Source of the DNA: Nemertoderma westbladi
Lineage: Eukaryota; Animalia; Xenacoelomorpha
Assembly (NCBI GenBank): GCA_032718475.1
Contig: JAUCBJ010000606.1
Span: forward strand, 50,944-114,943
Direction of reading: 5' to 3'
Length of the DNA stretch: 64,000 bases
Part shown: piece after piece, positions 1 through 64,000 of the stretch
How positions within the stretch are numbered: the first letter of the stretch is position 1
Layout: each line of letters begins with the position of its first letter
The notes under the pieces: model-generated
Database searches by the model: none
What the model was told of the DNA's origin: nothing
Seen by the model: only the letters and a program-made list of their open reading frames with translations
Translations under genes and position numbers: made by a program

Positions 1-10
1 CCCACCAAAT

Positions 11-299
11 ATGACTCCCCAGTCTTTTCAGCCTAGGCTGAGAACACCCCCAGTTTTCTTCCTAGATTTCTTAATTAACGGAAAGGAGCAGGTTACAGTG
101 GCAGGCTTTTCTAACCAAAACAATAAACGATAACTCATTAACATAGGTAACAGTTCAATTTTTGCAATATACGGAAATAGCACAGGTACTGTACGGATAT
201 GAATTATAACTCCATTAGGGGAGTCATATCAGCCTAAGGGGAGTCATAACTGGGGGTGGGGAGTGTTCTCAGCCTAGGCTGAGACGATTGGGGAGTCAT
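11..299. mobile_element. Fold-back/MITE-like element (probably truncated by the window edge)
   Basis: ATGACTCCCCAGTCTTTTCAGCCTAGGCTGAGAACAC near 11-47 is an imperfect inverted repeat of GTGTTCTCAGCCTAGGCTGAGACGATTGGGGAGTCAT near 263-299; extra GGGGAGTCAT subrepeats. Confidence 0.55.
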
Positions 300-340
300 T
301 TCAAGAGGGAGTTACAGTATCTCAGCCTTGTAAACCAGCA

Positions 341-568
341 CTATTGACTGCTATTAGACCGAAGTTTAAATTGGTAGTTCGTTTGGTCCAATATATTTGA
401 CCGAGTCCTACGTTCGAAATTAAATGTGTGCAATCCAATCTGATCAAGGATTGTTTTTATAGCTTTGGAGACTGTTGGTACAAATCGTATAACACAATAA
501 GTATCGTCAGTAGGTTTGGGAGCTACTGTTGGAGCTGGAGGAGGGTTGGAGACTATTCTCGACCACAT
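341..568 (-). pseudogene. Possible Penelope-like retroelement fragment (RT C-terminal linker)
   Basis: YCVIRFVPTVSKAIKTILDQIGLHTFNF resembles the 'LPY...s..i..il...gi' linker that follows Penelope RT; short and degenerate. Confidence 0.3.
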
Positions 569-569
569 C

Positions 570-2372
570 TCGCGGGTAGTTGTTTATATTAACAGTATAC
601 AGTATCGCGGGTAGTTGTTTATATTAACAGTATACAGTATCGCGGGTAGTTGTTTATATTAACAGTATACAGTATCGCGGGTAGTTGTTTATATTAACAG
701 TATACAATATCGCGGGTAGTTGTTTATATTAACAGTTACAGTATCGCGGGTAGTTGTTTATATTAACAGTATATACAGTATCGCGGGTAGTTGTTTATAT
801 TAACAGTATACAGTATCGCGGGTAGTTGTTTATATTAACAGTATGATGGGTAGTTGTTTATATTAACAGTATACAGTATCGCAGGTAGTTGTTTATATTA
901 ACAGTATACAGTATCGCGGGTAGTTGTTTATATTAACAGTATACAGTATCGCGGGTAGTTGTTTATATTAACAGTATACAGTATCGCGGGTAGTTGTTTA
1001 TATTACCAGTATACAGTATCGCGGGTGGATCTAGGACACTTCCCCCCCGGACACTTCCCCCCCGGACACTTCCCCTCCGCCCAAGTAGGACACTTCCCCC
1101 CCGGACACTTCCCCTCCCCCCCGGACACTTGCCCCCCGGACACTTCCCCCCCAGTTAAAGTGTTAAAATTAATCTGGGTGCATCAAAGCAATAAACAAAA
1201 GTTAAAGATGGTTACAGGACAAGTTGTATCTAGACAAGTTTTTTCAAAATTATAAAAGAAACATTTTTATAGTCAAATTTTGTTTGTTTTTCTTTTAATT
1301 CCTTTAATTCTTTTAATTTCTTTTAAAAGGGGGCTGCCGCCCCCAAACCCCCGCTTCTTTTGTTGGGGGCTACAGCCCCCAAACCCCCCCTTCTTTTCTT
1401 GGGGGCTGCCGCCCCCAAACCCCCGCTTCTTTTCTTGGAGGTCATCGCCCCCAGACCCCGGCATTTCCCTGAGTGCCCGTGGTGAAAGACTTAAGACCAT
1501 TTTGAACTTATTAATTCATGTTTGTATCATCAGATAATAAATTGACTAAGCCTAAAGTAGGAGCTGTATTGAATGTTAACCAATTTAATATATAAATTAC
1601 TACAATATTATATAATTCAACAAAATCCTATTAAAAATATTGCAAGTAACCAGGAAATTTGATATGTTGTGTGTATAATATCTATATAGTATGTATAGTA
1701 GTAATATGTATATCAATATGTAATGCTGAACACAGAATACAGGTCGACTCATGTCGATTTTACCCTGGAGAGGTATAATTTTGATTGCATCAATAATATT
1801 CATCCCCATCTGCAACAATTTGAAGAAGACTATTACATAAAAATACCTATAATTAAAACAATTAATTATTATAATTCTATAGTTAATAAAAACAGTATAG
1901 TATATCTTTCGGGGGATGGAATTTATAGGTCATCTACTATAATTAATTGTTTAAAGATTAGCAAACAATACGATGTAATTGCATTGATAAATCCCATCAA
2001 TAAAACTTGGATATAAAATGTAAAATCGGGATGCAAAAGATCACTTTCTGAGCTACCAAAGGAAAATTGGATACAACTTATCTGGATACAAGCGGTCCGT
2101 TTACCTTACAAAATGAAAAATACGAATGTGCGAAGTTAAGAACAGTCGGGGGGGGGGAGTGTCCGCGGGGGGGAAGTGTCTGGGGGGAAGTGTCCGGGGG
2201 GGAAGTGTCTGGGGGGAAGTGTCCGGGGGGGAAGTGTCCTACTTGAGCGGGGGGGAACTGTCCGGGGGAGAAGTGTCCGGGGGGGAAGTGTCCGAACACC
2301 ATCGCGGGTAGTTGTTTATATTAACAGTATATACAGTATCGCGGGTTGTTGTTTATATTAACAGTATACAGT
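570..2372 (+). repeat. 35-bp minisatellite (ATCGCGGGTAGTTGTTTATATTAACAGTATACAGT)n, interrupted by a MITE at 1024-2300
   Basis: About 13 head-to-tail units at 570-1023 and 2 more at 2301-2372; no spacers. Confidence 0.95.
1024..2300. mobile_element. Non-autonomous TIR DNA transposon with 15-bp subterminal repeats
   Basis: Ends GGTG...CACC; GGACACTTCCCCCCC arrays at the left end mirrored by GGGGGGAAGTGTCC arrays at the right; 6-bp duplication ATCGCG at 1018-1023 and 2301-2306; internal ~39-bp GGGGGCTGCCGCCCCCAAACCCCC hairpin repeats at 1328-1460. Confidence 0.85.
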
Positions 2373-2450
2373 TTCAGTGAGATATTGTATTTCAGCTTCA
2401 TACTTCGGCTCAGAAATATTGCAAAAAACATATTTTTATAATTTTAACCA

Positions 2451-2556
2451 TCCTATTGTCCGGCCTATTGTTTCGCCTATTGTCCCGCCTATTGTCCCGC
2501 CTATTGCCCCGCATGTTGTCCTGCCTATTAATTGTCCCGCCCTTTGTCCCGCCCCC
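2451..2556 (+). repeat. 12-bp tandem repeat (CCTATTGTCCCG)n
   Basis: About 8 degenerate units. Confidence 0.8.
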
Positions 2557-2615
2557 GTAATATTGGATGTCAACTCAGTGGAAAGACAGCTTAACAATAA
2601 TTATACTTTATACAG

Positions 2616-4843
2616 GAGATGATGGCGGCACAATTACAGTAATTGATACGTTCAGTAAAGATCAAACTGAAACAAAGAAAAGTATCAAACAGGTGGAAAG
2701 TATATTGGAGAAAACTGAAGAATTAAAGGAAATTGTTGAGTATATTGGATGGGTTGGTCCCATAAATAAACCACTTCAAGGTAAGATAACTGATATAATT
2801 ATATCTACTGTTGATGTTCTTTCAGATAAAGAGAAAGAACTTTACTTTAGACTGGATGCAGATATTTCTGAGTTAACAACGCAGAATCTGGTTAGTATTT
2901 GGGGTTTAGATGAAGTTTCAACAATAGAAATCGTTAAAAAATTGAGAGACTTGGGACTTCTGTCTACAAGTGAATTAAATTCACTGAAAGTTCCAAAACT
3001 TTTCATTAATTATATAAAAGAACAAAAACGGCTGCCAATTGAGATACTGGCGAGAGGCCCAGAAGCATTGGCTGCTTATAAAGCAGCTCTTTCTAAAGGG
3101 ACTACATGGATACTGAAAACCCGGTTAATGTTAGTGGGACAAGAGAGGGCTGGTAAAACAAGTTTGAAGAAGGCCCTTATTGGTCAACCGTGTGATATTA
3201 ATGAACAAATAACAGATGGTATTGACTCATCTGCTAACTGTATTATAAATACCAAACAAAACACAGATTGGACCAACTTACGAGATAAAGATAAAGAAAA
3301 CTTGGAGAAAGATGTCAATGACTTTGTTACTAAACAAATAGCACAAACTGTTCTAGAAAGTAAACAAGTTGCAGATAATAAAAGGGATGATTCTGGAACT
3401 TCTGGAAAGGTTGTTGGAAGTGCGACTCCCATAGTTTCAACCTCTTCATCAGCAGCTAATGCTAAACCTACAGAGATTCCTATTACAGTTGCAAGTGGAA
3501 GTGCTGATAAAGTTCCAACCATTAGTTTGTGGAGGAGGTTAGTTTCCAAAATTACACGCAATAAAGAACAGATCAGTAATGAATGTGAAGTCAGGGTCAC
3601 AGAGGGAAGCATTGGTAGACATAGAGAAGGTACAGGATATATTCAACCCAAACATGATTCTTCTGAAACACAAATCCCTCCAAACATATCTAAAGGAGTA
3701 GAAGATATACTCACATCTGGTAAACCTCAAGATATTCTGGCTAAATTTAATGAGGAAGACAGTCGCTTTTCTCTACAGATAGTCGATTTTGGAGGCCAAT
3801 GTATTTATTATACAACCCATCAGATATTTTTGAGTAGACGTGCTATTTACATAATTGTATTTGATTTGACACAAGATCTCGACAAAACAGCTGATGTTAT
3901 TGTTAGAGCTGATGACACCAACATAAAAGTTTATGGCGAGATGACCAATATTGAATTTATAGATTTTTGGTTAAGGAGTATTTACTCATTTGGTGCGAAT
4001 TTTGATGAAAAAACATCAAATGTTGTCGGCCCACCAGTATTTATAGTCGGAACTCATAAAGGTAGTTTAGATGCTGATTCTAGAACTCAATCAACTTTAG
4101 CAACTAATGTTTTTAAATCCATTAACAACTATATAGATAAAACTCACCTTACAAGTAATTTAGTAAAGGAATTTTATGCATTGGAAAATAATAAAGAAAT
4201 TGTGAGTGATAGCGCTGAAGAACTGGAGAATTTGCAGCAAGATATTGCCAAGGAAATGATTAGGTTCAAAGAGGAAATACCTCTACAATATTTAAAATTT
4301 GAATAACTTGTGTCTCAATTAATAAACGATGGCAAAGTTTATATTAACATTGACGAATTAAAAGTAAAGTTAAATGCTATTGATGTAGAAATGAATGACA
4401 TTGGTTTGAAAACAATGTTAGAATTTTACCACGATATGGGTACAATAATTTACTTTGATGATGAATCTCTAAGAGACACTGTTATAATGAGCCCAGAATG
4501 GTTGAGTGGAATGTTTACCAAAATAATAACTGTAAAAGACAAAATAAAGAAACAACATTTTACTTTCTGGAAGGATCTGGACGACAATGGTATATTACAT
4601 GAAGAACTCCTTGATTATCTGTGGGAAGGCGTTCTTGATAAAAAACAATTTATGTTGAATATTCTAGAACGTTTTGATTTACTGTGTGAAAGAGTTTTGC
4701 CTCAGATTAAAGGAACTTTAAACCAAAATATAAAGCGATCCTATTATGTTCCGTGCAGACTGAAACCAGTAAAAATAAATCCGTTTGTACCAAAATATTC
4801 CAGCTTGGAATTTTATATAATATTCGATAGTTTCTTACCAGAA

Positions 4844-4846
<3 letters not shown>
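2616..4846 (+). pseudogene. ROCO-family gene, 5' part: winged-helix-like region, Roc GTPase and start of COR; in-frame TAA at 4304-4306
   Basis: P-loop GQERAGKTS, switch I TDGID, DFGGQ..YYTTHQIFLSRRAIYIIVFDL, G4 VGTHK; COR motifs EIPLQYLKFE, LEFYHDMGTIIYF, SPEWL, YYVPCRL, FLPE. ORF 4310 continues in the same frame after the stop. Likely splice acceptor TTTATACAG at 2607-2615, so upstream exons probably lie elsewhere. Confidence 0.9.
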
Positions 4847-4882
<36 letters not shown>

Positions 4883-5173
4883 ATAATAAGGCACGGTTTA
4901 GCGGCCCGCCCAAGCCTTTAATATTCGTTGTATAATGTTTAGTGAATAATTATAACATGCAATTAATATAAAAAAAAAAAAAAACTACACCCCCCCCCCC
5001 CCCTGGTACCAACGTGCTAGTTAAGGTGCCGGAAGCAAGCTTATTTGGCACTTAAAAAGCTTATAAAATAATAAAGTTATGTCTCATTGGTATTTTGGTA
5101 TTACACTGTTCGGCAGTCTTTGTTTATTCCTTATTGAACAATATCTATGCTTATGTACAGTAGATACTGTATT

Positions 5174-8100
5174 TTATTTGTTTACCTTGTGTTGGGAAGT
5201 CAGTAATCCTTTTTTGAGATTATTTTTGAATTGATTTAATGTAGGAGATCTGCGTATTTCAGGGAGAAGGTCATTCCAGTATAGTGGGCCTTGGTAAGTT
5301 ACTGCAGTTTGAGTTAATGATTTGCGATATAGAGGAAGATGAATATTGTACATTGTACGAGTGTTGTAATTGTGAAACTGTCGATTTACTATTAAAATAG
5401 ATTTTAAATTTTCTGGAAGATCTAGTTTTCCATTAATAGATTTGTACATGAAAAGTAAACATTGATATTTATATATATTAGATAGTGTTAATTCGTTCTG
5501 GGTTTTCATGAGTTCCTCTGTATGGTATTGTGAATGTTTTAAGTGTATGTAGCGAATTGCCCTTTTTTGTAAAATAAGTAATGAATTTGTAGCTGTACTA
5601 TTTGAACTGGCACCATTGCCCCATACCGTAAGTGCGAATGTGAGATATGGGCGGATCAGTGTGTGGTATAATGTCAGGCGAATTTTGTACGGGATGAAAT
5701 GTTTAAGTTTACCAAGAATTCCCACATTTTTAGCTATTTTTAGTCGTATGTATTGAATATGCTTGTTCCATTTTAAATCACTACTTATAATAATTCCAAG
5801 AAATTTCATTTCATTTACTTTTTCGATTAAGTTTCCGTTAATCAAAATGTGTTTGTTTGCCCAGCTGTATTGTTTAGTAGAAAATATTATAAACTTAGTT
5901 TTATCTAAATTTAGGGATAGTTTATTTGTTGCAAGCCATTTATATATATTAAGTAATTCGCTGTTAAGTTGATCTATGAGTATATTTAAGTCAGATCCTG
6001 AGTGGAAAATATTCGTGTCATCGGCAAAAAGAACAAAATTTAGAATGGATGAACATTCTGTAATATCATTAATATAAATCAGAAATAGTACCGGTCCAAG
6101 AATAGACCCTTGTGGAACGCCACAAGTTATTGTACTAGAATTTGATAGGGTCGATTTAAATAGCACTTTTTGCCGACGATCTGTTAGGTAGCTCCTGAAC
6201 CAATCCAAAGGCGTCCCACGAATACCGTAGTGTTCGAGTTTTTGAATTAATATTTTATGGTTGACAGTATCAAACGCCTTAGAGAGGTCCAGGAACAGAC
6301 CCACAGTGATATTATTATTCTCGTTTTCAGTCAAAAGGTCATGTAACAGAGATGAAAGCGCAGTTTCAGTTGATTTTTTAGTTTGGAAGCCAAACTGTTT
6401 TGAGGTTAATATTTTTTCTCTTTTAATAAATTCGAGGAGTTGTATGCTTACAATTTTTTCAAGGATTTTTGAGAAATATGGTAGTACGCTAATTGGACGA
6501 TAGTTTGTTATTATATTTTTATTACCCCTTTTAAATACTGGTACAACTTTAGCGCATTTTAATTGGTCTGGCACAACACCTGTGAGTAAAGATAAATTAA
6601 TTATGTGCGTTAAGGGAGTTGCAATTTTTGGAAGTGCTGACCGTGCTAATACTGGATCAACGCCATCAAGCCCGATTGACTTTTTATTATTCAAAGACAT
6701 TGCACATTTCAGTAAATCATTTTCAGAAATGGTATCCAAAAACATTGAATTTAGGGTTGGGTTTTTCAGGAATGTGGCCACGGGTCTATCTGTAGTTGGA
6801 ATTTTACTTGCAAGTTTTTCTCCGACAGATACATAGTGGTTATTAAATGCATTTGAAATACAATATTCATCTTCCTCCAATTTTGACCTGACTAGGAAAG
6901 TAGATGGATAGCTAGACGACTTGTTCCTATTAGTAAGTACTTTTATAGTATTCCAGGTTTGACTAATATTATATTTAAATTTTTCAAAGAGATGTGAAAA
7001 ATGACGTTTTTTTGAGTTTCGGATTAAAGTTGTTAGTAAATTTTTATATTTCGTGTAAGATGTCTTTGTTTCTTCCGTTTTAGTTTTTATGAATGAGGAA
7101 AATAATTTTTGTTTCCTTTTGATACAAGCATAAATAGAATTTGTTATCCATGGTTTTTCAATGTTTATTAATTTAAATTGTTTAAATGGAAAGTTTAGCA
7201 CAAATAAATTTTGGTATTCTGATATAAACTTGTTGTACGCTTCAGTTGCATCGGTTTCATTCAGGATTGTTTCCCATTCATTATGTTTTGATTTATTGCC
7301 AAGAGCGTTCAAAAATTTATTTATATTAGAATCGGAGGTGTCCCTTTTAGTGTAGAAATTTGGTGGTGGTGGTACGGAATTAAGCGCAATATCACAGATT
7401 GCAAAAATAGGAAGGTGGTCAGATATATCTGCTATAATTATACCTGATTCGCAAATAGTTGAATAATCATTTGTTAGAATGTTGTCTATTGCGGTTGAGG
7501 TCGTGTCTGTTATTCGCGTAGGCTTATTTATTACGGGCAAAAAACAGTGAGATGATATGGTTTCAAAAAATGTATGCGCTATTGGTGATGTGTTTATATG
7601 CAGTATATTTATGTTGAAATCACCCATAAGATAACAAATTTTACCTTCATTGTTGATTTTTGTTAAGGTTGAACTGAGTAATTTGAGAAATTCCTCCAAA
7701 TCTGAGTTAGGCGGGCGATAAATGCAACCAAATATAATATTTTTATTAGACCCTCGTTGCCATTCTATAAATGTAGATTCAAACAGGCCTGAATTGAATA
7801 TATTGAGATCATTTCGCTTAATATAATTAAGCGAATTATGAATATATATACCAGTTCCACCACCATTTTGATTTTTTCTATAATCATATTCAAAGTCGTA
7901 GTTTTTTAAGGCAAAGGAATCATGATTGAGATTATTTTGCCAAGTTTCAGTTATGCCAATAATTCGTGGGGGCTCAGATATGCATTGTAGCATGTATGCG
8001 AGATTATCTAAATTCTTGTTGAGACTACGAATATTGGTGTGCATAAAGGAAAATTTAGAAGAATTATTAAGAAGTGAAAAATCAGAATGGTAGTCGCATT

Positions 8101-8464
8101 TAATATTATGATAAAAATTAGTGTCTGGGTCCAGCTGTCCATCTACTCCATTTCCATCTCTTTCATCTGTGGTGAAAAAGTTCGCTATACTAGAATTTAA
8201 TAGATCTCTATTTATAATGGATGGTAGACGATAGTCATTAATTGATAATAAATATTCTGAATCGTCTTCAATGTTTTGAAAGGGAAAAATATTAACAATA
8301 CAATTTGTACAGATCCATCGTGAATTCGAAAGAAAAAAATCAATATCTTTTTTTATTAAGGAAAAACACTTAACGTGATATTTTGCGTTACATATCCAAC
8401 AGTGTAATACTTTCTTATTGTTAGAATTTATATTTTTAGTACATTTTTGGCATTTCTCGAGCAT
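5174..8464 (-). CDS. LINE ORF2: PHD finger, APE endonuclease, reverse transcriptase
   Basis: N-terminal CQKC...CWIC...H..C...WICTNC; APE motifs NIRSL, ITETW, GGGTGIY, YRPP, GDFN, SDHLPI; RT motifs DLSKAFDTV, GVPQGSILGP, FADD. First ATG at 8464. Confidence 0.95.
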   Translation of the reverse strand: MLEKCQKCTKNINSNNKKVLHCWICNAKYHVKCFSLIKKDIDFFLSNSRWICTNCIVNIFPFQNIEDDSEYLLSINDYRLPSIINRDLLNSSIANFFTTDERDGNGVDGQLDPDTNFYHNIKCDYHSDFSLLNNSSKFSFMHTNIRSLNKNLDNLAYMLQCISEPPRIIGITETWQNNLNHDSFALKNYDFEYDYRKNQNGGGTGIYIHNSLNYIKRNDLNIFNSGLFESTFIEWQRGSNKNIIFGCIYRPPNSDLEEFLKLLSSTLTKINNEGKICYLMGDFNINILHINTSPIAHTFFETISSHCFLPVINKPTRITDTTSTAIDNILTNDYSTICESGIIIADISDHLPIFAICDIALNSVPPPPNFYTKRDTSDSNINKFLNALGNKSKHNEWETILNETDATEAYNKFISEYQNLFVLNFPFKQFKLINIEKPWITNSIYACIKRKQKLFSSFIKTKTEETKTSYTKYKNLLTTLIRNSKKRHFSHLFEKFKYNISQTWNTIKVLTNRNKSSSYPSTFLVRSKLEEDEYCISNAFNNHYVSVGEKLASKIPTTDRPVATFLKNPTLNSMFLDTISENDLLKCAMSLNNKKSIGLDGVDPVLARSALPKIATPLTHIINLSLLTGVVPDQLKCAKVVPVFKRGNKNIITNYRPISVLPYFSKILEKIVSIQLLEFIKREKILTSKQFGFQTKKSTETALSSLLHDLLTENENNNITVGLFLDLSKAFDTVNHKILIQKLEHYGIRGTPLDWFRSYLTDRRQKVLFKSTLSNSSTITCGVPQGSILGPVLFLIYINDITECSSILNFVLFADDTNIFHSGSDLNILIDQLNSELLNIYKWLATNKLSLNLDKTKFIIFSTKQYSWANKHILINGNLIEKVNEMKFLGIIISSDLKWNKHIQYIRLKIAKNVGILGKLKHFIPYKIRLTLYHTLIRPYLTFALTVWGNGASSNSTATNSLLILQKRAIRYIHLKHSQYHTEELMKTQNELTLSNIYKYQCLLFMYKSINGKLDLPENLKSILIVNRQFHNYNTRTMYNIHLPLYRKSLTQTAVTYQGPLYWNDLLPEIRRSPTLNQFKNNLKKGLLTSQHKVNK

Positions 8465-9086
8465 TTGAAGTTGGTACCAGTTTAAAGATGAAAGCAAATC
8501 CCCTCTAAAAAATGTATAGAGGAGGAACAACTACAACTAGAAAAATTTAGGTGTGATTTTTATCTACACTACTGAATATAGGAAGTCATGCAATATAATT
8601 AGGCCTTCCTACTGAGACTAACTAAATAAGAAAGTAAACTACAGATACCTATAAAGAACAGTTTGAATGAGTCAAAGTCCAAACAACAAAAACAAAAAGC
8701 AAAACAAAAGTACTAAAAGCAAGCTCTACAAAATGTTGCAGGGTGACGGCGATTTTGGACAAATAAATTTGCCCAATATATTTAAGTACATGTATATATA
8801 TAATATATATATATGTTGTATGTTTGTTTATGTACTTTATATCCCCAATCAAATGGTTTGTAAAAAAAAAGGGATGGGAATATAGTTAGGGGATTATAGG
8901 TCGGGATGGTGCCACCAGTTTATGAAACATGGCATTAAACTATGAATTCCTGAAAAATTGAAAGAAAGTTTTATACTGAAAAAAGTTAACACAAAACTGA
9001 ATCAAATCCTTATAAATCAACTCAAAACGTGTTTCTCTTCCGGTACGGTACGGTACCGGCATGGTCTATAGCTATACTATAAATGA

Positions 9087-10052
9087 TTACTCAGTAGGAG
9101 CGAAGCCTAGAAACATTGGATCATTTTCTGAACGTGGGGATTCTACAACTGTGGCAGTCTGTCGCTTCTCATTTCTTGATAGACGCTCTTGCCTTGTGAA
9201 CGTTTTCATCAACTTAGTATCTTCAGTAGTAGAAATCTCAAACCGACGATCATTTTTGTCAATTCCAAATATACGTCCGTCTCGTGACCATGCTATCCCA
9301 ATTTCCCTTGACTTCTTTAGGATCGTTTGGCGGTATCTCGTTAGGCACTCTGTTATAAAGAATGGTGAGCCCTTCAAACGGCGAACAGCTGAGAAGATGC
9401 GAGCACGGAAACGGTAGCGGCACAATTTCACAATAATTGGAGGAGTGATTTCTTTCGACATTCTAGGAACAGATGAACCAACTTTGCGAATAGTAGTTGT
9501 AAGTCGATGGCAACGATCTACTTCCCATTCCTCCACAGTAAGGTCCAACTGCTGTAGGAAGAATTGCTGGACAACGGCCCATGTATCATTTTCCGTTTTT
9601 TCCCGTGGTTCATGTGCGACTCCATGGATAATTATACAATTCCTTCGCGAATATTGTTCAATATCATCTTGTCGACGGCTAAGAACATCCTGTTGATTTT
9701 GTAGCGTATTCTTGATTTCATTGATGGATTCCCGTATCTTCTCCAGCTCGTAGTTCACATTTTCCTTTATACTCGAAATCAATGATGCTCTCTGCTTAGC
9801 CGATAACAACGGTGTGACTGGTTCCCCGGCAGTAGATGCTTTCGTGGATAAATTTGCTGGATTTGGTTCATCCGGGGAGCTGGATATACCCTGTGTATAT
9901 TCACCTAGTTTCGATATAATAATCTTCTCAATTCTGTCTTCAAAAGATGTTAAATTTTCCTCTAATCCTAGAATTTGATTCATTTCATTAGAAAACGATT
10001 TACTGAGGTTACCTGTCACTTTTGATTTCTGTTCTCCACTTCGCTTCGGCAT
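9087..10052 (-). CDS. LINE ORF1: coiled coil plus RRM-like nucleic-acid-binding domain
   Basis: EQYSRRNCIIIHGV, DRCHRL, PIIVKL, FITECLT are typical of CR1/L1-type ORF1; lies upstream of ORF2 on the same strand. Confidence 0.9.
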   Translation of the reverse strand: MPKRSGEQKSKVTGNLSKSFSNEMNQILGLEENLTSFEDRIEKIIISKLGEYTQGISSSPDEPNPANLSTKASTAGEPVTPLLSAKQRASLISSIKENVNYELEKIRESINEIKNTLQNQQDVLSRRQDDIEQYSRRNCIIIHGVAHEPREKTENDTWAVVQQFFLQQLDLTVEEWEVDRCHRLTTTIRKVGSSVPRMSKEITPPIIVKLCRYRFRARIFSAVRRLKGSPFFITECLTRYRQTILKKSREIGIAWSRDGRIFGIDKNDRRFEISTTEDTKLMKTFTRQERLSRNEKRQTATVVESPRSENDPMFLGFAPTE

Positions 10053-10351
10053 AATTTTTGTTTGGGTTTCCGGTACCGGTACCGGTATTTTGGTTCCTTG
10101 ATTCAGTTGGTGGTATTCTAAGGCTTATATATTACATCGAGTTTGATTCGCTGCCTACGTTTGCCATGTACATAAGCTGATATTGGATATCAGTTCGTAT
10201 ATTATTTATTATTTGTTATATATTAGCAGCATCATCGCAGTGTTATACTAGATTATGAGCAATGCCCAATAATAGCTGTCAGACCCTCGGAGTTAAGCAG
10301 CTACATACCGGTAGGTATACATAAGTACTATATACTTTCGTTCGCAATTGT

Positions 10352-11419
10352 TTGTACTACCGTTTAATTAAGAGAACTATAGATTTGTCCTACATTGTAG
10401 GAGATGGTCTAATTCAACCTAAACTATACCACAGAGTTGCTCAGATATTTTTAGATTGTAATCATGAAATTATCTTGGAAAGATCTGCTAATTCGTTGCA
10501 TCGGGTCAAAGTTCAGATCATTAGAACTGAAGAGGTTGATACAGAAAGCATTTCAACTGGAAGGAAAGGGAGACCGGATCCACAGCTGGTCAATAAAGTG
10601 AAGTGTTATCTTAATAATTCATTGCAGGAATTCCTTAAACAAATTCGAATAAAAAACATTTCGTTTAGTTTTCAGATAAAATGTCAATGTAATTCAAAAT
10701 GCGAACAGCACAATGAAATTAACTGTAGAGAAGAAATTTGTTTCCATTTTATTAAAATCGATGAAAATATTTCAGATAATAAAGTCAAATGTAAGTTTCA
10801 TAAACATATGGAAAGCAACTTAATAAGAGAAAAATATACAGGTGATTTAAGTTCACATTGGAAGAAAATAGCGTCTAAGGAGAATGAACTTCTAGATAAA
10901 CTAGAAATATTGGAACTTATAATTTTCTTAGAAGCTAAGCGAACTTTGTCTCGGGATGTTTTATCTATAATTAACTCGAAACCAAATGTATTCAGTAAAA
11001 TAAAGACTTTATTGGAGGCAATAAAATGGGGTACAGAAAATAATTACGAAATATTTGTTGAAGGATTAAAGGAAACATATCAAATTCATATAGTAAATAT
11101 TTTAGAGGATAAAACAACAGATGATGATAACAAGTTTCCGTTGATACTAACTAAATATAAGTTTGTTTTAGTTAATAGAATCGAACCAAACTTGGTAATA
11201 AAATTACTTTGTAGGAAACAAGTGTTTAGGGATTCTATAGCTGAATCAATCAATAGTAAAGAATCCACAGTGGCAAAGAATAATGAACTGGTCAACGCGA
11301 TAATTAGAAGGTCATACAACGATTTTATTACATTCTGTCAATGTCTGAGAGACACAAATCAGGGTCAAATAGCTGATATCCTGACTACAGCTGTACATAA
11401 TTTAGATGATTTAGTCTAA
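10352..11419 (+). pseudogene. ROCO-family gene, 3' part: rest of COR plus two tandem CARD-like death-fold domains
   Basis: LYYRLIKR continues FLPES from 4846; PKLYHRVAQIFLD; two ~85-aa helical repeats (about 10860-11105 and 11140-11385) ending FVEGLKETYQIHIVNIL and FCQCLRDTNQGQIADIL, the CARD helix 5-6 pattern. Confidence 0.8.
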
Positions 11420-12187
11420 ATATAAAAATAATTATAAGCAATTTTCAGTGTTTAATTTTGTTACCAACCAGAGATAAATAATGTATTGGATATGATTGGA
11501 ATATATCCCATAATAATGTTATTTAGCAAGAATGGTAAGGATAATATCTCATATTTATTTTTAACTTATAGTGCCAGTCAGGGCCGGACACACAATTTCT
11601 ACTAGCATTTTATAGCTATTCGTGTCCGACCTACCATCTACTATATTAAATATATAAAATTTAGTGCAATTTCTATTATATTATGGTAAATATACATTCA
11701 AGTTAAAGTTTAATAAATATTTTATAAGTTTTCTCTTTTATAGATGGAAATACGAATATTTCCTGATCTCGGAATCGCAAGGCAGTAAACTGTCAGGCTC
11801 TGAACAAAATCAAACAACCGCCTAAATTATAAAACAGACTTGAAATCTTTTAGTATCGCCGATCCGATATGATAACCTCGACTCTGGACTGTAAAGAACC
11901 GACATGATTTGTTCCTTATCAGATATTCGTCGTAGTCTGGGAAACCAGGAAATCTGGAAACACAAACCTGGAATCTACTGGAACTCAAATATTAGTGGCT
12001 TAACGGAGATGTTGGAACCAAATTACTTGAAACACAATTATCGAAAACTTCAGAATAAGTTAGTAATAAATTGTTACATGGAATATATCCTACAGTCGGG
12101 GTCTCAAAGTGTAATCTGGTATTACCGTTATTTTGAATACATTATTAATAAATTATATTATTTCTACTTATTTTATAGGTAGAGCTC

Positions 12188-15117
12188 ATAAACTCTATCC
12201 AATAACCCATCGGAACTATAAATTCTATCCACCAACCCATCGGAACCATAAACTCTATCCACAAACCCATCGGAACCCTAAATTCTATCCACCAACCCAT
12301 CAGAACCAAAAATTATATCCACCAACCCATCAGAACCATAATCTCTATCCACCAACCCATTGGAACCATAAACTCTATCCACCAACCCATCAGAAACATA
12401 AACTCTATTCACCAACCCATCGGAACCATAAACTCTATCTAGTAACCCATCGGAACCATAAACTCTATCCAGTAACCCATCGGAACCATAAACTCTATCC
12501 AGTAACCCAACGGAACCCTAAACTCTATTCACCAATCAATCAGAACCATAAACTCTATCCACCAACCCATCGGAACCATAAACTCTATTCACCAACACAA
12601 CGGAACCATAAATTCTATCCAGTAACCCATCAGAACCATAAACTATATTCACCAACCCATCGGAACCATAAACTCTATCCAGTAACCCATCGGAACCATA
12701 AACTCTATCCACCAACCCATCAGAACCATAAACTCTATCCACCAACCCATCAGAAACATAAACTCTATTCACCAACCCATCGGAACCATAAACTCTATCC
12801 AGTAACCCATCGGAACCATAAACTCTATCCACCAACCCATCAGAATCATAAACTCTATCCACCAACCCATCAGAAACATAAACTCTATTCACCAACCCAT
12901 CGGAACCATAAACTCTATCCACAAACCCAGCAGAACCATAAACTCTATTCACCAACCCATCGGAACCATAAACTCTATCCAGTAACCCATCGGAACCATA
13001 AACTCTATCCACCAACCCATCAGAACCATAAACTCTATCCACCAACCCATCAGAATCATAAACTCTATCCAGTGACCCATCGGAACCATAAACTCTTTTC
13101 ACCAACACAACGAACCATAAACTCTATTCACCAACCCATCGGAACCATAAACTCTATCCACCAACCCATCGGAACCATAAACTCTATCCACCAACGGATC
13201 GGAACCAAAAACTCTATCCACCAACCCATCGGAACCATAAACTCTATCCACCAACCCATCGGAACCATAAACTCTATCCACCAACACATCGGAACCATAA
13301 ACTCTATCCACCAACCCATCGGAACCATGAACTCTATCCACTAACCCATCGGAACCATAAACTCTATCCACAAACCTATCGGAACCATAAACTCTATCCA
13401 CCAAACCATCGGAACCATAAACTCTATCCACCAACCCATCGGAACCATAAACTCTATCCACCAACACATCGGAACCATAAACTCTATCCACCAACCCATC
13501 GGAACCTTAAACTCTATCCACCAACCCATCGGAACCATAAACTCTATCCACCAACACATCGGAACCATAAACTCTATCCACCAACCCATCGGAACCATAA
13601 ACTCTATCCACCAACCCATCGGAACCATAAACTCTATCCACCAACCCATGGGAACCATAATCTGTATCCACCAACCCATTGGAACCATAAACTCTATTCA
13701 CCAACCCATCGAAACCCTAAACTCTATCCACCCACCCTTCAGAACCATAAACTCTATTCACCAACCCATCGGAACCATAAACTCTATCCAGTAATCCATC
13801 AGAACCATAAACTCTATCAACCAACCCATCAGAACCAGAAAGTCTATTCACCAACCCATCGGAACCATAAACTCTATCCAGTAACCCATCGGAACCCTAA
13901 ATTCTATCCAGTAACCCATCGGAACCCTAAACTCTATTCACCAACCCATCAGAACCATAAACTCTATCCACCAACCCATCGGAACCATAAACTCTATTCA
14001 CCAACACAACGGAACCATAAATTCTATCCAGTAACCCATCGGAACCATAAACTATATCCACCAACCCATCAGAAACATAAACTCTATTCACCAACCCATC
14101 GGAACCATAAACTCTATCCAGTAACCCATCGGAACAATAAACTCTATCCACCAACCCATCAGAACCATAAACTCTATTCACCAACCCATCGGAACCATAA
14201 ACTAGTGACCTATCGGAACCATAAACTCTATTCACCAACCCATCAGAACCATAAACTCTATCCACCAACCCATTGGAACCATAAACTCTATCCACCAACC
14301 CATCGGAACCATAATCTGTATCCACCAACCCATTGGAACCATAAACTCTATTCACCAACCCATCGGAACCCTAAACTCTATCCACCCACCCTTCAGAACC
14401 ATAAACTCTATTCACCAACGCATCGGAACCATAAACTCTATTCACCAACACAACGGAACCATAAATGCTATCCAGTAACCCATCGGAACCATAAACTATA
14501 TCCACCAACCCATCAGAAACATAAACTCTATTCACCAACCCATCGGAACCATAAACTCGATCCAGTAACCCATCGGAACCATAAACTCTTTACACCAACA
14601 CAACGAACCATAAACTCTATTCATCAACCTATCGGAACCTTAAACTCTATCCACCAACCCATCAGAACCATAAACACTATCCAGCAACCCATCGGAACCA
14701 TAAACTCTTTCCAGTAACCCATCGGAACCCTAAACTCTATCCACCAACCCATCAGAACCATAAACTCTATCCAGTTACCCATCGGAAACTTAAACTCTAT
14801 TCACCAACCCATCAGAACCATAACCTCTATCCACCAACCCATCGGACTCATAAACTCTGTCCAGTAATCCATCGGAACCATAACCTCTATCCACCAACCC
14901 ATCAGAACCATAAACTCTATCCACCAACCCATCGGAACCATAACTTCTATCCATCAACCCATCGGAACCAGAAACTACATCCACCAACCCATCGGAACCA
15001 TAATCTGTATCCACCAACCCATTGGAACCATAAACTCTATTCACCAACCCATCGGTACCCTAAACTCTATCCACTAACCCATCGGAACCATAAACTCTGT
15101 CCACTAAACCATCGGAG
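12188..15117 (+). repeat. 30-bp minisatellite (CATAAACTCTATCCACCAACCCATCGGAAC)n, about 97 units
   Basis: Clear 30-bp period with single-base variants; 1-bp deletions near 13111 and 14605, 6-bp deletion near 14204. Confidence 0.97.
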
Positions 15118-15345
15118 TTATAAGATTTGGCAACTGAACTGGATCTTAATTACTGGTAAGTAATAATTATATGATTTTTTTGCCTTTGCTTGGTCACAGT
15201 GCAAACCTATCATCGAACATACGTCAATAAACATATTTCTATACATTAAACTATGATATACTAGATATATAGTATATTGCATGTCACAGTTATATAAATT
15301 AAATGAAACTAAACCATGAGTAGACTAGACTATGTCACTAATACA

Positions 15346-15540
15346 TACTACTAGGACGAGAGAGAATGGACTGGACAGTTGAAATGTATCCCTTTCAAGT
15401 TGGTCTTTCTATGTTATAGCCGGTCGTCCACGCCTACACTTTCATTGTGTTGGTTGCCAGAAAAGCAGATCTGGTATTAAGACCTCATGTTTACTTCTCC
15501 AGCAGTGCCCACTGAATCTTAATCTGCATTCACGGGGGTT
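15346..15540 (-). mobile_element. Old 3' fragment of an RTE-like LINE
   Basis: Minus strand reads RLRFSGHCWRS...LLFWQP...RGRPAI, homologous to the RLRFAGHCFR...LVLWQP tail of the RTE-like copies; short (TAG)n tail. Confidence 0.65.
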
Positions 15541-15579
15541 GTGTGGTTGATAAATGTGTTAATGTCATATTGTTGACAT

Positions 15580-18500
15580 CCCGGGTTGAGATTCTTAGTA
15601 TATTTCCTAAGTTCTAAACAAGTCTGCTTAGAAAGGCTTAGAACGCTTAGCAACGCTGGTGCAAAGGGTGAGTAAAGTACTTAACAAATTTTCCAATTTC
15701 ATAAAAAGGACATTGCAAGTTTATAATGTTTAGCAAGTTGTTGCTATGTGACTGACAAGTATTACAGGATATATAAACGTGCTTTATATGTAACCGATGA
15801 TATATGCAAGCACTTTGCAAGTGTAATGAACTAATAACATGCGCATTACAAATCTAGCATATATCTGTAACCTATATATTCCCGGCACTAGTTCGAACCT
15901 GCGTCGCAAATTTTTTTAAGTAATAATTATTATTTGGAAAATAAATGTTGTGGGAAGAGTGGCGGTTAGCTTTCGAATGAAAGTAAATGATGACCCCCCC
16001 CCCCCCCCCCGTAGCTGAGTAGGCCTACATCAGTACATTGGTAATATACTCTACACTGTGCCCGGTAATTGCCGGTAAATGCCTACATCTGTCTGTCTGT
16101 ACAATGTACAGTCTGTCAGTCTGTACATGTCTCTACAGCACTAGGCCTACTGCAGTACTGGAACAGGCTGACAGGCAGACTACTGGACTAGTAACAGGTA
16201 CAGGCCTAACCGAACAGCTGATCAGGCAACCCTGATCAGGTAATTTATTTTGGAGGATATGGAAAACCGCCATTTAATTTAAATATGTAATTGACATCTT
16301 ACAGTTGTATGATTAAGTCCGGTACTTTCCCAAGTGTGTTACTTTTTGGTGTAGATTTTAATTACAGCTGTGTTCGCCTATGTTCCGCCTGTATTCTATT
16401 GTGTTCTGCTGTGTTCTACTGTGTTCTGCTGTGTTCTGTAAAAAGAACTATCCCCCCTCCCCCATGACATATGTAAACAAATTAATACAGAGACTCAATG
16501 TTTTTAATATAAACAACATATAAACAAACATATTATTACTGTACGTTACATAGATATATACACATCAGATATAAACGCGCAAATACTGTAGGTCTACACT
16601 AAAACACAGTTACGTCGGAAAAATTTATCCAAAAAGTTCAAAAATGGTATTCCTCATTTCTGTTTATGCAATAAAACTATTTAATTCAAATTTGTAATCT
16701 TATCAAGCGCTACAGTAGATTACGATTTGAGCACGAAATAAAATAGAAAATTTATATAAAGTTACAAAGTCATATAAAGTTACCAATAACATCATCATAT
16801 TATATTATAACTATATGGATTGCAGCAATTGTATTTTGAACATTAGGGTTAACTTTTCCCAATGAAAATAGTGGTTCAATGAATAAATTAAAATTAGAAA
16901 TACATACACAGAAACATTAAAAATGATTTTAGACATGTTCAAAATCATTAATACAAGGAATTCCAAATAATGAAGTGCTACGGCTACCATTCATAGTACT
17001 GGTATTGTAGATATAGATATAAGGTTATTATTGATATTAGATGCAGGATAACTAGCGGTACATTGTGGTGGTCCAGTTGAATTTTAGGGCATTTTTTTAC
17101 AATTTCGTTACCGGTACTACCCGGTGTCTGTGAGAAAAGACGGTTTCCTTGGGAAAATGTCTGGAAAACACAGAATAAAAAATCAGGGAAAATATTTCTA
17201 AAGTAGGCCTACTTTTTTATCTTCATTTTGTTATTTTATATTGGGAGTTGCCGCCCCCAAACCCCAGACCCCCGTTTAGTACAATGAAACGGCTTTAACA
17301 ATAATATAATATAAAGCAGAAATTACAATTAATATTATACTCTGAGAGTTTTACAAGAACCTACAGTAATCAGTAACTACAGTATAATGCCAAATAGATA
17401 ACACAGATGCAAATAAGAGAAAGCACAACACATTACATAGTTTACAGATTCAGTTTACAGCGTCAGACGAGTGGAGTGATCGGCAATCCAGCTCCATCCT
17501 CCGTACCCAGACCACTGTGCCACTTTAGCCTCGACTCCCTGATGCAAATGAGAAGCCCCTCGAACTATGGCGAACTGCACACGGCGGCGAACCCACTCCA
17601 TGACGGTGCTATAAGGTCTGTCCCAGTTGTGGTGTAACCTATCAGCGAAGATACTCGGGAGCTTGTTGGCATGCGGTGCCAGAACTCCATTCTACGGAGA
17701 GACAAGAGACTACGAAGGGTGCAAAAGTCCGCTCTCCTCTGTCTCGCTGGTTCCACATATAGTGCGGTTTTAGCGTCCTCCACAGATTCTAGGACCCTCA
17801 TCGGGGGGCGTCCCGCATATGGCTCGGCGTCAAGGTTTACGACCCTGATATCTAACAACGCCTGAGTCTGCCGGTTGAATGCCCCCGAACTCATACATCA
17901 CACCAAGTCCTGCCTCTCCACTTAATCCAGGCTGGTCTCTGACTATGGGTTCCGACTGTCACGTTTCGTGGTCCAAATGCTAGAGAGGCCAGATCCCCAA
18001 CAACATCACGGAGTTCAATATATGTCTTTGGATTGAGGCCTTTTTTAAATTCCAATTCTTCCAAAGTCAATTGTTATTAATCAAATTTCACTAACATTCA
18101 AATAATTTGAATTTTAATTGTATCAATTAGGCATTAATTCAATTAAATTGTCAATTAGCAACAATCGGACAATTAGGCAAACCATAAATATTTCATTAAC
18201 GATATAGACAGTACAAACAAAACAAATAAACAATAAACAAAACAAGTATACAACAGGCACTAAACAATTAAAGATTACAAAACTTTATAAAGAATAACAA
18301 AATTAAAGAGTACAAAATACAATAAACAATTGAATTGAAGTAAACAAACAGCAATAAAACTACCAGTATAAATTAAAGTAACAAAACCTTATACACTATT
18401 TATTAAAGTAAGCAAAACTCATTAAGCAATTAAACGTAAATAAAGAAAACTCAATAAACGCAACTCTGCAGTAGGCCTACTGACCACAAAATGACTGAAT

Positions 18501-18831
18501 GAGTCATTTATTGGCGGTGGATCATGTGACTGATTTTTAATTGCAATGCGTGTCAAGCACCACTAAAGTTCTTATTAAATTTTTGTCAAGTTATAAAGTC
18601 AACGAAAGTATGTTCTAGGTATACAAAATTTGTTAAGAATTTGGTAAGTGCATTGCATGATAAGTGCCCACCCAAATATTTCTTAAAATCTATACTGTAC
18701 TTGGCAAGTATTTTTTAATTCCTTAACAAATAATGCAAAATGTGGTAATTGTAAAAATTTAGTAAAATTATCATGCCAGTACCTTGCCATTAGGTAGTAC
18801 TTTACTAATATGATACGATTCTCAACCCGGG
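15580..18831. mobile_element. Non-autonomous CMC/EnSpm-like DNA transposon
   Basis: TIR CCCGGGTTGAGA (perfect for 12 bp, imperfect to ~25 bp) at both ends with 2-bp AT on each side; CCC...GGG ends with a 2-bp TSD fit animal EnSpm-type elements. Confidence 0.65.
17470..18030 (-). pseudogene. Degenerate 3' fragment of a restriction-like-endonuclease (CRE-like) non-LTR retrotransposon
   Basis: GAFNRQTQALLDIRVVNLDAEPY...E..K..LY; GC-rich island; frameshifted. Confidence 0.65.
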
Positions 18832-19459
18832 ATATGTTCGTATTGTCATATTGTTGTCCCCAGATGTTATGTTTATCATTAATGTTTCAATTTTCTGATA
18901 GAACGACATTTTATTATTCCTTATTGATTTATAGATTAAGAATTTAACCGCAAAAAGAAACACAATTTAATAAATTAAATGAATGAACTGAGCGATTTTG
19001 TGTAACTTATGATGATTCGCTATTTACAAACTCCAGTTGGTCGCCACTATCTCAATAAACATTAAAGTAAGTGTAGCATCCATTCATAAAATAAACACTA
19101 ACTTTTTTACTTACATCTTTATCTTACAGCACCGGTATTGGTTTCTTCTCTATAACAACAGCAGACTAGTTAGTGTTTATTAAGTTGCACAGAGTTTGTT
19201 AAGCTAAGCTGTTAGTTGGATAGCACGCTAACACGAATCTGGGCCGAACTGAACCGAACTGATCGAAAGTGTGGCGAACTGGACCGAAGGTCTATAGCGA
19301 TAGTGTTAACCGAAATTCTGCCCATCTTCAGGATTTTATCTCTGCAAATGGATTGTTTTCGGCTGGAACCTAGTTCAAAAAGGGAACTGGAAAGCTATGG
19401 ACTCATAGTGAACCCAGTGGTCACAAGTCCCTGATAGGCCATTTTCTGTTTCGTAGGAA

Positions 19460-20335
19460 ATAAAGGAGCTCTATAGAAGACTGTAATGCTTTTACACTTC
19501 GACCCTTCTCCAGTGATCACCGCCTTATTGTGGCTAAGGTAAGACTTAGTATGCGTGCTAGCAGAACAACGAAATCTGCGTTGCCGCGGCATGACTGGTC
19601 CTCTCTGTTGTTACAGCCAAGTGTGAGATACAGCTTCACACTACAGCTGAGCAACAGGTATGAGGTTCTTTCCTCTGAGGCGGCAGATCACTGCGAGGGC
19701 TATACTGCCTACACAGAAGCAGTTAAGTTAGCAGCTGCAGAAACAGTTCCTGTATACCCTCGAAACAGGAAAAGGGCCCCCTGGACTGACCACAAAATTC
19801 AGAAGTGCCGATATGACCTTCATAAGGCGCCGAAAGAGTCCCGACTCAAACAGACAACAGCGGCCAAGAATGCAGTTAAGGTTGCATCTAGATCCCCGAA
19901 CAGGCAGTACTCTGTTAATATGCAGGAGCTAATAAACCAACAGGTTGATGCCATCAATGATTCTGACAACAGCAGGCAATCATCCCAGGCATAAAAATTG
20001 ATCAACTTGCTTACTGGGCGGAAAAGCCAACCAACCACCAAGGTTAATACAGAATCACCAGCCGATCGCCTCAATGGTTTGAAGGCCCACTTTGAAAAGC
20101 TCCTCAATAATGACAGGGTATTGTCTGATAACTTTATAGAAGTAAAAGTGTCTGAGTCTGTACTCCCAGATATTCTCATTGGCGATATCTCCTTTGCAGA
20201 AGTGAAGGCTGCTGCAAAGAGAAGACAGGCATCTGGCTGTTATCTTTGTTGACTTCTTCAAGGCCTTTGATTCAGTCTCTCGCTCACGTATCTTCAGCAT
20301 ACTTTCATTATATGGGATTCCTGATGAAATTGGAT
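19460..20335 (+). pseudogene. Internally deleted RTE-like LINE fragment (APE end, linker, RT start)
   Basis: SSDHRLIVAK (APE C-terminus), LSNRYEVL linker, then LAVIFVDFFKAFDSVSR...YGIP at ~20234-20330; contains stops. Confidence 0.8.
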
Positions 20336-21696
20336 TCCTGGCAAGTATAACGTGTACTGTATGCTTTGGTCAGTCGCCATGTAGGTAAGACTGTGTAATA
20401 AGTTTCCCCATAGTTTCCATATATCTGTTGGACAATATTAACTGTGTTCAGTTGGCTATTAATTACTGTGGATGTCGGACGGTATACCACCGTCGAGGTA
20501 TCTTCTATTGATTGTGCTGTAATTTGTCTACTGGTACTTATATATTTATCAGCTATTATTAGCAACGATAAACCAGTAACTCTTGCATTTTACCAGCCTA
20601 CGGTCTTCAGCCCTCATAGTCATTATAAACACGGCGATGCGTAGGAAACACGACAAGAGATTTACCCGGTCGGGATCCCACGCCAACTTGGATCCCATCA
20701 CATATTATTATATTATTTATTTATTTACAGAATAACCGCGAATCAAAAAAGAAATCCTAATAAAGTTATCCAACCCTCTACAGAAAGAAGTTCAGATGTT
20801 GGAACGTCAAACTGTCCTAATTATTCCATTGAAGATCAGATCAAATGATTGAATAACATCAGTTCAATTCCGTATCTTACAGAATATTACATTTAGTTAC
20901 AAAAAATAATTTAGAGTATTTTGTATTAATTTTAATTTATGGAATTTTTTAACTCTATTTATATAAAAAATAATAACAAAGATTTATTAGTATTTTCCAT
21001 AGGGAGAGCTCGCAATGTTTGCTAAAATTAGATATTAAATAATTAATTTATATCAGATGTAAATACAATAATGATATAAATTTCTTTCAATATATTTCCA
21101 TTTTAATTCGTTCTTGGTCGATATTATTCCCATATTATCTGTATTGTGTATTCTTGTAATACCTGTGTATCTCCTACGTGTCCCTTTGGTAGACACAAAC
21201 CTGGTCCATCTACTAATAAAACGTTTTAATTATAACTCAGAGGTTCCCATTGGTTATATTATTAACCAATCGGTTCTTTAACCAATAAAACATTGGTTTA
21301 CAATGAGTGTAACGGAGTTGGTTTCCATTCAGAACTACTATAATGTTATATGTTTATCTAATCTATTCTAATTATCTCGGTCCCACTGTGGCTGGTTGTG
21401 GTTTCCCTAAAGTTACCCGACAACCCTATGTCATTGTACGTCCGTCCGTGTTACTAAACTATCAACTCTGTTTGGACAATCGCACTCCATTCTGCATCCA
21501 AAATCTCCAGTTCAGCTATTTATATCCTTATAAAGGTTATATTTAGCATTAATTAATTACAGCGATCAGTGGATTGGTTACAGACTTGTTCAGTAAACCC
21601 AGGGGGGTCTGTATTGGATACACAGGGTTCCTTCTCTATATACTTACATTCCTATATGAAACACTGACATGAAACCAAATCAGATTTTCAGCTGTT

Positions 21697-22446
21697 GTAA
21701 TTATTGAAGGATCATTATTGTGAGCTAACCCTATTCCTTTATATTAATTATTTGTAATTATTGAAGGATCATTATTGTGAGCTAACCCTATTCCTTTATA
21801 TTAATTATTTGTATTTATTGAAGGATCATTATTGTGAGCTAACCCTATTCCTTTATATTAATTATTTGTATTTATTGAAGGATCATTATTGTGAGCTAAC
21901 CCTATTCCTTTATATTAATTATTTGTAATTATTGAAGGATCATTATTGTGAGCTAACCCTATTCCTTTATATTAATTATTTGTATTTATTGAAGGATCAT
22001 TATTGTGAGCTAACCCTATTCCTTTATATTAATTATTTGTATTTATTGAAGGATCATTATTGTGAGCTAACCCTATTCCTTTATATTAATTATTTGTATT
22101 TATTGAAGGATCATTATTGTGAGCTAACCCTATTCCTTTATATTAATTATTTGTATTTATTGAAGGATCATTATTGTGAGATAACCCTATTCCTTTATAT
22201 TAATTATTTGTATTTATTGAAGGATCATTATTGTGAGCTAACCCTATTCCTTTATATTAATTATTTGTATTTATTGAAGGATCATTATTGTGAGCTAACC
22301 CTATTCCTTTATATTAATTATTTGTATTTATTGAAGGATCATTATTGTGAGCTAACCCTATTCCTTTATATTAATTATTCGTATTTATTAAAGGATCATT
22401 ATTGTGAGCTAACCCTATTCCTTTATATTAATTATTTGTAATTATT
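21697..22446 (+). repeat. 57-bp minisatellite, about 13 near-identical units
   Basis: TTATTGAAGGATCATTATTGTGAGCTAACCCTATTCCTTTATATTAATTATTTGTA(A/T) in tandem. Confidence 0.97.
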
Positions 22447-22589
22447 CGGTTTAATTGATGCGATTTAATTGGATTTTGTCCCAGTTATTTATATTGAGTC
22501 TTAATAAAGAAATTATGTTGAATTATGTATGAAAATGGATTATGTAATTATATTGAAATATGTAATAATTAATATAAGAAAGCTAGGAG

Positions 22590-24063
22590 AGGGAGGGGGG
22601 GGGGGGGGGGGGGGGGTGTAAGTTAGTCTGTTTCATGGGGGGTGGGGGGGGGGGGGGTAAGTTAGTCTGTTTCATTGGGGAGGGGGGGGGGGGGGGGTAC
22701 TAGGGACCATAGACCACCCCGTAGAGTCCCTCTTTGTTAGTGAGTGAGGGGTCCATGGTCTCCATAATGGAGGCCACATTTCCGACCAGGATGGAAACCG
22801 CCAGTCTCTGCAGGAGGAAGCGGTGAGAGCGGGGCTCCTGTGTAACAGAGTGGAGTCTTGCCCCGATCTCCTTCAGGAACTCGGATGTTTCAGGGCCGGG
22901 GCAGCCTAAAGTGTCGTAGGCTACCGGGTGGAAATGGTAGCCGTGGTCCATGAGTTCCTGGTACTTTTGGATCTTTAGAGTTTCCGCTTCCTTTGCAGTG
23001 CGGCCTCTGGAGGAGATCGTCTGGGCGAGGTGGCTGGGCGCCAGTGGCTCTACCACCGCTGGGTCACATGTGAGGAACCATCCGTGGCTCCACGGGACCA
23101 AGGTGACGCCATCTACTCGCTTCCCATCCCTGACTCGGTGAAATCACCTCCGCTTTGCAGGAAATTGCTTTCGCCGTGAGGTCCTGCCAGTGCATAATCT
23201 TGTACTTTGGCAGACTCATGGAGTGAATAAGCATGATGGACAGCCCATGACTTTCTTTAGACGCATCATAAAGGACACTGGCCTTGAAGATGCGGATGAT
23301 CTAGCAAATGTTATTGGTGATAGGGAGTTGTGGCGGCACAATTTTGTCGACAAGGCGGCGCTTCATTCTTAAAAATGCAGCTGCCGAATGCCGATCCTAG
23401 TAGTAGCAGTATTATCCCTGACACAAGCCTATTGGCTCAAGTGTATTGTGGATGCCACAGCTGATGAGTGCCTGGCGTACAATATCGTTCAACATTGAGT
23501 GGTGCCGAAGTCTGCCGAGGTTCCTTGAGCAGGAAAGACCATGGAGGCCACACGACAGAACATCCTTACCATACTGGGCGCAGCTGTGGGGCTCAGTCAG
23601 CCTGCAGCCAAATCGAGTACCGATCAAGATCCATAACTGCGAGTCCGTCAACTTTAGTCCCAGAGAGGTAACAGGGATGGCATCAAGCCTGCAGTCTGTG
23701 GCAGAATGGCCAGGGAACCTTGCCACCCTGGATAGTGGGAGGGACTCCTGCAGTGCTGTTAGCCTGGCGTCGTGGACAGGGGCCAGGAAAGCCCATTGTT
23801 TGGTGGACACAAGTGGGAAGGTAACGGGGACAAGTAGCGTCACTGTCGGTGGTGGTGGTGTTGTGGGTGGTGGCGGTGGTGTCGCGGGTGGTTTTGGTGG
23901 CATTGCTGATGGTGGCGGTAGCGTCGCTGTCAGTGGCAGTGGTGTCTCGGGAGGTCGCGGTGGCGGTGGTGGAGTCATTGCGAAAAGTGGCGGTGGTATT
24001 GTGGACAGTGGTGTAGCAGATGGTTTGAGGATTGTCGACCACGCAGCGAGGGCACGGTTGTAG
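22590..24063 (-). mobile_element. 3' portion of a CRE-like (RLE) non-LTR retrotransposon, interrupted at 23135-23413
   Basis: Degenerate Zn knuckle (C...HGLSC), RHHSMLNDIV, EPIGL, RVDGVTLVPW..G, AETLKIQKY, FHPVAYDTLG, LQRLAVSILVGN; Pro/Thr low-complexity insert; C-rich tail on the element strand. Confidence 0.8.
23135..23413 (+). mobile_element. 5'-truncated RTE-like LINE nested in the CRE-like element
   Basis: Homologous to 37440-37710; (TAG)n tail; 9-bp TSD ATCCCTGAC at 23126-23134 and 23414-23422. Confidence 0.88.
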
Positions 24064-24199
24064 CAGGCTGGAGACTCAAAGAGGGAATAGAGAGACCAGA
24101 GAAGTAAACTAGTAGTAGAGTAAACTACATATGGGATAATCAGTTTGTTCCCGATTATAAAATACTTTTAAGTCAGCTATCCCAAATAGTAAAAGATAA

Positions 24200-24510
24200 T
24201 TTCATTCAAACATGATGGACTAATTTGGCTAGTTCCTCACGTAGTTTGTGGTATGTTAAACTCATGCTCAGCTATGTTACACAAACCTTCGTCGGACTTT
24301 AACAAAGTTGAGATGTTTGTCTCACTGTCTGCAGGTCGAGCTAGGTCGTTGGCACAATATTCCGCGTGGTCAGAGATTGTGCCAACTTTGTGATCTGGGG
24401 GAGGTTGAGGACGAAAACCATTTCTTGTTGAAGTGTCCGCTTTAAAAATCCCTGCGGGATAAATTTCTTCCCGCTAAATACACAAGATTACCAACAATTG
24501 CTAAATTATT
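24200..24510 (+). pseudogene. LINE ORF2 C-terminal zinc-finger fragment (RTEX-like)
   Basis: From 24329 reads LQVELGRWHNIPRGQRLCQLCDLGEVEDENHF then, after a frameshift, LLKCP. Confidence 0.7.
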
Positions 24511-24959
24511 TGAGTCATTAGCAAAGCAATTAATGGGGGGTAGCACTTGATAGCACTAATTGAACCTCACATTTTTGTATCTCTGGAGCATAAAATTGAG
24601 TGAACATTATTTTTTGTGCTACTAAACATCGTCTGGAGTGTGTGAGAATAACCAAACTAAGTATTTTTAAAATCGGCCCTAAAATGGCTCCGTAATGGCC
24701 AAAAGTGCCCTTTTGCGCCAAGGGCTATTTCTCCACAAATATTTGAAATTTTGAATATTGGTTCAGAAGAACCCTGCATCCAATTCTTCTGAACAAATTG
24801 TCCCTCAAATGCTCTGGAGTCTTTTTAGAACAAAAAGTCCCAAAAAAGGTATTTTTGATAAAAAAAAAAAGGCTCCATGGCATTTCCAACCAAATTTGTT
24901 CAGAACAAGTATGGAGAAGGGTAACCTTAACAAGTGTACCATATTTTAACCATTTCAGT

Positions 24960-25501
24960 TACTACTACTACTAGGATCGGCATGCTGCATTGCAGCTGCA
25001 TTTTTAAGAATGCTGTGCCGGCTTGTCAACAAAATTGCACCGCCACAACTCCCTATTACCCATGACATTTGCTAGATCATCCGCATCTTCAAGGCCAGTG
25101 TCCTTTAAGATGCGTCTCAAGAAAGTCATGGGCTGTCCACCATGCTTATTCACTCCATGAGGCTGCCAAAGTACAAGATTATGCACTGGCTGGTCCTCAC
25201 GGCGAAAGCAATGTCCTGCAAAGCGGAGGCGATTTTGTTCTAGTGTCAAGCTTGGGGGAACCAATGAGACACCTCCAATGTTATATAGTGTCTGGTTGGA
25301 GATGTGTGCATTGTACTTGACACAATGAACCCGGCGTAGCATTCTTGTGAATGTGCCATCCAGAGATTTGGTGTCCTCAGCAGTTAGAACCCAGCATGGA
25401 CTCCCGTAGAGGAGTACTGGAACTACTGCTGCTCTAAATAATCGGACCTTAATTTTCCGATTAATTCTCGGTGACTTCCAACTCCTGGAAAGCCTATTCA
25501 A
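24960..25501 (-). mobile_element. 5'-truncated RTE-like LINE
   Basis: Nearly identical to 37167-37710; (TAG)n tail at 24960-24973. Confidence 0.9.
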
Positions 25502-26735
25502 TTCCTATTCCTATTCAATCATAAAATTGGCAAAGAAATAGCCTTTTTCATGAAAAACGTCATTCTGAGATATATAATTATATGATGTTAGACAACCACG
25601 ACTTTAGAGGGATTGTGATATTAATATGAAAACAATAAACTATGAAATGGGGTCTTATTCCCTCAGATACTACCTAGCATTTAGGGCCACTTGGGCCACT
25701 TTTAGTACTCAGGCACAAAAGGCCTATTAAAAAATGAAATACCAAATCGATTGTAGTGCTCCCAACCCAACTACCACAAAGAAAACTGCACCAAACCATA
25801 CATACCATACAGGTACCAGTAAGTATTGCACGAATAGGCTATCCCATAAATTAAGAAAAATATAGGACATTTTGTCCGCCGAAAGGTTAGTCTATGTAAT
25901 AAATTTTATAAAAATAAAAGGGTTTCGGAGATTTAAACTCTGAACCCTGGGATTAGTGGTTCTCCTCATCAGCAGTGTGCCACGAAACCCACCCCTAACC
26001 TAACAAAACTGCACCACTAAATTAAGACAATGACCAATAAATTGGAAATCCTACCGTACCACCGAACAGAGTTGAAACCACCCACCCCCAATGTATGTTA
26101 CCATCAGACCCAAATGCATAAACATGATTCCCCACTGAATGCAACCAACCCCAATTAGCACCTACCGGTATGTACAGATAAATGATTAGATTTTAAAACA
26201 AAATTGCGCAGATGTCAGAAAATACCCCTTTAAATATATAATTATATGATGTTGACAACCACGACTTTAGAGGGATTGTAATATTAATATGAAAACAGGA
26301 ACTTATTCATGGGGACTTATTCCCTCAGATACTTCCTAGCATAGATAAGATATGAGGAAACTGCTTGCAGATTTGAAATCTCCATTAAATTCGGCACATA
26401 AAAAAACTTTTTTATTGATTTCCAAAATAGGTGGGTGCTATTATCCCCCCCCCCCCCCCGCATGTATGATTTTAAGGCTTTTAAACGTCGGTCTAAATTC
26501 TTACCTTGAAAGTATTATATATAATTAGAGCTACTACCGCAGTTTTCATTTATTAATTCCATAATTATTAATTTAAGCCTAGTAGATATTATGTGTTATT
26601 ATAAGAGTCTGTTAATGTATAATAATATTAGTAATAACTATAAATTGATTGGGTTTTTACGGTTTCTTTTTTCGGTATCTATACATACATTATACCCTAC
26701 TGTATGTTCATTATTATGTTAAGTATTCTGTGTAC

Positions 26736-29700
26736 AAACTGACTATATATAACTACTATATATATAACAAACTAACTATATATAACTACTATATATAACA
26801 AACTGACTATATATAACTACTATATATAACAAACTGACTATATATAACTACTATATATAACAAACTGACTATATATAACTACTATATATAACAAACTGAC
26901 TATATATAACTACTATATATAACAAACTGACTATATACAGTATAACTACTATATATAACAAACTGACTATATACAGTATAACTACTATATATAACAAACT
27001 GACTATATATAACTACTATATATAACAAACTGACTATATATAACTACTATATATATAACAAACTGACTATATATAACTACTATATATAACAAACTGACTA
27101 TATATAACTACTATATATAACAAACTGACTATATATAACTACTATATATAACAAACTGACTATATATAACTACTATATATATAACAAACTGACTATATAT
27201 AACTACTATATATAACAAACTGACTATATATAACTACTATATATAACAAACTGACTATATATAACTACTATATATAACAAACTGACTATATATAACTACT
27301 ATATATAACAAACTGACTATATATAACTACTATATATAATAAACTGACTATATATAACTACTATATATATAACAAACTGACTATATATAACTACTATATA
27401 TATAACAAACTGACTATATATAACTACTATATATAACAAACTGACTATATATAACTACTATATATATAACAAACTGACTATATATAACTACTATATATAT
27501 AACAAACTGACTATATATAACTACTATATATATAACAAACTGACTATATATAACTACTATATATAACAAACTGACTATATATAACTACTATATATAACAA
27601 ACTGACTATATATAACTACTATATATAACAAACTGACTATATATAACTACTATATATAACAAACTGACTATATATAACTACTATATATAACAAACTGACT
27701 ATATATAACTACTATATATAACAAACTGACTATATATAACTACTATATATATAACAAACTGACTATATATAACTACTATTTATATAACAAACTGACTATA
27801 TATAACTACTATATATAACAAACTGACTATATATAACTACTATATATAACAAACTGACTATATATAACTACTATATATAACAAACTGACTATATATAACT
27901 ACTATATATAACAAACTGACTATATATAACTACTATATATAACAAACTGACTATATATAACTACTATATATAACAAACTGACTATATATAACTACTATAT
28001 ATAACAAACTGACTATATATAACTACTATATATAACAAACTGACTATATATAACTACTATATATAACAAACTGACTATATATAACTACTATATATAACAA
28101 ACTGACTATATATAACTACTATATATATAACAAACTGACTATATATAACTACTATATATAACTACTATATATATAACAAACTGACTATATATAACTACTA
28201 TATATAACTACTATATATAACTACTATATATAACAAACTGACTATATATAACTACTATATATAACTACTATATATAACAAACTGACTATATATAACTACT
28301 ATATATAACAAACTGACTATATATAACTACTATATATAACAAACTGACTATATATAACTACTATATATAACAAACTGACTATATATAACTACTATATATA
28401 ACAAACTGACTATATATAACTACTATATATAACAAACTGACTATATATAACTACTATATATAACAAACTGACTATATATAACTACTATATATAACAAACT
28501 GACTATATATAACTACTATATATATAACAAACTGACTATATATAACTACTATATATAACAAACTGACTATATATAACTACTATATATATAACAAACTGAC
28601 TATATATAACTACTATATATATAACAAACTGACTATATATAACTACTATATATATAACAAACTGACTATATATAACTACTATATATAACAAACTGACTAT
28701 ATATAACTACTATATATAACAAACTGACTATATATAACTACTATATATAACAAACTGACTATATATAACTACTATATATAACAAACTGACTATATATAAC
28801 TACTATATATAACAAACTGACTATATATAACTACTATATATATAACAAACTGACTATATATAACTACTATATATAACAAACTGACTATATATAACTACTA
28901 TATATAACAAACTGACTATATATAACTACTATATATAACTACTATATATAACTACTATATATAACAAACTGACTATATATAACTACTATATATAACTACT
29001 ATATATAACAAACTGACTATATATAACTACTATATATAACAAACTGACTATATATAACTACTATATATAACAAACTGACTATATATAACTACTATATATA
29101 ACAAACTGACTATATATAACTACTATATATAACAAACTGACTATATATAACTACTATATATATAACAAACTGACTATATATAACTACTATATATAACAAA
29201 CTGACTATATATAACTACTATATATAACAAACTGACTATATATAACTACTATATATAACTACTATATATAACTACTATATATAACAAACTGACTATATAT
29301 AACTACTATATATAACTACTATATATAACAAACTGACTATATATAACTACTATATATAACAAACTGACTATATATAACTACTATATATAATCTTTATAAC
29401 TACTATATATAACAAACTGACTATATATAACTACTATATATAACAAACTGACTATATATAACTACTATATATAACAAACTGACTATATATAACTACTATA
29501 TATAACAAACTGACTATATATAACTACTATATATAACAAACTGACTATATATAACTACTATATATAACAAACTGACTATATATAACTACTATATATAACA
29601 AACTGACTATATATAACTACTATATATAACAAACTGACTATATATAACTACTATATATAACAAACTGACTATATATAACTACTATATATATAACAAACTG

Positions 29701-29879
29701 ACTATATATAACTACTATATATAACAAACTGACTATATATAACTACTATATATAACAAACTGACTATATATAACTACTATATATAACAAACTGACTATAT
29801 ATAACTACTATATATAACAAACTGACTATATATAACTACTATATATAACAAACTGACTATATATAACTACTATATATAA
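26736..29879 (+). repeat. 31-bp satellite (CAAACTGACTATATATAACTACTATATATAA)n, about 3.1 kb
   Basis: 31-bp period with TA slippage variants. Confidence 0.98.
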
Positions 29880-30877
29880 GCTTTCCCACTATTAGGGCCA
29901 CCTTTTAAAGGTCCAATGGCCCTTAAATGGCCTTGGGCTTGGAGCAATGGCCCTAATCCTACTACGATGGCCCAAAAGGTACACGTCCTCTTAGGGCAAA
30001 TATGGCCCACCTAGAACAAAATGGCCCAATCTAGGCATAATGGCCCAAAATAAACAATTACAAGGAAATTGCCTTTAGTTCTTATGAATTTAACTTGCAC
30101 CCCTAGCGGTAAACAATAGTATTTATTATCAATTTAATTCTACAGCCAAAAATGCCTTTGCAGATATTTTAAAAAATATATATATCTACAATAACGCATA
30201 CAATTCACTTTTGTGTAATTTCTGATTATGAGTTGTACAATAAGTAGTTTTTAGACGATTTTAAGTCTTTCGTTACAGATAATTATTATCACTTATGACC
30301 GACAGTCAAAAACGCGGAAGTGATTTCTCGAGTTAATGGCGCAAAGTGACCGGAAACACAAAATATGTGTTTTTTAGATGATTTAAAAAATTTATTTATT
30401 TAAATTTCAAACATTAGTGGCGGTGTTTTCTACCCAAAACAATAAACAATACCTTTTCACTAATGGTTAATTTGCGCCACTATTTCGATGTCTCAGCAGT
30501 TTGAATATCGAAACTTGTGCAAACAAAATATGTTAAATTGTAAATAACAATACTGTTTTAATAAATTCTCACTGACAAGCGATTAAAATTTGTGCTTTTT
30601 TAAGAAATAATGTATGAGCGTTCGGTACCTCTAGGAAGGATAACTATTTCGCGTTCTATACACTTCATTATTAACATTTTGTCATTGGTGGGGGGTTAGT
30701 TTATAGACTAGCCTAAATACATCCTACGACCCCTACGAATTCCATCCCCCACCAGTAATTCATATATTGGAGACATAAATGTAGACGTTTTGCCTCTTAC
30801 CCTAATGTAACAATTATCTATAGGCCTATTAAATATAATGTGAATTTTATCCCGTATTAATTAAATCTAATAACTAT

Positions 30878-31598
30878 TTACATCATTGTGTGCAAAGTAG
30901 CACTTTGCAGCGTTATGACCCGAGTTTATTTATGTACCGAGCGAGCGCAGCGAGGGAGGTTTACATCAATAAACAAGGGTCTTTAACGCTGAAAAGTGAC
31001 CTTTGCAAGCAATGATGTATGTAATTTTGTTACATTATGTCAACTTATCAGCGTTCGGTTTGTGAAGAAAGGATTTTATGGTAGCTCATTTATACATTTT
31101 AATCATGTACTATATCGAATATAAGTGAAATTTATTAACAGGTACACAGTATTAATTATACATTTAAATCTATTAAAGATTATTGGAAGTTATCTGCTGC
31201 ATGGTTGTGATAAATCATTAATCCATCTTGACTATAGTCGACTGAAGCAAACTTATTCACCGTCTGTGTCCGTTCAGTTTTACTGAACACTATCGTCACT
31301 TTCTTTGGTTAATTTAGTGTCTTCTATTGGACGTTTCGCCATAATGGATTACAGTACATGTTAAACAATTATTTACATCCAGTAGCTAGTCCCGTCACTG
31401 CAAATTGGATAATAAAGCTGCAATCATTAACATAAATGGAAATAATACATTCTGGAATACGGTAATTGAAGTTGTTTCCATGTCATTGATTACTTTGCAA
31501 CGTTCCGTCCTATAGGCCGCAACGCTGCAAAGTAGTACTTTGCAGCGTTATGAGTAATTCACCAGAACGCTGTTAAGTTGGCATAATGTAACAAAATA
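30878..31598. mobile_element. Non-autonomous element with nested inverted repeats (Crypton-like)
   Basis: Hairpin 30880-31020 centred on CGAGCGAGCGCAGCGAGG; second inverted pair ATTTTGTTACATTATGTCAACTTA (~31024) and TAAGTTGGCATAATGTAACAAAAT (~31575); family call is from resemblance only. Confidence 0.45.
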
Positions 31599-31897
31599 TA
31601 TTGTAACAAACATTTTATTTTTTTTATTTTTAGATAATCTAAATAATATTTGTCATTTGGGTGGCTCCAAGGGGACATTGTCTTGTAAGAAGCATTATAT
31701 TTTTTAGTGGCCCTTTATGAACAGTGACTAATTAAGGCCATTTCGAACTTTTGGCTCAAATGGAACATGGTCTTGCATGGGTCATTGCCTTTTCAAAGGC
31801 GTTTGATACAAATTGGCTAATATCGGGCCACATTATAGTTGAGTGGCTCCAAGCGACACTATCCAATATGGGCCATTTCAGATTTGAATGGCTTTAA

Positions 31898-32889
31898 CCC
31901 TTTGAGCCCTAAGGACGTATATATACGTCCTCAACAGTGTCCTAAGGACGTATATATACGTCCTGGTGTTAATTGCTGCCAATGGGGATGATTCAAGTTT
32001 AGGTTATTCTAGCAGTGTTTATCCATCGCTTAGGGCACTATACTACCCGTTTTAGTTAAAAAAAAGTGATCTGGAGTTTGAGTTAGAGGTTGGAATTCAA
32101 CCAATCAGTGATGAGCTCCTTTTCAGAGAAAGCAGGCTGCTTATTGAAAGCAGATTGATTGTACCCTGTACAGTAGGATATGGCAGAGGTTTGAATGAGT
32201 ACCCTTGAGAATTCCAACCAATCAGAGTTTATTTCCCTGTCAAGCTTTCTACTGTAATAATCTACTTTGTAAATAAATAAATACATGACTGAAAAGTGAA
32301 AAGTGAAAACCTGGTATTCTTCATATTGGTGAATTACGTAATTGTATTTCGTAAATAGAATAATGGGTATGATGATTGTTCCTGTACTAGCATCCTGGTG
32401 GATTATTGTGGTAATTCTGCAATAATGAAGCTATATTGCATTTTAGTATTACAATAATTATTCATTTATATTTATCATTCATTCACAGTTTGGGGCTCCA
32501 GGGCTCTGCCTTGATGAATGCTTTGCAGATTATCATAAATAAGTAATATAGATTATACCGGTTCCATAAATAGACCATTGAATATAATAATATATATGAT
32601 ATAGTTCAGAAAAATAAATATTTTTTTTATTTTTTAATTTTCAAAATTTTTTTTTTTATTAAAAAAAAATTTTAATTAAATTTTTTTTTTAATTTTTAAA
32701 AATTTAATTTTTTTAAATTAAAAAAATATGAAGAATATTAATCATGACACCTTTTAAGATAAAAGTCAAATCATTTTAAAAATGTGTCATAACTTCTAGA
32801 TGATTGGCATTGCTGTAAATGTGTTTTAAAGTTTGCTTAATTTTTAGGTTCTGGGGGGCTATTTAAAAAAGGGCCTAGTAACCAAAGGG
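31898..32889. mobile_element. piggyBac-like MITE
   Basis: TTAA-CCCTTTG...CAAAGGG-TTAA; duplicated palindrome GGACGTATATATACGTCC near the left end. Confidence 0.85.
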
Positions 32890-33422
32890 TTAAGGGAAAA
32901 TTGCCTAATATATATGAAATATATTTCATATTTAAGTGGCTCTAATGGACAATGTCTTGTAAGAGCCATTTCATTTTTTGGTGGCCCTTTATGAACAGTG
33001 TCCAATAGAGGTCATTTTGAATTTTAGTGGCTCCAATGGAATATTGTATTGCATGGGACAATCCTTTTTAAAGGTTTTTATAAATATATTCAAATTAAAT
33101 TAAACAGTATTAGATAAAGCGGTTTTTTTGTGAGAGACATCCAGAAGTCCAATTTTTTCTTTTGAAAAATAGCTTTAATCATGAGGTTTTTATTCTAGAA
33201 CATTTAACATTTTGACAGTAAGATTGTAGCTAGAAATTTTGAAAAACAACAATAAAACAACAAATAATAAACAACAACAATAAAAATTTAAAATTAAAAA
33301 AAAAATTTCTTGTTGAAATTACTTTAATCATTGCTTTTATTATTTATTAGCTACCATAAATTTTACTAGATATCATGATAATTTAATTGAAACCGCGTTA
33401 ATTAAATTAAAATTAAAATTAA

Positions 33423-35137
33423 GACCGCGTTTACACTACCGAGTCAAAGTCAAGGTCAAATTCAAAAGAAAATAAATATAGCTAGCTAGCAATAATAAAT
33501 AATAATACATTATATAGGCCTAATATAATACATAAGTGCATTCTAGAAAAAATTAATTTCATGTGATATGTTTTACATTTTGTCTTTTAAAACCCTATTA
33601 GTACCGGGCTATAAAATGCTGTACAAATACCGGGGGGGGGGGGGGGGGGGTCATATTGACCCTTCCCTCTAAAATCTACAAATATTAACGAAAACGTCTG
33701 AATTTACTGGGGTGGTAATATTGCAGCACCAAAATTACAAGTAGTGCACAATTTTCACAAAATTTGAAAGTTACATTTTTCGGCTAATTGTTTTTCAAAA
33801 TAGGTTTTCTGGGGCGCAAAATACATTGGAAAATATTTAAAAATGATATGATTACCATAAATGGCTGTTTAGTCCTCTCTTCGTAGGAAAAAAATGAAAA
33901 AACAAGTAACCAGCACTTTTCAGTTAGAACACAAAATTTTTAATTCACTTATATGATGCTATAAATTCACATTCTCAGGTTTTCTAGGGCGCTGATTCTA
34001 ATGGAATACATTTCAAATATGCCAGATCATTGCTACTTGTATTTTTCGGCGTAATTTGACAAATTTTGGTGCTAGCACCAAATTTCGTACCCATCACCAA
34101 AAAGTACAAGTTTGCGATGTCCAGTGCTGTTTTTATTGATTCCATCGGATTCAGGACCCTCATAAACCCGTATAACGCAAGAAACAAGATGATACTATCT
34201 ACTGATCAATTTACTCATTTTCCAAAATTTGGTGCTGGCACAACAATTTTCAGCCACCGGCGAAAAATACAAGTTTGAAAACTCTTATGAAATTTTTACT
34301 GTTTCCATTGAATTCAGAACCCTAACAAACCCGTATAACGCAAGAAACAAGATGGCACAATCAATTGATATATTTGATGGTTTTCAAAATTTGGTGCTAG
34401 CACCACATTTTGCACCCACTTCCGAAAAATACAAGTTTGAGATGTCTAGTTCGATAATTATATATTCCATTGAATTCAGAACAGCCATAAACCTCTAAAA
34501 TGCAAGAAATAAATTGTCACAAGCAATTTTATCTATTGAATGGATTTTTTCAAAATTTCGTGCTAGCACCAAAATTTGCACACAGCACCGAAAAATACAA
34601 GTTTGATACGCTTGGTGCAACTCGTATATGTTTCATCGAAACCAGAACCCCAAAAAACCCCAATTGCGTAAAAAACAAGTTTCAAACAATCAATTTACAA
34701 AATTGACATATTTCAAAATTTGGTGCTGGCACCAAAATTTGGCACCCGCCGAAAAAAACAAGTTTGAAATTTCTAAATCAATTTATATGAATTCCATCCA
34801 ATTGCTAAGACCAAAAAACCGGTGTAAATAAAAAATAGAGATGTTACAATTCATATTTAATGAAATGTAATTTTCAAAAAACGTTTCAAAAAAAGTGCCA
34901 AAAGTAGGGTTAAAAAATGGTGCTATAACTCGAAAACTACCCAATATTTTTGAAAACGGTTTTCACTACTAGGAATACAATAGATTTTTAGGAAAAGTCA
35001 TAAAATTTCAGATTCCCAACTGCGTTTGTTTCAGAATTATAATAAAAAAACCACGGGGGGGGGGGTCATATTGGCCCCCTCCACCCCAGGTTTAATAGGG
35101 TTAACTTTGACTTTGACTCGGTAGTGTGAACGCGGCC
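33423..35137. mobile_element. PIF/Harbinger-like MITE carrying a nested piggyBac-like element
   Basis: ~33-bp TIR GACCGCGTTTACACTACCGAGTCAAAGTCAA / TTGACTTTGACTCGGTAGTGTGAACGCGGCC; TAA on both sides. Confidence 0.85.
33593..35100. mobile_element. piggyBac-like non-autonomous element with internal ~163-bp tandem repeats
   Basis: CCCTATTA...TAATAGGG-TTAA (left TTAA imperfect); five units with the palindrome TTTGGTGCTAGCACCAAA at 34065-34740. Confidence 0.7.
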
Positions 35138-36683
35138 TAAAAAGTTATTTTATTCATTTTATATACGTATTATATCCATCCCGTTCTTTTTAAATACTAA
35201 CCAGGCCTTTGTCTAAAAAAATATTTGTTCTAGAACATTAATTTTTTCAAAATAAAATGGCTAAATTTCAAAAAAAAGAAATTATCAAAAACTAGCTAGT
35301 ATATATAATTTGGTGAGGGGTGTATGCATACTGAAACAGTACCCACTATTTTACAGTCAAAATAGCCAAGTTGCTATAAAAGTTTCCGGCCAAGTTGCTG
35401 GTGAAGTTGCTGGTAAAGTTGCCACGTGTAAACATTAAACAGCGATTAAATTAAATTGCTCCAAACACATTGCTAGTTGCCGAGAAAGTTGCTCTAAAAG
35501 TTGCCACGTGTAAACAGGCCTTTAGGACAGGGGGCATTGTTTTGTAGGGGCCATATCCTTTTTAATGGCCTTTTAAGTACATGGTCTAAAGTAGGCCATT
35601 TTGCTGCTATTAAAATTCAATAAACATGTCCACTTTCAGTGAGAAATAGTAAATAAATTCAGAAAATAAAAAAAGTTAATGAAAATATAAATCGTAAGAT
35701 CGATATTATGAAATGTAAGCAAATAAGACAATACCGATGGATCGTAATATTGTTATTTTCGCAGACTACATATTAAATTTAGAAATGAAGCGACATATTA
35801 AACACCTTTAACTAAGAATTATATTTTGTCATGAAATCGGCTATTTCTCCGCCGATTTTTGCTGGAATGATTTGAAATTTGTTCAGAAATGTTGACACTT
35901 GTTCAGAATACCTTTTGCACAAAAAGGCACTTTTGGCCACAGCAGAGTGCCATTTTGTGGCCTATTTTTTTAATTATTTGGTTTGGCCATTTTTAAACAC
36001 ACCAGACGATAATTAGTACCACAAAAAATAACTTTCAAATATAGTTTAAGATTTCAAAATGTTTCAGATTTAGTCATTAAAAACGTATGTTAATTCTAGG
36101 AAAAGTTAAGGGATTTGAATATTGAGTATTTCTGTGAATACAGACTCAGACACACACGGGCACGATGTTACTCCCCCCCCCCCCCCCCCCCCCCCCCAAA
36201 TACTTCCCAGTCCCACCGTTGTTAACAACAGTTATTGTATCATATAATAAAAAATATAGGTCTACATCCACTGAAGTGCCCATCGTGAAGTGAAATCCCA
36301 AGTGAAGTGCGATATCAAGATTTCCTTAGAATATGCCCTGAATTAGAAATACAGAGATATGAAATGGCCCTAAAACCTAAAACAAATATATTAAATGGCC
36401 TTCCCAGGAAAATACACCCATGTTAGATTGAGTTCATAATCTACAGTTAATTACTTTAAATTTATTAACAGTGGCCCCTTTATAATATCAAAATATAAAA
36501 TATGGCCCTAAATTCATAAATTAATTTTATTGATGTCTATTGGCAGAAATAGACTGGCAGACAGACATGTGTCAAACGGAAAAGACAGGGGGAAGGATAA
36601 TTGGGATTACAATCAGAGATGTGAGGCAAAGGTGGCTTCTACTGCTTGCCTTGCCATTTGCCCATCGCCTTATAAGTTAATAA

Positions 36684-37709
36684 GTTGACGGTGACACAGA
36701 ACCATTTGAAGTGTTATGGGGCGTCCTCCAAGGAGACACACTTGCACCATTCTTGTTCATTATTGTGGTTGACTATGTTCTACGCATGTCCTTAGATCAT
36801 TATAATGATGATGGGGTGATGATAACTCCACCTACTGGCTCCAGAAGTCGAGGAAATCCTGCCAAGTACCTAACTGATCTAGACTTTGCTGATGACTTAG
36901 GAGTACTCTCAGAATCATTAGAGGGAGCCCAACGGCTCCTCAGCTCATTAGAACATGCTGCTTCTAGTGTTGGTCTTTTTATTAACTCCAGAAAGACCAA
37001 AATTCTGACAGTTAACTTTGAAAGTCCTCAGCAAGTCTCTGATCGGATGAGCATAAGCTCAAAGGATGGTATGCTTGAGCATGTGGACGACTTCTGTTAC
37101 CTGGGATCATGGATCCGGAAGTCAGGTGAGGACCTTCGAATACGTAAGGGAAAGGCATGGGCAGCCTTGAATAGGCTTTCCAGGATTTGGAAGTCACCGA
37201 GAATTAATCGGAAACTTAAGGTCCGATTATTTAGAGCAGCAGTAGTTCCAGTACTCCTCTACGGGAGTCCATGCTGGGCTCTAACTGCTGAGGACACCAA
37301 ATCTCTGGATGGCACATTCACAAGAATGCTACGCCGGGTTCATTGTGTCAAGTACAATGCACACATCTCCAACCAGACACTATATAACATTGGAGGTGTC
37401 TCATTGGTTCCCCCAAGCTTGACACTAGAACAAAATCGCCTCCGCTTTGCAGGACATTGCTTTCGCCGTGAGGACCAGCCAGTGCATAATCTTGTACTTT
37501 GGCAGCCTCATGGAGTGAATAAGCATGGTGGACAGCCCATGACTTTCTTGAGACGCATCTTAAAGGACACTGGCCTTAAAGATGCGGATGATCTAGCAAA
37601 TGTCATGGGTGATAGGGAGTTGTGGCGGTGCAATTTTGTTGACAAGCCGGCACAGCATTCTTAAAAATGCAGCTGCAATGCAGCATGCCGATCCTAGTAG
37701 TAGTAGTAG
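36684..37709 (+). mobile_element. 5'-truncated RTE-like LINE (C-terminal half of RT, open frame)
   Basis: GVLQGDTLAPFLF, DLDFADD, FCYLGS, RLRFAGHCFR; (TAG)n tail; 13-bp TSD TATAAGTTAATAA at 36671-36683 and 37710-37722. Confidence 0.93.
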
Positions 37710-38142
37710 TATAAGTTAATAATAAAAGTAAGTAATAATCGGTTTCGTAAGTGGCTTGTAAGCCGCTTACAAAAGGCATTATATTATTATGGTCGTAAAG
37801 TGAAATCCTTTTCCAGTTTCGTTATTTATGATATGTTAAGCTGAAACTTGTGAAATCAGTACTATAGTACTTGTAAATTTCAAATTATATCAGGCTCAGC
37901 ATATTATAGTTACCCCACTCCCCTCATACCTCCCACCGTTGTTTACAGCAGTTATTGTATTATATAATAATAATATCCACCAAAATCCCAATTGAAGTTC
38001 GATATCAAGATTTCCTTAGAATATTCCCTGAATTAGAAATACAGAGATATGAAATGGCCCTAAAACCTAAAACAAATATATTAAATGGCCTTCCTAGGAA
38101 AATACACCCATGTCAGATTGAGTTCATAATCTACAGTTAATT

Positions 38143-39866
38143 ATACTAGAACGCCATCAAGATGGCTTTAAACGAACCTGTCTTACACAGACTCCAAGAA
38201 ACAGATGGGATTGGAAGATGCAAACCAAGAATGACTTGCATCAACCAAAAAACTGCCTCCCATCTAATGTAATACACATTCGCCTAGGCAAACAAATCAT
38301 AATCACAATTACTACGATGATGTGTGAAATGGTATCCATATCCGCAACCTGAGAAACGGCCCAAAAGAGCAGTTTATTCTGCGGAGGGGTCTTTTCTGTA
38401 TTAGATAAATAAAATAAAGAACACTATGATTACAGTATTTATACCTGATACATTCTCAGTTAGCCTAATAAAAACATCGGAGCAACCAATATAATGTACG
38501 TACATGTACAAGCATCCTATGAAAGTTTGTGAAATCTGATACATTCTCAGTTAGCCTAATAAAAACATCGGAGCAACCAATATAATGTACATGTACAAAA
38601 TCCTATGAAAGTTTGTGAAATGTTCCCTTAAGTCTACCCAACAGCCGTTGGTACCCGACTGGCAGCCACCCTGGTTCAGTTTTATGGTTTTGTTAGTTTA
38701 ATCGACAGCTGTTGTAAACGTCCCAGATATACAAAACCTACTAAGCCTTTGCATTACAATTGAGCTTAGCCTAAGTTGATGACAGTATTATAACGATGAC
38801 AATTAGGCCCTATAGATACATACGATATATAAATGATGTACTGCTTGACATTACACTAACTGGCTGAATAGAGATAGAACTATAATAATACGTTTGGCAT
38901 TCTGTCAGATTTCAGTAGTAAGTAACCTCATAATAATTGCTAAATATCAATCACCTGAAAAACATTTCAAGCAAGGGAGTTGTGGGTATTTAATTTCGCG
39001 TTCAATAATGTTGAAAATATGCAAATATTTCGAATATCGCACTTCGAATCGTTCCCAACTTTTTTATTCAACAACTAGACAACAATTGATAAATACTTGC
39101 GTTTACAATTTTACAATGCATGCAAGTGGTTTCAAGCCATTTGGTGAACATACATAGTGACATAGTGATATAGGTAAATATATATATCCATCGTGTTTTT
39201 GCCGGCCTCAGCTTTAGACAAAAACTACCCAGTCTAAAGACAGGTAGTCTACCCAACAGCCGTTGGTACCCGACTGGCAGCCACCCTGGTTCAGTTTTAT
39301 GGTTTTGTTAGTTTAATCGACAGCTGTTGTAAACGTCCCAGATATACAAAACCTACTAAGCCTTTGCATTACAATTGAGCTTAGCCTAAGTTGATGACAG
39401 TATTATAACGATGACAATTAGGCCCTATAGATACATACGATATATAAATGATGTACTGCTTGACATTACACTAACTGGCTGAATAGAGATAGAACTATAA
39501 TAATACGTTTGGCATTCTGTCAGATTTCAGTAGTAAGTAACCTCATAATAATTGCTAAATATCAATCACCTGAAAAACATTTCAAGCAAGGGAGTTGTGG
39601 GTATTTAATTTCGCGTTCAATAATGTTGAAAATATGCAAATATTTCGAATATCGCACTTCGAATCGTTCCCAACTTTTTTATTCAACAACTAGACAACAA
39701 TTGATAAATACTTGCGTTTACAATTTTACAATGCATGCAAGTGGTTTCAAGCCATTTGGTGAACATACATAGTGACATAGTGATATAGGTAAATATATAT
39801 ATCCATCGTGTTTTTGCCGGCCTCAGCTTTAGACAAAAACTACCCAGTCTAAAGACAGGTTCGTTA
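38143..39866 (-). mobile_element. Helentron-associated (HINE/DINE-like) non-autonomous element with an internal 615-bp tandem duplication
   Basis: Subterminal inverted repeat AACGAACCTGTCTT (~38171) / AAGACAGGTTCGTT (~39852); hairpin GCCATCAAGATGGC beside CTAG at the left end; no TSD; 38631-39245 duplicated at 39246-39860; ~90-bp internal dimer at 38447-38621. Confidence 0.65.
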
Positions 39867-40804
39867 TTAAATTTATTAACAGTGGCCCCTTTATAATATC
39901 AAAATATAAAATATGGCCCTAAATTCATAAATTAATTTTATTGATGTCTATTGGCAGAAATAGACTGGCAGACAGACATGTGTCAAACGGAAAAGACAGG
40001 GGGAAGGATAATTGGGATTACAATCAGAGATGTGAGGCAAAGGTGGCTTCTACTGCTTGCCTTGCCGTTTGCCCATTGCCTTATAAGTTAATAATAAAAG
40101 TAAGTAATAATAGTAAAGTGAAATTCTCCTCCAGTTTCGTTATTTATGATACGTTAAGCTGAAACTTGTGAAATCAATACTATAATACAACCTGCGCTGC
40201 ATCATTGGGGAGAAACTGATCCAGGGCCTATGCAGATTTTTAAGTTTTTTATATGCAGTTTTAAATTTCACAAAATTTAAAACCTTCGATATTTCATATT
40301 TTATAATCATTTTGACGTGATACCTGGCAATCATTATAGTAATAATTAAGGTGCATAATACTAGCTCAGGCACATTTTCCATACAAAAACGTGCATTTAT
40401 AATCTCTGTACCTGTAAATTTCAGATTATATCAGGCTCAGCATATTATAGTTAACCCTCTCCCCTCATATCTCCCATACCGTTGTTTACAGCAGTTATTG
40501 TATTATATAATAAATAATATCCACCAAAATCCCAATTGAAGTGCGATATCAAGATTTCCTTAGAATATTCCCTGAATTAGAAATACCGAGATATGAAATG
40601 GCCCTAAAACCCAAAACAAACATATTAAATGGCCTTCCTAGGAAAATACACTCATGTTAGATTGAGTTCATATTGTACAGTTAAATTACATTAAATTTAT
40701 TAACAGTGGCCCTATCAAAATATATAAAATGACCTTTTAGATTTACAGTAAATATATTGCAGCCAATTGGAAAATATAATTTGGCAATTGGCAATTACGA
40801 TTCC

Positions 40805-41226
40805 CCGTACTTAGTTCCAATTTAAGCCTCATCCGAATTTAGTTCCAATGGAAAATAATTTAGTTCCAATGGAAAAGAATTTAGTTCCAATGGAAACGAA
40901 TTTAGTTCCAATTTTGGCGAATTTATTTCCAATTTAGGCGAACTTAGTTCCAATAACTAGAGAAAAAAGTTCGTACCCATTGGAACTAAATTCGCATCCA
41001 TTGGAACTAAATTCGCATCCATTGGAACTAAATTCGCATGCATTGGAACTAAATTCGCATCCATTGGAACTAAGTTCGTTTTGATATTCTGGGATTGGAA
41101 CTAAGTTCGCCTCGATTGGAACTAAGTTCGCTTTGTAAAATTTATTTTGGAACTAAATGCGTTTCAATTGGAACTACATAAGTTCGCCTTTGAAAATGTG
41201 CGATTGGAACTAAGTTCGTGCTAACC
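40805..41226. mobile_element. Fold-back MITE made of ~20-bp subrepeats
   Basis: GAATTTAGTTCCAA units (40810-40955) facing TTGGAACTAAATTCG units (40980-41220). Confidence 0.75.
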
Positions 41227-41396
41227 TTATGAGTTACCAGTGGAGCACGGGCCTTTTAGTATAAGCCACATATAGAATTATATTCCCTAAATGCCGTGGA
41301 TTTTCAAAATTTTATTTTATTCGAATTAACTTTGTAAAGATTGCTTTGAGTTCTCATTAGTATTGGTTCTATCTATTATGCATCTATCGGTCAAGT

Positions 41397-41483
41397 GGTT
41401 CAGTAGCTCAGTTGGTAGAGCGTTGGAAATTATAAGTGTAGTAGGTATCGAGTTCGAATCCTAGTAAGTGCGAATTATTTTTT
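41397..41483 (+). ncRNA. Degenerate tRNA-like/Pol III cassette in LTR U3 (second copy 57926-58012)
   Basis: A box TAGCTCAGTTGGTAGAGC, B box GAGTTCGAATCC, downstream T run; acceptor and T stems pair poorly. Confidence 0.6.
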
Positions 41484-41680
41484 GTGCAGAATTTCAACTC
41501 ATTTAAATTAACCGCTACAAATTAATTGCATTTGTCTGTACCAATAAGGCTGTAGTTATTTGATTGTAACCAATGTCGTGCAAGTTATATATTAGCTGGA
41601 CCAATAAGCTATCTTTAAAACCTTGTTAGAACCCATAGAACAATCGAGAATTTTCTCGATTGATTGCGGCACAAATTTAG

Positions 41681-41790
41681 TATATAAAGGTGCGATTCGT
41701 TCATTAGTTATCAATCACTACTCAATCTACCTAATACAATCATTTATTCTGTCGTGCTTAGTTTATTCTCAGATTACATTGTATTATAAT
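41681..41790 (+). promoter_or_regulatory. Putative LTR TATA box, initiator and poly(A) signal
   Basis: TATATAAAGG at 41681, TCATTAGTT about 20-28 nt downstream, AATAAA at 41783 followed by a T-rich tract. Confidence 0.55.
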
Positions 41791-43190
41791 TGTATCTTTT
41801 GTAATAAAAGTCAGAAATACTAGTCACATCTCAGCTTTTCTATCTGTTTTACTATGGTTTCGCTACGGTGAACAAACTCAGGGACAGGATGGCCGGCTAG
41901 AGATCGGGCCGCAGCAATGAACGGGAACATCACGGGAATGTAGACGAGAGACAACCCGCAATACCATCTAGTGTTATTCGCCCATCGCCTGAAAGGTTAG
42001 ACAGCGTTCGATCCTTGCTACCTAAGTGTAAGACCAAAAGATCAAAGGTAGACGTAGTGACACGCTGTAAGCCCAAAATTACATCATAGGGACTGTACTG
42101 TCTTGATTCAGGAAAAAACCGCAGTAGACCTTCATATTCCTACGGGGGAGGAGAGAGAGCAGATACTAGTACGCAGATAGGACGTAGGCACACCGGTACA
42201 AGGCATACACATTGGTTAGGGTGCAGCAAACTGTACGCTTAACTCTTGCTAAGTACAGGTGTGTGTGTGACTATTTGCAGTACGACCGTGTCTATTACAT
42301 CAGAACTTGTAGGCTAGGGGGTTGCTGTGTTTTCACCTGAATTGGGATTGTACCGTTCAGGCGGTAGGGCAGTTTACGCTAGGCGCAAATAAATCGAGGC
42401 TATCAGGGATATACTAACATCTACCGTGTCCCGCCAACGCCCTAATAGGAAGTTACCTGGACTACCTGGGTGACTAAAATTCTAGATAGGAGCCAGGATA
42501 GCTATTAGTACCCGTACGCCTACAGTAGTAAACTAACACATCTCTTCTTAGTATCAGGGACCTGGTACCTAAAATTGCCGAATTCTGGGCGTAGTATTAA
42601 CCTTATGCCTGAATTTGAGTCCTGGAAATACGCAAGAGGGGAAGGAACCTTATCATTCGTGAGTATTGGACCTACAAGTTATAAAATTAGAATATTCGTA
42701 AAATGCACACCGTACCCAGTAATTATATATGTGAAGGAGCAAAACTGCTTTTGACCGTTCAGAATTAACACGCGCGCGTTAGAAATTATTTACACCTCAA
42801 AATATATAAAATTAACTTTCGTCCTTACTGCACTTTGCTCGCTAGTTAGACATCTCCAAATCTGCTCTATACCTAACTAGCGTCCCTTTGCCCAACCATA
42901 TAAATCACACCGCGGCAAAGTATACGAGCCCCTTAGTCCGTCAGTGAGTCAGCCTGATTTTAGGATTCGCTGCGCGGGATTTTGTTTTATCGAAGTTTGT
43001 CTGCTCGTAGACTGTTTTCTGCCTCACCGGTTAAAAGAGATCGATACTGCAATATATTCGCTTACTTGGGGTTTACTGTTTTGGTGAGAAGGTCGGATTT
43101 ATGATTTGATTTACAAACTTTACAGTAGGATATTGCAGGTATTGTTACCGTCTCTTCCGATAGTAGGAATAGGCGTATCTCTCCAATTTA

Positions 43191-43219
43191 GTAGGAATAT
43201 GTTTTACTGAACTACGGTT
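43191..43219 (+). promoter_or_regulatory. Putative non-tRNA primer-binding site
   Basis: GTAGGAATATG directly abuts the 5' LTR, lacks TGG, and is the exact reverse complement of LTR 42133-42143 (CATATTCCTAC). Confidence 0.55.
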
Positions 43220-43997
43220 CGGTAGGACTAAAGTTTTTTGAAAAATTTGTATTTTGAGGTAAAAATTTGTATTTGATTAGCTAAGTGCTAATTTTTTGAA
43301 ATAAAATTTGATTTGAACCGCGTGTAAAATATTTTGGAATTGAATACCGGTGTTTAAAAGGGTTTAAATACCATATTGTACCGGTACAAAAATTTTCGTA
43401 AAGTAAAACCTAACTCTTTTGTTTTTCAGGATTCAGAACTCATTTCTAGACTGTAACGGGAGCAAGACCGTGTTTAGCAAGTTTGGGAGATAGATAACTC
43501 AACAACTTTGGTTGGGAAAATCGCGTTTCGTCCGCAACGTTAAAAACGGAAAGGTTCACGTCCGGTTTGTATCTGGGAATCTGTTTTTCTGGAGAATTAT
43601 TGGAGTGGGTGAGTTCGAAAAGTTGCATAAATAAGTTAGGCATTACCGTATTAGTTAAAATTATTGTGGGTTCCACTGTCTCAAGTATTTATGCATTCCG
43701 TACGATTTCTTTGTTCATTGCTGAATTAGTCCGTATTATTGTATTTAATTTACCTTTTGATAACGCATATCGTTATCCGATTTATTTGTTGTAAAATTGG
43801 CCGCTAGGCTAATTTTATTATATACTTATTCCGTGACATTTATTTGCTGTAAAATTGGCCGTTTAGGCTAATTTTATCCATCTGCTATAAAATCGGCCGG
43901 TAGGCTAATTTTATATGACTGTAATTAGTACCGTTTTATACAAATACGGTAAACTCGATACTTTGACACTCACTTTACTTGACTTACAACTACCGAA

Positions 43998-46900
43998 ATG
44001 AGTGACAAACAAGACTATACGAAGAACACACAAACCGACTATGACTCATGTGACGCGGATAAGTCAGCAGCGGAAGAACCACAGGGGAAGACTCGCGAGC
44101 CTACCGAACCTACACCGTGTGCGTCACCAGTACATCCAACGGGAGTACCGGATGCCGTAGTACGAGGCGACGGCAGGACCGAGGACTTTCTAACTGTTCC
44201 GCAACCTAGATATAGGGAAACGGAAATGGTAAGTTCAGCAGGAAGCACAGAAAGTGTGGTTAGAAGCGTCGGAGGATACATGGCGCATATAACCAGGAGC
44301 ATTGGAGAAGGCCAACGCATATTAGACGGGTTGACCGCTCCGATGTCTCGATTCGAGTTCTACACCCTCCAGGTTAGAGTACAGAGTAAAGTATATAAGT
44401 CCGTAGATAATTTAGTTGGCCTACAAGATCTAGCTAGACAGAGACAGGACATGGATACTCAACTTAGAATCCTCGAGAAACTAATGATCACTAGAGAGAA
44501 ACTGATTCAGTTTAAGTCGACGATTAGACAGATACAACAGGAACAAGCGGACCAGTTGTTAGGTGAGTCAGTTTCGGACGAATTATTACAGCCCGAGGAA
44601 GAACAGGAACTGTACCGACTGGATGGACAATTGAAACACCTGACGGATCACTTGCGCATGTGCGGCGAAGACGTCGGGGATTGGGAAACCGTGCCGGAGG
44701 CTACGAGGGAAACTTCGCTCGCACAAATCGAATCAGCACCGGGAATACTGGACCAATCGTTGGTAAGTATTCGTAGCGAAATCTGCGAGGGAAGTATAGT
44801 CACGTCAGAAGTTGCTCGACAACAGCAAGAATTCCACCGACAACGACAAGAAGTGGAGGAACAAGCTCAACTTCTAGTGATGCAGGCAGCAGTAGAAGAA
44901 GAGAAGCTACGCGTTGCGAATATAGCGAGAATCTCTCATCTACAGGAACAAGCTGAATTAGAAGCAGCTGAAGTAGAAAGGTTAGAGCGAGACATTGCCC
45001 GACAAGCGGCAGCGGCAGCGGCCGAGTCAGAGCGACAAGCGGCAGCGGCCGAGTCAGAGCGACAAGCGGCAGCGGCCGAGTCAGAGCGACAAGCGGCAGC
45101 GGCCGAGTCAGAGCGACAAGCGGCAGCGGCAGCGGCGGAATTAGAACGAGACAGGTTAGTTTCGGAAGCACGGGCCGAAATGAAAACACGGCAAATAAAA
45201 GCTCAATCCGCCATACGACAAGCAGAGTTTGAGGCGCAACAACGACAAACGGAACAACGAGAGAAGACAGCTAAACTTCATTTCGAACTTGAGAAGAAGA
45301 CGAGAGAATTAGCGAACGCCGAGGAAGATCTGGATCAAAAGGCCCGCGATCGATCGATGAGATCTCGTGACGGACATGATTTGGACCAGTTAGAGGTAAG
45401 ACATCGCCAAATTCAGGAACGGAAGAAGGAAGGAAGCGTAGGAGCACCCGGACGGGAACGACAATTAGTAAAAGACGTGTGTCAACGATTCCCACAGGTA
45501 ACTCATATGTTTGCACCGGTCACGACTAAGGAACTTATTTCGATTGCTGGTAGCAGCGATATCTCTCCTATCCATGGTGTGACGGAACACAGGTTTGTTA
45601 TTCCGGACAAGTTTACACCGCCAAGAGCAACGTCGTCGCCTATTCCGAAAGTCAAGGTAAGTAACCCACCGATTGCAGATCGTAGTAGTTTATTAGTCGG
45701 ACCTGCACTACTGACGACAAAACAGGTGAGTCCACCTTTGACACCTAAACCCGTTACGCACTACGATTACCCAATGACATTTCGGCCTACAAGGCCTTTG
45801 GATTCAAACGCGGTCGTCCGACCACCAGTTCAGTTTACGTCGCAATCTACGACTTCGAGGAAGACTTGTGAGCCTACCGAACAACGGAGAACAGTGGAGA
45901 CGCGACCATTCAACCAGTTTACATCGCAATCTACGACTTCGAGGAAGACTTGTGAGCCTACCGAACAACGGAGATCAGTGGACGATGTTCCGAAACGAGC
46001 CGTTAGAATTCGAACGACGCAACGGACGCGAGCACGTCGACCACCATATCCAGATGATAGTAGTACTTCAAGCGAATCGGATTACCCGAAACGCGAGGTA
46101 TTTAGAACAGGGGCGGCCGACGAATATAAACGCGAGCGTTCAGACAACTCCTTTGCAGACAATCCTCCACAGAATACACCAACACAGAAGGCGTTACAAC
46201 CAACGAACGCAATTAGTACACAACAGTTCGCCGACATTCTGCGACCAGTTGTTAATAAGTTGGCTCAGATCGAGGAGCGTCTGGAGGAAGTTCAAACCGA
46301 CAGTTCGAGAAATTCCGAATTCGAACACAATAGACACCCGAAGGGACCACAAAGACCGGTACCTTCAAACCCCACATCGTATCAGGGAAAAGCGCCAAGA
46401 AGGGAGAACATCAACCAGACTACCAACCAAGGACGCGAAACTCTGAACGTTGCCGAGGAGATAGCAAAATTCGCAGCCAGACAGGGATTGCCGGTACAAC
46501 AACCACCGAAGTTTTCCGGTAGCTCGAAACACTGGCATACCTTCGTAGACTATATTGAATCCCAGATCGCCGTGTGCGCCTTTACATCACGAGAGAAGTT
46601 CAATTACTTGCTCCAAACGTTGTCAGGAGAACCTAAACGTTTGGCGGAGACTTTCGTCGGTGTACCAGACGCTTTCGAACTAGCGTACGATCGTTTGACT
46701 TCGATATACGGAGGTACAGTGAGTATGGCCAGGTCAGTAATAGAAGAACTCTGTAAGGGAGGGGCTATCACTAAACCCGTCGACTTACTAAAACTGGCCG
46801 ACGAGATTAAGAACGCTATCACTACCTTAAGATCAATTGGACAACTGGATTACGGAAATACCCCGACAGTTTTATTAAAGATAATAGGACGACTCCACCA

Positions 46901-49900
46901 TCGACTTCGTCGGGAGTGGAGGAAGGTCGAATATCAGCGAGAGGAGCGAGGAGGATTCCTAAAATTAGAAGATGTGTACCTTTTAATATCCAGGGAGGCG
47001 GTAGTAGAGACTCGATCTAACTATACCGACCAGCACATCGTGGCAGAAGGGATCACACTGCCATCCTCCAACCGACAAAAACCCCAGACAACATCCACAA
47101 AGACGGCCACTTACGCCACACCGACGGAATCACGACAATTCTCAGACGGTAATAGAGTATCTGCGCCCATTGGAACGAAACAGACGAGACAGCAACTCAG
47201 CGCCGACTTCAACGGCTGCCAATACTGCGAACATTTAGGTAAGCGGTATATTGGTCACAAGTTACGAGGTTGTCGACAATTTCGCGAGTTGAACTCAGAA
47301 GAACGACGGCTGCAGATACGGCCACTGGACTCTTGTTGGCGGTGTACGCGACACGGACACGTCCGTAAGGATTGTCCAAATACCGACACTTGTCCATCCT
47401 GTGGACGCAACCACGACGGTCTGCTCCACACAGACAGCCACACGCCGACGAAACGCTTCGCCAGGGAACACCCGGAAGCAGCAGCGAGATGTGATGCGGC
47501 TTACCGAAAACGGGAATCGAAAACGACTCCGACTTTCGTGACCCATATAGAGGATTGCTTTTCAGAACAATCCGGATCGTCGGACGAAGAATCAGAAGAC
47601 GACGAATATTCAAATGGAGACGAACAACCGTCAATCGCGCTCCTGACCACTGACCAACTGAAGGGATTCAGTGTAATCCCGATTAAAGTTACTGGCACAA
47701 AAGGGAGCAAGAGGATTTACGCGATTCTAGACTCAGCCTCATCTCACAGTTACGTAGATGAAAAGATAGCTGACGTCGTAACAGATCTTAGACAAGGTAA
47801 GCACGTCAGTTATACAGTAAGTAGTATGCACGGCCAGCGTGCAATACCAGTGACACGAGTTAAGTTGGACTTAGACTCTCTTCTTCCAAAATCGCAACAC
47901 AGCGAGAGGGAGAGGTCTTTGTTGCCCTTTAGAGATCTAACCTTTGCGGCCACGAAGGACTTTAGTAACCTACTAGGTCCAGTGCCGGAACAATCTCTGG
48001 AGGACCGTAAGTATTTCAGACACCTTGGTGTACCCGAATGTCCTGTCAATTATAGATCGGTAGCAATGCTGATCGGGACGGACCAATTCAACCTACATCA
48101 GGTGTGGGAAACCAGACCATCGGCAGTTGTAGCAGGAAACGCATACGCCTGCAGAACGCCGATAGGGTGGTATACTCGAGCGCCTGTGCGCACACTAGAC
48201 GTAAGTGACGAGGAAGACGACGTACAGAGTACATGTAGTTTATTGACTACAAACTCAATTCATTCCTTTTCACACGACGTGAACCATACTACGCTACAGT
48301 CGACAAAACATCACAGACGTGTAACTAGTATGATAAGTCACAAGGAGCAGCTAACCCACAAGGTGAGTTTAGAAATTGGGGGGAAGATGAGTCAGCTAGA
48401 GATTCCATCGACGACAGATGATAGGCTTGCGAGTCTACCTACCCCAATAACTTCAACAGTGCCCATCGATATCGACGATGACGCGTTGAAAATTCATCAG
48501 TTGGAACAAGCCGCCTTGGACAAAGAATTAACGGAGAAGACTATCAGGTGGTTAGAACAAGATACAGCTGAACCTGGTAGCTACGACCCTTGTATGTCGG
48601 AACAGGAGAAACAATCTTTAAAGATCATGGAGGATACTATCCGACAGACGGAGGACGGACATTACGAGGTGGGGATGTTATGGCGTAGCCAAAGTCCTAA
48701 ACTTATAAATAACTACCCACTGGCTTTAAGACGTCTACACTCAATCCGACAACGTCTATTAAAGGACGAGAAAGCCCATCTGCAGTATAACACTCAGATG
48801 GAGACGTATTTGACGAAGGGATACGCTATCCGAATGACTAACCCGGAGCGAGTGACAGACCAGACGTACTACTTGCCACATCACTATGTGAGACATCCCG
48901 ACAAACCAGATAAAGTACGCGTAGTCAATGACTGTGCGGCTCTGTTTGAGGGAATGTCCCTCAATAGTGAATTGATGGATGGACCGAACATGAATAACTA
49001 TCTTATGGGGGTGATTATGCGCTTCCGTCAGCGTCAAGTAGCCTTTACTTGCGACGTAGAAGCGATGTTTCACCAAGTGAAAGCGTTAGAGCGAGACAGA
49101 GACAGTTTGCGGTTTCTCTGGTATCCGGAAGGGGACTTAAGTCTACCACCAGCGACTTACCAAATGCAAGTTCGCGTTTTCGGTGCCAGAGACAGCCCAA
49201 ATTGTACGATGTACGCCTTGAAGCAAGCCGCTAGAGATCAGAAACATCTGTATGACCCAGAGATAATTAGAATTGTAGAACGTGACTTTTACGTTGATGA
49301 CGGTTTACAAAGTTGCGACACAGTAGAACGTGCTACAACAGTAGCACATCAATTACGGGACTGCTTGGCGGGCGGAGGTTTTAACCTCACCAAATTCGCC
49401 TCAAACAGTGCCGAATTAGTTGACTCATTCGGAACTACTGAGCGTGGAGGTGGTGATATAGACCTAGAGTTCGAACCACTACCGACGACTAAGGTGTTGG
49501 GGCTCTTTTGGGACCCAAACACAGACAACTTTCGAGTGAAGGTGAGACTGGACAGTCAAGGAGACACACTGACCAAGAGATCATGCTTGTCAAAGTTGAG
49601 CCGATTGTTCGATCCGTTAGGATTCATCAGTCCAGTAATACTGCAAGCTCGCATTTATATGCGCAGTATATGGAAGGATGGACTAACGTGGGACGAGCCG
49701 ATCTCATCAGATCAAGTGGACTTATGGAAGACCTGGGAGGCGGAATTGTCTTCGTTAGAGGATTATTCCATACCCAGGGTTTACTTTCCATTACAGAGTA
49801 CATTTCCTGACAACTTGGAACTACACTGTTTTTCTGACGCCAGTGACAACGGGTTTGGTGTGGCAGCGTATTTGCGCAGACAAGTAGAATCGGACGAGTT

Positions 49901-52658
49901 CGATGTTTCGCTCATTACTTCCAAGGCTAAGACCATGCCTACTAAGTATATGACGACACCACGAGCCGAGCTACAAGCCGCGACCCTGTCAACCACCATC
50001 GTGAACCTCATACAGACAGAACTACAGTCGAGTTTACAGATATTTTATTGGACTGACGCGACGTTGGTTTTATTTTACATAAACAACGACACACTCGAAT
50101 TCAAGACATTCGTAGCTAACCGTCGCGCAGAGATTCTAGACCGTTCGATAAAAGAGGATTGGCGACATTGTCCCGGACCACAAAACCCAGCTGATATTGC
50201 GTCGCGAGGAATGATGCCTGAAGAATTCTGTAAACCGGAAAACAAAGAGTTTTGGCAACACGGACCCCAGTTCCTGCAGAAATCGACACAAGATTGGCCT
50301 CCGTTATACGACAACAAGTCCAACACCATTCCTAAGGACGCCGAAATCAAGAAACCAAAAAAGGGGAAGACAAAGAAAAAGACGACGGCGGCAAAACTCA
50401 AGAAAAAACCGAAGGCGAAATGGAAGGATATAACTTCAAAGGTCAAGAGAGGAAGACTTGCGAGCCTTTCTACACCAGACATATCGCCAGACGGTCGACC
50501 AGACACGTTACCAGACAGTCAACCAGACATTTTGCCAGACATATCACAAAATGTTCCACCAGACGTTAGTAACGCACTGACAAACAGTAAAGCCGCAGTT
50601 TCCCTATTGGAGCGGCCTTCTATTGACAAACAACCAGATACGTTACCAGACGTATCGCCAGACACACTACTAGACAGTCGACTAGACACTAGTAATGTAT
50701 TGACTAACAATAAAGCCGCAGTTTCCCTATTGGAGCGGCCTTGTATTGACAAACTACCAATTTTGACACACTTGAGCAACCATAAGCATGGTGAAACCTC
50801 ATGTATTGCAGATGTGGGTAGTACCTACGCTAATGTAAATACAGGTGTTACTTTGCGCTCAAGAGACATACCGAACTTACAACCTGTGGTGAGACCTGGG
50901 ATTAATGTCGGCAGAAAATTAAGTTTACCAAAACCTGCTGACCCCATAGAGTTCAAACCACCATTAGCGATCGACTTACAAAGTACCGACAATCAAGGTA
51001 AGAAGACAAAGAAGGACAAATTACTTGTAGACCCGGACGGATCAACAGTCAACAAGGGAATACTTACCGGCGGACCCGTGGGCCCTTCTAGTAATTCAAA
51101 ACCTTCCAAGTTCTCCATTGACTTACCTGATGACGTCACAAATACTTACGTCGACCGTATTGTAAACCTAACAGATTCTTGGTCAAACGCTTGCCGAAAA
51201 TTAGCGTGGATTGTACGTTTTGTACAATACGTTAAAGGCAAACGTGACTTCACACGTCGACTTACATTGGCTGAGATTGACAGGTGTGAGATCAAATTAA
51301 TTCGCCATTACCAACTGAGATATTTCGCGCGCGAATTCACATCTATAAGTCAAGGTCAACCAATCAAGTCGTCACCGATACTGAGTTGGAGTCCGATAAT
51401 TTATAATGGCTTAATTTGTCATAAATCTCGGCTTCAAAACATTGACTTTAACACGAACTTTAGGTACCCAATAATAATACCGCAACACCACGAACTACAA
51501 CGTGCAATGATACTGGACGCACATTTACATCTGAAACACGCAGGAAGACACCACTGTCTTTCCTACTTACGTACTAGATTTGTATTAATTAGACCCAGTA
51601 AAGCATTAAGTTCCGTGACACGTACGTGTATTATTTGTAAAAAGGTACATTCTAGAATAGGTACCCAAGAAATGAGTGAACTACCACAAGCACGACTTCA
51701 AGCATTCAGACCACCTTTTACAGAGACTGGAATTGATTGCTTTGGTCCCATACATACTAAACGTGGACGTATACTAGTAAAACGCTGGGGACTGATTTTC
51801 ACATGTATGTCCAGTAGGGCAGTTCACATTGAACGTGTGATGGATCTTTCCACCAACGCGTTTATACTAGCACTGCGGCGATTTATCGCTAGACGCGGAC
51901 TAGTAAAATGCTTGTACTCAGACCAAGGGACAAACTTTGTTGGTGCTCGGAATGAGATTGCTAGAGCCTTTAAGAAATTAGATCATGATCAAATCTCAAA
52001 CGAACTGCAACCTCACAAGATTGTTTGGAAGTTCAATCCTCCAGATAGTCCTTGGAGAGGCGGAGTCTGGGAGAGACTGATTAGATCTATAAAGACAGCA
52101 ATGGCAAAGGTCATTCCAGTAAACCACATATTAACAGACGACCAACTGACAACATTGTTTGTTGAAATCGAGGCAATACTAAATACTAGACCAATAGTAT
52201 TAGTACCCGATAACAAACAATCCCAGTTTGCTTTGACACCGGCACACCTGCTAATGCAGGCACCGACGACATTAACGCCGATTTCTATTCCAATAGAAAG
52301 CGACAGCTATGGTAGAAAAGCGTGGAAAATCACGCAACTACTAGCTAACAAATTCTGGGAAATATGGCAAAACCATTATTTGCCCTCTATTTCTGCCAGA
52401 ACAAACTGGTACAATAACACCCGCGCATTAAAGCCGGGAGATCACGTGCTGTTGGCGGAAGTGAATCTAAAAAGACGCTTCTGGATAACAGGTGTCATTT
52501 TAGCCACACATCCATCTATGGATGGAGTGACAAGAACTGTGACAGTACGGACAATTGACGGTCGTACAGTAGACAGACCGACTCAACGTCTCGTACTTCT
52601 TGAAGAGACTCGTAACGAGTCTGGAGACTACAAATCTCCACCTAATACTAGTAAATAA
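43998..52658 (+). CDS. BEL/Pao Gag-Pol polyprotein (coiled coil, Gag, 3 Zn knuckles, protease, RT, RNase H, integrase)
   Basis: PPKFSG..HW; CQYC..H..C, CWRCTRHGHVRKDC, CPSCGRNHDGLLH; protease ILDSAS; RT YLPHH, DVEAMFHQV, FYVDD; RNase H FSDAS, PRAEL, WTDA, NPADIASRG; integrase HH-CC, GIDCFGP, SDQGTNF, GGVWERL; 2886 aa uninterrupted. Confidence 0.97.
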   Translation: MSDKQDYTKNTQTDYDSCDADKSAAEEPQGKTREPTEPTPCASPVHPTGVPDAVVRGDGRTEDFLTVPQPRYRETEMVSSAGSTESVVRSVGGYMAHITRSIGEGQRILDGLTAPMSRFEFYTLQVRVQSKVYKSVDNLVGLQDLARQRQDMDTQLRILEKLMITREKLIQFKSTIRQIQQEQADQLLGESVSDELLQPEEEQELYRLDGQLKHLTDHLRMCGEDVGDWETVPEATRETSLAQIESAPGILDQSLVSIRSEICEGSIVTSEVARQQQEFHRQRQEVEEQAQLLVMQAAVEEEKLRVANIARISHLQEQAELEAAEVERLERDIARQAAAAAAESERQAAAAESERQAAAAESERQAAAAESERQAAAAAAELERDRLVSEARAEMKTRQIKAQSAIRQAEFEAQQRQTEQREKTAKLHFELEKKTRELANAEEDLDQKARDRSMRSRDGHDLDQLEVRHRQIQERKKEGSVGAPGRERQLVKDVCQRFPQVTHMFAPVTTKELISIAGSSDISPIHGVTEHRFVIPDKFTPPRATSSPIPKVKVSNPPIADRSSLLVGPALLTTKQVSPPLTPKPVTHYDYPMTFRPTRPLDSNAVVRPPVQFTSQSTTSRKTCEPTEQRRTVETRPFNQFTSQSTTSRKTCEPTEQRRSVDDVPKRAVRIRTTQRTRARRPPYPDDSSTSSESDYPKREVFRTGAADEYKRERSDNSFADNPPQNTPTQKALQPTNAISTQQFADILRPVVNKLAQIEERLEEVQTDSSRNSEFEHNRHPKGPQRPVPSNPTSYQGKAPRRENINQTTNQGRETLNVAEEIAKFAARQGLPVQQPPKFSGSSKHWHTFVDYIESQIAVCAFTSREKFNYLLQTLSGEPKRLAETFVGVPDAFELAYDRLTSIYGGTVSMARSVIEELCKGGAITKPVDLLKLADEIKNAITTLRSIGQLDYGNTPTVLLKIIGRLHHRLRREWRKVEYQREERGGFLKLEDVYLLISREAVVETRSNYTDQHIVAEGITLPSSNRQKPQTTSTKTATYATPTESRQFSDGNRVSAPIGTKQTRQQLSADFNGCQYCEHLGKRYIGHKLRGCRQFRELNSEERRLQIRPLDSCWRCTRHGHVRKDCPNTDTCPSCGRNHDGLLHTDSHTPTKRFAREHPEAAARCDAAYRKRESKTTPTFVTHIEDCFSEQSGSSDEESEDDEYSNGDEQPSIALLTTDQLKGFSVIPIKVTGTKGSKRIYAILDSASSHSYVDEKIADVVTDLRQGKHVSYTVSSMHGQRAIPVTRVKLDLDSLLPKSQHSERERSLLPFRDLTFAATKDFSNLLGPVPEQSLEDRKYFRHLGVPECPVNYRSVAMLIGTDQFNLHQVWETRPSAVVAGNAYACRTPIGWYTRAPVRTLDVSDEEDDVQSTCSLLTTNSIHSFSHDVNHTTLQSTKHHRRVTSMISHKEQLTHKVSLEIGGKMSQLEIPSTTDDRLASLPTPITSTVPIDIDDDALKIHQLEQAALDKELTEKTIRWLEQDTAEPGSYDPCMSEQEKQSLKIMEDTIRQTEDGHYEVGMLWRSQSPKLINNYPLALRRLHSIRQRLLKDEKAHLQYNTQMETYLTKGYAIRMTNPERVTDQTYYLPHHYVRHPDKPDKVRVVNDCAALFEGMSLNSELMDGPNMNNYLMGVIMRFRQRQVAFTCDVEAMFHQVKALERDRDSLRFLWYPEGDLSLPPATYQMQVRVFGARDSPNCTMYALKQAARDQKHLYDPEIIRIVERDFYVDDGLQSCDTVERATTVAHQLRDCLAGGGFNLTKFASNSAELVDSFGTTERGGGDIDLEFEPLPTTKVLGLFWDPNTDNFRVKVRLDSQGDTLTKRSCLSKLSRLFDPLGFISPVILQARIYMRSIWKDGLTWDEPISSDQVDLWKTWEAELSSLEDYSIPRVYFPLQSTFPDNLELHCFSDASDNGFGVAAYLRRQVESDEFDVSLITSKAKTMPTKYMTTPRAELQAATLSTTIVNLIQTELQSSLQIFYWTDATLVLFYINNDTLEFKTFVANRRAEILDRSIKEDWRHCPGPQNPADIASRGMMPEEFCKPENKEFWQHGPQFLQKSTQDWPPLYDNKSNTIPKDAEIKKPKKGKTKKKTTAAKLKKKPKAKWKDITSKVKRGRLASLSTPDISPDGRPDTLPDSQPDILPDISQNVPPDVSNALTNSKAAVSLLERPSIDKQPDTLPDVSPDTLLDSRLDTSNVLTNNKAAVSLLERPCIDKLPILTHLSNHKHGETSCIADVGSTYANVNTGVTLRSRDIPNLQPVVRPGINVGRKLSLPKPADPIEFKPPLAIDLQSTDNQGKKTKKDKLLVDPDGSTVNKGILTGGPVGPSSNSKPSKFSIDLPDDVTNTYVDRIVNLTDSWSNACRKLAWIVRFVQYVKGKRDFTRRLTLAEIDRCEIKLIRHYQLRYFAREFTSISQGQPIKSSPILSWSPIIYNGLICHKSRLQNIDFNTNFRYPIIIPQHHELQRAMILDAHLHLKHAGRHHCLSYLRTRFVLIRPSKALSSVTRTCIICKKVHSRIGTQEMSELPQARLQAFRPPFTETGIDCFGPIHTKRGRILVKRWGLIFTCMSSRAVHIERVMDLSTNAFILALRRFIARRGLVKCLYSDQGTNFVGARNEIARAFKKLDHDQISNELQPHKIVWKFNPPDSPWRGGVWERLIRSIKTAMAKVIPVNHILTDDQLTTLFVEIEAILNTRPIVLVPDNKQSQFALTPAHLLMQAPTTLTPISIPIESDSYGRKAWKITQLLANKFWEIWQNHYLPSISARTNWYNNTRALKPGDHVLLAEVNLKRRFWITGVILATHPSMDGVTRTVTVRTIDGRTVDRPTQRLVLLEETRNESGDYKSPPNTSK

Positions 52659-53316
52659 TTAGGAGTTTACAAATAGATTCCCACGTACCTGTACACCGTA
52701 GTAAGGACAGCGGTAGAATTCCATTGTCTTTATATGTGAACATTGAGGGTAGTACCCTTATGTGTCACATAGGAGCGGGATTTGTAGGTATAAGAAATGG
52801 AATTCTACTTGGAACTCACAATATTGAGACATTTTCGAAATTTTAGACAATCCATTTGGATTTGAAAAATTTTTAAAATTTTCTCCAGTGAATAGATTTC
52901 AGGGTACAGTCGGGTGGAACTTAAAATTAGAGAAACAAGAGAGGAAGACTTGCGAGCCTTTCTTAAAATTTTAATTAAATTTTACACGGTCTTGTTTCAA
53001 TAAGTTACGTCAAAATAGACTCCCCTATATTTATTACTAATTCTTGACTGCTTATTTTCTGATAATAGTTTGGGATCAAAAAGTGAGTATTTTAGACTCA
53101 CGGCCAGTTTAGCCCAAATTCGTTTTTACTTCGGCAAAAAATTTTAGATAAGAAGCAGCGTGTCATTAAAGAAACCCTAGATCTTAGGCTATGGGTAGGA
53201 GGTTAGAGCGTTGTCGAGCCCAAAGGGCAGACGAAACTCTCACGTCTCCTCACAACTAACTACAAACTCTGTTGTATTCCCTCTAGTAGTAATGATTATG
53301 TAACTACACCCTAATT

Positions 53317-56300
53317 ATGGAGAAAGGGATACAAGGAGAGCCGAGATGGGGATATGATATCCAAGAGGAGGCAGCAGCGCCATTCGAAAGATTTGGAGCC
53401 AAGGATTATACTATATTTGGTATAAAAGAATTATCGGAAAGTACAGCGAAACTCGCGAGAACTAAATATGACTCGAATGTATTAAAGAGAAGGCAAAACG
53501 CATTAAACGAAAGAATCGAAAGTTTGCGCCAAACCTTCAACGAACTTTACCCGTACGATGCTTTGTGTGACACGGGAGACATTAGCGAAGACCCCGATAC
53601 TGAAATTAGTCGTTTGTATCATACCATGCAATACCTAAAGGCGCACGAACCTATGCCTGCGGTACGCGATGAATTCGATGGAATGCATCTTTACAGACGA
53701 ACTCGAGGGGACGATAGAGAAACCAAGGAAGCATTTTCAGTTTATAAACTTTATTATCAATGCGGTTCTTGTATGCGCGAACAACGAAATGCGATTCCGA
53801 TGCGTTTGAATAAGGAAAATCCCGAACCGATATTGGCGAGGTGTTCGAATCATCAACAACTACGCTACCAGGAAGGAGGGTATCCTTTATCGAATCCATA
53901 TCATTCATTTGCTATGACCGGACCAAAGGCGGGAGAAACTGTCATTTACCCACCTAAGGTTGTTGAACCCGATGTATTTGAACTTACGCTGGACGAGGCG
54001 AATCAGTCAACCCGCGAAAAGAAAGAAGCTCTTAGCCTATACAGAGCCTACAAGGCTTTCGAGAAAGGTGAGATGGAAGAATGGGGTGGAAGACTCGCGA
54101 GCCTACCTTGCCATTGGACGTCACACGATCAAACTTCAGCTAAGGAGATGACACCGGAAGTTTTCGAGAGCATAAACTTCGCTCAAAACGTTATTCAGAG
54201 ACTACAGATTGCATCCCCGGAGAGGCCAAGAGAAATGCAACCGTATAGTACTTCAGCTACGAAACCATTGAGTACGACACTCAATTTCCCTATTAGTATA
54301 CCAGTCCGACAGGATACGACGTACGAAATACCCATCGTGGATCATCCAGAAATCATTTCAAACTTGGAGTTTCTTCCTGCAGTTGTTTTCAGCGATATGA
54401 GTAAGATATATGATTTGCGTAGACATATTACTCAAAAGGTCGTGAACAACGTTCCACCTCATATCCAAGATTTTAAGGAACTGGATAGAGCTGGTGCCGA
54501 CATAGCTCCGAGTAATCTGAAAGGATATCTAACCAAGACGATTCGTTTATGGATTGGAATCGGAACCTTCGAGTCGGATACAGGTATTGCCGCAGATTGG
54601 CGAGGTAAGGTTATTCGTTTCGATGAGGATAAGGATATAGAGAAGATTTGGCAACCTTCGGAAGAATTGTTGGATGAATGGACTAGGACGTTTAGATCGT
54701 TTCAGGAAAACGGTTATATGTTTTACGATAACGAGGGCGGCAGTCATCAGCAGAGTTTGACTTCTAAGACTATACAGATTAGAGCGGCGGACGGAGTCCT
54801 GCACGTTTTCAGTAGACAGAGGAGCGACAAACGAATGCCGATACCTCCAGCGAATACAAAGCGACACCATCTTATAACCGATATAGTAAAGAAGATGGAC
54901 CAAGCTTGTAATATTGACGCTAGAATGCTACCGAAGATGGTAAGAAACATGATTTTAGATAAAACTGTTGTAAAGGTTGGATCAGGAGTAAGGGAGGATT
55001 TAATTAGCGACTTCGCCGGCATGACGGACAGCGATGACCGACTACCGACACCATACGTCGACACTCGACCTCTTATTCTGTGGTCTATAGAACAGGGATA
55101 TTTTCGTGAGTATAATACTCAGAAGACTGGAACTGGATACATTTCCTACCTGTTATTCAATTGGGATTATAAGGAAGGTAAAAGAAACAAGTATATTGAA
55201 ACTTATGGAGAAGGTGATACTCCAGATATGAGTGAGTTTGAATCACAGCTTAAATGGAGAGGATGCGTGTATTGGGCTATTACGTCACCTCCAAGAGCGG
55301 TCTTACAATATTATTTAGCGATAGAGTCGTCAGTGAATGTTTGCCTAATCGCCGACATTGTGTCTCGGACTCTCAAAAGACATCCACTTTGTCTCGGAGA
55401 AGATCATACGTTCTACATGGAAGGGAGAATTCGTACCGACGTGTTTAGACGATTCCTTGAACCCTTCTACAACTCCGACGCTCAGTGTAATGCCTTTACT
55501 CGAGCAGGATTTAGTATATTTCGAGACGTGTATCTTCGCTGTGCGGGATCTCTTATCGAAAGACCATCTATGTTTACATTGTTACCCTATGAAGGAGAAC
55601 GTATTGTGGAAATTACGGATGAATCACGGCAGACGCGCGCGCCTATCGGTCACCCCGGTGATGATTTCAACGTAACTACTACGATCGCCGACGATCCTTT
55701 AGAGGAACTTCTTGAGATAGAAAGGAACCTCCCGAAGAAATCTCAGACGGAGATTCGACAACTTGAAGCAACAGATGCTATAGTTTGTATACAACCTTCA
55801 GAAACCTACCAACCTATAGACCCAGATGATTACGATTATAGTGTGGGAGGAAGCGCTCGACCGATTGGAGATCTTATATACGAACGAGTGTGGTACCCTG
55901 CTAATACGATGTGTAGTAAATGTGGCGTCGCTGGACATCATATGGCAAAGTGCAGTGGAAAGCACATTACTACGACTCAGCTAATCTGTGGATGGTGTGG
56001 GGATCAAGGGTCTCATACCTTTTATACTTGCTGGAGATTTATGGCTCAATGTACTTACTGCAATATAAAGGGACATCGAGCATCTGAATGCCAACTGAGA
56101 GACATACCTTATGAACACGAATCTGTAAAACTTGTGAGGAAGTTATTTGATGAGTGGGAAGATTTAGCCGACGAACATGTATCGGCACAGAGAAGACGGT
56201 TTCCGATGAGAGCGCATCTCGGATTTTGGGCGGTAAATCCCCAGACGATGATGTCGGAAGGATATATCTCCGCTATGCCCCAATATGACGAACTTATCGA

Positions 56301-57042
56301 GGTTGTTGATATTTTGCCCCACGACAGCGGATTCCGAGTGGTGCGCGAGTATCTGTTACAGATTCACCCGGATAACAAAAACACGTGGAATTTTCAGAAA
56401 GTCGTAAATCGTATCACGTATGGTGAATTTGATCGTTTCCGAACCGAAAAGCGGAATAAAGGAGCTTGGTTAACCGTCGCATGGGCGTACCGAGCCGCGT
56501 TTTACCATAAACGTATACGAGCGAGCGTATTCGAGGAAGAAGAGGTCCTAGAGGCGACGAATATACCAGCCACTCCGGTTGCGCCGTCTGCACGTCACCC
56601 TCGGGAGGACGGGCAGGGAAGGATCATACGGGTCCAAAAGGTGGGCCAACAATTGAAGAAAATAATTAATGTAGAAGAACGCAAGGGAGTTGAGCCGACT
56701 ATTCGAGTTACTCGGGATACGGTATCACTTCCAAGAGAACCGGTAGGAGGATCGGGACATACACCAGCTGATCAACAGGGGGCGCAAGCTACTCTTGGGT
56801 CTGCGTCGTCCGCTTCTCACGCGTTCCCAGACGTTCTACCAACTGTAGCGACAACTGATCGGTCACGAGGAATTGGTCGAGGTTTTGGGATGCCAAATAG
56901 ACGAATTTGCGAGGAAATAGTTGCACCGTCTCTCAACGTCCCAAGTAAACCAGTGACTCGCCCCATTAGTCCCATATCGCGAGCAAAGTCACCTGTGCGC
57001 AGTTTTCGAGGACGCGGCAGGGCTCGATCAACTAAGCGATAA
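53317..57042 (+). CDS. Accessory ORF: DEDDy-like 3'-5' exonuclease domain plus three CCHC zinc knuckles
   Basis: ExoI-like FYDNEG...IQI, ExoII-like ILDKTVVKVGSGVREDL, YVDTRPL, ExoIII-like W..SPP...LQYYLAIE (about 54700-55330); CSKCGVAGHHMAKC, CGWCGDQGSHTFYTC, CTYCNIKGHRASEC (55911-56092); intact 1241 aa inside the LTRs. Confidence 0.75.
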   Translation: MEKGIQGEPRWGYDIQEEAAAPFERFGAKDYTIFGIKELSESTAKLARTKYDSNVLKRRQNALNERIESLRQTFNELYPYDALCDTGDISEDPDTEISRLYHTMQYLKAHEPMPAVRDEFDGMHLYRRTRGDDRETKEAFSVYKLYYQCGSCMREQRNAIPMRLNKENPEPILARCSNHQQLRYQEGGYPLSNPYHSFAMTGPKAGETVIYPPKVVEPDVFELTLDEANQSTREKKEALSLYRAYKAFEKGEMEEWGGRLASLPCHWTSHDQTSAKEMTPEVFESINFAQNVIQRLQIASPERPREMQPYSTSATKPLSTTLNFPISIPVRQDTTYEIPIVDHPEIISNLEFLPAVVFSDMSKIYDLRRHITQKVVNNVPPHIQDFKELDRAGADIAPSNLKGYLTKTIRLWIGIGTFESDTGIAADWRGKVIRFDEDKDIEKIWQPSEELLDEWTRTFRSFQENGYMFYDNEGGSHQQSLTSKTIQIRAADGVLHVFSRQRSDKRMPIPPANTKRHHLITDIVKKMDQACNIDARMLPKMVRNMILDKTVVKVGSGVREDLISDFAGMTDSDDRLPTPYVDTRPLILWSIEQGYFREYNTQKTGTGYISYLLFNWDYKEGKRNKYIETYGEGDTPDMSEFESQLKWRGCVYWAITSPPRAVLQYYLAIESSVNVCLIADIVSRTLKRHPLCLGEDHTFYMEGRIRTDVFRRFLEPFYNSDAQCNAFTRAGFSIFRDVYLRCAGSLIERPSMFTLLPYEGERIVEITDESRQTRAPIGHPGDDFNVTTTIADDPLEELLEIERNLPKKSQTEIRQLEATDAIVCIQPSETYQPIDPDDYDYSVGGSARPIGDLIYERVWYPANTMCSKCGVAGHHMAKCSGKHITTTQLICGWCGDQGSHTFYTCWRFMAQCTYCNIKGHRASECQLRDIPYEHESVKLVRKLFDEWEDLADEHVSAQRRRFPMRAHLGFWAVNPQTMMSEGYISAMPQYDELIEVVDILPHDSGFRVVREYLLQIHPDNKNTWNFQKVVNRITYGEFDRFRTEKRNKGAWLTVAWAYRAAFYHKRIRASVFEEEEVLEATNIPATPVAPSARHPREDGQGRIIRVQKVGQQLKKIINVEERKGVEPTIRVTRDTVSLPREPVGGSGHTPADQQGAQATLGSASSASHAFPDVLPTVATTDRSRGIGRGFGMPNRRICEEIVAPSLNVPSKPVTRPISPISRAKSPVRSFRGRGRARSTKR

Positions 57043-57799
57043 AAGGGAGGGCAAGGGTGGACGGAAGACTCGTGAGCCTTTCTTATGATTTGTGATTTAT
57101 TTGAATTATATGTTTTATATTTAGAAAGAAATTTAGAAAGTTTATATTTAGAAGGAACTTATATTTGAAAGATTTATGTTTCATATTTGAGATGCAAAGG
57201 TTTATATTATTCTAAACTTATGCAGTTTATATTTATATTTAAGTAAAGACTTATATTTAGTAAAACTTATATTTAGTAAGAATTTATATTTACGTGATTA
57301 TTTCGAACTTATGCAATTTATATTATTCCAAACTTATGCAATTTGTATTGTTCCGAATACTATATTTTATAAGCAGTATTTGTATTTACAGTGTAAAAGA
57401 GAAAGTTTTATAGACAGAAAAATTTGTGCTCAGAAAGACTCATATTTGTAATTATTCCAAACCTATGCAATCTACATTTAGGTACGAAAGTATTTGTAAT
57501 TACTTGAGATGCAATATTATTTGTATTTGTAATTGTTTGAATTTATGCAATATCTGAGATGCAATAGATTTATATTGGTGAATTTAATTTAGATTTATAT
57601 TGTACTTACTTAGTAAAGCCTTAAATACGTAAAGTTTGAATTTGTAATTATTTTGTATCGAATCATTACGTAGAAAGGAAGTATTGTTTGAAACTTAATA
57701 GTAAATATGTAAGTACGCCCTAAGTATTCTATAGTTTGATTGATTATTGGTGAAAACCGTATATTTTATGCACGATAATATCCTGTTTTCATGGAGCGG

Positions 57800-59719
57800 T
57801 ATAGAATTATATTCCCTAAATGCCGTGGATTTTCAAAATTTTATTTTATTCGAATTAACTTTGTAAAGATTGCTTTGAGTTCTCATTAGTATTGGTTCTA
57901 TCTATTATGCATCTATCGGTCAAGTGGTTCAGTAGCTCAGTTGGTAGAGCGTTGGAAATTATAAGTGTAGTAGGTATCGAGTTCGAATCCTAGTAAGTGC
58001 GAATTATTTTTTGTGCAGAATTTCAACTCATTTAAATTAACCGCTACAAATTAATTGCATTTGTCTGTACCAATAAGGCTGTAGTTATTTGATTGTAACC
58101 AATGTCGTGCAAGTTATATATTAGCTGGACCAATAAGCTATCTTTAAAACCTTGTTAGAACCCATAGAACAATCGAGAATTTTCTCGATTGATTGCGGCA
58201 CAAATTTAGTATATAAAGGTGCGATTCGTTCATTAGTTATCAATCACTACTCAATCTACCTAATACAATCATTTATTCTGTCGTGCTTAGTTTATTCTCA
58301 GATTACATTGTATTATAATTGTATCTTTTGTAATAAAAGTCAGAAATACTAGTCACATCTCAGCTTTTCTATCTGTTTTACTATGGTTTCGCTACGGTGA
58401 ACAAACTCAGGGACAGGATGGCCGGCTAGAGATCGGGCCGCAGCAATGAACGGGAACATCACGGGAATGTAGACGAGAGACAACCCGCAATACCATCTAG
58501 TGTTATTCGCCCATCGCCTGAAAGGTTAGACAGCGTTCGATCCTTGCTACCTAAGTGTAAGACCAAAAGATCAAAGGTAGACGTAGTGACACGCTGTAAG
58601 CCCAAAATTACATCATAGGGACTGTACTGTCTTGATTCAGGAAAAAACCGCAGTAGACCTTCATATTCCTACGGGGGAGGAGAGAGAGCAGATACTAGTA
58701 CGCAGATAGGACGTAGGCACACCGGTACAAGGCATACACATTGGTTAGGGTGCAGCAAACTGTACGCTTAACTCTTGCTAAGTACAGGTGTGTGTGTGAC
58801 TATTTGCAGTACGACCGTGTCTATTACATCAGAACTTGTAGGCTAGGGGGTTGCTGTGTTTTCACCTGAATTGGGATTGTACCGTTCAGGCGGTAGGGCA
58901 GTTTACGCTAGGCGCAAATAAATCGAGGCTATCAGGGATATACTAACATCTACCGTGTCCCGCCAACGCCCTAATAGGAAGTTACCTGGACTACCTGGGT
59001 GACTAAAATTCTAGATAGGAGCCAGGATAGCTATTAGTACCCGTACGCCTACAGTAGTAAACTAACACATCTCTTCTTAGTATCAGGGACCTGGTACCTA
59101 AAATTGCCGAATTCTGGGCGTAGTATTAACCTTATGCCTGAATTTGAGTCCTGGAAATACGCAAGAGGGGAAGGAACCTTATCATTCGTGAGTATTGGAC
59201 CTACAAGTTATAAAATTAGAATATTCGTAAAATGCACACCGTACCCAGTAATTATATATGTGAAGGAGCAAAACTGCTTTTGACCGTTCAGAATTAACAC
59301 GCGCGCGTTAGAAATTATTTACACCTCAAAATATATAAAATTAACTTTCGTCCTTACTGCACTTTGCTCGCTAGTTAGACATCTCCAAATCTGCTCTATA
59401 CCTAACTAGCGTCCCTTTGCCCAACCATATAAATCACACCGCGGCAAAGTATACGAGCCCCTTAGTCCGTCAGTGAGTCAGCCTGATTTTAGGATTCGCT
59501 GCGCGGGATTTTGTTTTATCGAAGTTTGTCTGCTCGTAGACTGTTTTCTGCCTCACCGGTTAAAAGAGATCGATACTGCAATATATTCGCTTACTTGGGG
59601 TTTACTGTTTTGGTGAGAAGGTCGGATTTATGATTTGATTTACAAACTTTACAGTAGGATATTGCAGGTATTGTTACCGTCTCTTCCGATAGTAGGAATA
59701 GGCGTATCTCTCCAATTTA
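57800..59719 (+). repeat. 3' LTR (1920 bp)
   Basis: Direct repeat of 41271-43190; preceded by a short purine-rich GGAGCGG; followed by TSD CCACA. Confidence 0.96.
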
Positions 59720-60140
59720 CCACATTCAGCGTCACACCTCTGATTGTAGTTTAGGAATGTAATTTTGTAAATTTAGGGCCATTTTTTATATTTTTATATT
59801 TTGTTAGGGCCACTATTAATAAATTGAATGTAATTTAACTGTACAATATGAACACAATCTAACACGGATGTGTTTTCCTTGGAAGGCCATTTAATATATT
59901 TGTTTTAGGTTTAAGGGCCATTTCATATTTTCAAATCTCTGTATCTTCAAAATCAAGGAATGTTTTGTATTAGAAACTAGGGGATTCGCAAAGGGGTGAA
60001 AATTTTGTCTTTGTCAGGTTCCACCTCAGTCAAATTGGTTGCGCTCACGCTTATGGGGGGGGGGGGGAGGGGGGGTTGTGTTGTTACTACCTAAAGTAAC
60101 CTATTGTATTACGGCAATTAAATTCCTATATTAATGATTG

Positions 60141-60515
60141 TGGCCCTCATTAGACAATGTTCCTAAGGGCCATTTAAAAGGAAGTGGCCCATTCATGACA
60201 ATGTCCAATTTGAGCCACTTAAATATAAAATAGCTCTCAGTAGTGAGTAGACAATGTTCGAAAGGGCCATTTAAAAGGAAGTGGCCCATTTAAGACAATG
60301 TCTCATTTGAGCCACTTAAATGTAAAATGGCCCTCAGTAAACAATGTTTGTAAGGGCCATTTAAAAGGAAGTGGCCCATTCAAGACAATGTCTCACTTGA
60401 GCCACTTAAATGTAAAATGGCCCTCAGTAAACAATGTTTGTAAGGGCCATTTAAAAGGAAATGGCCCATTTAAGACAATGTCTCATTTGAGCCACTTAAA
60501 TCTATAATGGCCCTA
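60141..60515 (+). repeat. ~87-bp GGCC-rich tandem repeat, about 4 units, with another unit near 60840-60920
   Basis: AAGGGCCATTTAAAAGGAAGTGGCCCATT.AAGACAATGTCTCA.TTGAGCCACTTAAAT repeated. Confidence 0.85.
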
Positions 60516-60977
60516 GATGGCAATAGATACTGTACGAATTGATTTCTACATCTTGTTTCTCGCATTACATGTGTTTTACATTGGTTCTGAATTCATTTGA
60601 ATAAATAAAAACGGCGTTAGACCTTTCAAATTGTATTTTTCGGAGGTGTGTGCCAAACTAATAATAAACAAAACTAATAACAAAATTTTAATAAAAAAAA
60701 CTTCCCAAGAAATTGGAATATTTATAATCAGCGCCCCAGAAAACCTAAAAATGTGATTTTAAGCACGCTAATAAGAGTAAATTTTTTATTATTATTTCCG
60801 GTATGAATAGGGTTAAAGGTGTAAAAAGGGTAAAAAGTTAAAGTGGCCCATTCAAGACAATGTCTCATTGGAGCCACTTAAATGGCCCTCAGTAGACACT
60901 GTTCCTAAGGGCCATTTAAATTGGTCTGGGTCCTTCAATACAAATCTCCCATTGGATACACGCAATGAAGGAAATGT

Positions 60978-61050
60978 CATATCATAGCATAGCATAGCAT
61001 AGCATAGCATAGTATAATACCATAGCATACATACATAACATAACATAATG
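60978..61050 (+). repeat. (CATAG)n microsatellite
   Basis: Seen directly. Confidence 0.85.
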
Positions 61051-61595
61051 CATAACTAAATAATAATTCAGCTGGTCGAGACAATGACAAATATAGAATA
61101 GGCCCTATAACAATATTATAGATATAGAAAAATAATGAAATTTATAGAGGCACATAAATAATGGCTATAATAATGTAGCACATACTGAATTTGTAAGGCT
61201 GAAGTGTTTTCAATACTAACTGCTAATGGATTATATTCCTGTCGCTAGAATATCGTTTCTAGTAGTCGTGAAATGTTAGGATACATACCTAACATAACAT
61301 CTACAGTTAGTTATCATAGCATGCATAGCATACATCTTATATCAGCAAACCAAACATAAACTGTAGCATGCCCTAAGACTAAGGGTCGGACGATAGCATG
61401 CCAAGCATAGTTATATAGCATACCATACATACCTTAAATAGCATGCAACATTGTAATCCTAAAGTATATTTCCTTGTTTTTTAGGTTTCAAACTATGTTT
61501 TGTTAAACTGTAGTGGCCGCTAAATGAATCAAGTTTCCATAATTATTATTCATGTGTATTCATGTTGTATTTGTGCAAATTATCAAACCTTCCGT

Positions 61596-61825
61596 TTGGC
61601 ACAGCTTAGTGAAGTATAAGAGACGGCGAAGCACATAATAACAAAGAATCGAATATAGTGGCTGCAGATATGGTTTGACAGATGGGAGCTAGGTATTTAG
61701 GTAGTATTTCAAGGACTACCTTTTTTTTGCCTGAGCCGTTAGCGGAATGGTAAGAGCGCCAAACTGGCGGTCACCACTTCGATCCCATCTGGACGTCATT
61801 CGCGACTTTGCTAAGCTGTGCCCAA
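61596..61825. mobile_element. Small inverted-repeat element containing a tRNA-like remnant
   Basis: TTGGCACAGCTTAG.GAAGT / ACTTTGCTAAGCTGTGCCCAA inverted pair; internal TAGCGGAATGGTAAGAGC...TTCGATCCC at ~61740-61786. Confidence 0.5.
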
Positions 61826-62244
61826 CAAAAGTTATAATAATTATTCATGAATCAATAATTATTGCTGTTCAATTTATTTCAGGGAAATTCGTTGAGTAGA
61901 AACATATGTAATTATCAGATTCTGCATTTTTGCACTTCTGTTTCTCACTACTTTTCCTTGTTTCGGCGTCTATATTCTACCTATATTATTTTTTTTTAAA
62001 GAAAACTCTATAATTAGAGCCATTGTGTCAATTATTTTCTTCCACCACTGCGTGGAACATCGTGGTATTTATTGCTATTTCAAAATATATTTTAGAAGGA
62101 AAAAAGTTCTGGAAGGGCCATACCTCACTACTTGTTAATTAGAGCCCCCTAGTGGATCATATTAGTATTTCATTTACATCTAAGCAAGTTTGTTGGGTAT
62201 GCTCAAAAGTTATATATTCGCACTGGCCCTTATCGGCCAATGCA

Positions 62245-63803
62245 TATATATATATATATATATAACAAACTGACTATATATAACTACTATATATATAACA
62301 AACTGACTATATATAACTACTATATATAACAAACTGACTATATATAACTACTATATATAACAAACTGACTATATATAACTACTATATATATAACAAACTG
62401 ACTATATATAACTACTATATATAACAAACTGACTATATATAACTACTATATATAACAAACTGACTATATATAACTACTATATATATAACAAACTGACTAT
62501 ATATAACTACTATATATAACAAACTGACTATATATAACTACTATATATAACAAACTGACTATATATAACTACTATATATATAACAAACTGACTATATATA
62601 ACTACTATATATATAACAAACTGACTATATATAACTACTATATATAACAAACTGACTATATATAACTACTATATATAACAAACTGACTATATATAACTAC
62701 TATATATATAACAAACTGACTATATATAACTACTATATATATAACAAACTGACTATATATAACTACTATATATAACAAACTGACTATATATAACTACTAT
62801 ATATAACAAACTGACTATATATAACTACTATATATAACAAACTGACTATATATAACTACTATATATATAACAAACTGACTATATATAACTACTATATATA
62901 ACAAACTGACTATATATAACTACTATATATAACAAACTGACTATATATAACTACTATATATATAACAAACTGACTATATATAACTACTATATATAACAAA
63001 CTGACTATATATAACTACTATATATAACAAACTGACTATATATAACTACTATATATATAACAAACTGACTATATATAACTACTATATATATAACAAACTG
63101 ACTATATATAACTACTATATATATAACAAACTGACTATATATAACTACTATATATAACAAACTGACTATATATAACTACTATATATAACAAACTGACTAT
63201 ATATAACTACTATATATATAACAAACTGACTATATATAACTACTATATATAACAAACTGACTATATATAACTACTATATATAACAAACTGACTATATATA
63301 ACTACTATATATAACAAACTGACTATATATAACTACTATATATATAACAAACTGACTATATATAACTACTATATATAACAAACTGACTATATATAACTAC
63401 TATATATAACAAACTGACTATATATAACTACTATATATATAACAAACTGACTATATATAACTACTATATATAACAAACTGACTATATATAACTACTATAT
63501 ATAACAAACTGACTATATATAACTACTATATATATAACAAACTGACTATATATAACTACTATATATATAACAAACTGACTATATATAACTACTATATATA
63601 ACAAACTGACTATATATAACTACTATATATAACAAACTGACTATATATAACTACTATATATATAACAAACTGACTATATATAACTACTATATATAACAAA
63701 CTGACTATATATAACTACTATATATAACAAACTGACTATATATAACTACTATATATATAACAAACTGACTATATATAACTACTATATATAACAAACTGAC
63801 TAT
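62245..63803 (+). repeat. 31-bp satellite, second array (same unit and orientation as 26736-29879)
   Basis: Same CAAACTGACTATATATAACTACTATATATAA unit. Confidence 0.98.
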
Positions 63804-64000
63804 GATCTACTATGATACTGATTTTGGTTAGGCCTAGACAAGAACAAGAACAGTAAACCTAAACCTAAGGTAAACTGTTTGGTAAACCAAACAGTATGCT
63901 CCCTAAATTAGTGGCGTTTCCGCGAGGTTTCTAGAAGGGTACAGGTACTATAGGAGTTACTGTATATCCTATCGAGACTGTAGAAGGCAGATGATTGACG

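Follow-up and report, generated by a model that had tools for sequence, protein, structure and literature searches.

The closest described parallels to the element reported here are the Tf1 and Tf2 retrotransposons of Schizosaccharomyces pombe and the Tf1/sushi group to which they belong. These elements likewise lack a tRNA-type primer-binding site (PBS) and possess an 11-nt complement of their own long terminal repeat (LTR), and in both cases the primer would be freed by cleavage where the paired segment ends on its 3′ side (as described in the accessible portions of PMC7175516 and PMC5341516). However, Tf1/sushi elements encode a Ty3/gypsy chromovirus polymerase, whereas the element of Nemertoderma westbladi encodes BEL/Pao domains. 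Furthermore, compared with Tf1, the paired segment of the N. westbladi element is probably not 5′-terminal but preceded by ~420 nt of transcript, is separated from the PBS by 1,047 nt, is embedded in a long predicted hairpin and could be deleted together with its partner by a likely intron. Outside the yeast Tf elements, self-priming has also been inferred from PBS–LTR complementarity for the plant TAR copia elements Houba and Osr-1 and for Tcn1, yet these represent copia and chromovirus lineages, and the accessible part of PMC6317226 contains no BEL/Pao case. Fungal GalEa copia elements, which are characterized by a Conserved Hairpin Site, resemble the N. westbladi element in having no tRNA PBS and in carrying a hairpin just past the 5′ LTR, but according to the available sections of PMC5445492 no LTR complement was found for them, whereas one is present here.

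Members of the Belpaoviridae (Semotivirus; ICTV, PMC8742986) share with the N. westbladi element a single ORF encoding Gag-PR-RT-RH-IN, three Cys-His knuckles and the Pfam domains of the family. Nevertheless, the family is described as having an 18-nt PBS for tRNA-Arg or tRNA-Gly, LTRs of 0.2–1.2 kb and genomes of 4.2–10 kb, compared with the absence of a tRNA PBS, an LTR of 1.92 kb and a total length of 18.4 kb in N. westbladi, where an exonuclease-like ORF additionally occupies the env position. An RNase D-like DEDDy ORF3 downstream of pol, with the same Asp-to-Glu motif change, is known from the bdelloid rotifer elements Juno and Vesta, although these are not BEL/Pao elements, their DEDDy ORF is not linked to priming in the accessible text of PMC5408684, and the ORF2 reported here differs in its length of 1,241 aa and its three knuckles. 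The open-access literature searched contained no description of BEL/Pao self-priming, and nothing on BEL self-priming occurs in the available portions of PMC3118150, PMC554778, PMC9094657, PMC5443660, PMC3601003 and PMC6431247.

The window, i.e. the whole 64,000-nt stretch of N. westbladi DNA that was analysed, contains an intact, very young BEL/Pao retrotransposon of 18,449 bp, the annotated features of which, apart from the target-site duplication, are assigned to the plus strand. Its 5′ LTR (41271–43190) and 3′ LTR (57800–59719) each measure 1,920 bp, were identical in a self-comparison and exhibit the termini TA..TA, not TG..CA. They are flanked by a target-site duplication (left copy 41266–41270, right copy 59720–59724) of 5 bp, as is characteristic of BEL/Pao elements, and the left edge of the 5′ LTR is also marked by loose contig ends in sequencing runs X4 and X5. 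Given these LTR bounds and the presence of the duplication on both sides, position 43191 represents the first base past the 5′ LTR. The uninterrupted gag-pol ORF (43998–52658; an open frame of 2,891 codons) encodes a Gag with three Cys-His knuckles followed by protease, RT, RNase H and integrase, which is the BEL/Pao domain order, with the YVDD of RT at 49290 and the acidic catalytic motifs of RT, RNase H and integrase present. The BEL/Pao assignment made in the preliminary description was corroborated by Pfam matches to DUF1759, Peptidase_A17, an integrase zinc finger and DUF5641; protein homologues at 38–44% identity bear the same Pfam set, and among the best 120 of 747 proteins none exceeds 44% identity in RT. 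Contig depth, which is not a copy count, suggests a high copy number of the element in organism A.

The polypurine tract (57791–57799) is weak, and no purine run of at least 7 nt was found in the 100 nt preceding the 3′ LTR, whereas the longest purine run of the LTR adjoins the predicted primer end (see below). Short tandem peptide repeats occur in Gag (45005–45130 and 45831–45982), and RNase H and integrase are separated by a long linker with repeats (50300–51200). Elsewhere in the window, host-like Roc-COR and CARD coding stretches (2561–11419) surround a minus-strand non-LTR element (5174–8530) with PHD, endonuclease and RT, while a 30-nt tandem array (12055–14900) overlaps long open frames and an AT-rich tandem array with a 31/33-nt unit is located at 26600–30000.

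The preliminary description had proposed that the primer of this element resides within its LTR, and the observations on which this was based were confirmed. No TGG is found at or near 43191, and the non-tRNA PBS (43191–43201), which directly follows the LTR, is from its first base onward the exact complement of 11 nt at 42133–42143 (copy in the 3′ LTR at 58662–58672); the primer is predicted to have its 3′ terminus at 42143. This complement stops at a purine run of 16 nt (42144–42159), longer than any other in the LTR. When the LTR is represented by a Markov-1 model, such a match is expected 6.5×10⁻⁴ times by chance. An LTR complement was found for only 13 of 14,599 internal 11-mers, and the single case among 2,955 GC-matched internal 11-mers is the PBS itself. 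Including flanks, the best PBS:LTR duplex reaches −38.4 kcal/mol, and in a coarser duplex scan none of 60 GC-matched internal targets attained the PBS value (mean −24.2, best −36.0). The match is real and above chance.

The pairing had also been suggested to extend imperfectly into the leader. Such an extension (7+5 bp) exists, but it does not clearly exceed chance (reached by 173 of 3,000 flank shuffles; P=0.34 in a second test). Its leader strand is also claimed by a predicted hairpin directly 3′ of the PBS (43201–43228), which is closed by a UNCG-type tetraloop and the upper seven pairs of which have a probability of 0.89–0.96. A 7-bp in-register helix of 42150–42156 with the U5 end (43178–43184), absent from the preliminary description, is borderline, as it was reached by 291 of 3,000 flank shuffles and obtained P=0.011 in the second test. 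A primer assembled by splicing, as predicted for relatives (see below), was ruled out for the N. westbladi element, in which the best match is contiguous.

An alternative is that the PBS binds a small RNA of the host, tRNA halves included, the LTR match having arisen by chance or as a by-product of a repeated motif and a hairpin. The first six letters of the PBS indeed occur in four copies within ~100 nt (43125–43227), compared with 0.58 expected, and the copy at 43163, matched by 9 nt of the LTR segment, could act as a decoy site. The segment moreover already has a partner within a hairpin and contains a frequent variant (both described below), and a genome scan covers many elements. tRNA priming is assigned to the family by the ICTV (PMC8742986), and tRNA halves prime some copia elements (accessible part of PMC6317226). 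No tRNA genes were called within the 64-kb window. The low chance expectation at a fixed anchor position argues against such a host RNA, as do the relatives of the element.

These relatives were retrieved by an RT-alignment search of metagenomes, which yielded 77 loci (from the best 80 of 586) with an RT only 34–47% identical to that of the element; a search of viral contigs yielded no related loci. A repeat on both sides of RT was found in 26 of the 77. A contiguous complement to the own LTR was present in 1 of 15 tested loci (L001, 11 nt). An intron-aware search, requiring only GT..AG ends, was then applied to 12 loci, after removal of L015 (a duplicate of L017) and of L012 and L051 (LTR end not visible). 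In this comparison with relatives, as proposed in the preliminary description, own-LTR complementarity was found in 10 of the 12 distant metagenomic loci, with a length of 10–15 nt and with letters that differ by family, each family's PBS matching its own LTR. Except for L001, in which the match is contiguous, the positives (nine loci, eight families) match only after removal of a predicted GT..AG LTR intron of 70–100 nt (L002, L017, L018, L019, L025, L028, L030, L037 and L047), with GTAAG donors in eight of the nine introns and only 5–9 matching nt upstream of the intron. Of the other two loci, L024 exhibits a TGG (tRNA-type) PBS, and L027 was rejected as an LTR locus, its repeat being a coding overlap.

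For the 10 positives, the match was reached by 0–3 of 300 shuffles and by 0–4 of 300 internal 25-mers, and in a 10×10 duplex table no segment pairs with a PBS other than that of its own element, which is partly so by construction. The first paired letters are GT in the N. westbladi element and in eight of nine relative families, and in L001, the two LTRs of which are just 77% identical to each other, the segment is kept in both. Twelve further loci with uncertain LTR ends, left out of these counts, gave best matches of 6–14 nt compared with control maxima of 6–10 nt; candidate contiguous own-LTR complements, again with uncertain LTR ends, were noted at L012:270, L054:1002 and L029:599 (11, 10 and 14 nt, respectively). 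The flanking helices are not conserved in the relatives (Fisher P=0.20 and 0.87). A single host RNA cannot explain own-LTR complements of different letters in 10 of 12 loci, and the GT start of the pairing common to the families likewise speaks against priming by host RNA, which we consider unlikely for the N. westbladi element. The relative loci may derive from few hosts, and in a FastTree phylogeny of 68 sequences the RT of the element is placed on a long branch without supported placement. The self-priming arrangement appears, from these matches, to be common among such BEL/Pao elements, which does not imply that the N. westbladi copy inherited it.

Where the genomic RNA starts determines the geometry of priming. 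The preliminary description placed the start upstream of the segment, which is supported by a TATA box (41681–41688), from which a main start site is predicted at ~41710–41725, by a splice-like joint and by the intron-split complements of the relatives. A likely GT..AG intron of 1,434 nt (41996–43429), with a branch-point-like CTAAC and a pyrimidine tract, would remove the PBS complement and the PBS together. The splice-like joint (41993 to 43428) was observed in one X4 contig (depth 250, its shorter arm covering 25 nt) and is absent from X1, X3 and X5, i.e. it is present in one of four runs. Run X4 is labelled 'DNA?'; this joint, together with serial A>G changes in a contig, leads us to infer that it represents RNA, although the joint may instead reflect a DNA deletion. 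If the joint is a splice, some RNA must start upstream of 42133–42143. One X4 contig covering 42319–43019 is diverged, with many A>G changes, as from dsRNA editing.

An initiator (Inr)-like motif at 42134 paired with a DPE-like 5-mer (42161–42165) nevertheless leaves room for a start of the Tf1 type. In such an ordinary Tf1 geometry, a TATA-less promoter would start the genomic RNA at 42133/42134, the first 10–11 nt would serve as the primer, and the TATA promoter would give rise to spliced mRNA only. Position 42134 is the only one in the LTR at which an Inr-like motif is combined with a DPE-like motif at +28, and the length of the match equals the 11 nt of Tf1. Alternative starts are also known to decide whether Tf2 RNA carries its self-primer (accessible portion of PMC5341516). 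However, both motifs are short and were sought post hoc, the split of the complement by an intron in nine relative loci, with 5–9 nt upstream, favours internal primers, and the hairpin that contains the segment starts 33 nt upstream of 42133. We therefore regard a Tf1-type start as improbable.

Two polyadenylation signals bear on strand transfer. The first AATAAA (41803–41808) lies upstream of the PBS complement, and its exclusive use would leave the cut RNA without a repeat for strand transfer; the second (42388–42393, with its 3′ LTR copy at 58917), 245 nt past the predicted cut, would supply this repeat, and is the only one of the two predicted to do so. Five relatives carry an AATAAA close to the end of the LTR, in each case downstream of the segment. 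X4 contig depth peaks immediately before the first AATAAA, and the excess ends near it, a pattern which, being contig depth only, is a weak hint against priming in cis.

The LTR furthermore contains a Pol III A-box/B-box-like pair (41404–41460), followed by T6 at 41478; it is the sole such pair in the window, occurring once per LTR (also at 57933). From its sequence, 41404–41483 could yield a tRNA-like transcript of ~85 nt, to which the 5S sequence in Cassandra elements provides a parallel. A nematode Cer element reportedly encodes its own tRNA-like primer. In the N. westbladi element, the 5′ part of the tRNA-like head pairs weakly with the leader (−17.7 kcal/mol), but the head was rejected as a primer, since pairing between its 3′ portion and the PBS is poor, and neither ARAGORN nor Rfam returned a call for it.

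Self-priming by an LTR-derived RNA, the central proposal of the preliminary description, draws support from two sequence-based findings, namely the chance estimate and the own-LTR matches of the relatives. All variants considered, self-priming in some form appears probable. To its most specific form, namely self-priming in cis with an internal primer freed at 42143/42144 by RNase H in the manner of Tf1, we assign about an even chance. Under this scheme, the unspliced genomic RNA would start near 41715, with the segment 42133–42143 first held in the 250-nt hairpin. The Gag nucleocapsid would move the segment onto the PBS, a step that pairing of the purine run with the U5 end over 7 bp would assist, after which the RNase H of the element would cut between 42143 and 42144, leaving a primer that keeps a long 5′ leader of ~430 nt. 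Strong-stop DNA would be copied from 43190 back to 42144 and transferred to the stretch of the 3′ LTR between the cut and the second AATAAA, while the spliced RNA, devoid of primer and PBS, would serve only as mRNA. The processing step unlike that of Tf1 which the preliminary description had postulated is not required: Tf1 is cut at the same 3′ edge of its paired segment, between nt 11 and 12 of the paired 5′ end (accessible portions of PMC7175516), so that a transcript with a longer leader could be processed in the same way.

The hairpin that would first hold the segment is a predicted rod-like RNA structure of 94 pairs (42100–42348), with the PBS complement in its 5′ arm. Its folding energy of −101.2 kcal/mol (z=−5.64) was reached by none of 200 shuffles and is the strongest among 15 LTR windows, while the minus strand of the region folds like shuffles (z=−0.81), which rules out a mere DNA inverted repeat. 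Being sense-strand-specific and the strongest window of the LTR, the hairpin looks selected as RNA. It has no match in Rfam, and a comparable fold is missing in seven of eight relative LTRs. In three of four long folds of naked RNA, the primer:PBS helix has a probability of 0.00, and in the fourth ~0.27; forcing it costs 15.5 kcal/mol, with the U5-end helix forming along with it. This unfavourable folding indicates that the two partners pair only with the aid of a chaperone, after a cut or when the primer is a molecule of its own.

A separate primer molecule is the basis of self-priming in trans, in which the 250-nt hairpin would release a short RNA that anneals to the PBS of another genomic RNA. 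Its excision could proceed by cuts of the Drosha/Dicer type, or the exonuclease of ORF2 could trim it out of the excised intron or of a short LTR transcript. The strength and strand specificity of the hairpin and the unfavourable cis pairing are consistent with this reading, as are the ability of 42122–42128 to pair with 43203–43209, the likeness of ORF2 to DEDDy exonucleases with Air2-like knuckles and the fact that two 22-nt steps from the hairpin base at 42100 end at 42143, an arithmetic coincidence noticed post hoc. Against it stand the seven of eight relative LTRs without a comparable fold, the absence of ORF2 from the 77 loci and the putative nature of its exonuclease activity, for which structure models reach mean pLDDT values of only 33 and 35. 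Priming in trans is accordingly judged to be rather unlikely.

ORF2 itself (53317–57042; 1,241 aa) occupies the env position and contains a DEDDy-like 3′–5′ exonuclease domain (~54720–55330) and three Cys-His knuckles (55912–56100). No Pfam family passes for the exonuclease-like domain, and word-index sequence searches with ORF2 returned no match. In a protein atlas, however, residues 420–760 are placed beside 3′–5′ exonuclease clusters (24 of 30 matches of the PF01612 type, 0.92), and a HMMER scan returned five matches, three with the same architecture and two restricted to the knuckles. The distant homologues P0122, P0124 and P0125 have acidic motifs and three knuckles in common with ORF2. 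In the four-sequence alignment, with respect to the DEDDy motifs (ExoI D-x-E, ExoII D, ExoIII Y-x3-D), the D-x-E and the ExoII D are invariant, whereas the ExoIII residue is E in ORF2 and D in two of the three homologues. A profile of these homologues matched EXD2 (E=0.0024), WRN exonuclease (E=0.11) and Air2 (E=0.00087) in the PDB, while AlphaFold2 models were of too low confidence for a fold call. By sequence, ORF2 resembles a DEDDy 3′–5′ exonuclease with Air2-like zinc knuckles. ORF2-like sequence was found in none of the 77 loci from the best 80 of 586, many of which are incomplete, so the exonuclease looks dispensable for the self-priming trait, and ORF2 is probably accessory. A pyrimidine-AG stretch near 53286 could represent the acceptor of a subgenomic mRNA.

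Variation within the segment was examined in 40 of 165 variant rows. Variants at 42118, 42121 and 42135 occur at 11–20% in X1 and X3 and at 94% in X4, in the latter on one contig. The change at 42121 converts a hairpin G-U pair to A-U, whereas that at 42135, inside the 11-mer (11% in X1, 13% in X3 and 94% in X4), breaks a primer:PBS pair unless the PBS co-changes; none of these 40 rows falls within 43191–43219.

Taken together, self-priming is likely to occur in a group described as tRNA-primed (ICTV, PMC8742986), with the hairpin and the exonuclease-like ORF representing two features particular to the N. westbladi element. If correct, this would mean that self-priming has arisen once more, this time in animals and with a primer that is internal rather than 5′-terminal, and it would explain why PBS-based annotation misses such elements. 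Fragments of tRNA silence tRNA-primed elements, and self-primed elements would escape this silencing. A bolder reading, which at present seems doubtful, is that such BEL/Pao elements make an internal RNA primer that is kept locked, by an intron split in the relatives and by the 250-nt hairpin here, and that host dsRNA nucleases or the element's own DEDDy exonuclease excise it as a small-RNA primer. A locked primer of this kind would represent a third priming mode beside tRNA priming and Tf1-type 5′-end priming, and would provide a first role for retrotransposon-borne DEDDy ORFs. The element links a concrete substrate to these unexplained DEDDy ORFs of retroelements.

Follow-up and report, generated by a model that had tools for sequence, protein, structure and literature searches.

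The packaging and dimerisation signals of retroviruses, such as the DIS and SL3 of HIV-1 and the UGCG loop of RSV, are stable hairpins which cluster in the 5′ leader and are mostly lost on splicing. Zinc knuckles bind exposed G in the YGYG or GNG loops of retroviral RNA. The VANC targets of Arabidopsis VANDAL transposons are motifs of 8–9 nt, non-palindromic and non-coding, which lie in tandem arrays and for which binding has been shown (PMC5735166). The RM boxes of Sirevirus are palindromic, CpG-containing and present in multiple copies, which cluster within LTRs as well as upstream of an extra ORF and have a CGG-CCG core (PMC2829016). The bdelloid LTR elements Juno and Vesta carry an ORF3 with an RNase D-like DEDDy exonuclease of unknown role, and no repeated cis-motif was found in the accessible text of their description (PMC5408684).

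The motif described here is a genuine cis-element, specific to its family and tiled in an unusual way. It is carried by an intact, very young BEL/Pao LTR retrotransposon of 18.4 kb (41271–59719) in a 64,000-nt stretch of DNA, the whole of which is called the window below. The two LTRs are identical (1920 bp) and flanked by a 5-bp target duplication, CCACA. As the LTRs end in TA...TA, not TG...CA, the element is an atypical BEL/Pao member by its LTR ends, and its class membership rests on its proteins. Its gag-pol domains follow the Pao-type order, PR-RT-RH-IN. The nearest gag-pol relatives share 43–44% identity over the RT region and are 1,600–2,200 aa long, compared with about 2,890 aa here. 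Most of the element was found in four sequencing runs of organism A and part of it in one run of organism B; contigs from three of the A runs and from the B run span the element, with many variants, and a sister family with roughly 81–88% identity was also seen among them. Its main features are:

41271–43190, + strand: 5′ LTR, 1920 bp, ends TA...TA, no motif copy
41996–43429, + strand: intron 1 (GT..AG), joint in run X3, splice-site context
43609–53286, + strand: intron 2 (GT..AG), joint in run X3, splice-site context; removes gag-pol and copies 1–6
43998–52658, + strand: single gag-pol ORF, about 2,890 aa, with Peptidase_A17, DUF1759, DUF5641 and Integrase_H2C2
53317–57042, + strand: accessory ORF2, about 1,240 aa, splice acceptor at 53286
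54703–55365, + strand: DEDDy-like 3′–5′ exonuclease domain of ORF2, acidic residues D478, E480, D568 and E677
55912–56094, + strand: three CCHC zinc knuckles of ORF2, seen in the sequence, with a weak Pfam zf-CCHC match (E 0.004), common to the homologous protein P0124
57800–59719, + strand: 3′ LTR, no motif copy

The conserved unit is a 20-nt near-palindrome, GGAAGACT-YGYG-AGCCTWYC, in which two 8-nt half-sites fitting GRWAGRCT flank a YGYG spacer. The half-sites differ at position 6, which is A in one and G in the other, and all 14 half-sites of the seven independent main copies fit the consensus. A preliminary description of this DNA had claimed at least eight dispersed copies, and these were confirmed: GGAAGACTYGYGAGCCT is present exactly seven times (44086, 45859, 45943, 50451, 52943, 54088 and 57063), and the inverted copy claimed at 48423 is present at 48423–48439 with two mismatches, as against four if it is read as a direct copy. 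The 84-bp local duplication holding the 45859/45943 pair and the 28 identical nt common to 50444 and 52936 are also real. The copies, numbered as they are used below, are:

44086–44105, + strand: copy 1, spacer CGCG, Gag N-terminal region
45859–45878, + strand: copy 2, spacer TGTG, Gag unaligned region, in the 84-bp duplication
45943–45962, + strand: copy 3, twin of copy 2
48420–48439, − strand: copy 4, inverted, protease-RT linker, sense-strand spacer TGCG
50451–50470, + strand: copy 5, spacer TGCG, RNase H-integrase insert, 28 nt common with copy 6
52943–52962, + strand: copy 6, spacer TGCG, non-coding inter-ORF spacer
54088–54107, + strand: copy 7, spacer CGCG, in ORF2
55628–55647, + strand: copy 9 (probable), spacer CGCG, in ORF2 between exonuclease and knuckles, pair 8/13 changed from T-A to G-C
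57063–57082, + strand: copy 8, spacer CGTG, 3′ UTR, 21 nt past the ORF2 stop

In a PWM scan of the window the eight copies scored 29.8–34.7 bits. The next site, at 55628, scored 21.5 bits, and below it nothing exceeded 10.7 bits except reverse readings of the copies, which bears out the claim that the LTRs and the rest of the window lack the motif. Since a site as good as that at 55628 occurred in just 2 of 1500 Markov-2 null regions, 55628–55647 is probably a ninth, degenerate copy. The motif is also far above background: in 100 dinucleotide shuffles of the window, matches averaged 0.01 and eight were never attained. What goes beyond the preliminary description is the motif length of 20 nt rather than 17, the probable ninth copy, a DNA-level reading and an exonuclease-like domain in ORF2.

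Seven of the nine copies lie inside ORFs, and there is one tandem pair only. The proposal that constraint acts at the nucleotide level is supported, because the coding copies stand in two reading frames, as had been noted, because other copies occupy non-coding sites, and because synonymous-codon resampling of both ORFs never gave more than two matches where six are observed (2000 runs: no match in 1897, one in 101, two in 2). A protein-level repeat was rejected by the same resampling. The encoded peptides RL[AV]SL[PS] and KT[RC]EP[TF] were found in none of 120 homologs.

All five gag-pol copies sit at positions where at most 11% of the 120 homologs align, in the Gag N-terminus, the protease-RT linker and the RNase H-integrase insert; such linker placement would arise by chance with a probability of about 0.025 (four independent sites). 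The gaps between independent copies, 1.1–3.0 kb with a CV of 0.27, are more even than chance in tests which were post hoc (p 0.004; p 0.001 with placement restricted to permissive stretches). With the ninth copy included the gaps are 1.1–2.5 kb (p 0.001, likewise post hoc), and the largest gap across the whole element, LTRs included, is not above 3 kb.

As the pattern had been picked from the data, de novo controls were added. The motif is absent from 80 other BEL/Pao loci, in which the best PWM score was 14.7 bits. A de novo statistic based on 20-mers with three mismatches found at most two dispersed clusters in 78 of 79 loci and three in the remaining one, compared with four in a size-matched 7-kb slice of the window and seven overall; in this run L036 was left out, being on the same contig as L035, and L012 and L035 were cut to one element. 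Another de novo run for dispersed repeats found at most three clusters and covered 77 of the 80 loci, three long loci being skipped. In a looser 16-mer setting the size-matched contrast was only four against three. Together, the PWM and the de novo statistic over the other BEL/Pao loci reject a general BEL/Pao feature. The comparison loci are distant families from other hosts, and so this control establishes that the feature is not a general one, but is no evidence of its loss in close kin.

A known RNA family was rejected, as Rfam gave no match and no tRNA was found. Elsewhere, there were two single matches in viral contigs and nine single matches in 596 Gb of prokaryote genomes, which we estimate to be about chance level. 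An internal polypurine tract was considered and rejected, as the motif is unlike the tract preceding the 3′ LTR. In the accessible part of the literature, searches turned up no account of a palindrome tiled evenly across the coding parts of an LTR element, nor of an exonuclease ORF in BEL/Pao.

The accessory ORF2 is joined to the leader by two GT-AG joints in normal splice contexts, seen in run X3 alone. Because run X3 has no record as RNA, we infer rather than observe that ORF2 is reached by splicing. The spliced form retains three copies of the motif (54088, 55628 and 57063). From its sequence, ORF2 looks like a diverged DEDDy exonuclease that has retained the acidic residues, with three CCHC knuckles after it. 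Residues 455–720 have an Atlas score of 0.93 to 3′–5′ exonuclease clusters, with PF01612 in 24 of 30 matches. The Exo I–III acidic motifs occur in order, D478-x-E480, D568 and Y673-x3-E677 aligning to D-x-E, D and Y-x3-D of P0124, and Exo I and II line up with those of bacterial exonucleases (hhalign, E 0.005 and probability 6.8). Pfam scans of ORF2 gave no exonuclease match, and our own HMM of 10 sequences did not score ORF2 above shuffles. A full HMMER scan with ORF2 returned two matches, one to the knuckles only and one, P0124, a true homolog with the same domain order; word-based searches for relatives, and a search with pol as query, found none. Pfam, PDB and fold searches matched no DNA-binding domain in ORF2. 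Residues 60–118 have a helix-loop-helix look, by eye only, with no Pfam, PDB or fold match.

How does this locus compare with the systems described above? The preliminary description had proposed a repeated packaging or dimerisation signal, and in its classical retroviral form this is not supported. The motif fails three of the four features tested: no copy was found in the 5′ leader (43191–43997) by PWM scan, three copies are kept on splicing, and there is no stable hairpin. It resembles the retroviral signals in its self-complementary core, which could form an intermolecular duplex (predicted −8 to −30 kcal/mol), and in a YGYG loop with an exposed G that zinc knuckles could read. Unlike them, it is scattered along the element with no copy in the leader, folds weakly and survives in the spliced form.

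As far as the accessible text of PMC5735166 goes, the VANC target motifs are the closest in logic. Both systems have a short, family-specific, multi-copy motif inside a transposon with an accessory protein, and the copy number varies among members there and apparently here too. The motif here differs in being 20 nt long, in occurring as single dispersed copies mostly within ORFs of an LTR retrotransposon, and in being a candidate site put forward from sequence. The Sirevirus RM box, on the portion of its description available to us, is likewise a palindromic, CpG-containing, multi-copy motif of an LTR-retrotransposon group with an extra ORF, whereas our motif is absent from the LTRs, has a different core and lies in single copies across gag, pol and the accessory ORF. 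Juno and Vesta, as far as they are described in the accessible text, share with our element an extra ORF downstream of pol with an exonuclease-like domain. The carrier here, however, is a BEL/Pao element. Its protein, about 1,240 aa in length, has a long N-terminal part as well as three CCHC knuckles and would be made from a spliced message. In the available account (PMC5408684) no role is known for accessory genes of this exonuclease-like kind in retrotransposons, and this element pairs one of them with a sharply defined, repeated candidate target.

The reading that we prefer, with somewhat less than even confidence, is that the motif is a repeated sense-RNA signal, a candidate target of a zinc-knuckle protein encoded by the element (the exonuclease-like ORF2 or Gag); the preliminary description had likewise raised a protein-binding site, possibly for the CCHC accessory protein. 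Our preference rests on variable C/T positions that are without exception opposite a G, and on one pair that is altered on its two sides. On the sense strand these positions (9, 11 and 19) have a G across from them in the self-complementary arrangement, so that C/T changes give G.U. In all eight independent copies, the inverted one being taken in its sense-strand form, positions 10 and 12 are G and the spacer fits YGYG. Pairs 1/20, 4/17, 5/16 and 7/14 are invariant, pair 2/19 is G-C or G.U in 7/8, and pair 6/15 is A.C in 7/8 and G.U in 1/8. Against an RNA signal, pair 3/18 is mismatched in 4/8, and the frequent A.C at 6/15 counts against it as well. In the ninth copy both sides of pair 8/13 are changed, T-A to G-C; this double change is one event, which also extends a CG run, and slippage could have made it. 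Counted from an assumed CGCG ancestor, the five core changes are without exception C to T (one-sided p 0.018 in a post hoc test, the reference share being 45%), whereas the whole element has no C-to-T bias (133 C to T and 162 G to A in run X1). The lack of a copy in the LTR promoter also favours RNA, as do the T/C difference among family members at position 9 of copy 6, the placement and even spacing of the copies and the apparent gain of a copy in other family members, and the recognisable domains of ORF2, exonuclease-like and three knuckles, would be expected to act on single-stranded nucleic acid. The predicted folds are weak, however. Sense hairpins range from −0.4 to −2.0 kcal/mol (−4.2 in the inverted copy), and no more than one or two of the eight copies form them in context. 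Compared with shuffles no sense-strand fold is clearly better (z-scores of seven copies from +1.0 to −1.7), and the antisense strand folds better in 7/8. A further point against RNA is that copy 4 fits better as inverted DNA than as a direct copy.

If the motif is such a signal, the zinc-knuckle protein would coat the ~16.6-kb transcript at intervals of 1–2.5 kb. It may read each copy as a weakly paired stem, with YGYG in the loop and A.C or G.U at 6/15, or it may read, and stabilise, a duplex between two copies. The least certain steps are that the coat would protect or compact an RNA of unusual length, whether as a defence from RNA surveillance by the host or for the assembly of particles, and that ORF2 made from the spliced message would act in trans. 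An extended form of this idea, which we consider unlikely, is that the spliced accessory protein reads a 20-nt tag planted in every tolerant linker of the element's RNA, as a self-recognition system. ORF2 would then shield, route or edit only the transcripts of its own family in the face of host small-RNA or decay pathways, an RNA-level counterpart, in an animal retrotransposon, of plant VANC anti-silencing.

A serious rival to the RNA signal is a site in double-stranded DNA. Such a site, which we judge somewhat unlikely, would be bound by a dimeric host or element protein and would hold the element open against methylation, as VANC does for VANDAL. The motif would then consist of two 8-bp half-sites around a CpG-rich 4-bp spacer, with the C/T variation being CpG decay in a spacer that is not read. 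The fit of all 14 half-sites needs no pairing, one copy is inverted and keeps its G-rich upstream flank in the inverted sense, and both this and the lack of a stable predicted RNA fold are consistent with DNA, as is the absence of any gap above 3 kb. CpG is not depleted either: the observed/expected ratio of gag-pol is 1.14, against 0.68 in the rest of the window, and is higher than in any of the 70 BEL/Pao ORFs used for comparison (median 0.70, maximum 1.04), which are those of the 80 loci having an ORF of at least 500 codons and come from elements of other hosts. Yet CpG retention shows no gradient with distance from the motif, and CpG-context transitions are enriched, making up 12 of the 31 transitions among 40 listed family variants (p 0.03). 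The LTR promoter and 5′ leader, moreover, have no copy, the motif has no sense-strand G to A change, and the helix-loop-helix look of ORF2 is a matter of the eye. Under either reading, an evenly tiled cis-signal in coding sequence would show one way in which very long retroelements stay active, through RNA that is protected or compacted or through chromatin that is kept open.

Pairing between copies as RNA would stitch a pair of packaged genomes, or remote parts of a single one, together in register at intervals of 2 kb, and would aid template switches by reverse transcriptase across breaks in a very long genome. The duplexes predicted between copies are much more stable than the hairpins and retain G.U pairs after C to U changes, and the inverted copy is the best partner for all others. 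We nevertheless find this distinctly unlikely: pairing has no need of the near-invariant A.C at 6/15 or of the invariant letters in the arms, which speak for a protein as the reader; TGTG copies self-pair weakly (−8.2); and the spliced form, for which dimerisation is not expected, still has three copies. The motif may instead be a palindrome without function, where reverse transcriptase pauses and jumps to another template and so copies the motif itself, its copies surviving only where proteins tolerate them. Recent copying is evident from shared flanks (28 nt, 24 nt and the 84-bp unit) and from a 34-nt tract apparently copied to the 3′ UTR, survival alone would account for the linker placement, and among the family variants no substitution-level conservation of the motif above its flanks was seen. 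If this were so, the element would be a clean case of a motif spread by template switching. We judge this reading very unlikely, as most pairs of copies have unrelated flanks with the same 20 nt retained, spacing is more even than random even within permissive stretches, variation is limited to a few positions, and no comparable repeat was seen in the 79 other BEL/Pao loci.

Under the preferred reading, too, new copies may arise by reverse-transcriptase template switching which copies tracts of 20–35 nt; this would also hold most copies in one orientation, and whether a copy is retained would depend on the protein's tolerance of it and on a gap being filled by it. The shared tracts are the 28 nt at 50444/52936, 24 nt at 44086/45859, which extends 4 nt beyond the motif, and the 84-bp unit. 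Segmental duplication with long flanks was looked for and not found, three weak left-flank scores having p 0.01–0.02 among 54 tests. Among family variants at 1% or more, the sole substitution in 52863–53042 is T/C at motif position 9 (copy 6), and none of the seven indel rows, at 52942, 52964, 52965, 53012 and 53013, falls within the 20-mer. These variants do not prove selection, because the flanks of copy 6 are also free of substitutions and hold indel-prone A/T runs. A joint in run X4 leads from 57567 through five other letters into the sequence of the copy at 52943 (summed depth 9835), and run X3 has a loose end matching it. In X1 and X4, contigs part from the region of 52943 at position 52976 and continue into 3′ UTR-like sequence. 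These two joints, seen separately and not on one molecule, suggest that in other family members a 34-nt tract has been copied from the spacer into the 3′ UTR, giving an extra copy of the motif there.

The element that carries the dispersed near-palindrome is bounded by two LTRs that are identical to each other:

window 41271-43190, 5' LTR, 1920 bp
window 57800-59719, 3' LTR, 1920 bp

Their termini are TA...TA, not TG...CA, and the target duplication is CCACA. The sequence directly after a 5' LTR usually starts with TGG; here the first 11 nt (43191-43201) begin without it, and are complementary at every position to 42133-42143 within the LTR. A comparable complementary match was found in 54 of 81,567 resampled LTRs. 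The pairing extends on both flanks, with an energy-based control being borderline, and this putative arrangement resembles self-priming of the Tf1 type. A literature search found no report of self-priming in BEL/Pao elements. Since the start is placed by inference further upstream, near 41710, self-priming would need a second start or a cut. TGG is also missing after the 5' LTR in several other marine BEL/Pao elements (loci L012, L016, L026, L037, L044 of the comparison set), and non-standard priming may therefore be wider in this group. At 41398-41475, upstream of the TATA candidate, the LTR also holds a stretch that resembles a tRNA and contains A-box and B-box-like sequences; neither ARAGORN nor Rfam gave a call for it.

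Two GT..AG joints were seen, in run X3 only:

window 41996-43429, GT..AG joint
window 43609-53286, GT..AG joint

We infer that together they give a doubly spliced form of ORF2, the accessory ORF, taking X3, which is recorded as "DNA?", to be RNA in nature; complex retroviruses likewise make a doubly spliced accessory-gene message. Two ATGs, both out of frame, lie upstream of the ORF2 ATG. By eye, 53470-53850, which encodes approximately residues 60-185 of ORF2, shows a stretch resembling a helix-loop-helix as well as a C-x2-C...C-x2-H motif, and database support was found for neither.

The CpG observed/expected ratio of gag-pol (43998-52658) is 1.14, exceeding all 70 of the comparison BEL/Pao ORFs, which would reflect either prolonged evasion of methylation or the element having come only recently from a different host. 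Low-depth contigs in runs X1, X3 and X4 reveal a sister family within the same organism; their identity is about 81-88% across gag-pol, ORF2 and the LTR.

Elsewhere, window 2561-4921, 10325-11419 and 5174-8530 hold host Roc-COR gene pieces, a CARD-domain ORF and an antisense PHD-endonuclease-RT LINE, and 12055-15000 and 26600-31000 are taken up by large tandem arrays, whose repeat units measure 30 bp and 31/33 bp.

What the first reader, a model, noticed from the sequence alone, without database searches (positions are those of the whole stretch)
53317..57042. Accessory DEDDy-like exonuclease plus triple CCHC protein in the env position
Seen: an intact 1241-aa sense ORF after pol, with no evident signal peptide or transmembrane anchor. 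It has WRN/RNase D-like ExoI-III motifs (last acidic residue is E, in YLAIE), three CCHC knuckles, an N-terminal CxxC...C..H and an Arg-rich tail. Known, from recollection and to be verified: DEDDy ORFs occur in a few rotifer and nematode LTR elements, so capture as such has precedent; this large multidomain form is unfamiliar to me. Inference: it could trim the self-encoded primer (RNase D enzymes trim RNA 3' ends), proofread cDNA, or degrade host small RNAs.
Basis: partly seen in the sequence, partly recalled or inferred. Interest (0 to 1): 0.85.

Follow-up and report, generated by a model that had tools for sequence, protein, structure and literature searches.

The report
Giant retrotransposon with zinc-knuckle exonuclease gene
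A very young, unusually large jumping gene in an invertebrate genome carries an extra, selection-preserved gene that likely encodes an RNA-trimming enzyme with zinc fingers, and the element appears to lack a tRNA primer site and is predicted to prime copying with its own RNA, which this enzyme may trim.

Summary
The ORF is real: 1241 codons after pol in an 18.4-kb BEL/Pao retrotransposon with identical 1920-bp LTRs. It has no membrane segment and three CCHC knuckles. Of 35 displayed copy differences in it, 27 are synonymous (pN/pS about 0.1). No homologue was found among 1.84 billion representatives. A DEDDy exonuclease domain is likely but remote: language-model score 0.92, ordered-motif test 17 of 1000 shuffles. 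ExoI (D471, E473) and ExoII (D561) are located; ExoIII is ambiguous (Y666/E670 or Y630/D634). The element has no tRNA-type primer site. The 11 nt after the 5' LTR pair with LTR 42133-42143, which sits on the LTR's only Inr+DPE match, inside an intron seen spliced out in one run. Best reading: an exonuclease with the exonuclease-plus-knuckles layout of trypanosome RNase D that trims the self-encoded primer (0.3). Counter-defence, a non-catalytic RNA adaptor and cDNA-end polishing remain open. DEDDy cargo is published for rotifer LTR elements; I found no BEL/Pao case. Verdict: new variant of a known kind.

The parts
41271..43190 (+). 5' LTR, 1920 bp, TA...TA termini, preceded by target-site duplication CCACA (41266-41270)
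41404..41483 (+). tRNA-like stretch with pol III A box (41404), B box (41452) and T6 run (41478); role unknown
   Evidence: consensus recalled; not called a tRNA by ARAGORN or Rfam
41681..41808 (+). TATA box (41681) and AATAAA (41803): candidate upstream promoter P1 and first polyadenylation signal
   Evidence: a start upstream of 41996 is implied by the spliced joint
41996..43429 (+). 1434-nt GT..AG intron that removes the predicted primer and the primer-binding site
   Evidence: joint in run X1 only, 1 of 4 runs laid; boundaries
42132..42165 (+). only Inr+DPE match in the LTR (predicted start 42134): candidate promoter P2
   Evidence: 0.47 matches per shuffled LTR; consensus recalled
42133..42143 (+). 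predicted self-primer, 11 nt complementary to the primer-binding site
   Evidence: 13 of 3000 shuffles reach 11 nt
42388..42393 (+). second AATAAA, downstream of P2
43191..43201 (+). predicted primer-binding site, directly after the LTR, not starting with TGG
43201..43228 (+). predicted 12-bp hairpin with a cUACGg tetraloop next to the primer-binding site
43998..52658 (+). gag-pol, 2886 aa, BEL/Pao type (DUF1759, Peptidase_A17, DUF5641; protease DSAS, RT YVDD, RNase H DAS, integrase motifs)
53317..57042 (+). ORF3, 1241 aa, accessory gene in the env position
53761..53853 (+). ORF3 N-terminal C149/C152/C176/H179, possible zinc site; region without any known relative
54643..55386 (+). likely DEDDy 3'-5' exonuclease domain (about aa 443-690): D471, E473, D561; ExoIII either Y666/E670 or Y630/D634
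55912..56091 (+). three CCHC zinc knuckles (aa 866-925)
56980..57039 (+). Arg-rich C-terminal tail
44086..57082 (+). eight dispersed copies of a roughly 20-nt quasi-palindromic motif (cores at 44090, 45863, 45947, 48424, 50455, 52947, 54092, 57067), in two reading frames and in non-coding DNA
   Evidence: 8 in the element, 0 in the rest of the window, 0.18 expected per shuffled element; pattern derived from these copies
57793..57799 (+). short purine-rich tract abutting the 3' LTR (weak PPT candidate)
57800..59719 (+). 3' LTR, 100% identical to the 5' LTR, followed by CCACA (59720-59724)

Best explanation
ORF3 is an intact, selection-preserved accessory gene of a very young 18.4-kb BEL/Pao retrotransposon; it likely encodes a zinc-knuckle-assisted DEDDy 3'-5' exoribonuclease, whose most likely job is to trim the 3' end of a predicted self-encoded primer RNA. 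Shown: gene, knuckles, synonymous excess, 11-nt LTR/PBS complement, Inr+DPE match at its 5' end, a GT..AG joint removing primer and PBS. Inferred: (1) the domain has the DnaQ fold (about 0.85) and is active (about 0.6); (2) the upstream TATA promoter gives a spliced gag-pol mRNA, while RNA starting at 42134 anneals by its first 10-11 nt to the PBS of unspliced genomic RNA, in cis after a nick or in trans as a short transcript; (3) the knuckles hold the unpaired 3' tail and the exonuclease digests it back to the duplex edge, leaving a 3'-OH that reverse transcriptase extends into the LTR.
For: Gene; 27 of 35 displayed substitutions synonymous, pN/pS 0.08-0.12; contigs 81-83% alike cover the exonuclease region, e.g. 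334 nt with 56 differences and no gap (X2 record 14). Fold: ESM Atlas 0.92, 24 of 30 hits in a set whose best cluster carries PF01612 on 50% of members; NCBIfam DnaQ E 0.029 over ExoI; five ordered blocks from 57 bacterial PF01612 domains score 27.7 bits, 17 of 1000 global and 3 of 500 local shuffles reach it, and the path lands on D471, D561, D582; the alignment keeps D471, E473, Q487, K553, D561 invariant across 51 rows. RNA substrate by analogy: T. brucei RNase D joins a DEDD domain to four CCHC fingers that bind RNA and boost 3' trimming (PMC7797062 passages); it is a weak hit to the knuckle array (E 1.8). Primer: meets the published criterion of 10 or more bp within 0-5 nt of the LTR (PMC6317226); 13 of 3000 shuffles; sole Inr+DPE match at that spot; intron joint.
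Against: No Pfam or PDB sequence hit for the domain; whole-domain HMMs built here did not beat shuffles clearly (5-14 of 300 in three profiles, no hit in the fourth; hhalign probability under 2%); a held-out PolA exonuclease scores 46.3 against 27.7; ExoIII unresolved and possibly E for D; the 626-699 region has pLDDT 37-51 even with a DEDDy alignment supplied. Tf1/Tf2 free the primer with element RT/RNase H and need no exonuclease. A common variant, 42135 T>C (775 of 820 depth in X1, 11% in X2, 13% in X3), would mispair with the PBS unless 43199 changes too; 43199 is not among the 40 rows shown of 97. DEDDy cargo occurs in unrelated rotifer elements, which suggests a more general benefit (PMC5408684). 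Earlier unchecked notes describe self-priming BEL/Pao elements without mentioning such a gene. No start site at 42134 is shown: contigs cannot show starts.
Confidence: 0.3

Rival explanations
1. ORF3 is a counter-defence nuclease: the knuckles bind host small RNAs or the element's double-stranded RNA and the exonuclease degrades them, much as some RNA viruses use DEDD exonucleases to hide dsRNA (recalled).
For: DEDDy cargo was captured repeatedly by unrelated retroelements (PMC5408684). One X1 contig over the LTR (42319-43019) has 90 differences, many of the shown ones A>G and absent from X2 and X3, as expected of edited dsRNA (interpretation recalled). Fold neighbours include Nibbler and Exd1 of the piRNA pathway (circular model).
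Against: No direct link to small RNAs was tested. Most mature piRNAs carry a 3' methyl group that blocks such enzymes (recalled).
Confidence: 0.25
2. The exonuclease fold is catalytically weak or dead and ORF3 is an RNA adaptor for export, transport or packaging, binding the eight dispersed motifs, like Egalitarian or Exd1.
For: ExoIII is degenerate or displaced. Eight motif copies are kept at the nucleotide level. The Arg-rich tail fits a nuclear or RNA-binding signal. Egalitarian is among the fold matches (circular model). EXD1 and Maelstrom are inactive DEDD derivatives (PMC5408684 Discussion).
Against: D471, E473 and D561 are all retained. The motifs lie outside the intron, so they cannot tell spliced from unspliced RNA. 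Their hairpins are weak (-3 to -8 kcal/mol on either strand).
Confidence: 0.2
3. ORF3 polishes cDNA: it removes the single-stranded PBS copy and non-templated bases from cDNA 3' ends so that integrase finds the LTR end, or proofreads a large genome.
For: About half of Tf1 cDNA keeps a single-stranded PBS copy at its 3' end and most carries non-templated bases (PMC11042837). Here the PBS abuts the LTR with no spacer. The element is 18.4 kb against 4.2-10 kb for the family. The nearest motif matches are of the WRN/EXD2/NrnC type, which include DNases.
Against: Tf1 integrates without such a gene. A separate ORF3 product would have to enter the particle. CCHC arrays mostly read single-stranded RNA (general knowledge).
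Confidence: 0.15
4. The domain is not a DnaQ-fold nuclease, or the LTR/PBS complement is incidental and a host RNA fragment is the primer; ORF3 then has another job.
For: All sequence-level fold tests are individually weak. The alignment-free fold failed (pLDDT 30). Host small RNAs were not screened against the PBS.
Against: Motif order, spacing and the language-model hit agree. The complement and the Inr+DPE match coincide.
Confidence: 0.1

Closest known systems
DEDDy ORF3 of bdelloid rotifer Juno and Vesta LTR retrotransposons and Athena/Terminon elements (PMC5408684)
   Same: Sense ORF after pol, no membrane segment, RNase D-like DEDDy domain with a variant acidic set (DEED there); activity untested in both.
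   Different: Host element is BEL/Pao here. The protein is 1241 aa with three C-terminal CCHC knuckles (the word CCHC does not occur in that paper) and a long unknown N-terminal part. The rotifer paper reports mostly neutral intragenomic variation for the ORF3s it cloned; here there is a strong synonymous excess. Homology to the rotifer ORFs was not tested: no sequence was at hand.
Trypanosoma brucei RNase D (TbRND; PMC7797062)
   Same: DEDD exonuclease followed by an array of CCHC fingers, a combination the authors call very unusual.
   Different: TbRND is a cellular mitochondrial enzyme of about 375 aa with four fingers 28 aa after the domain; here three knuckles lie about 175 aa after it. 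Similarity is architectural: sequence E 1.8 over the knuckles only.
Tf1/Tf2/Tj1 and the Tf1/Sushi group; plant Tcn1 and TAR lineages (self-primed LTR elements)
   Same: 11-nt complement inside the LTR to the bases directly after the 5' LTR; predicted start at the primer; alternative transcripts that lack the primer (Tf2, PMC5341516).
   Different: Those are Ty3/gypsy or Ty1/copia, and the papers read name no accessory nuclease. Here the LTR is 1.9 kb, the primer lies about 1050 nt from the PBS and inside an intron.
Belpaoviridae (BEL/Pao), ICTV profile PMC8742986
   Same: Gag-pol domains and order, 5-bp target-site duplication, third ORF position.
   Different: 18.4 kb versus 4.2-10 kb; LTR 1.92 kb versus 0.2-1.2 kb; no 18-nt tRNA-type PBS; third ORF is not env-like; TA..TA termini.

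Membership tests
BEL/Pao LTR retrotransposons | BEL-type gag and pol domains in PR-RT-RH-IN order | tested here: met
   DUF1759, Peptidase_A17 and DUF5641 over their cut-offs; motifs in order; 32-37% identity to other BEL-type pol regions
BEL/Pao LTR retrotransposons | LTRs and target-site duplication | tested here: met
   1920-bp identical LTRs, CCACA duplication
BEL/Pao LTR retrotransposons | 18-nt PBS complementary to a tRNA 3' end (ICTV description) | tested here: not met
   The bases after the LTR do not start with TGG. An atypical trait within a lineage defined by pol; internal tRNA fragments were not screened.
BEL/Pao LTR retrotransposons | Placement in an RT tree among BEL/Pao clades | not tested
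   no tree built
DEDDy (DnaQ-like) exonucleases | ExoI D-x-E and ExoII D in conserved context | tested here: met
   D471, E473, D561
DEDDy (DnaQ-like) exonucleases | ExoIII Y-x3-D | tested here: inconclusive
   Y666/E670 3.6 bits versus Y630/D634 2.0 bits; low pLDDT
DEDDy (DnaQ-like) exonucleases | DnaQ fold by an independent structure prediction | tested here: inconclusive
   Single sequence failed. With a supplied DEDDy alignment: pTM 0.63, pLDDT 84-89 at ExoI and ExoII, matches to EXD2, NrnC, Nibbler, WRN, RNase D at Z about 10 with rmsd about 4 over about 160 residues; circular and without a control.
DEDDy (DnaQ-like) exonucleases | Catalytic residues conserved among homologues; nuclease activity | not testable with these tools
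   no homologues found
Tf1-type self-primed elements | 10 or more nt in the LTR complementary to the bases 0-5 nt after the 5' LTR | tested here: met
   11 nt at offset 0; criterion from PMC6317226
Tf1-type self-primed elements | Transcript starts at the primer | tested here: inconclusive
   Inr+DPE match at 42132; only contigs available, and the spliced form starts further upstream
Tf1-type self-primed elements | RNase H cleavage of the RNA duplex frees the primer | not testable with these tools
   needs biochemistry
env genes | Signal peptide and transmembrane anchor | tested here: not met
   maximum 19-residue hydropathy 1.38

The most novel reading that the evidence does not exclude
The element encodes its own primer factory: a mini transcription unit inside the LTR (Inr+DPE at 42134, AATAAA at 42388, hidden in an intron) makes a short RNA that anneals in trans to the primer-binding site, and ORF3 trims it to a 10-11-nt primer. 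That would be a retroelement with a dedicated primer-maturing nuclease, needing neither tRNA nor RNase H cleavage of its genome.
Probability: 0.13. Interest if true: 0.88.

Novelty: new variant of a known kind. Interest (0 to 1): 0.62.

Why it matters
DEDDy cargo in retrotransposons has been an unexplained observation since 2017, with no activity shown and neutral variation in the rotifer ORF3s tested. This element supplies a selected, multidomain version in another lineage, with a concrete candidate substrate that can be assayed in a tube. If primer trimming holds, it is a new way to start reverse transcription. If counter-defence holds, it is an enzymatic anti-silencing gene of an animal retrotransposon.

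Tried and rejected
Homologue searches that found nothing: whole protein, near lengths (0 of 6843 candidates); exonuclease region, shorter (0 of 1844) and near lengths (0 of 1812 at E 0.1); aa 1-860 against 1.84 billion representatives (0 at E 0.001); metagenome and viral contigs; phage records; 61 bacterial genomes (7 weak hits, best E 0.02, not followed). Longer fused forms (over 2172 aa) were not searched. These collections are thin in animal repeats, so the blank does not show absence. The 18 loci fetched with the integrase core hold no ORF3 match (best E 0.81); most are too short to reach an ORF3, and one complete element (L004) has none. ESM Atlas on aa 1-400: no usable hit. No whole genome is held, so co-occurrence of ORF3 with PBS type across families could not be tested. 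Single-sequence AlphaFold failed. A hand-made motif pattern (3 of 2000 shuffles) was rejected because it was tuned on the query and missed RNase D. Pairwise BLAST to RNase D: E 0.31. Rfam and ARAGORN found no ribozyme or tRNA in the LTR and leader. A splice-junction primer, as noted for other BEL/Pao elements, was tested: 0 GT..AG junctions in the LTR give 9 or more complementary nt. No RNA holder was listed; X5 (RNA by guess, another organism label, depth 2-7) was laid but not used. Depth profiles of contigs were not used to rank regions or to place starts. A recalled report that nematode Cer7 encodes its own primer could not be checked. Complex prediction was not used: no protein partner is claimed.
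Full report
Observation. The ORF at 53317-57042 is intact, 1241 aa, on the same strand as a 2886-aa gag-pol ORF that ends 658 nt upstream. Gag-pol carries DUF1759, Peptidase_A17 and DUF5641 above their cut-offs, so the element is BEL/Pao. Its LTRs are 41271-43190 and 57800-59719, 1920 bp and 100% identical, with TA termini and a CCACA duplication: a very recent 18,449-bp insertion. The ICTV profile (PMC8742986, whole text) gives 4.2-10 kb, LTRs of 0.2-1.2 kb and a tRNA-type PBS. ORF3 has no hydrophobic segment, three CCHC knuckles at aa 866-925, C149/C152/C176/H179 and an Arg-rich tail. Neighbouring ORFs look like animal genes and non-LTR elements (read by eye); no whole genome is held.

Is it a selected gene? 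Four runs of one organism label hold 66-78% of the ORF's words. Laying 3 of them plus X5 gave 163 substitution rows, of which 40 were shown and 35 fall in ORF3. Of these 27 are synonymous and 28 are at third positions; pN/pS is 0.08-0.12. The shown rows are the best supported, so the figure describes common variants; two codons carry two changes each and were scored singly. None of 12 shown indels (of 24) is in the ORF. Contigs 81-83% alike also cover the exonuclease region, so a sister subfamily has it. Joints 53456 to 55489 (X1, X2) and 53476 to 55601 (X3) show broken derivatives that lack the domain.

Is it a DEDDy nuclease? Pfam and PDB sequence searches miss it and no homologue exists in the collections searched. 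In favour: ESM Atlas features of aa 400-760 score 0.92 to a cluster half annotated PF01612, with all ten best family hits in one family or clan (the tool notes that shuffled proteins reach 0.9 in 4-10% of cases); NCBIfam DnaQ gives E 0.029 over aa 467-531. I gathered 60 bacterial PF01612 domains. Whole-domain profiles were not convincing. Five ordered blocks from 57 of them (3 dropped for lacking the ExoI residues), with gap limits set wider than the family's, scored ORF3 at 27.7 bits; 17 of 1000 global and 3 of 500 local shuffles reached that, gag-pol and eight other natural ORFs scored 7-22, held-out PolA 46.3, and the best path fell on D471, D561 and D582. An alignment with 50 of the 60 keeps D471, E473, Q487, K553 and D561 invariant. 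ExoIII is open: Y666/E670 with an upstream CxxW scores 3.6 bits, Y630/D634 at canonical spacing 2.0 (post hoc). AlphaFold with that alignment is confident at ExoI and ExoII (84-89) and not beyond aa 626 (37-51); its matches to EXD2, NrnC, Nibbler, WRN and RNase D are circular. I put the fold at about 0.85 and activity at about 0.6. The knuckles match retroviral NC best (E 0.004) and, weakly, Air2 and T. brucei RNase D. The latter is a DEDD domain plus four CCHC fingers that trims guide RNA 3' ends (PMC7797062, passages): the closest architectural analogue.

The primer. The 11 nt directly after the 5' LTR pair perfectly with 42133-42143; 13 of 3000 dinucleotide shuffles of the LTR do as well. 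This meets the criterion of PMC6317226 (passages). The only Inr+DPE match in the LTR (consensus recalled) puts +1 at 42134, with 0.47 such matches expected per shuffled LTR, as Tf1-type priming by the transcript's 5' end predicts (PMC4600332, PMC5341516, passages). A cUACGg hairpin follows the PBS. There is also a TATA box at 41681, and AATAAA at 41803 and 42388. Run X1, labelled DNA by guess, shows a GT..AG joint removing 41996-43429 that is absent from the other three runs, and a contig with many A>G changes; I infer that X1 is RNA, that an upstream start gives a spliced mRNA lacking primer and PBS, and that one X1 contig over 53376-55262 reflects transcription of the exonuclease region. Against: variant 42135 T>C is common and would mispair at primer position 3 unless 43199 changes; that place is not among the 40 of 97 rows shown. 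No splice-made primer exists here.

Mechanism. I commit to primer trimming at 0.3: RNA starting at 42134 anneals to the PBS, in cis after a nick or in trans, and the knuckle-assisted exonuclease removes the unpaired 3' tail. Nothing ties ORF3 to the primer except co-residence and fit. Rivals: counter-defence 0.25, inactive RNA adaptor 0.2, cDNA-end polishing 0.15 (Tf1 cDNA keeps single-stranded PBS and non-templated bases, PMC11042837, passages), something else 0.1.

Relation to the literature. DEDDy ORF3s are published for rotifer Juno, Vesta and Athena elements, with activity undemonstrated (PMC5408684, passages and the Discussion; echoed in PMC6431247 and PMC5718144, passages). Searches listed no paper on a BEL/Pao exonuclease ORF or BEL/Pao self-priming; passages of PMC3118150, PMC13524379 and PMC554778 mention neither. 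The library lacks most subscription papers and Repbase, and I read no supplements; those of PMC5408684 and PMC3118150 hold sequences that could bear on homology.

Verdict. Observation confirmed with one open motif; interpretation partly supported. New variant of a known kind, interest 0.62; the dedicated primer-factory reading has probability about 0.13 and would rate 0.88.

Noticed in passing
window 44086-57082: Eight copies of a roughly 20-nt quasi-palindromic motif with a variable YGYG centre, in two reading frames and non-coding DNA, none outside the element. Candidate packaging signal or protein-binding site; two copies come from a 68-bp internal duplication.
   Followed up: partly
window 41996-43429: An intron that starts inside the LTR and removes both primer and PBS; loose ends at 41995 and 41997 in X1 suggest other LTR copies splice from the same donor into host sequence.
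   Followed up: partly
window 41404-41483 and 57933-58012: tRNA-like pol III promoter boxes with a T6 terminator in the first part of each LTR.
   Followed up: partly
window 42319-43019: One X1 contig with 90 differences, many A>G, resembling hyper-edited double-stranded RNA.
   Followed up: no
window 41271-41272 and 59718-59719: Non-canonical TA...TA termini instead of TG...CA.
   Followed up: no
window 43099-43190: Contigs in X2 and X3 replace the last 90 nt of the LTR by other letters and then continue into the same PBS region: a related family with a different LTR end.
   Followed up: no
window 44100-44110 and 43216-43226: The 3' side of the first motif copy is complementary over 11 nt to the 3' arm of the hairpin next to the PBS; possible long-range switch.
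   Followed up: no
window 52768-52779: A second purine-rich tract resembling the one before the 3' LTR lies just after pol, possibly a relic from before ORF3 was gained.
   Followed up: no
window 2561-4921 and 10325-11419: Long open frames that read by eye like a ROC-COR GTPase and C-terminal CARD-like repeats; not searched against any library.
   Followed up: no
window 12055-15200, 26600-30000, 62245-63803: Large tandem arrays of 30-33-nt units.
   Followed up: no
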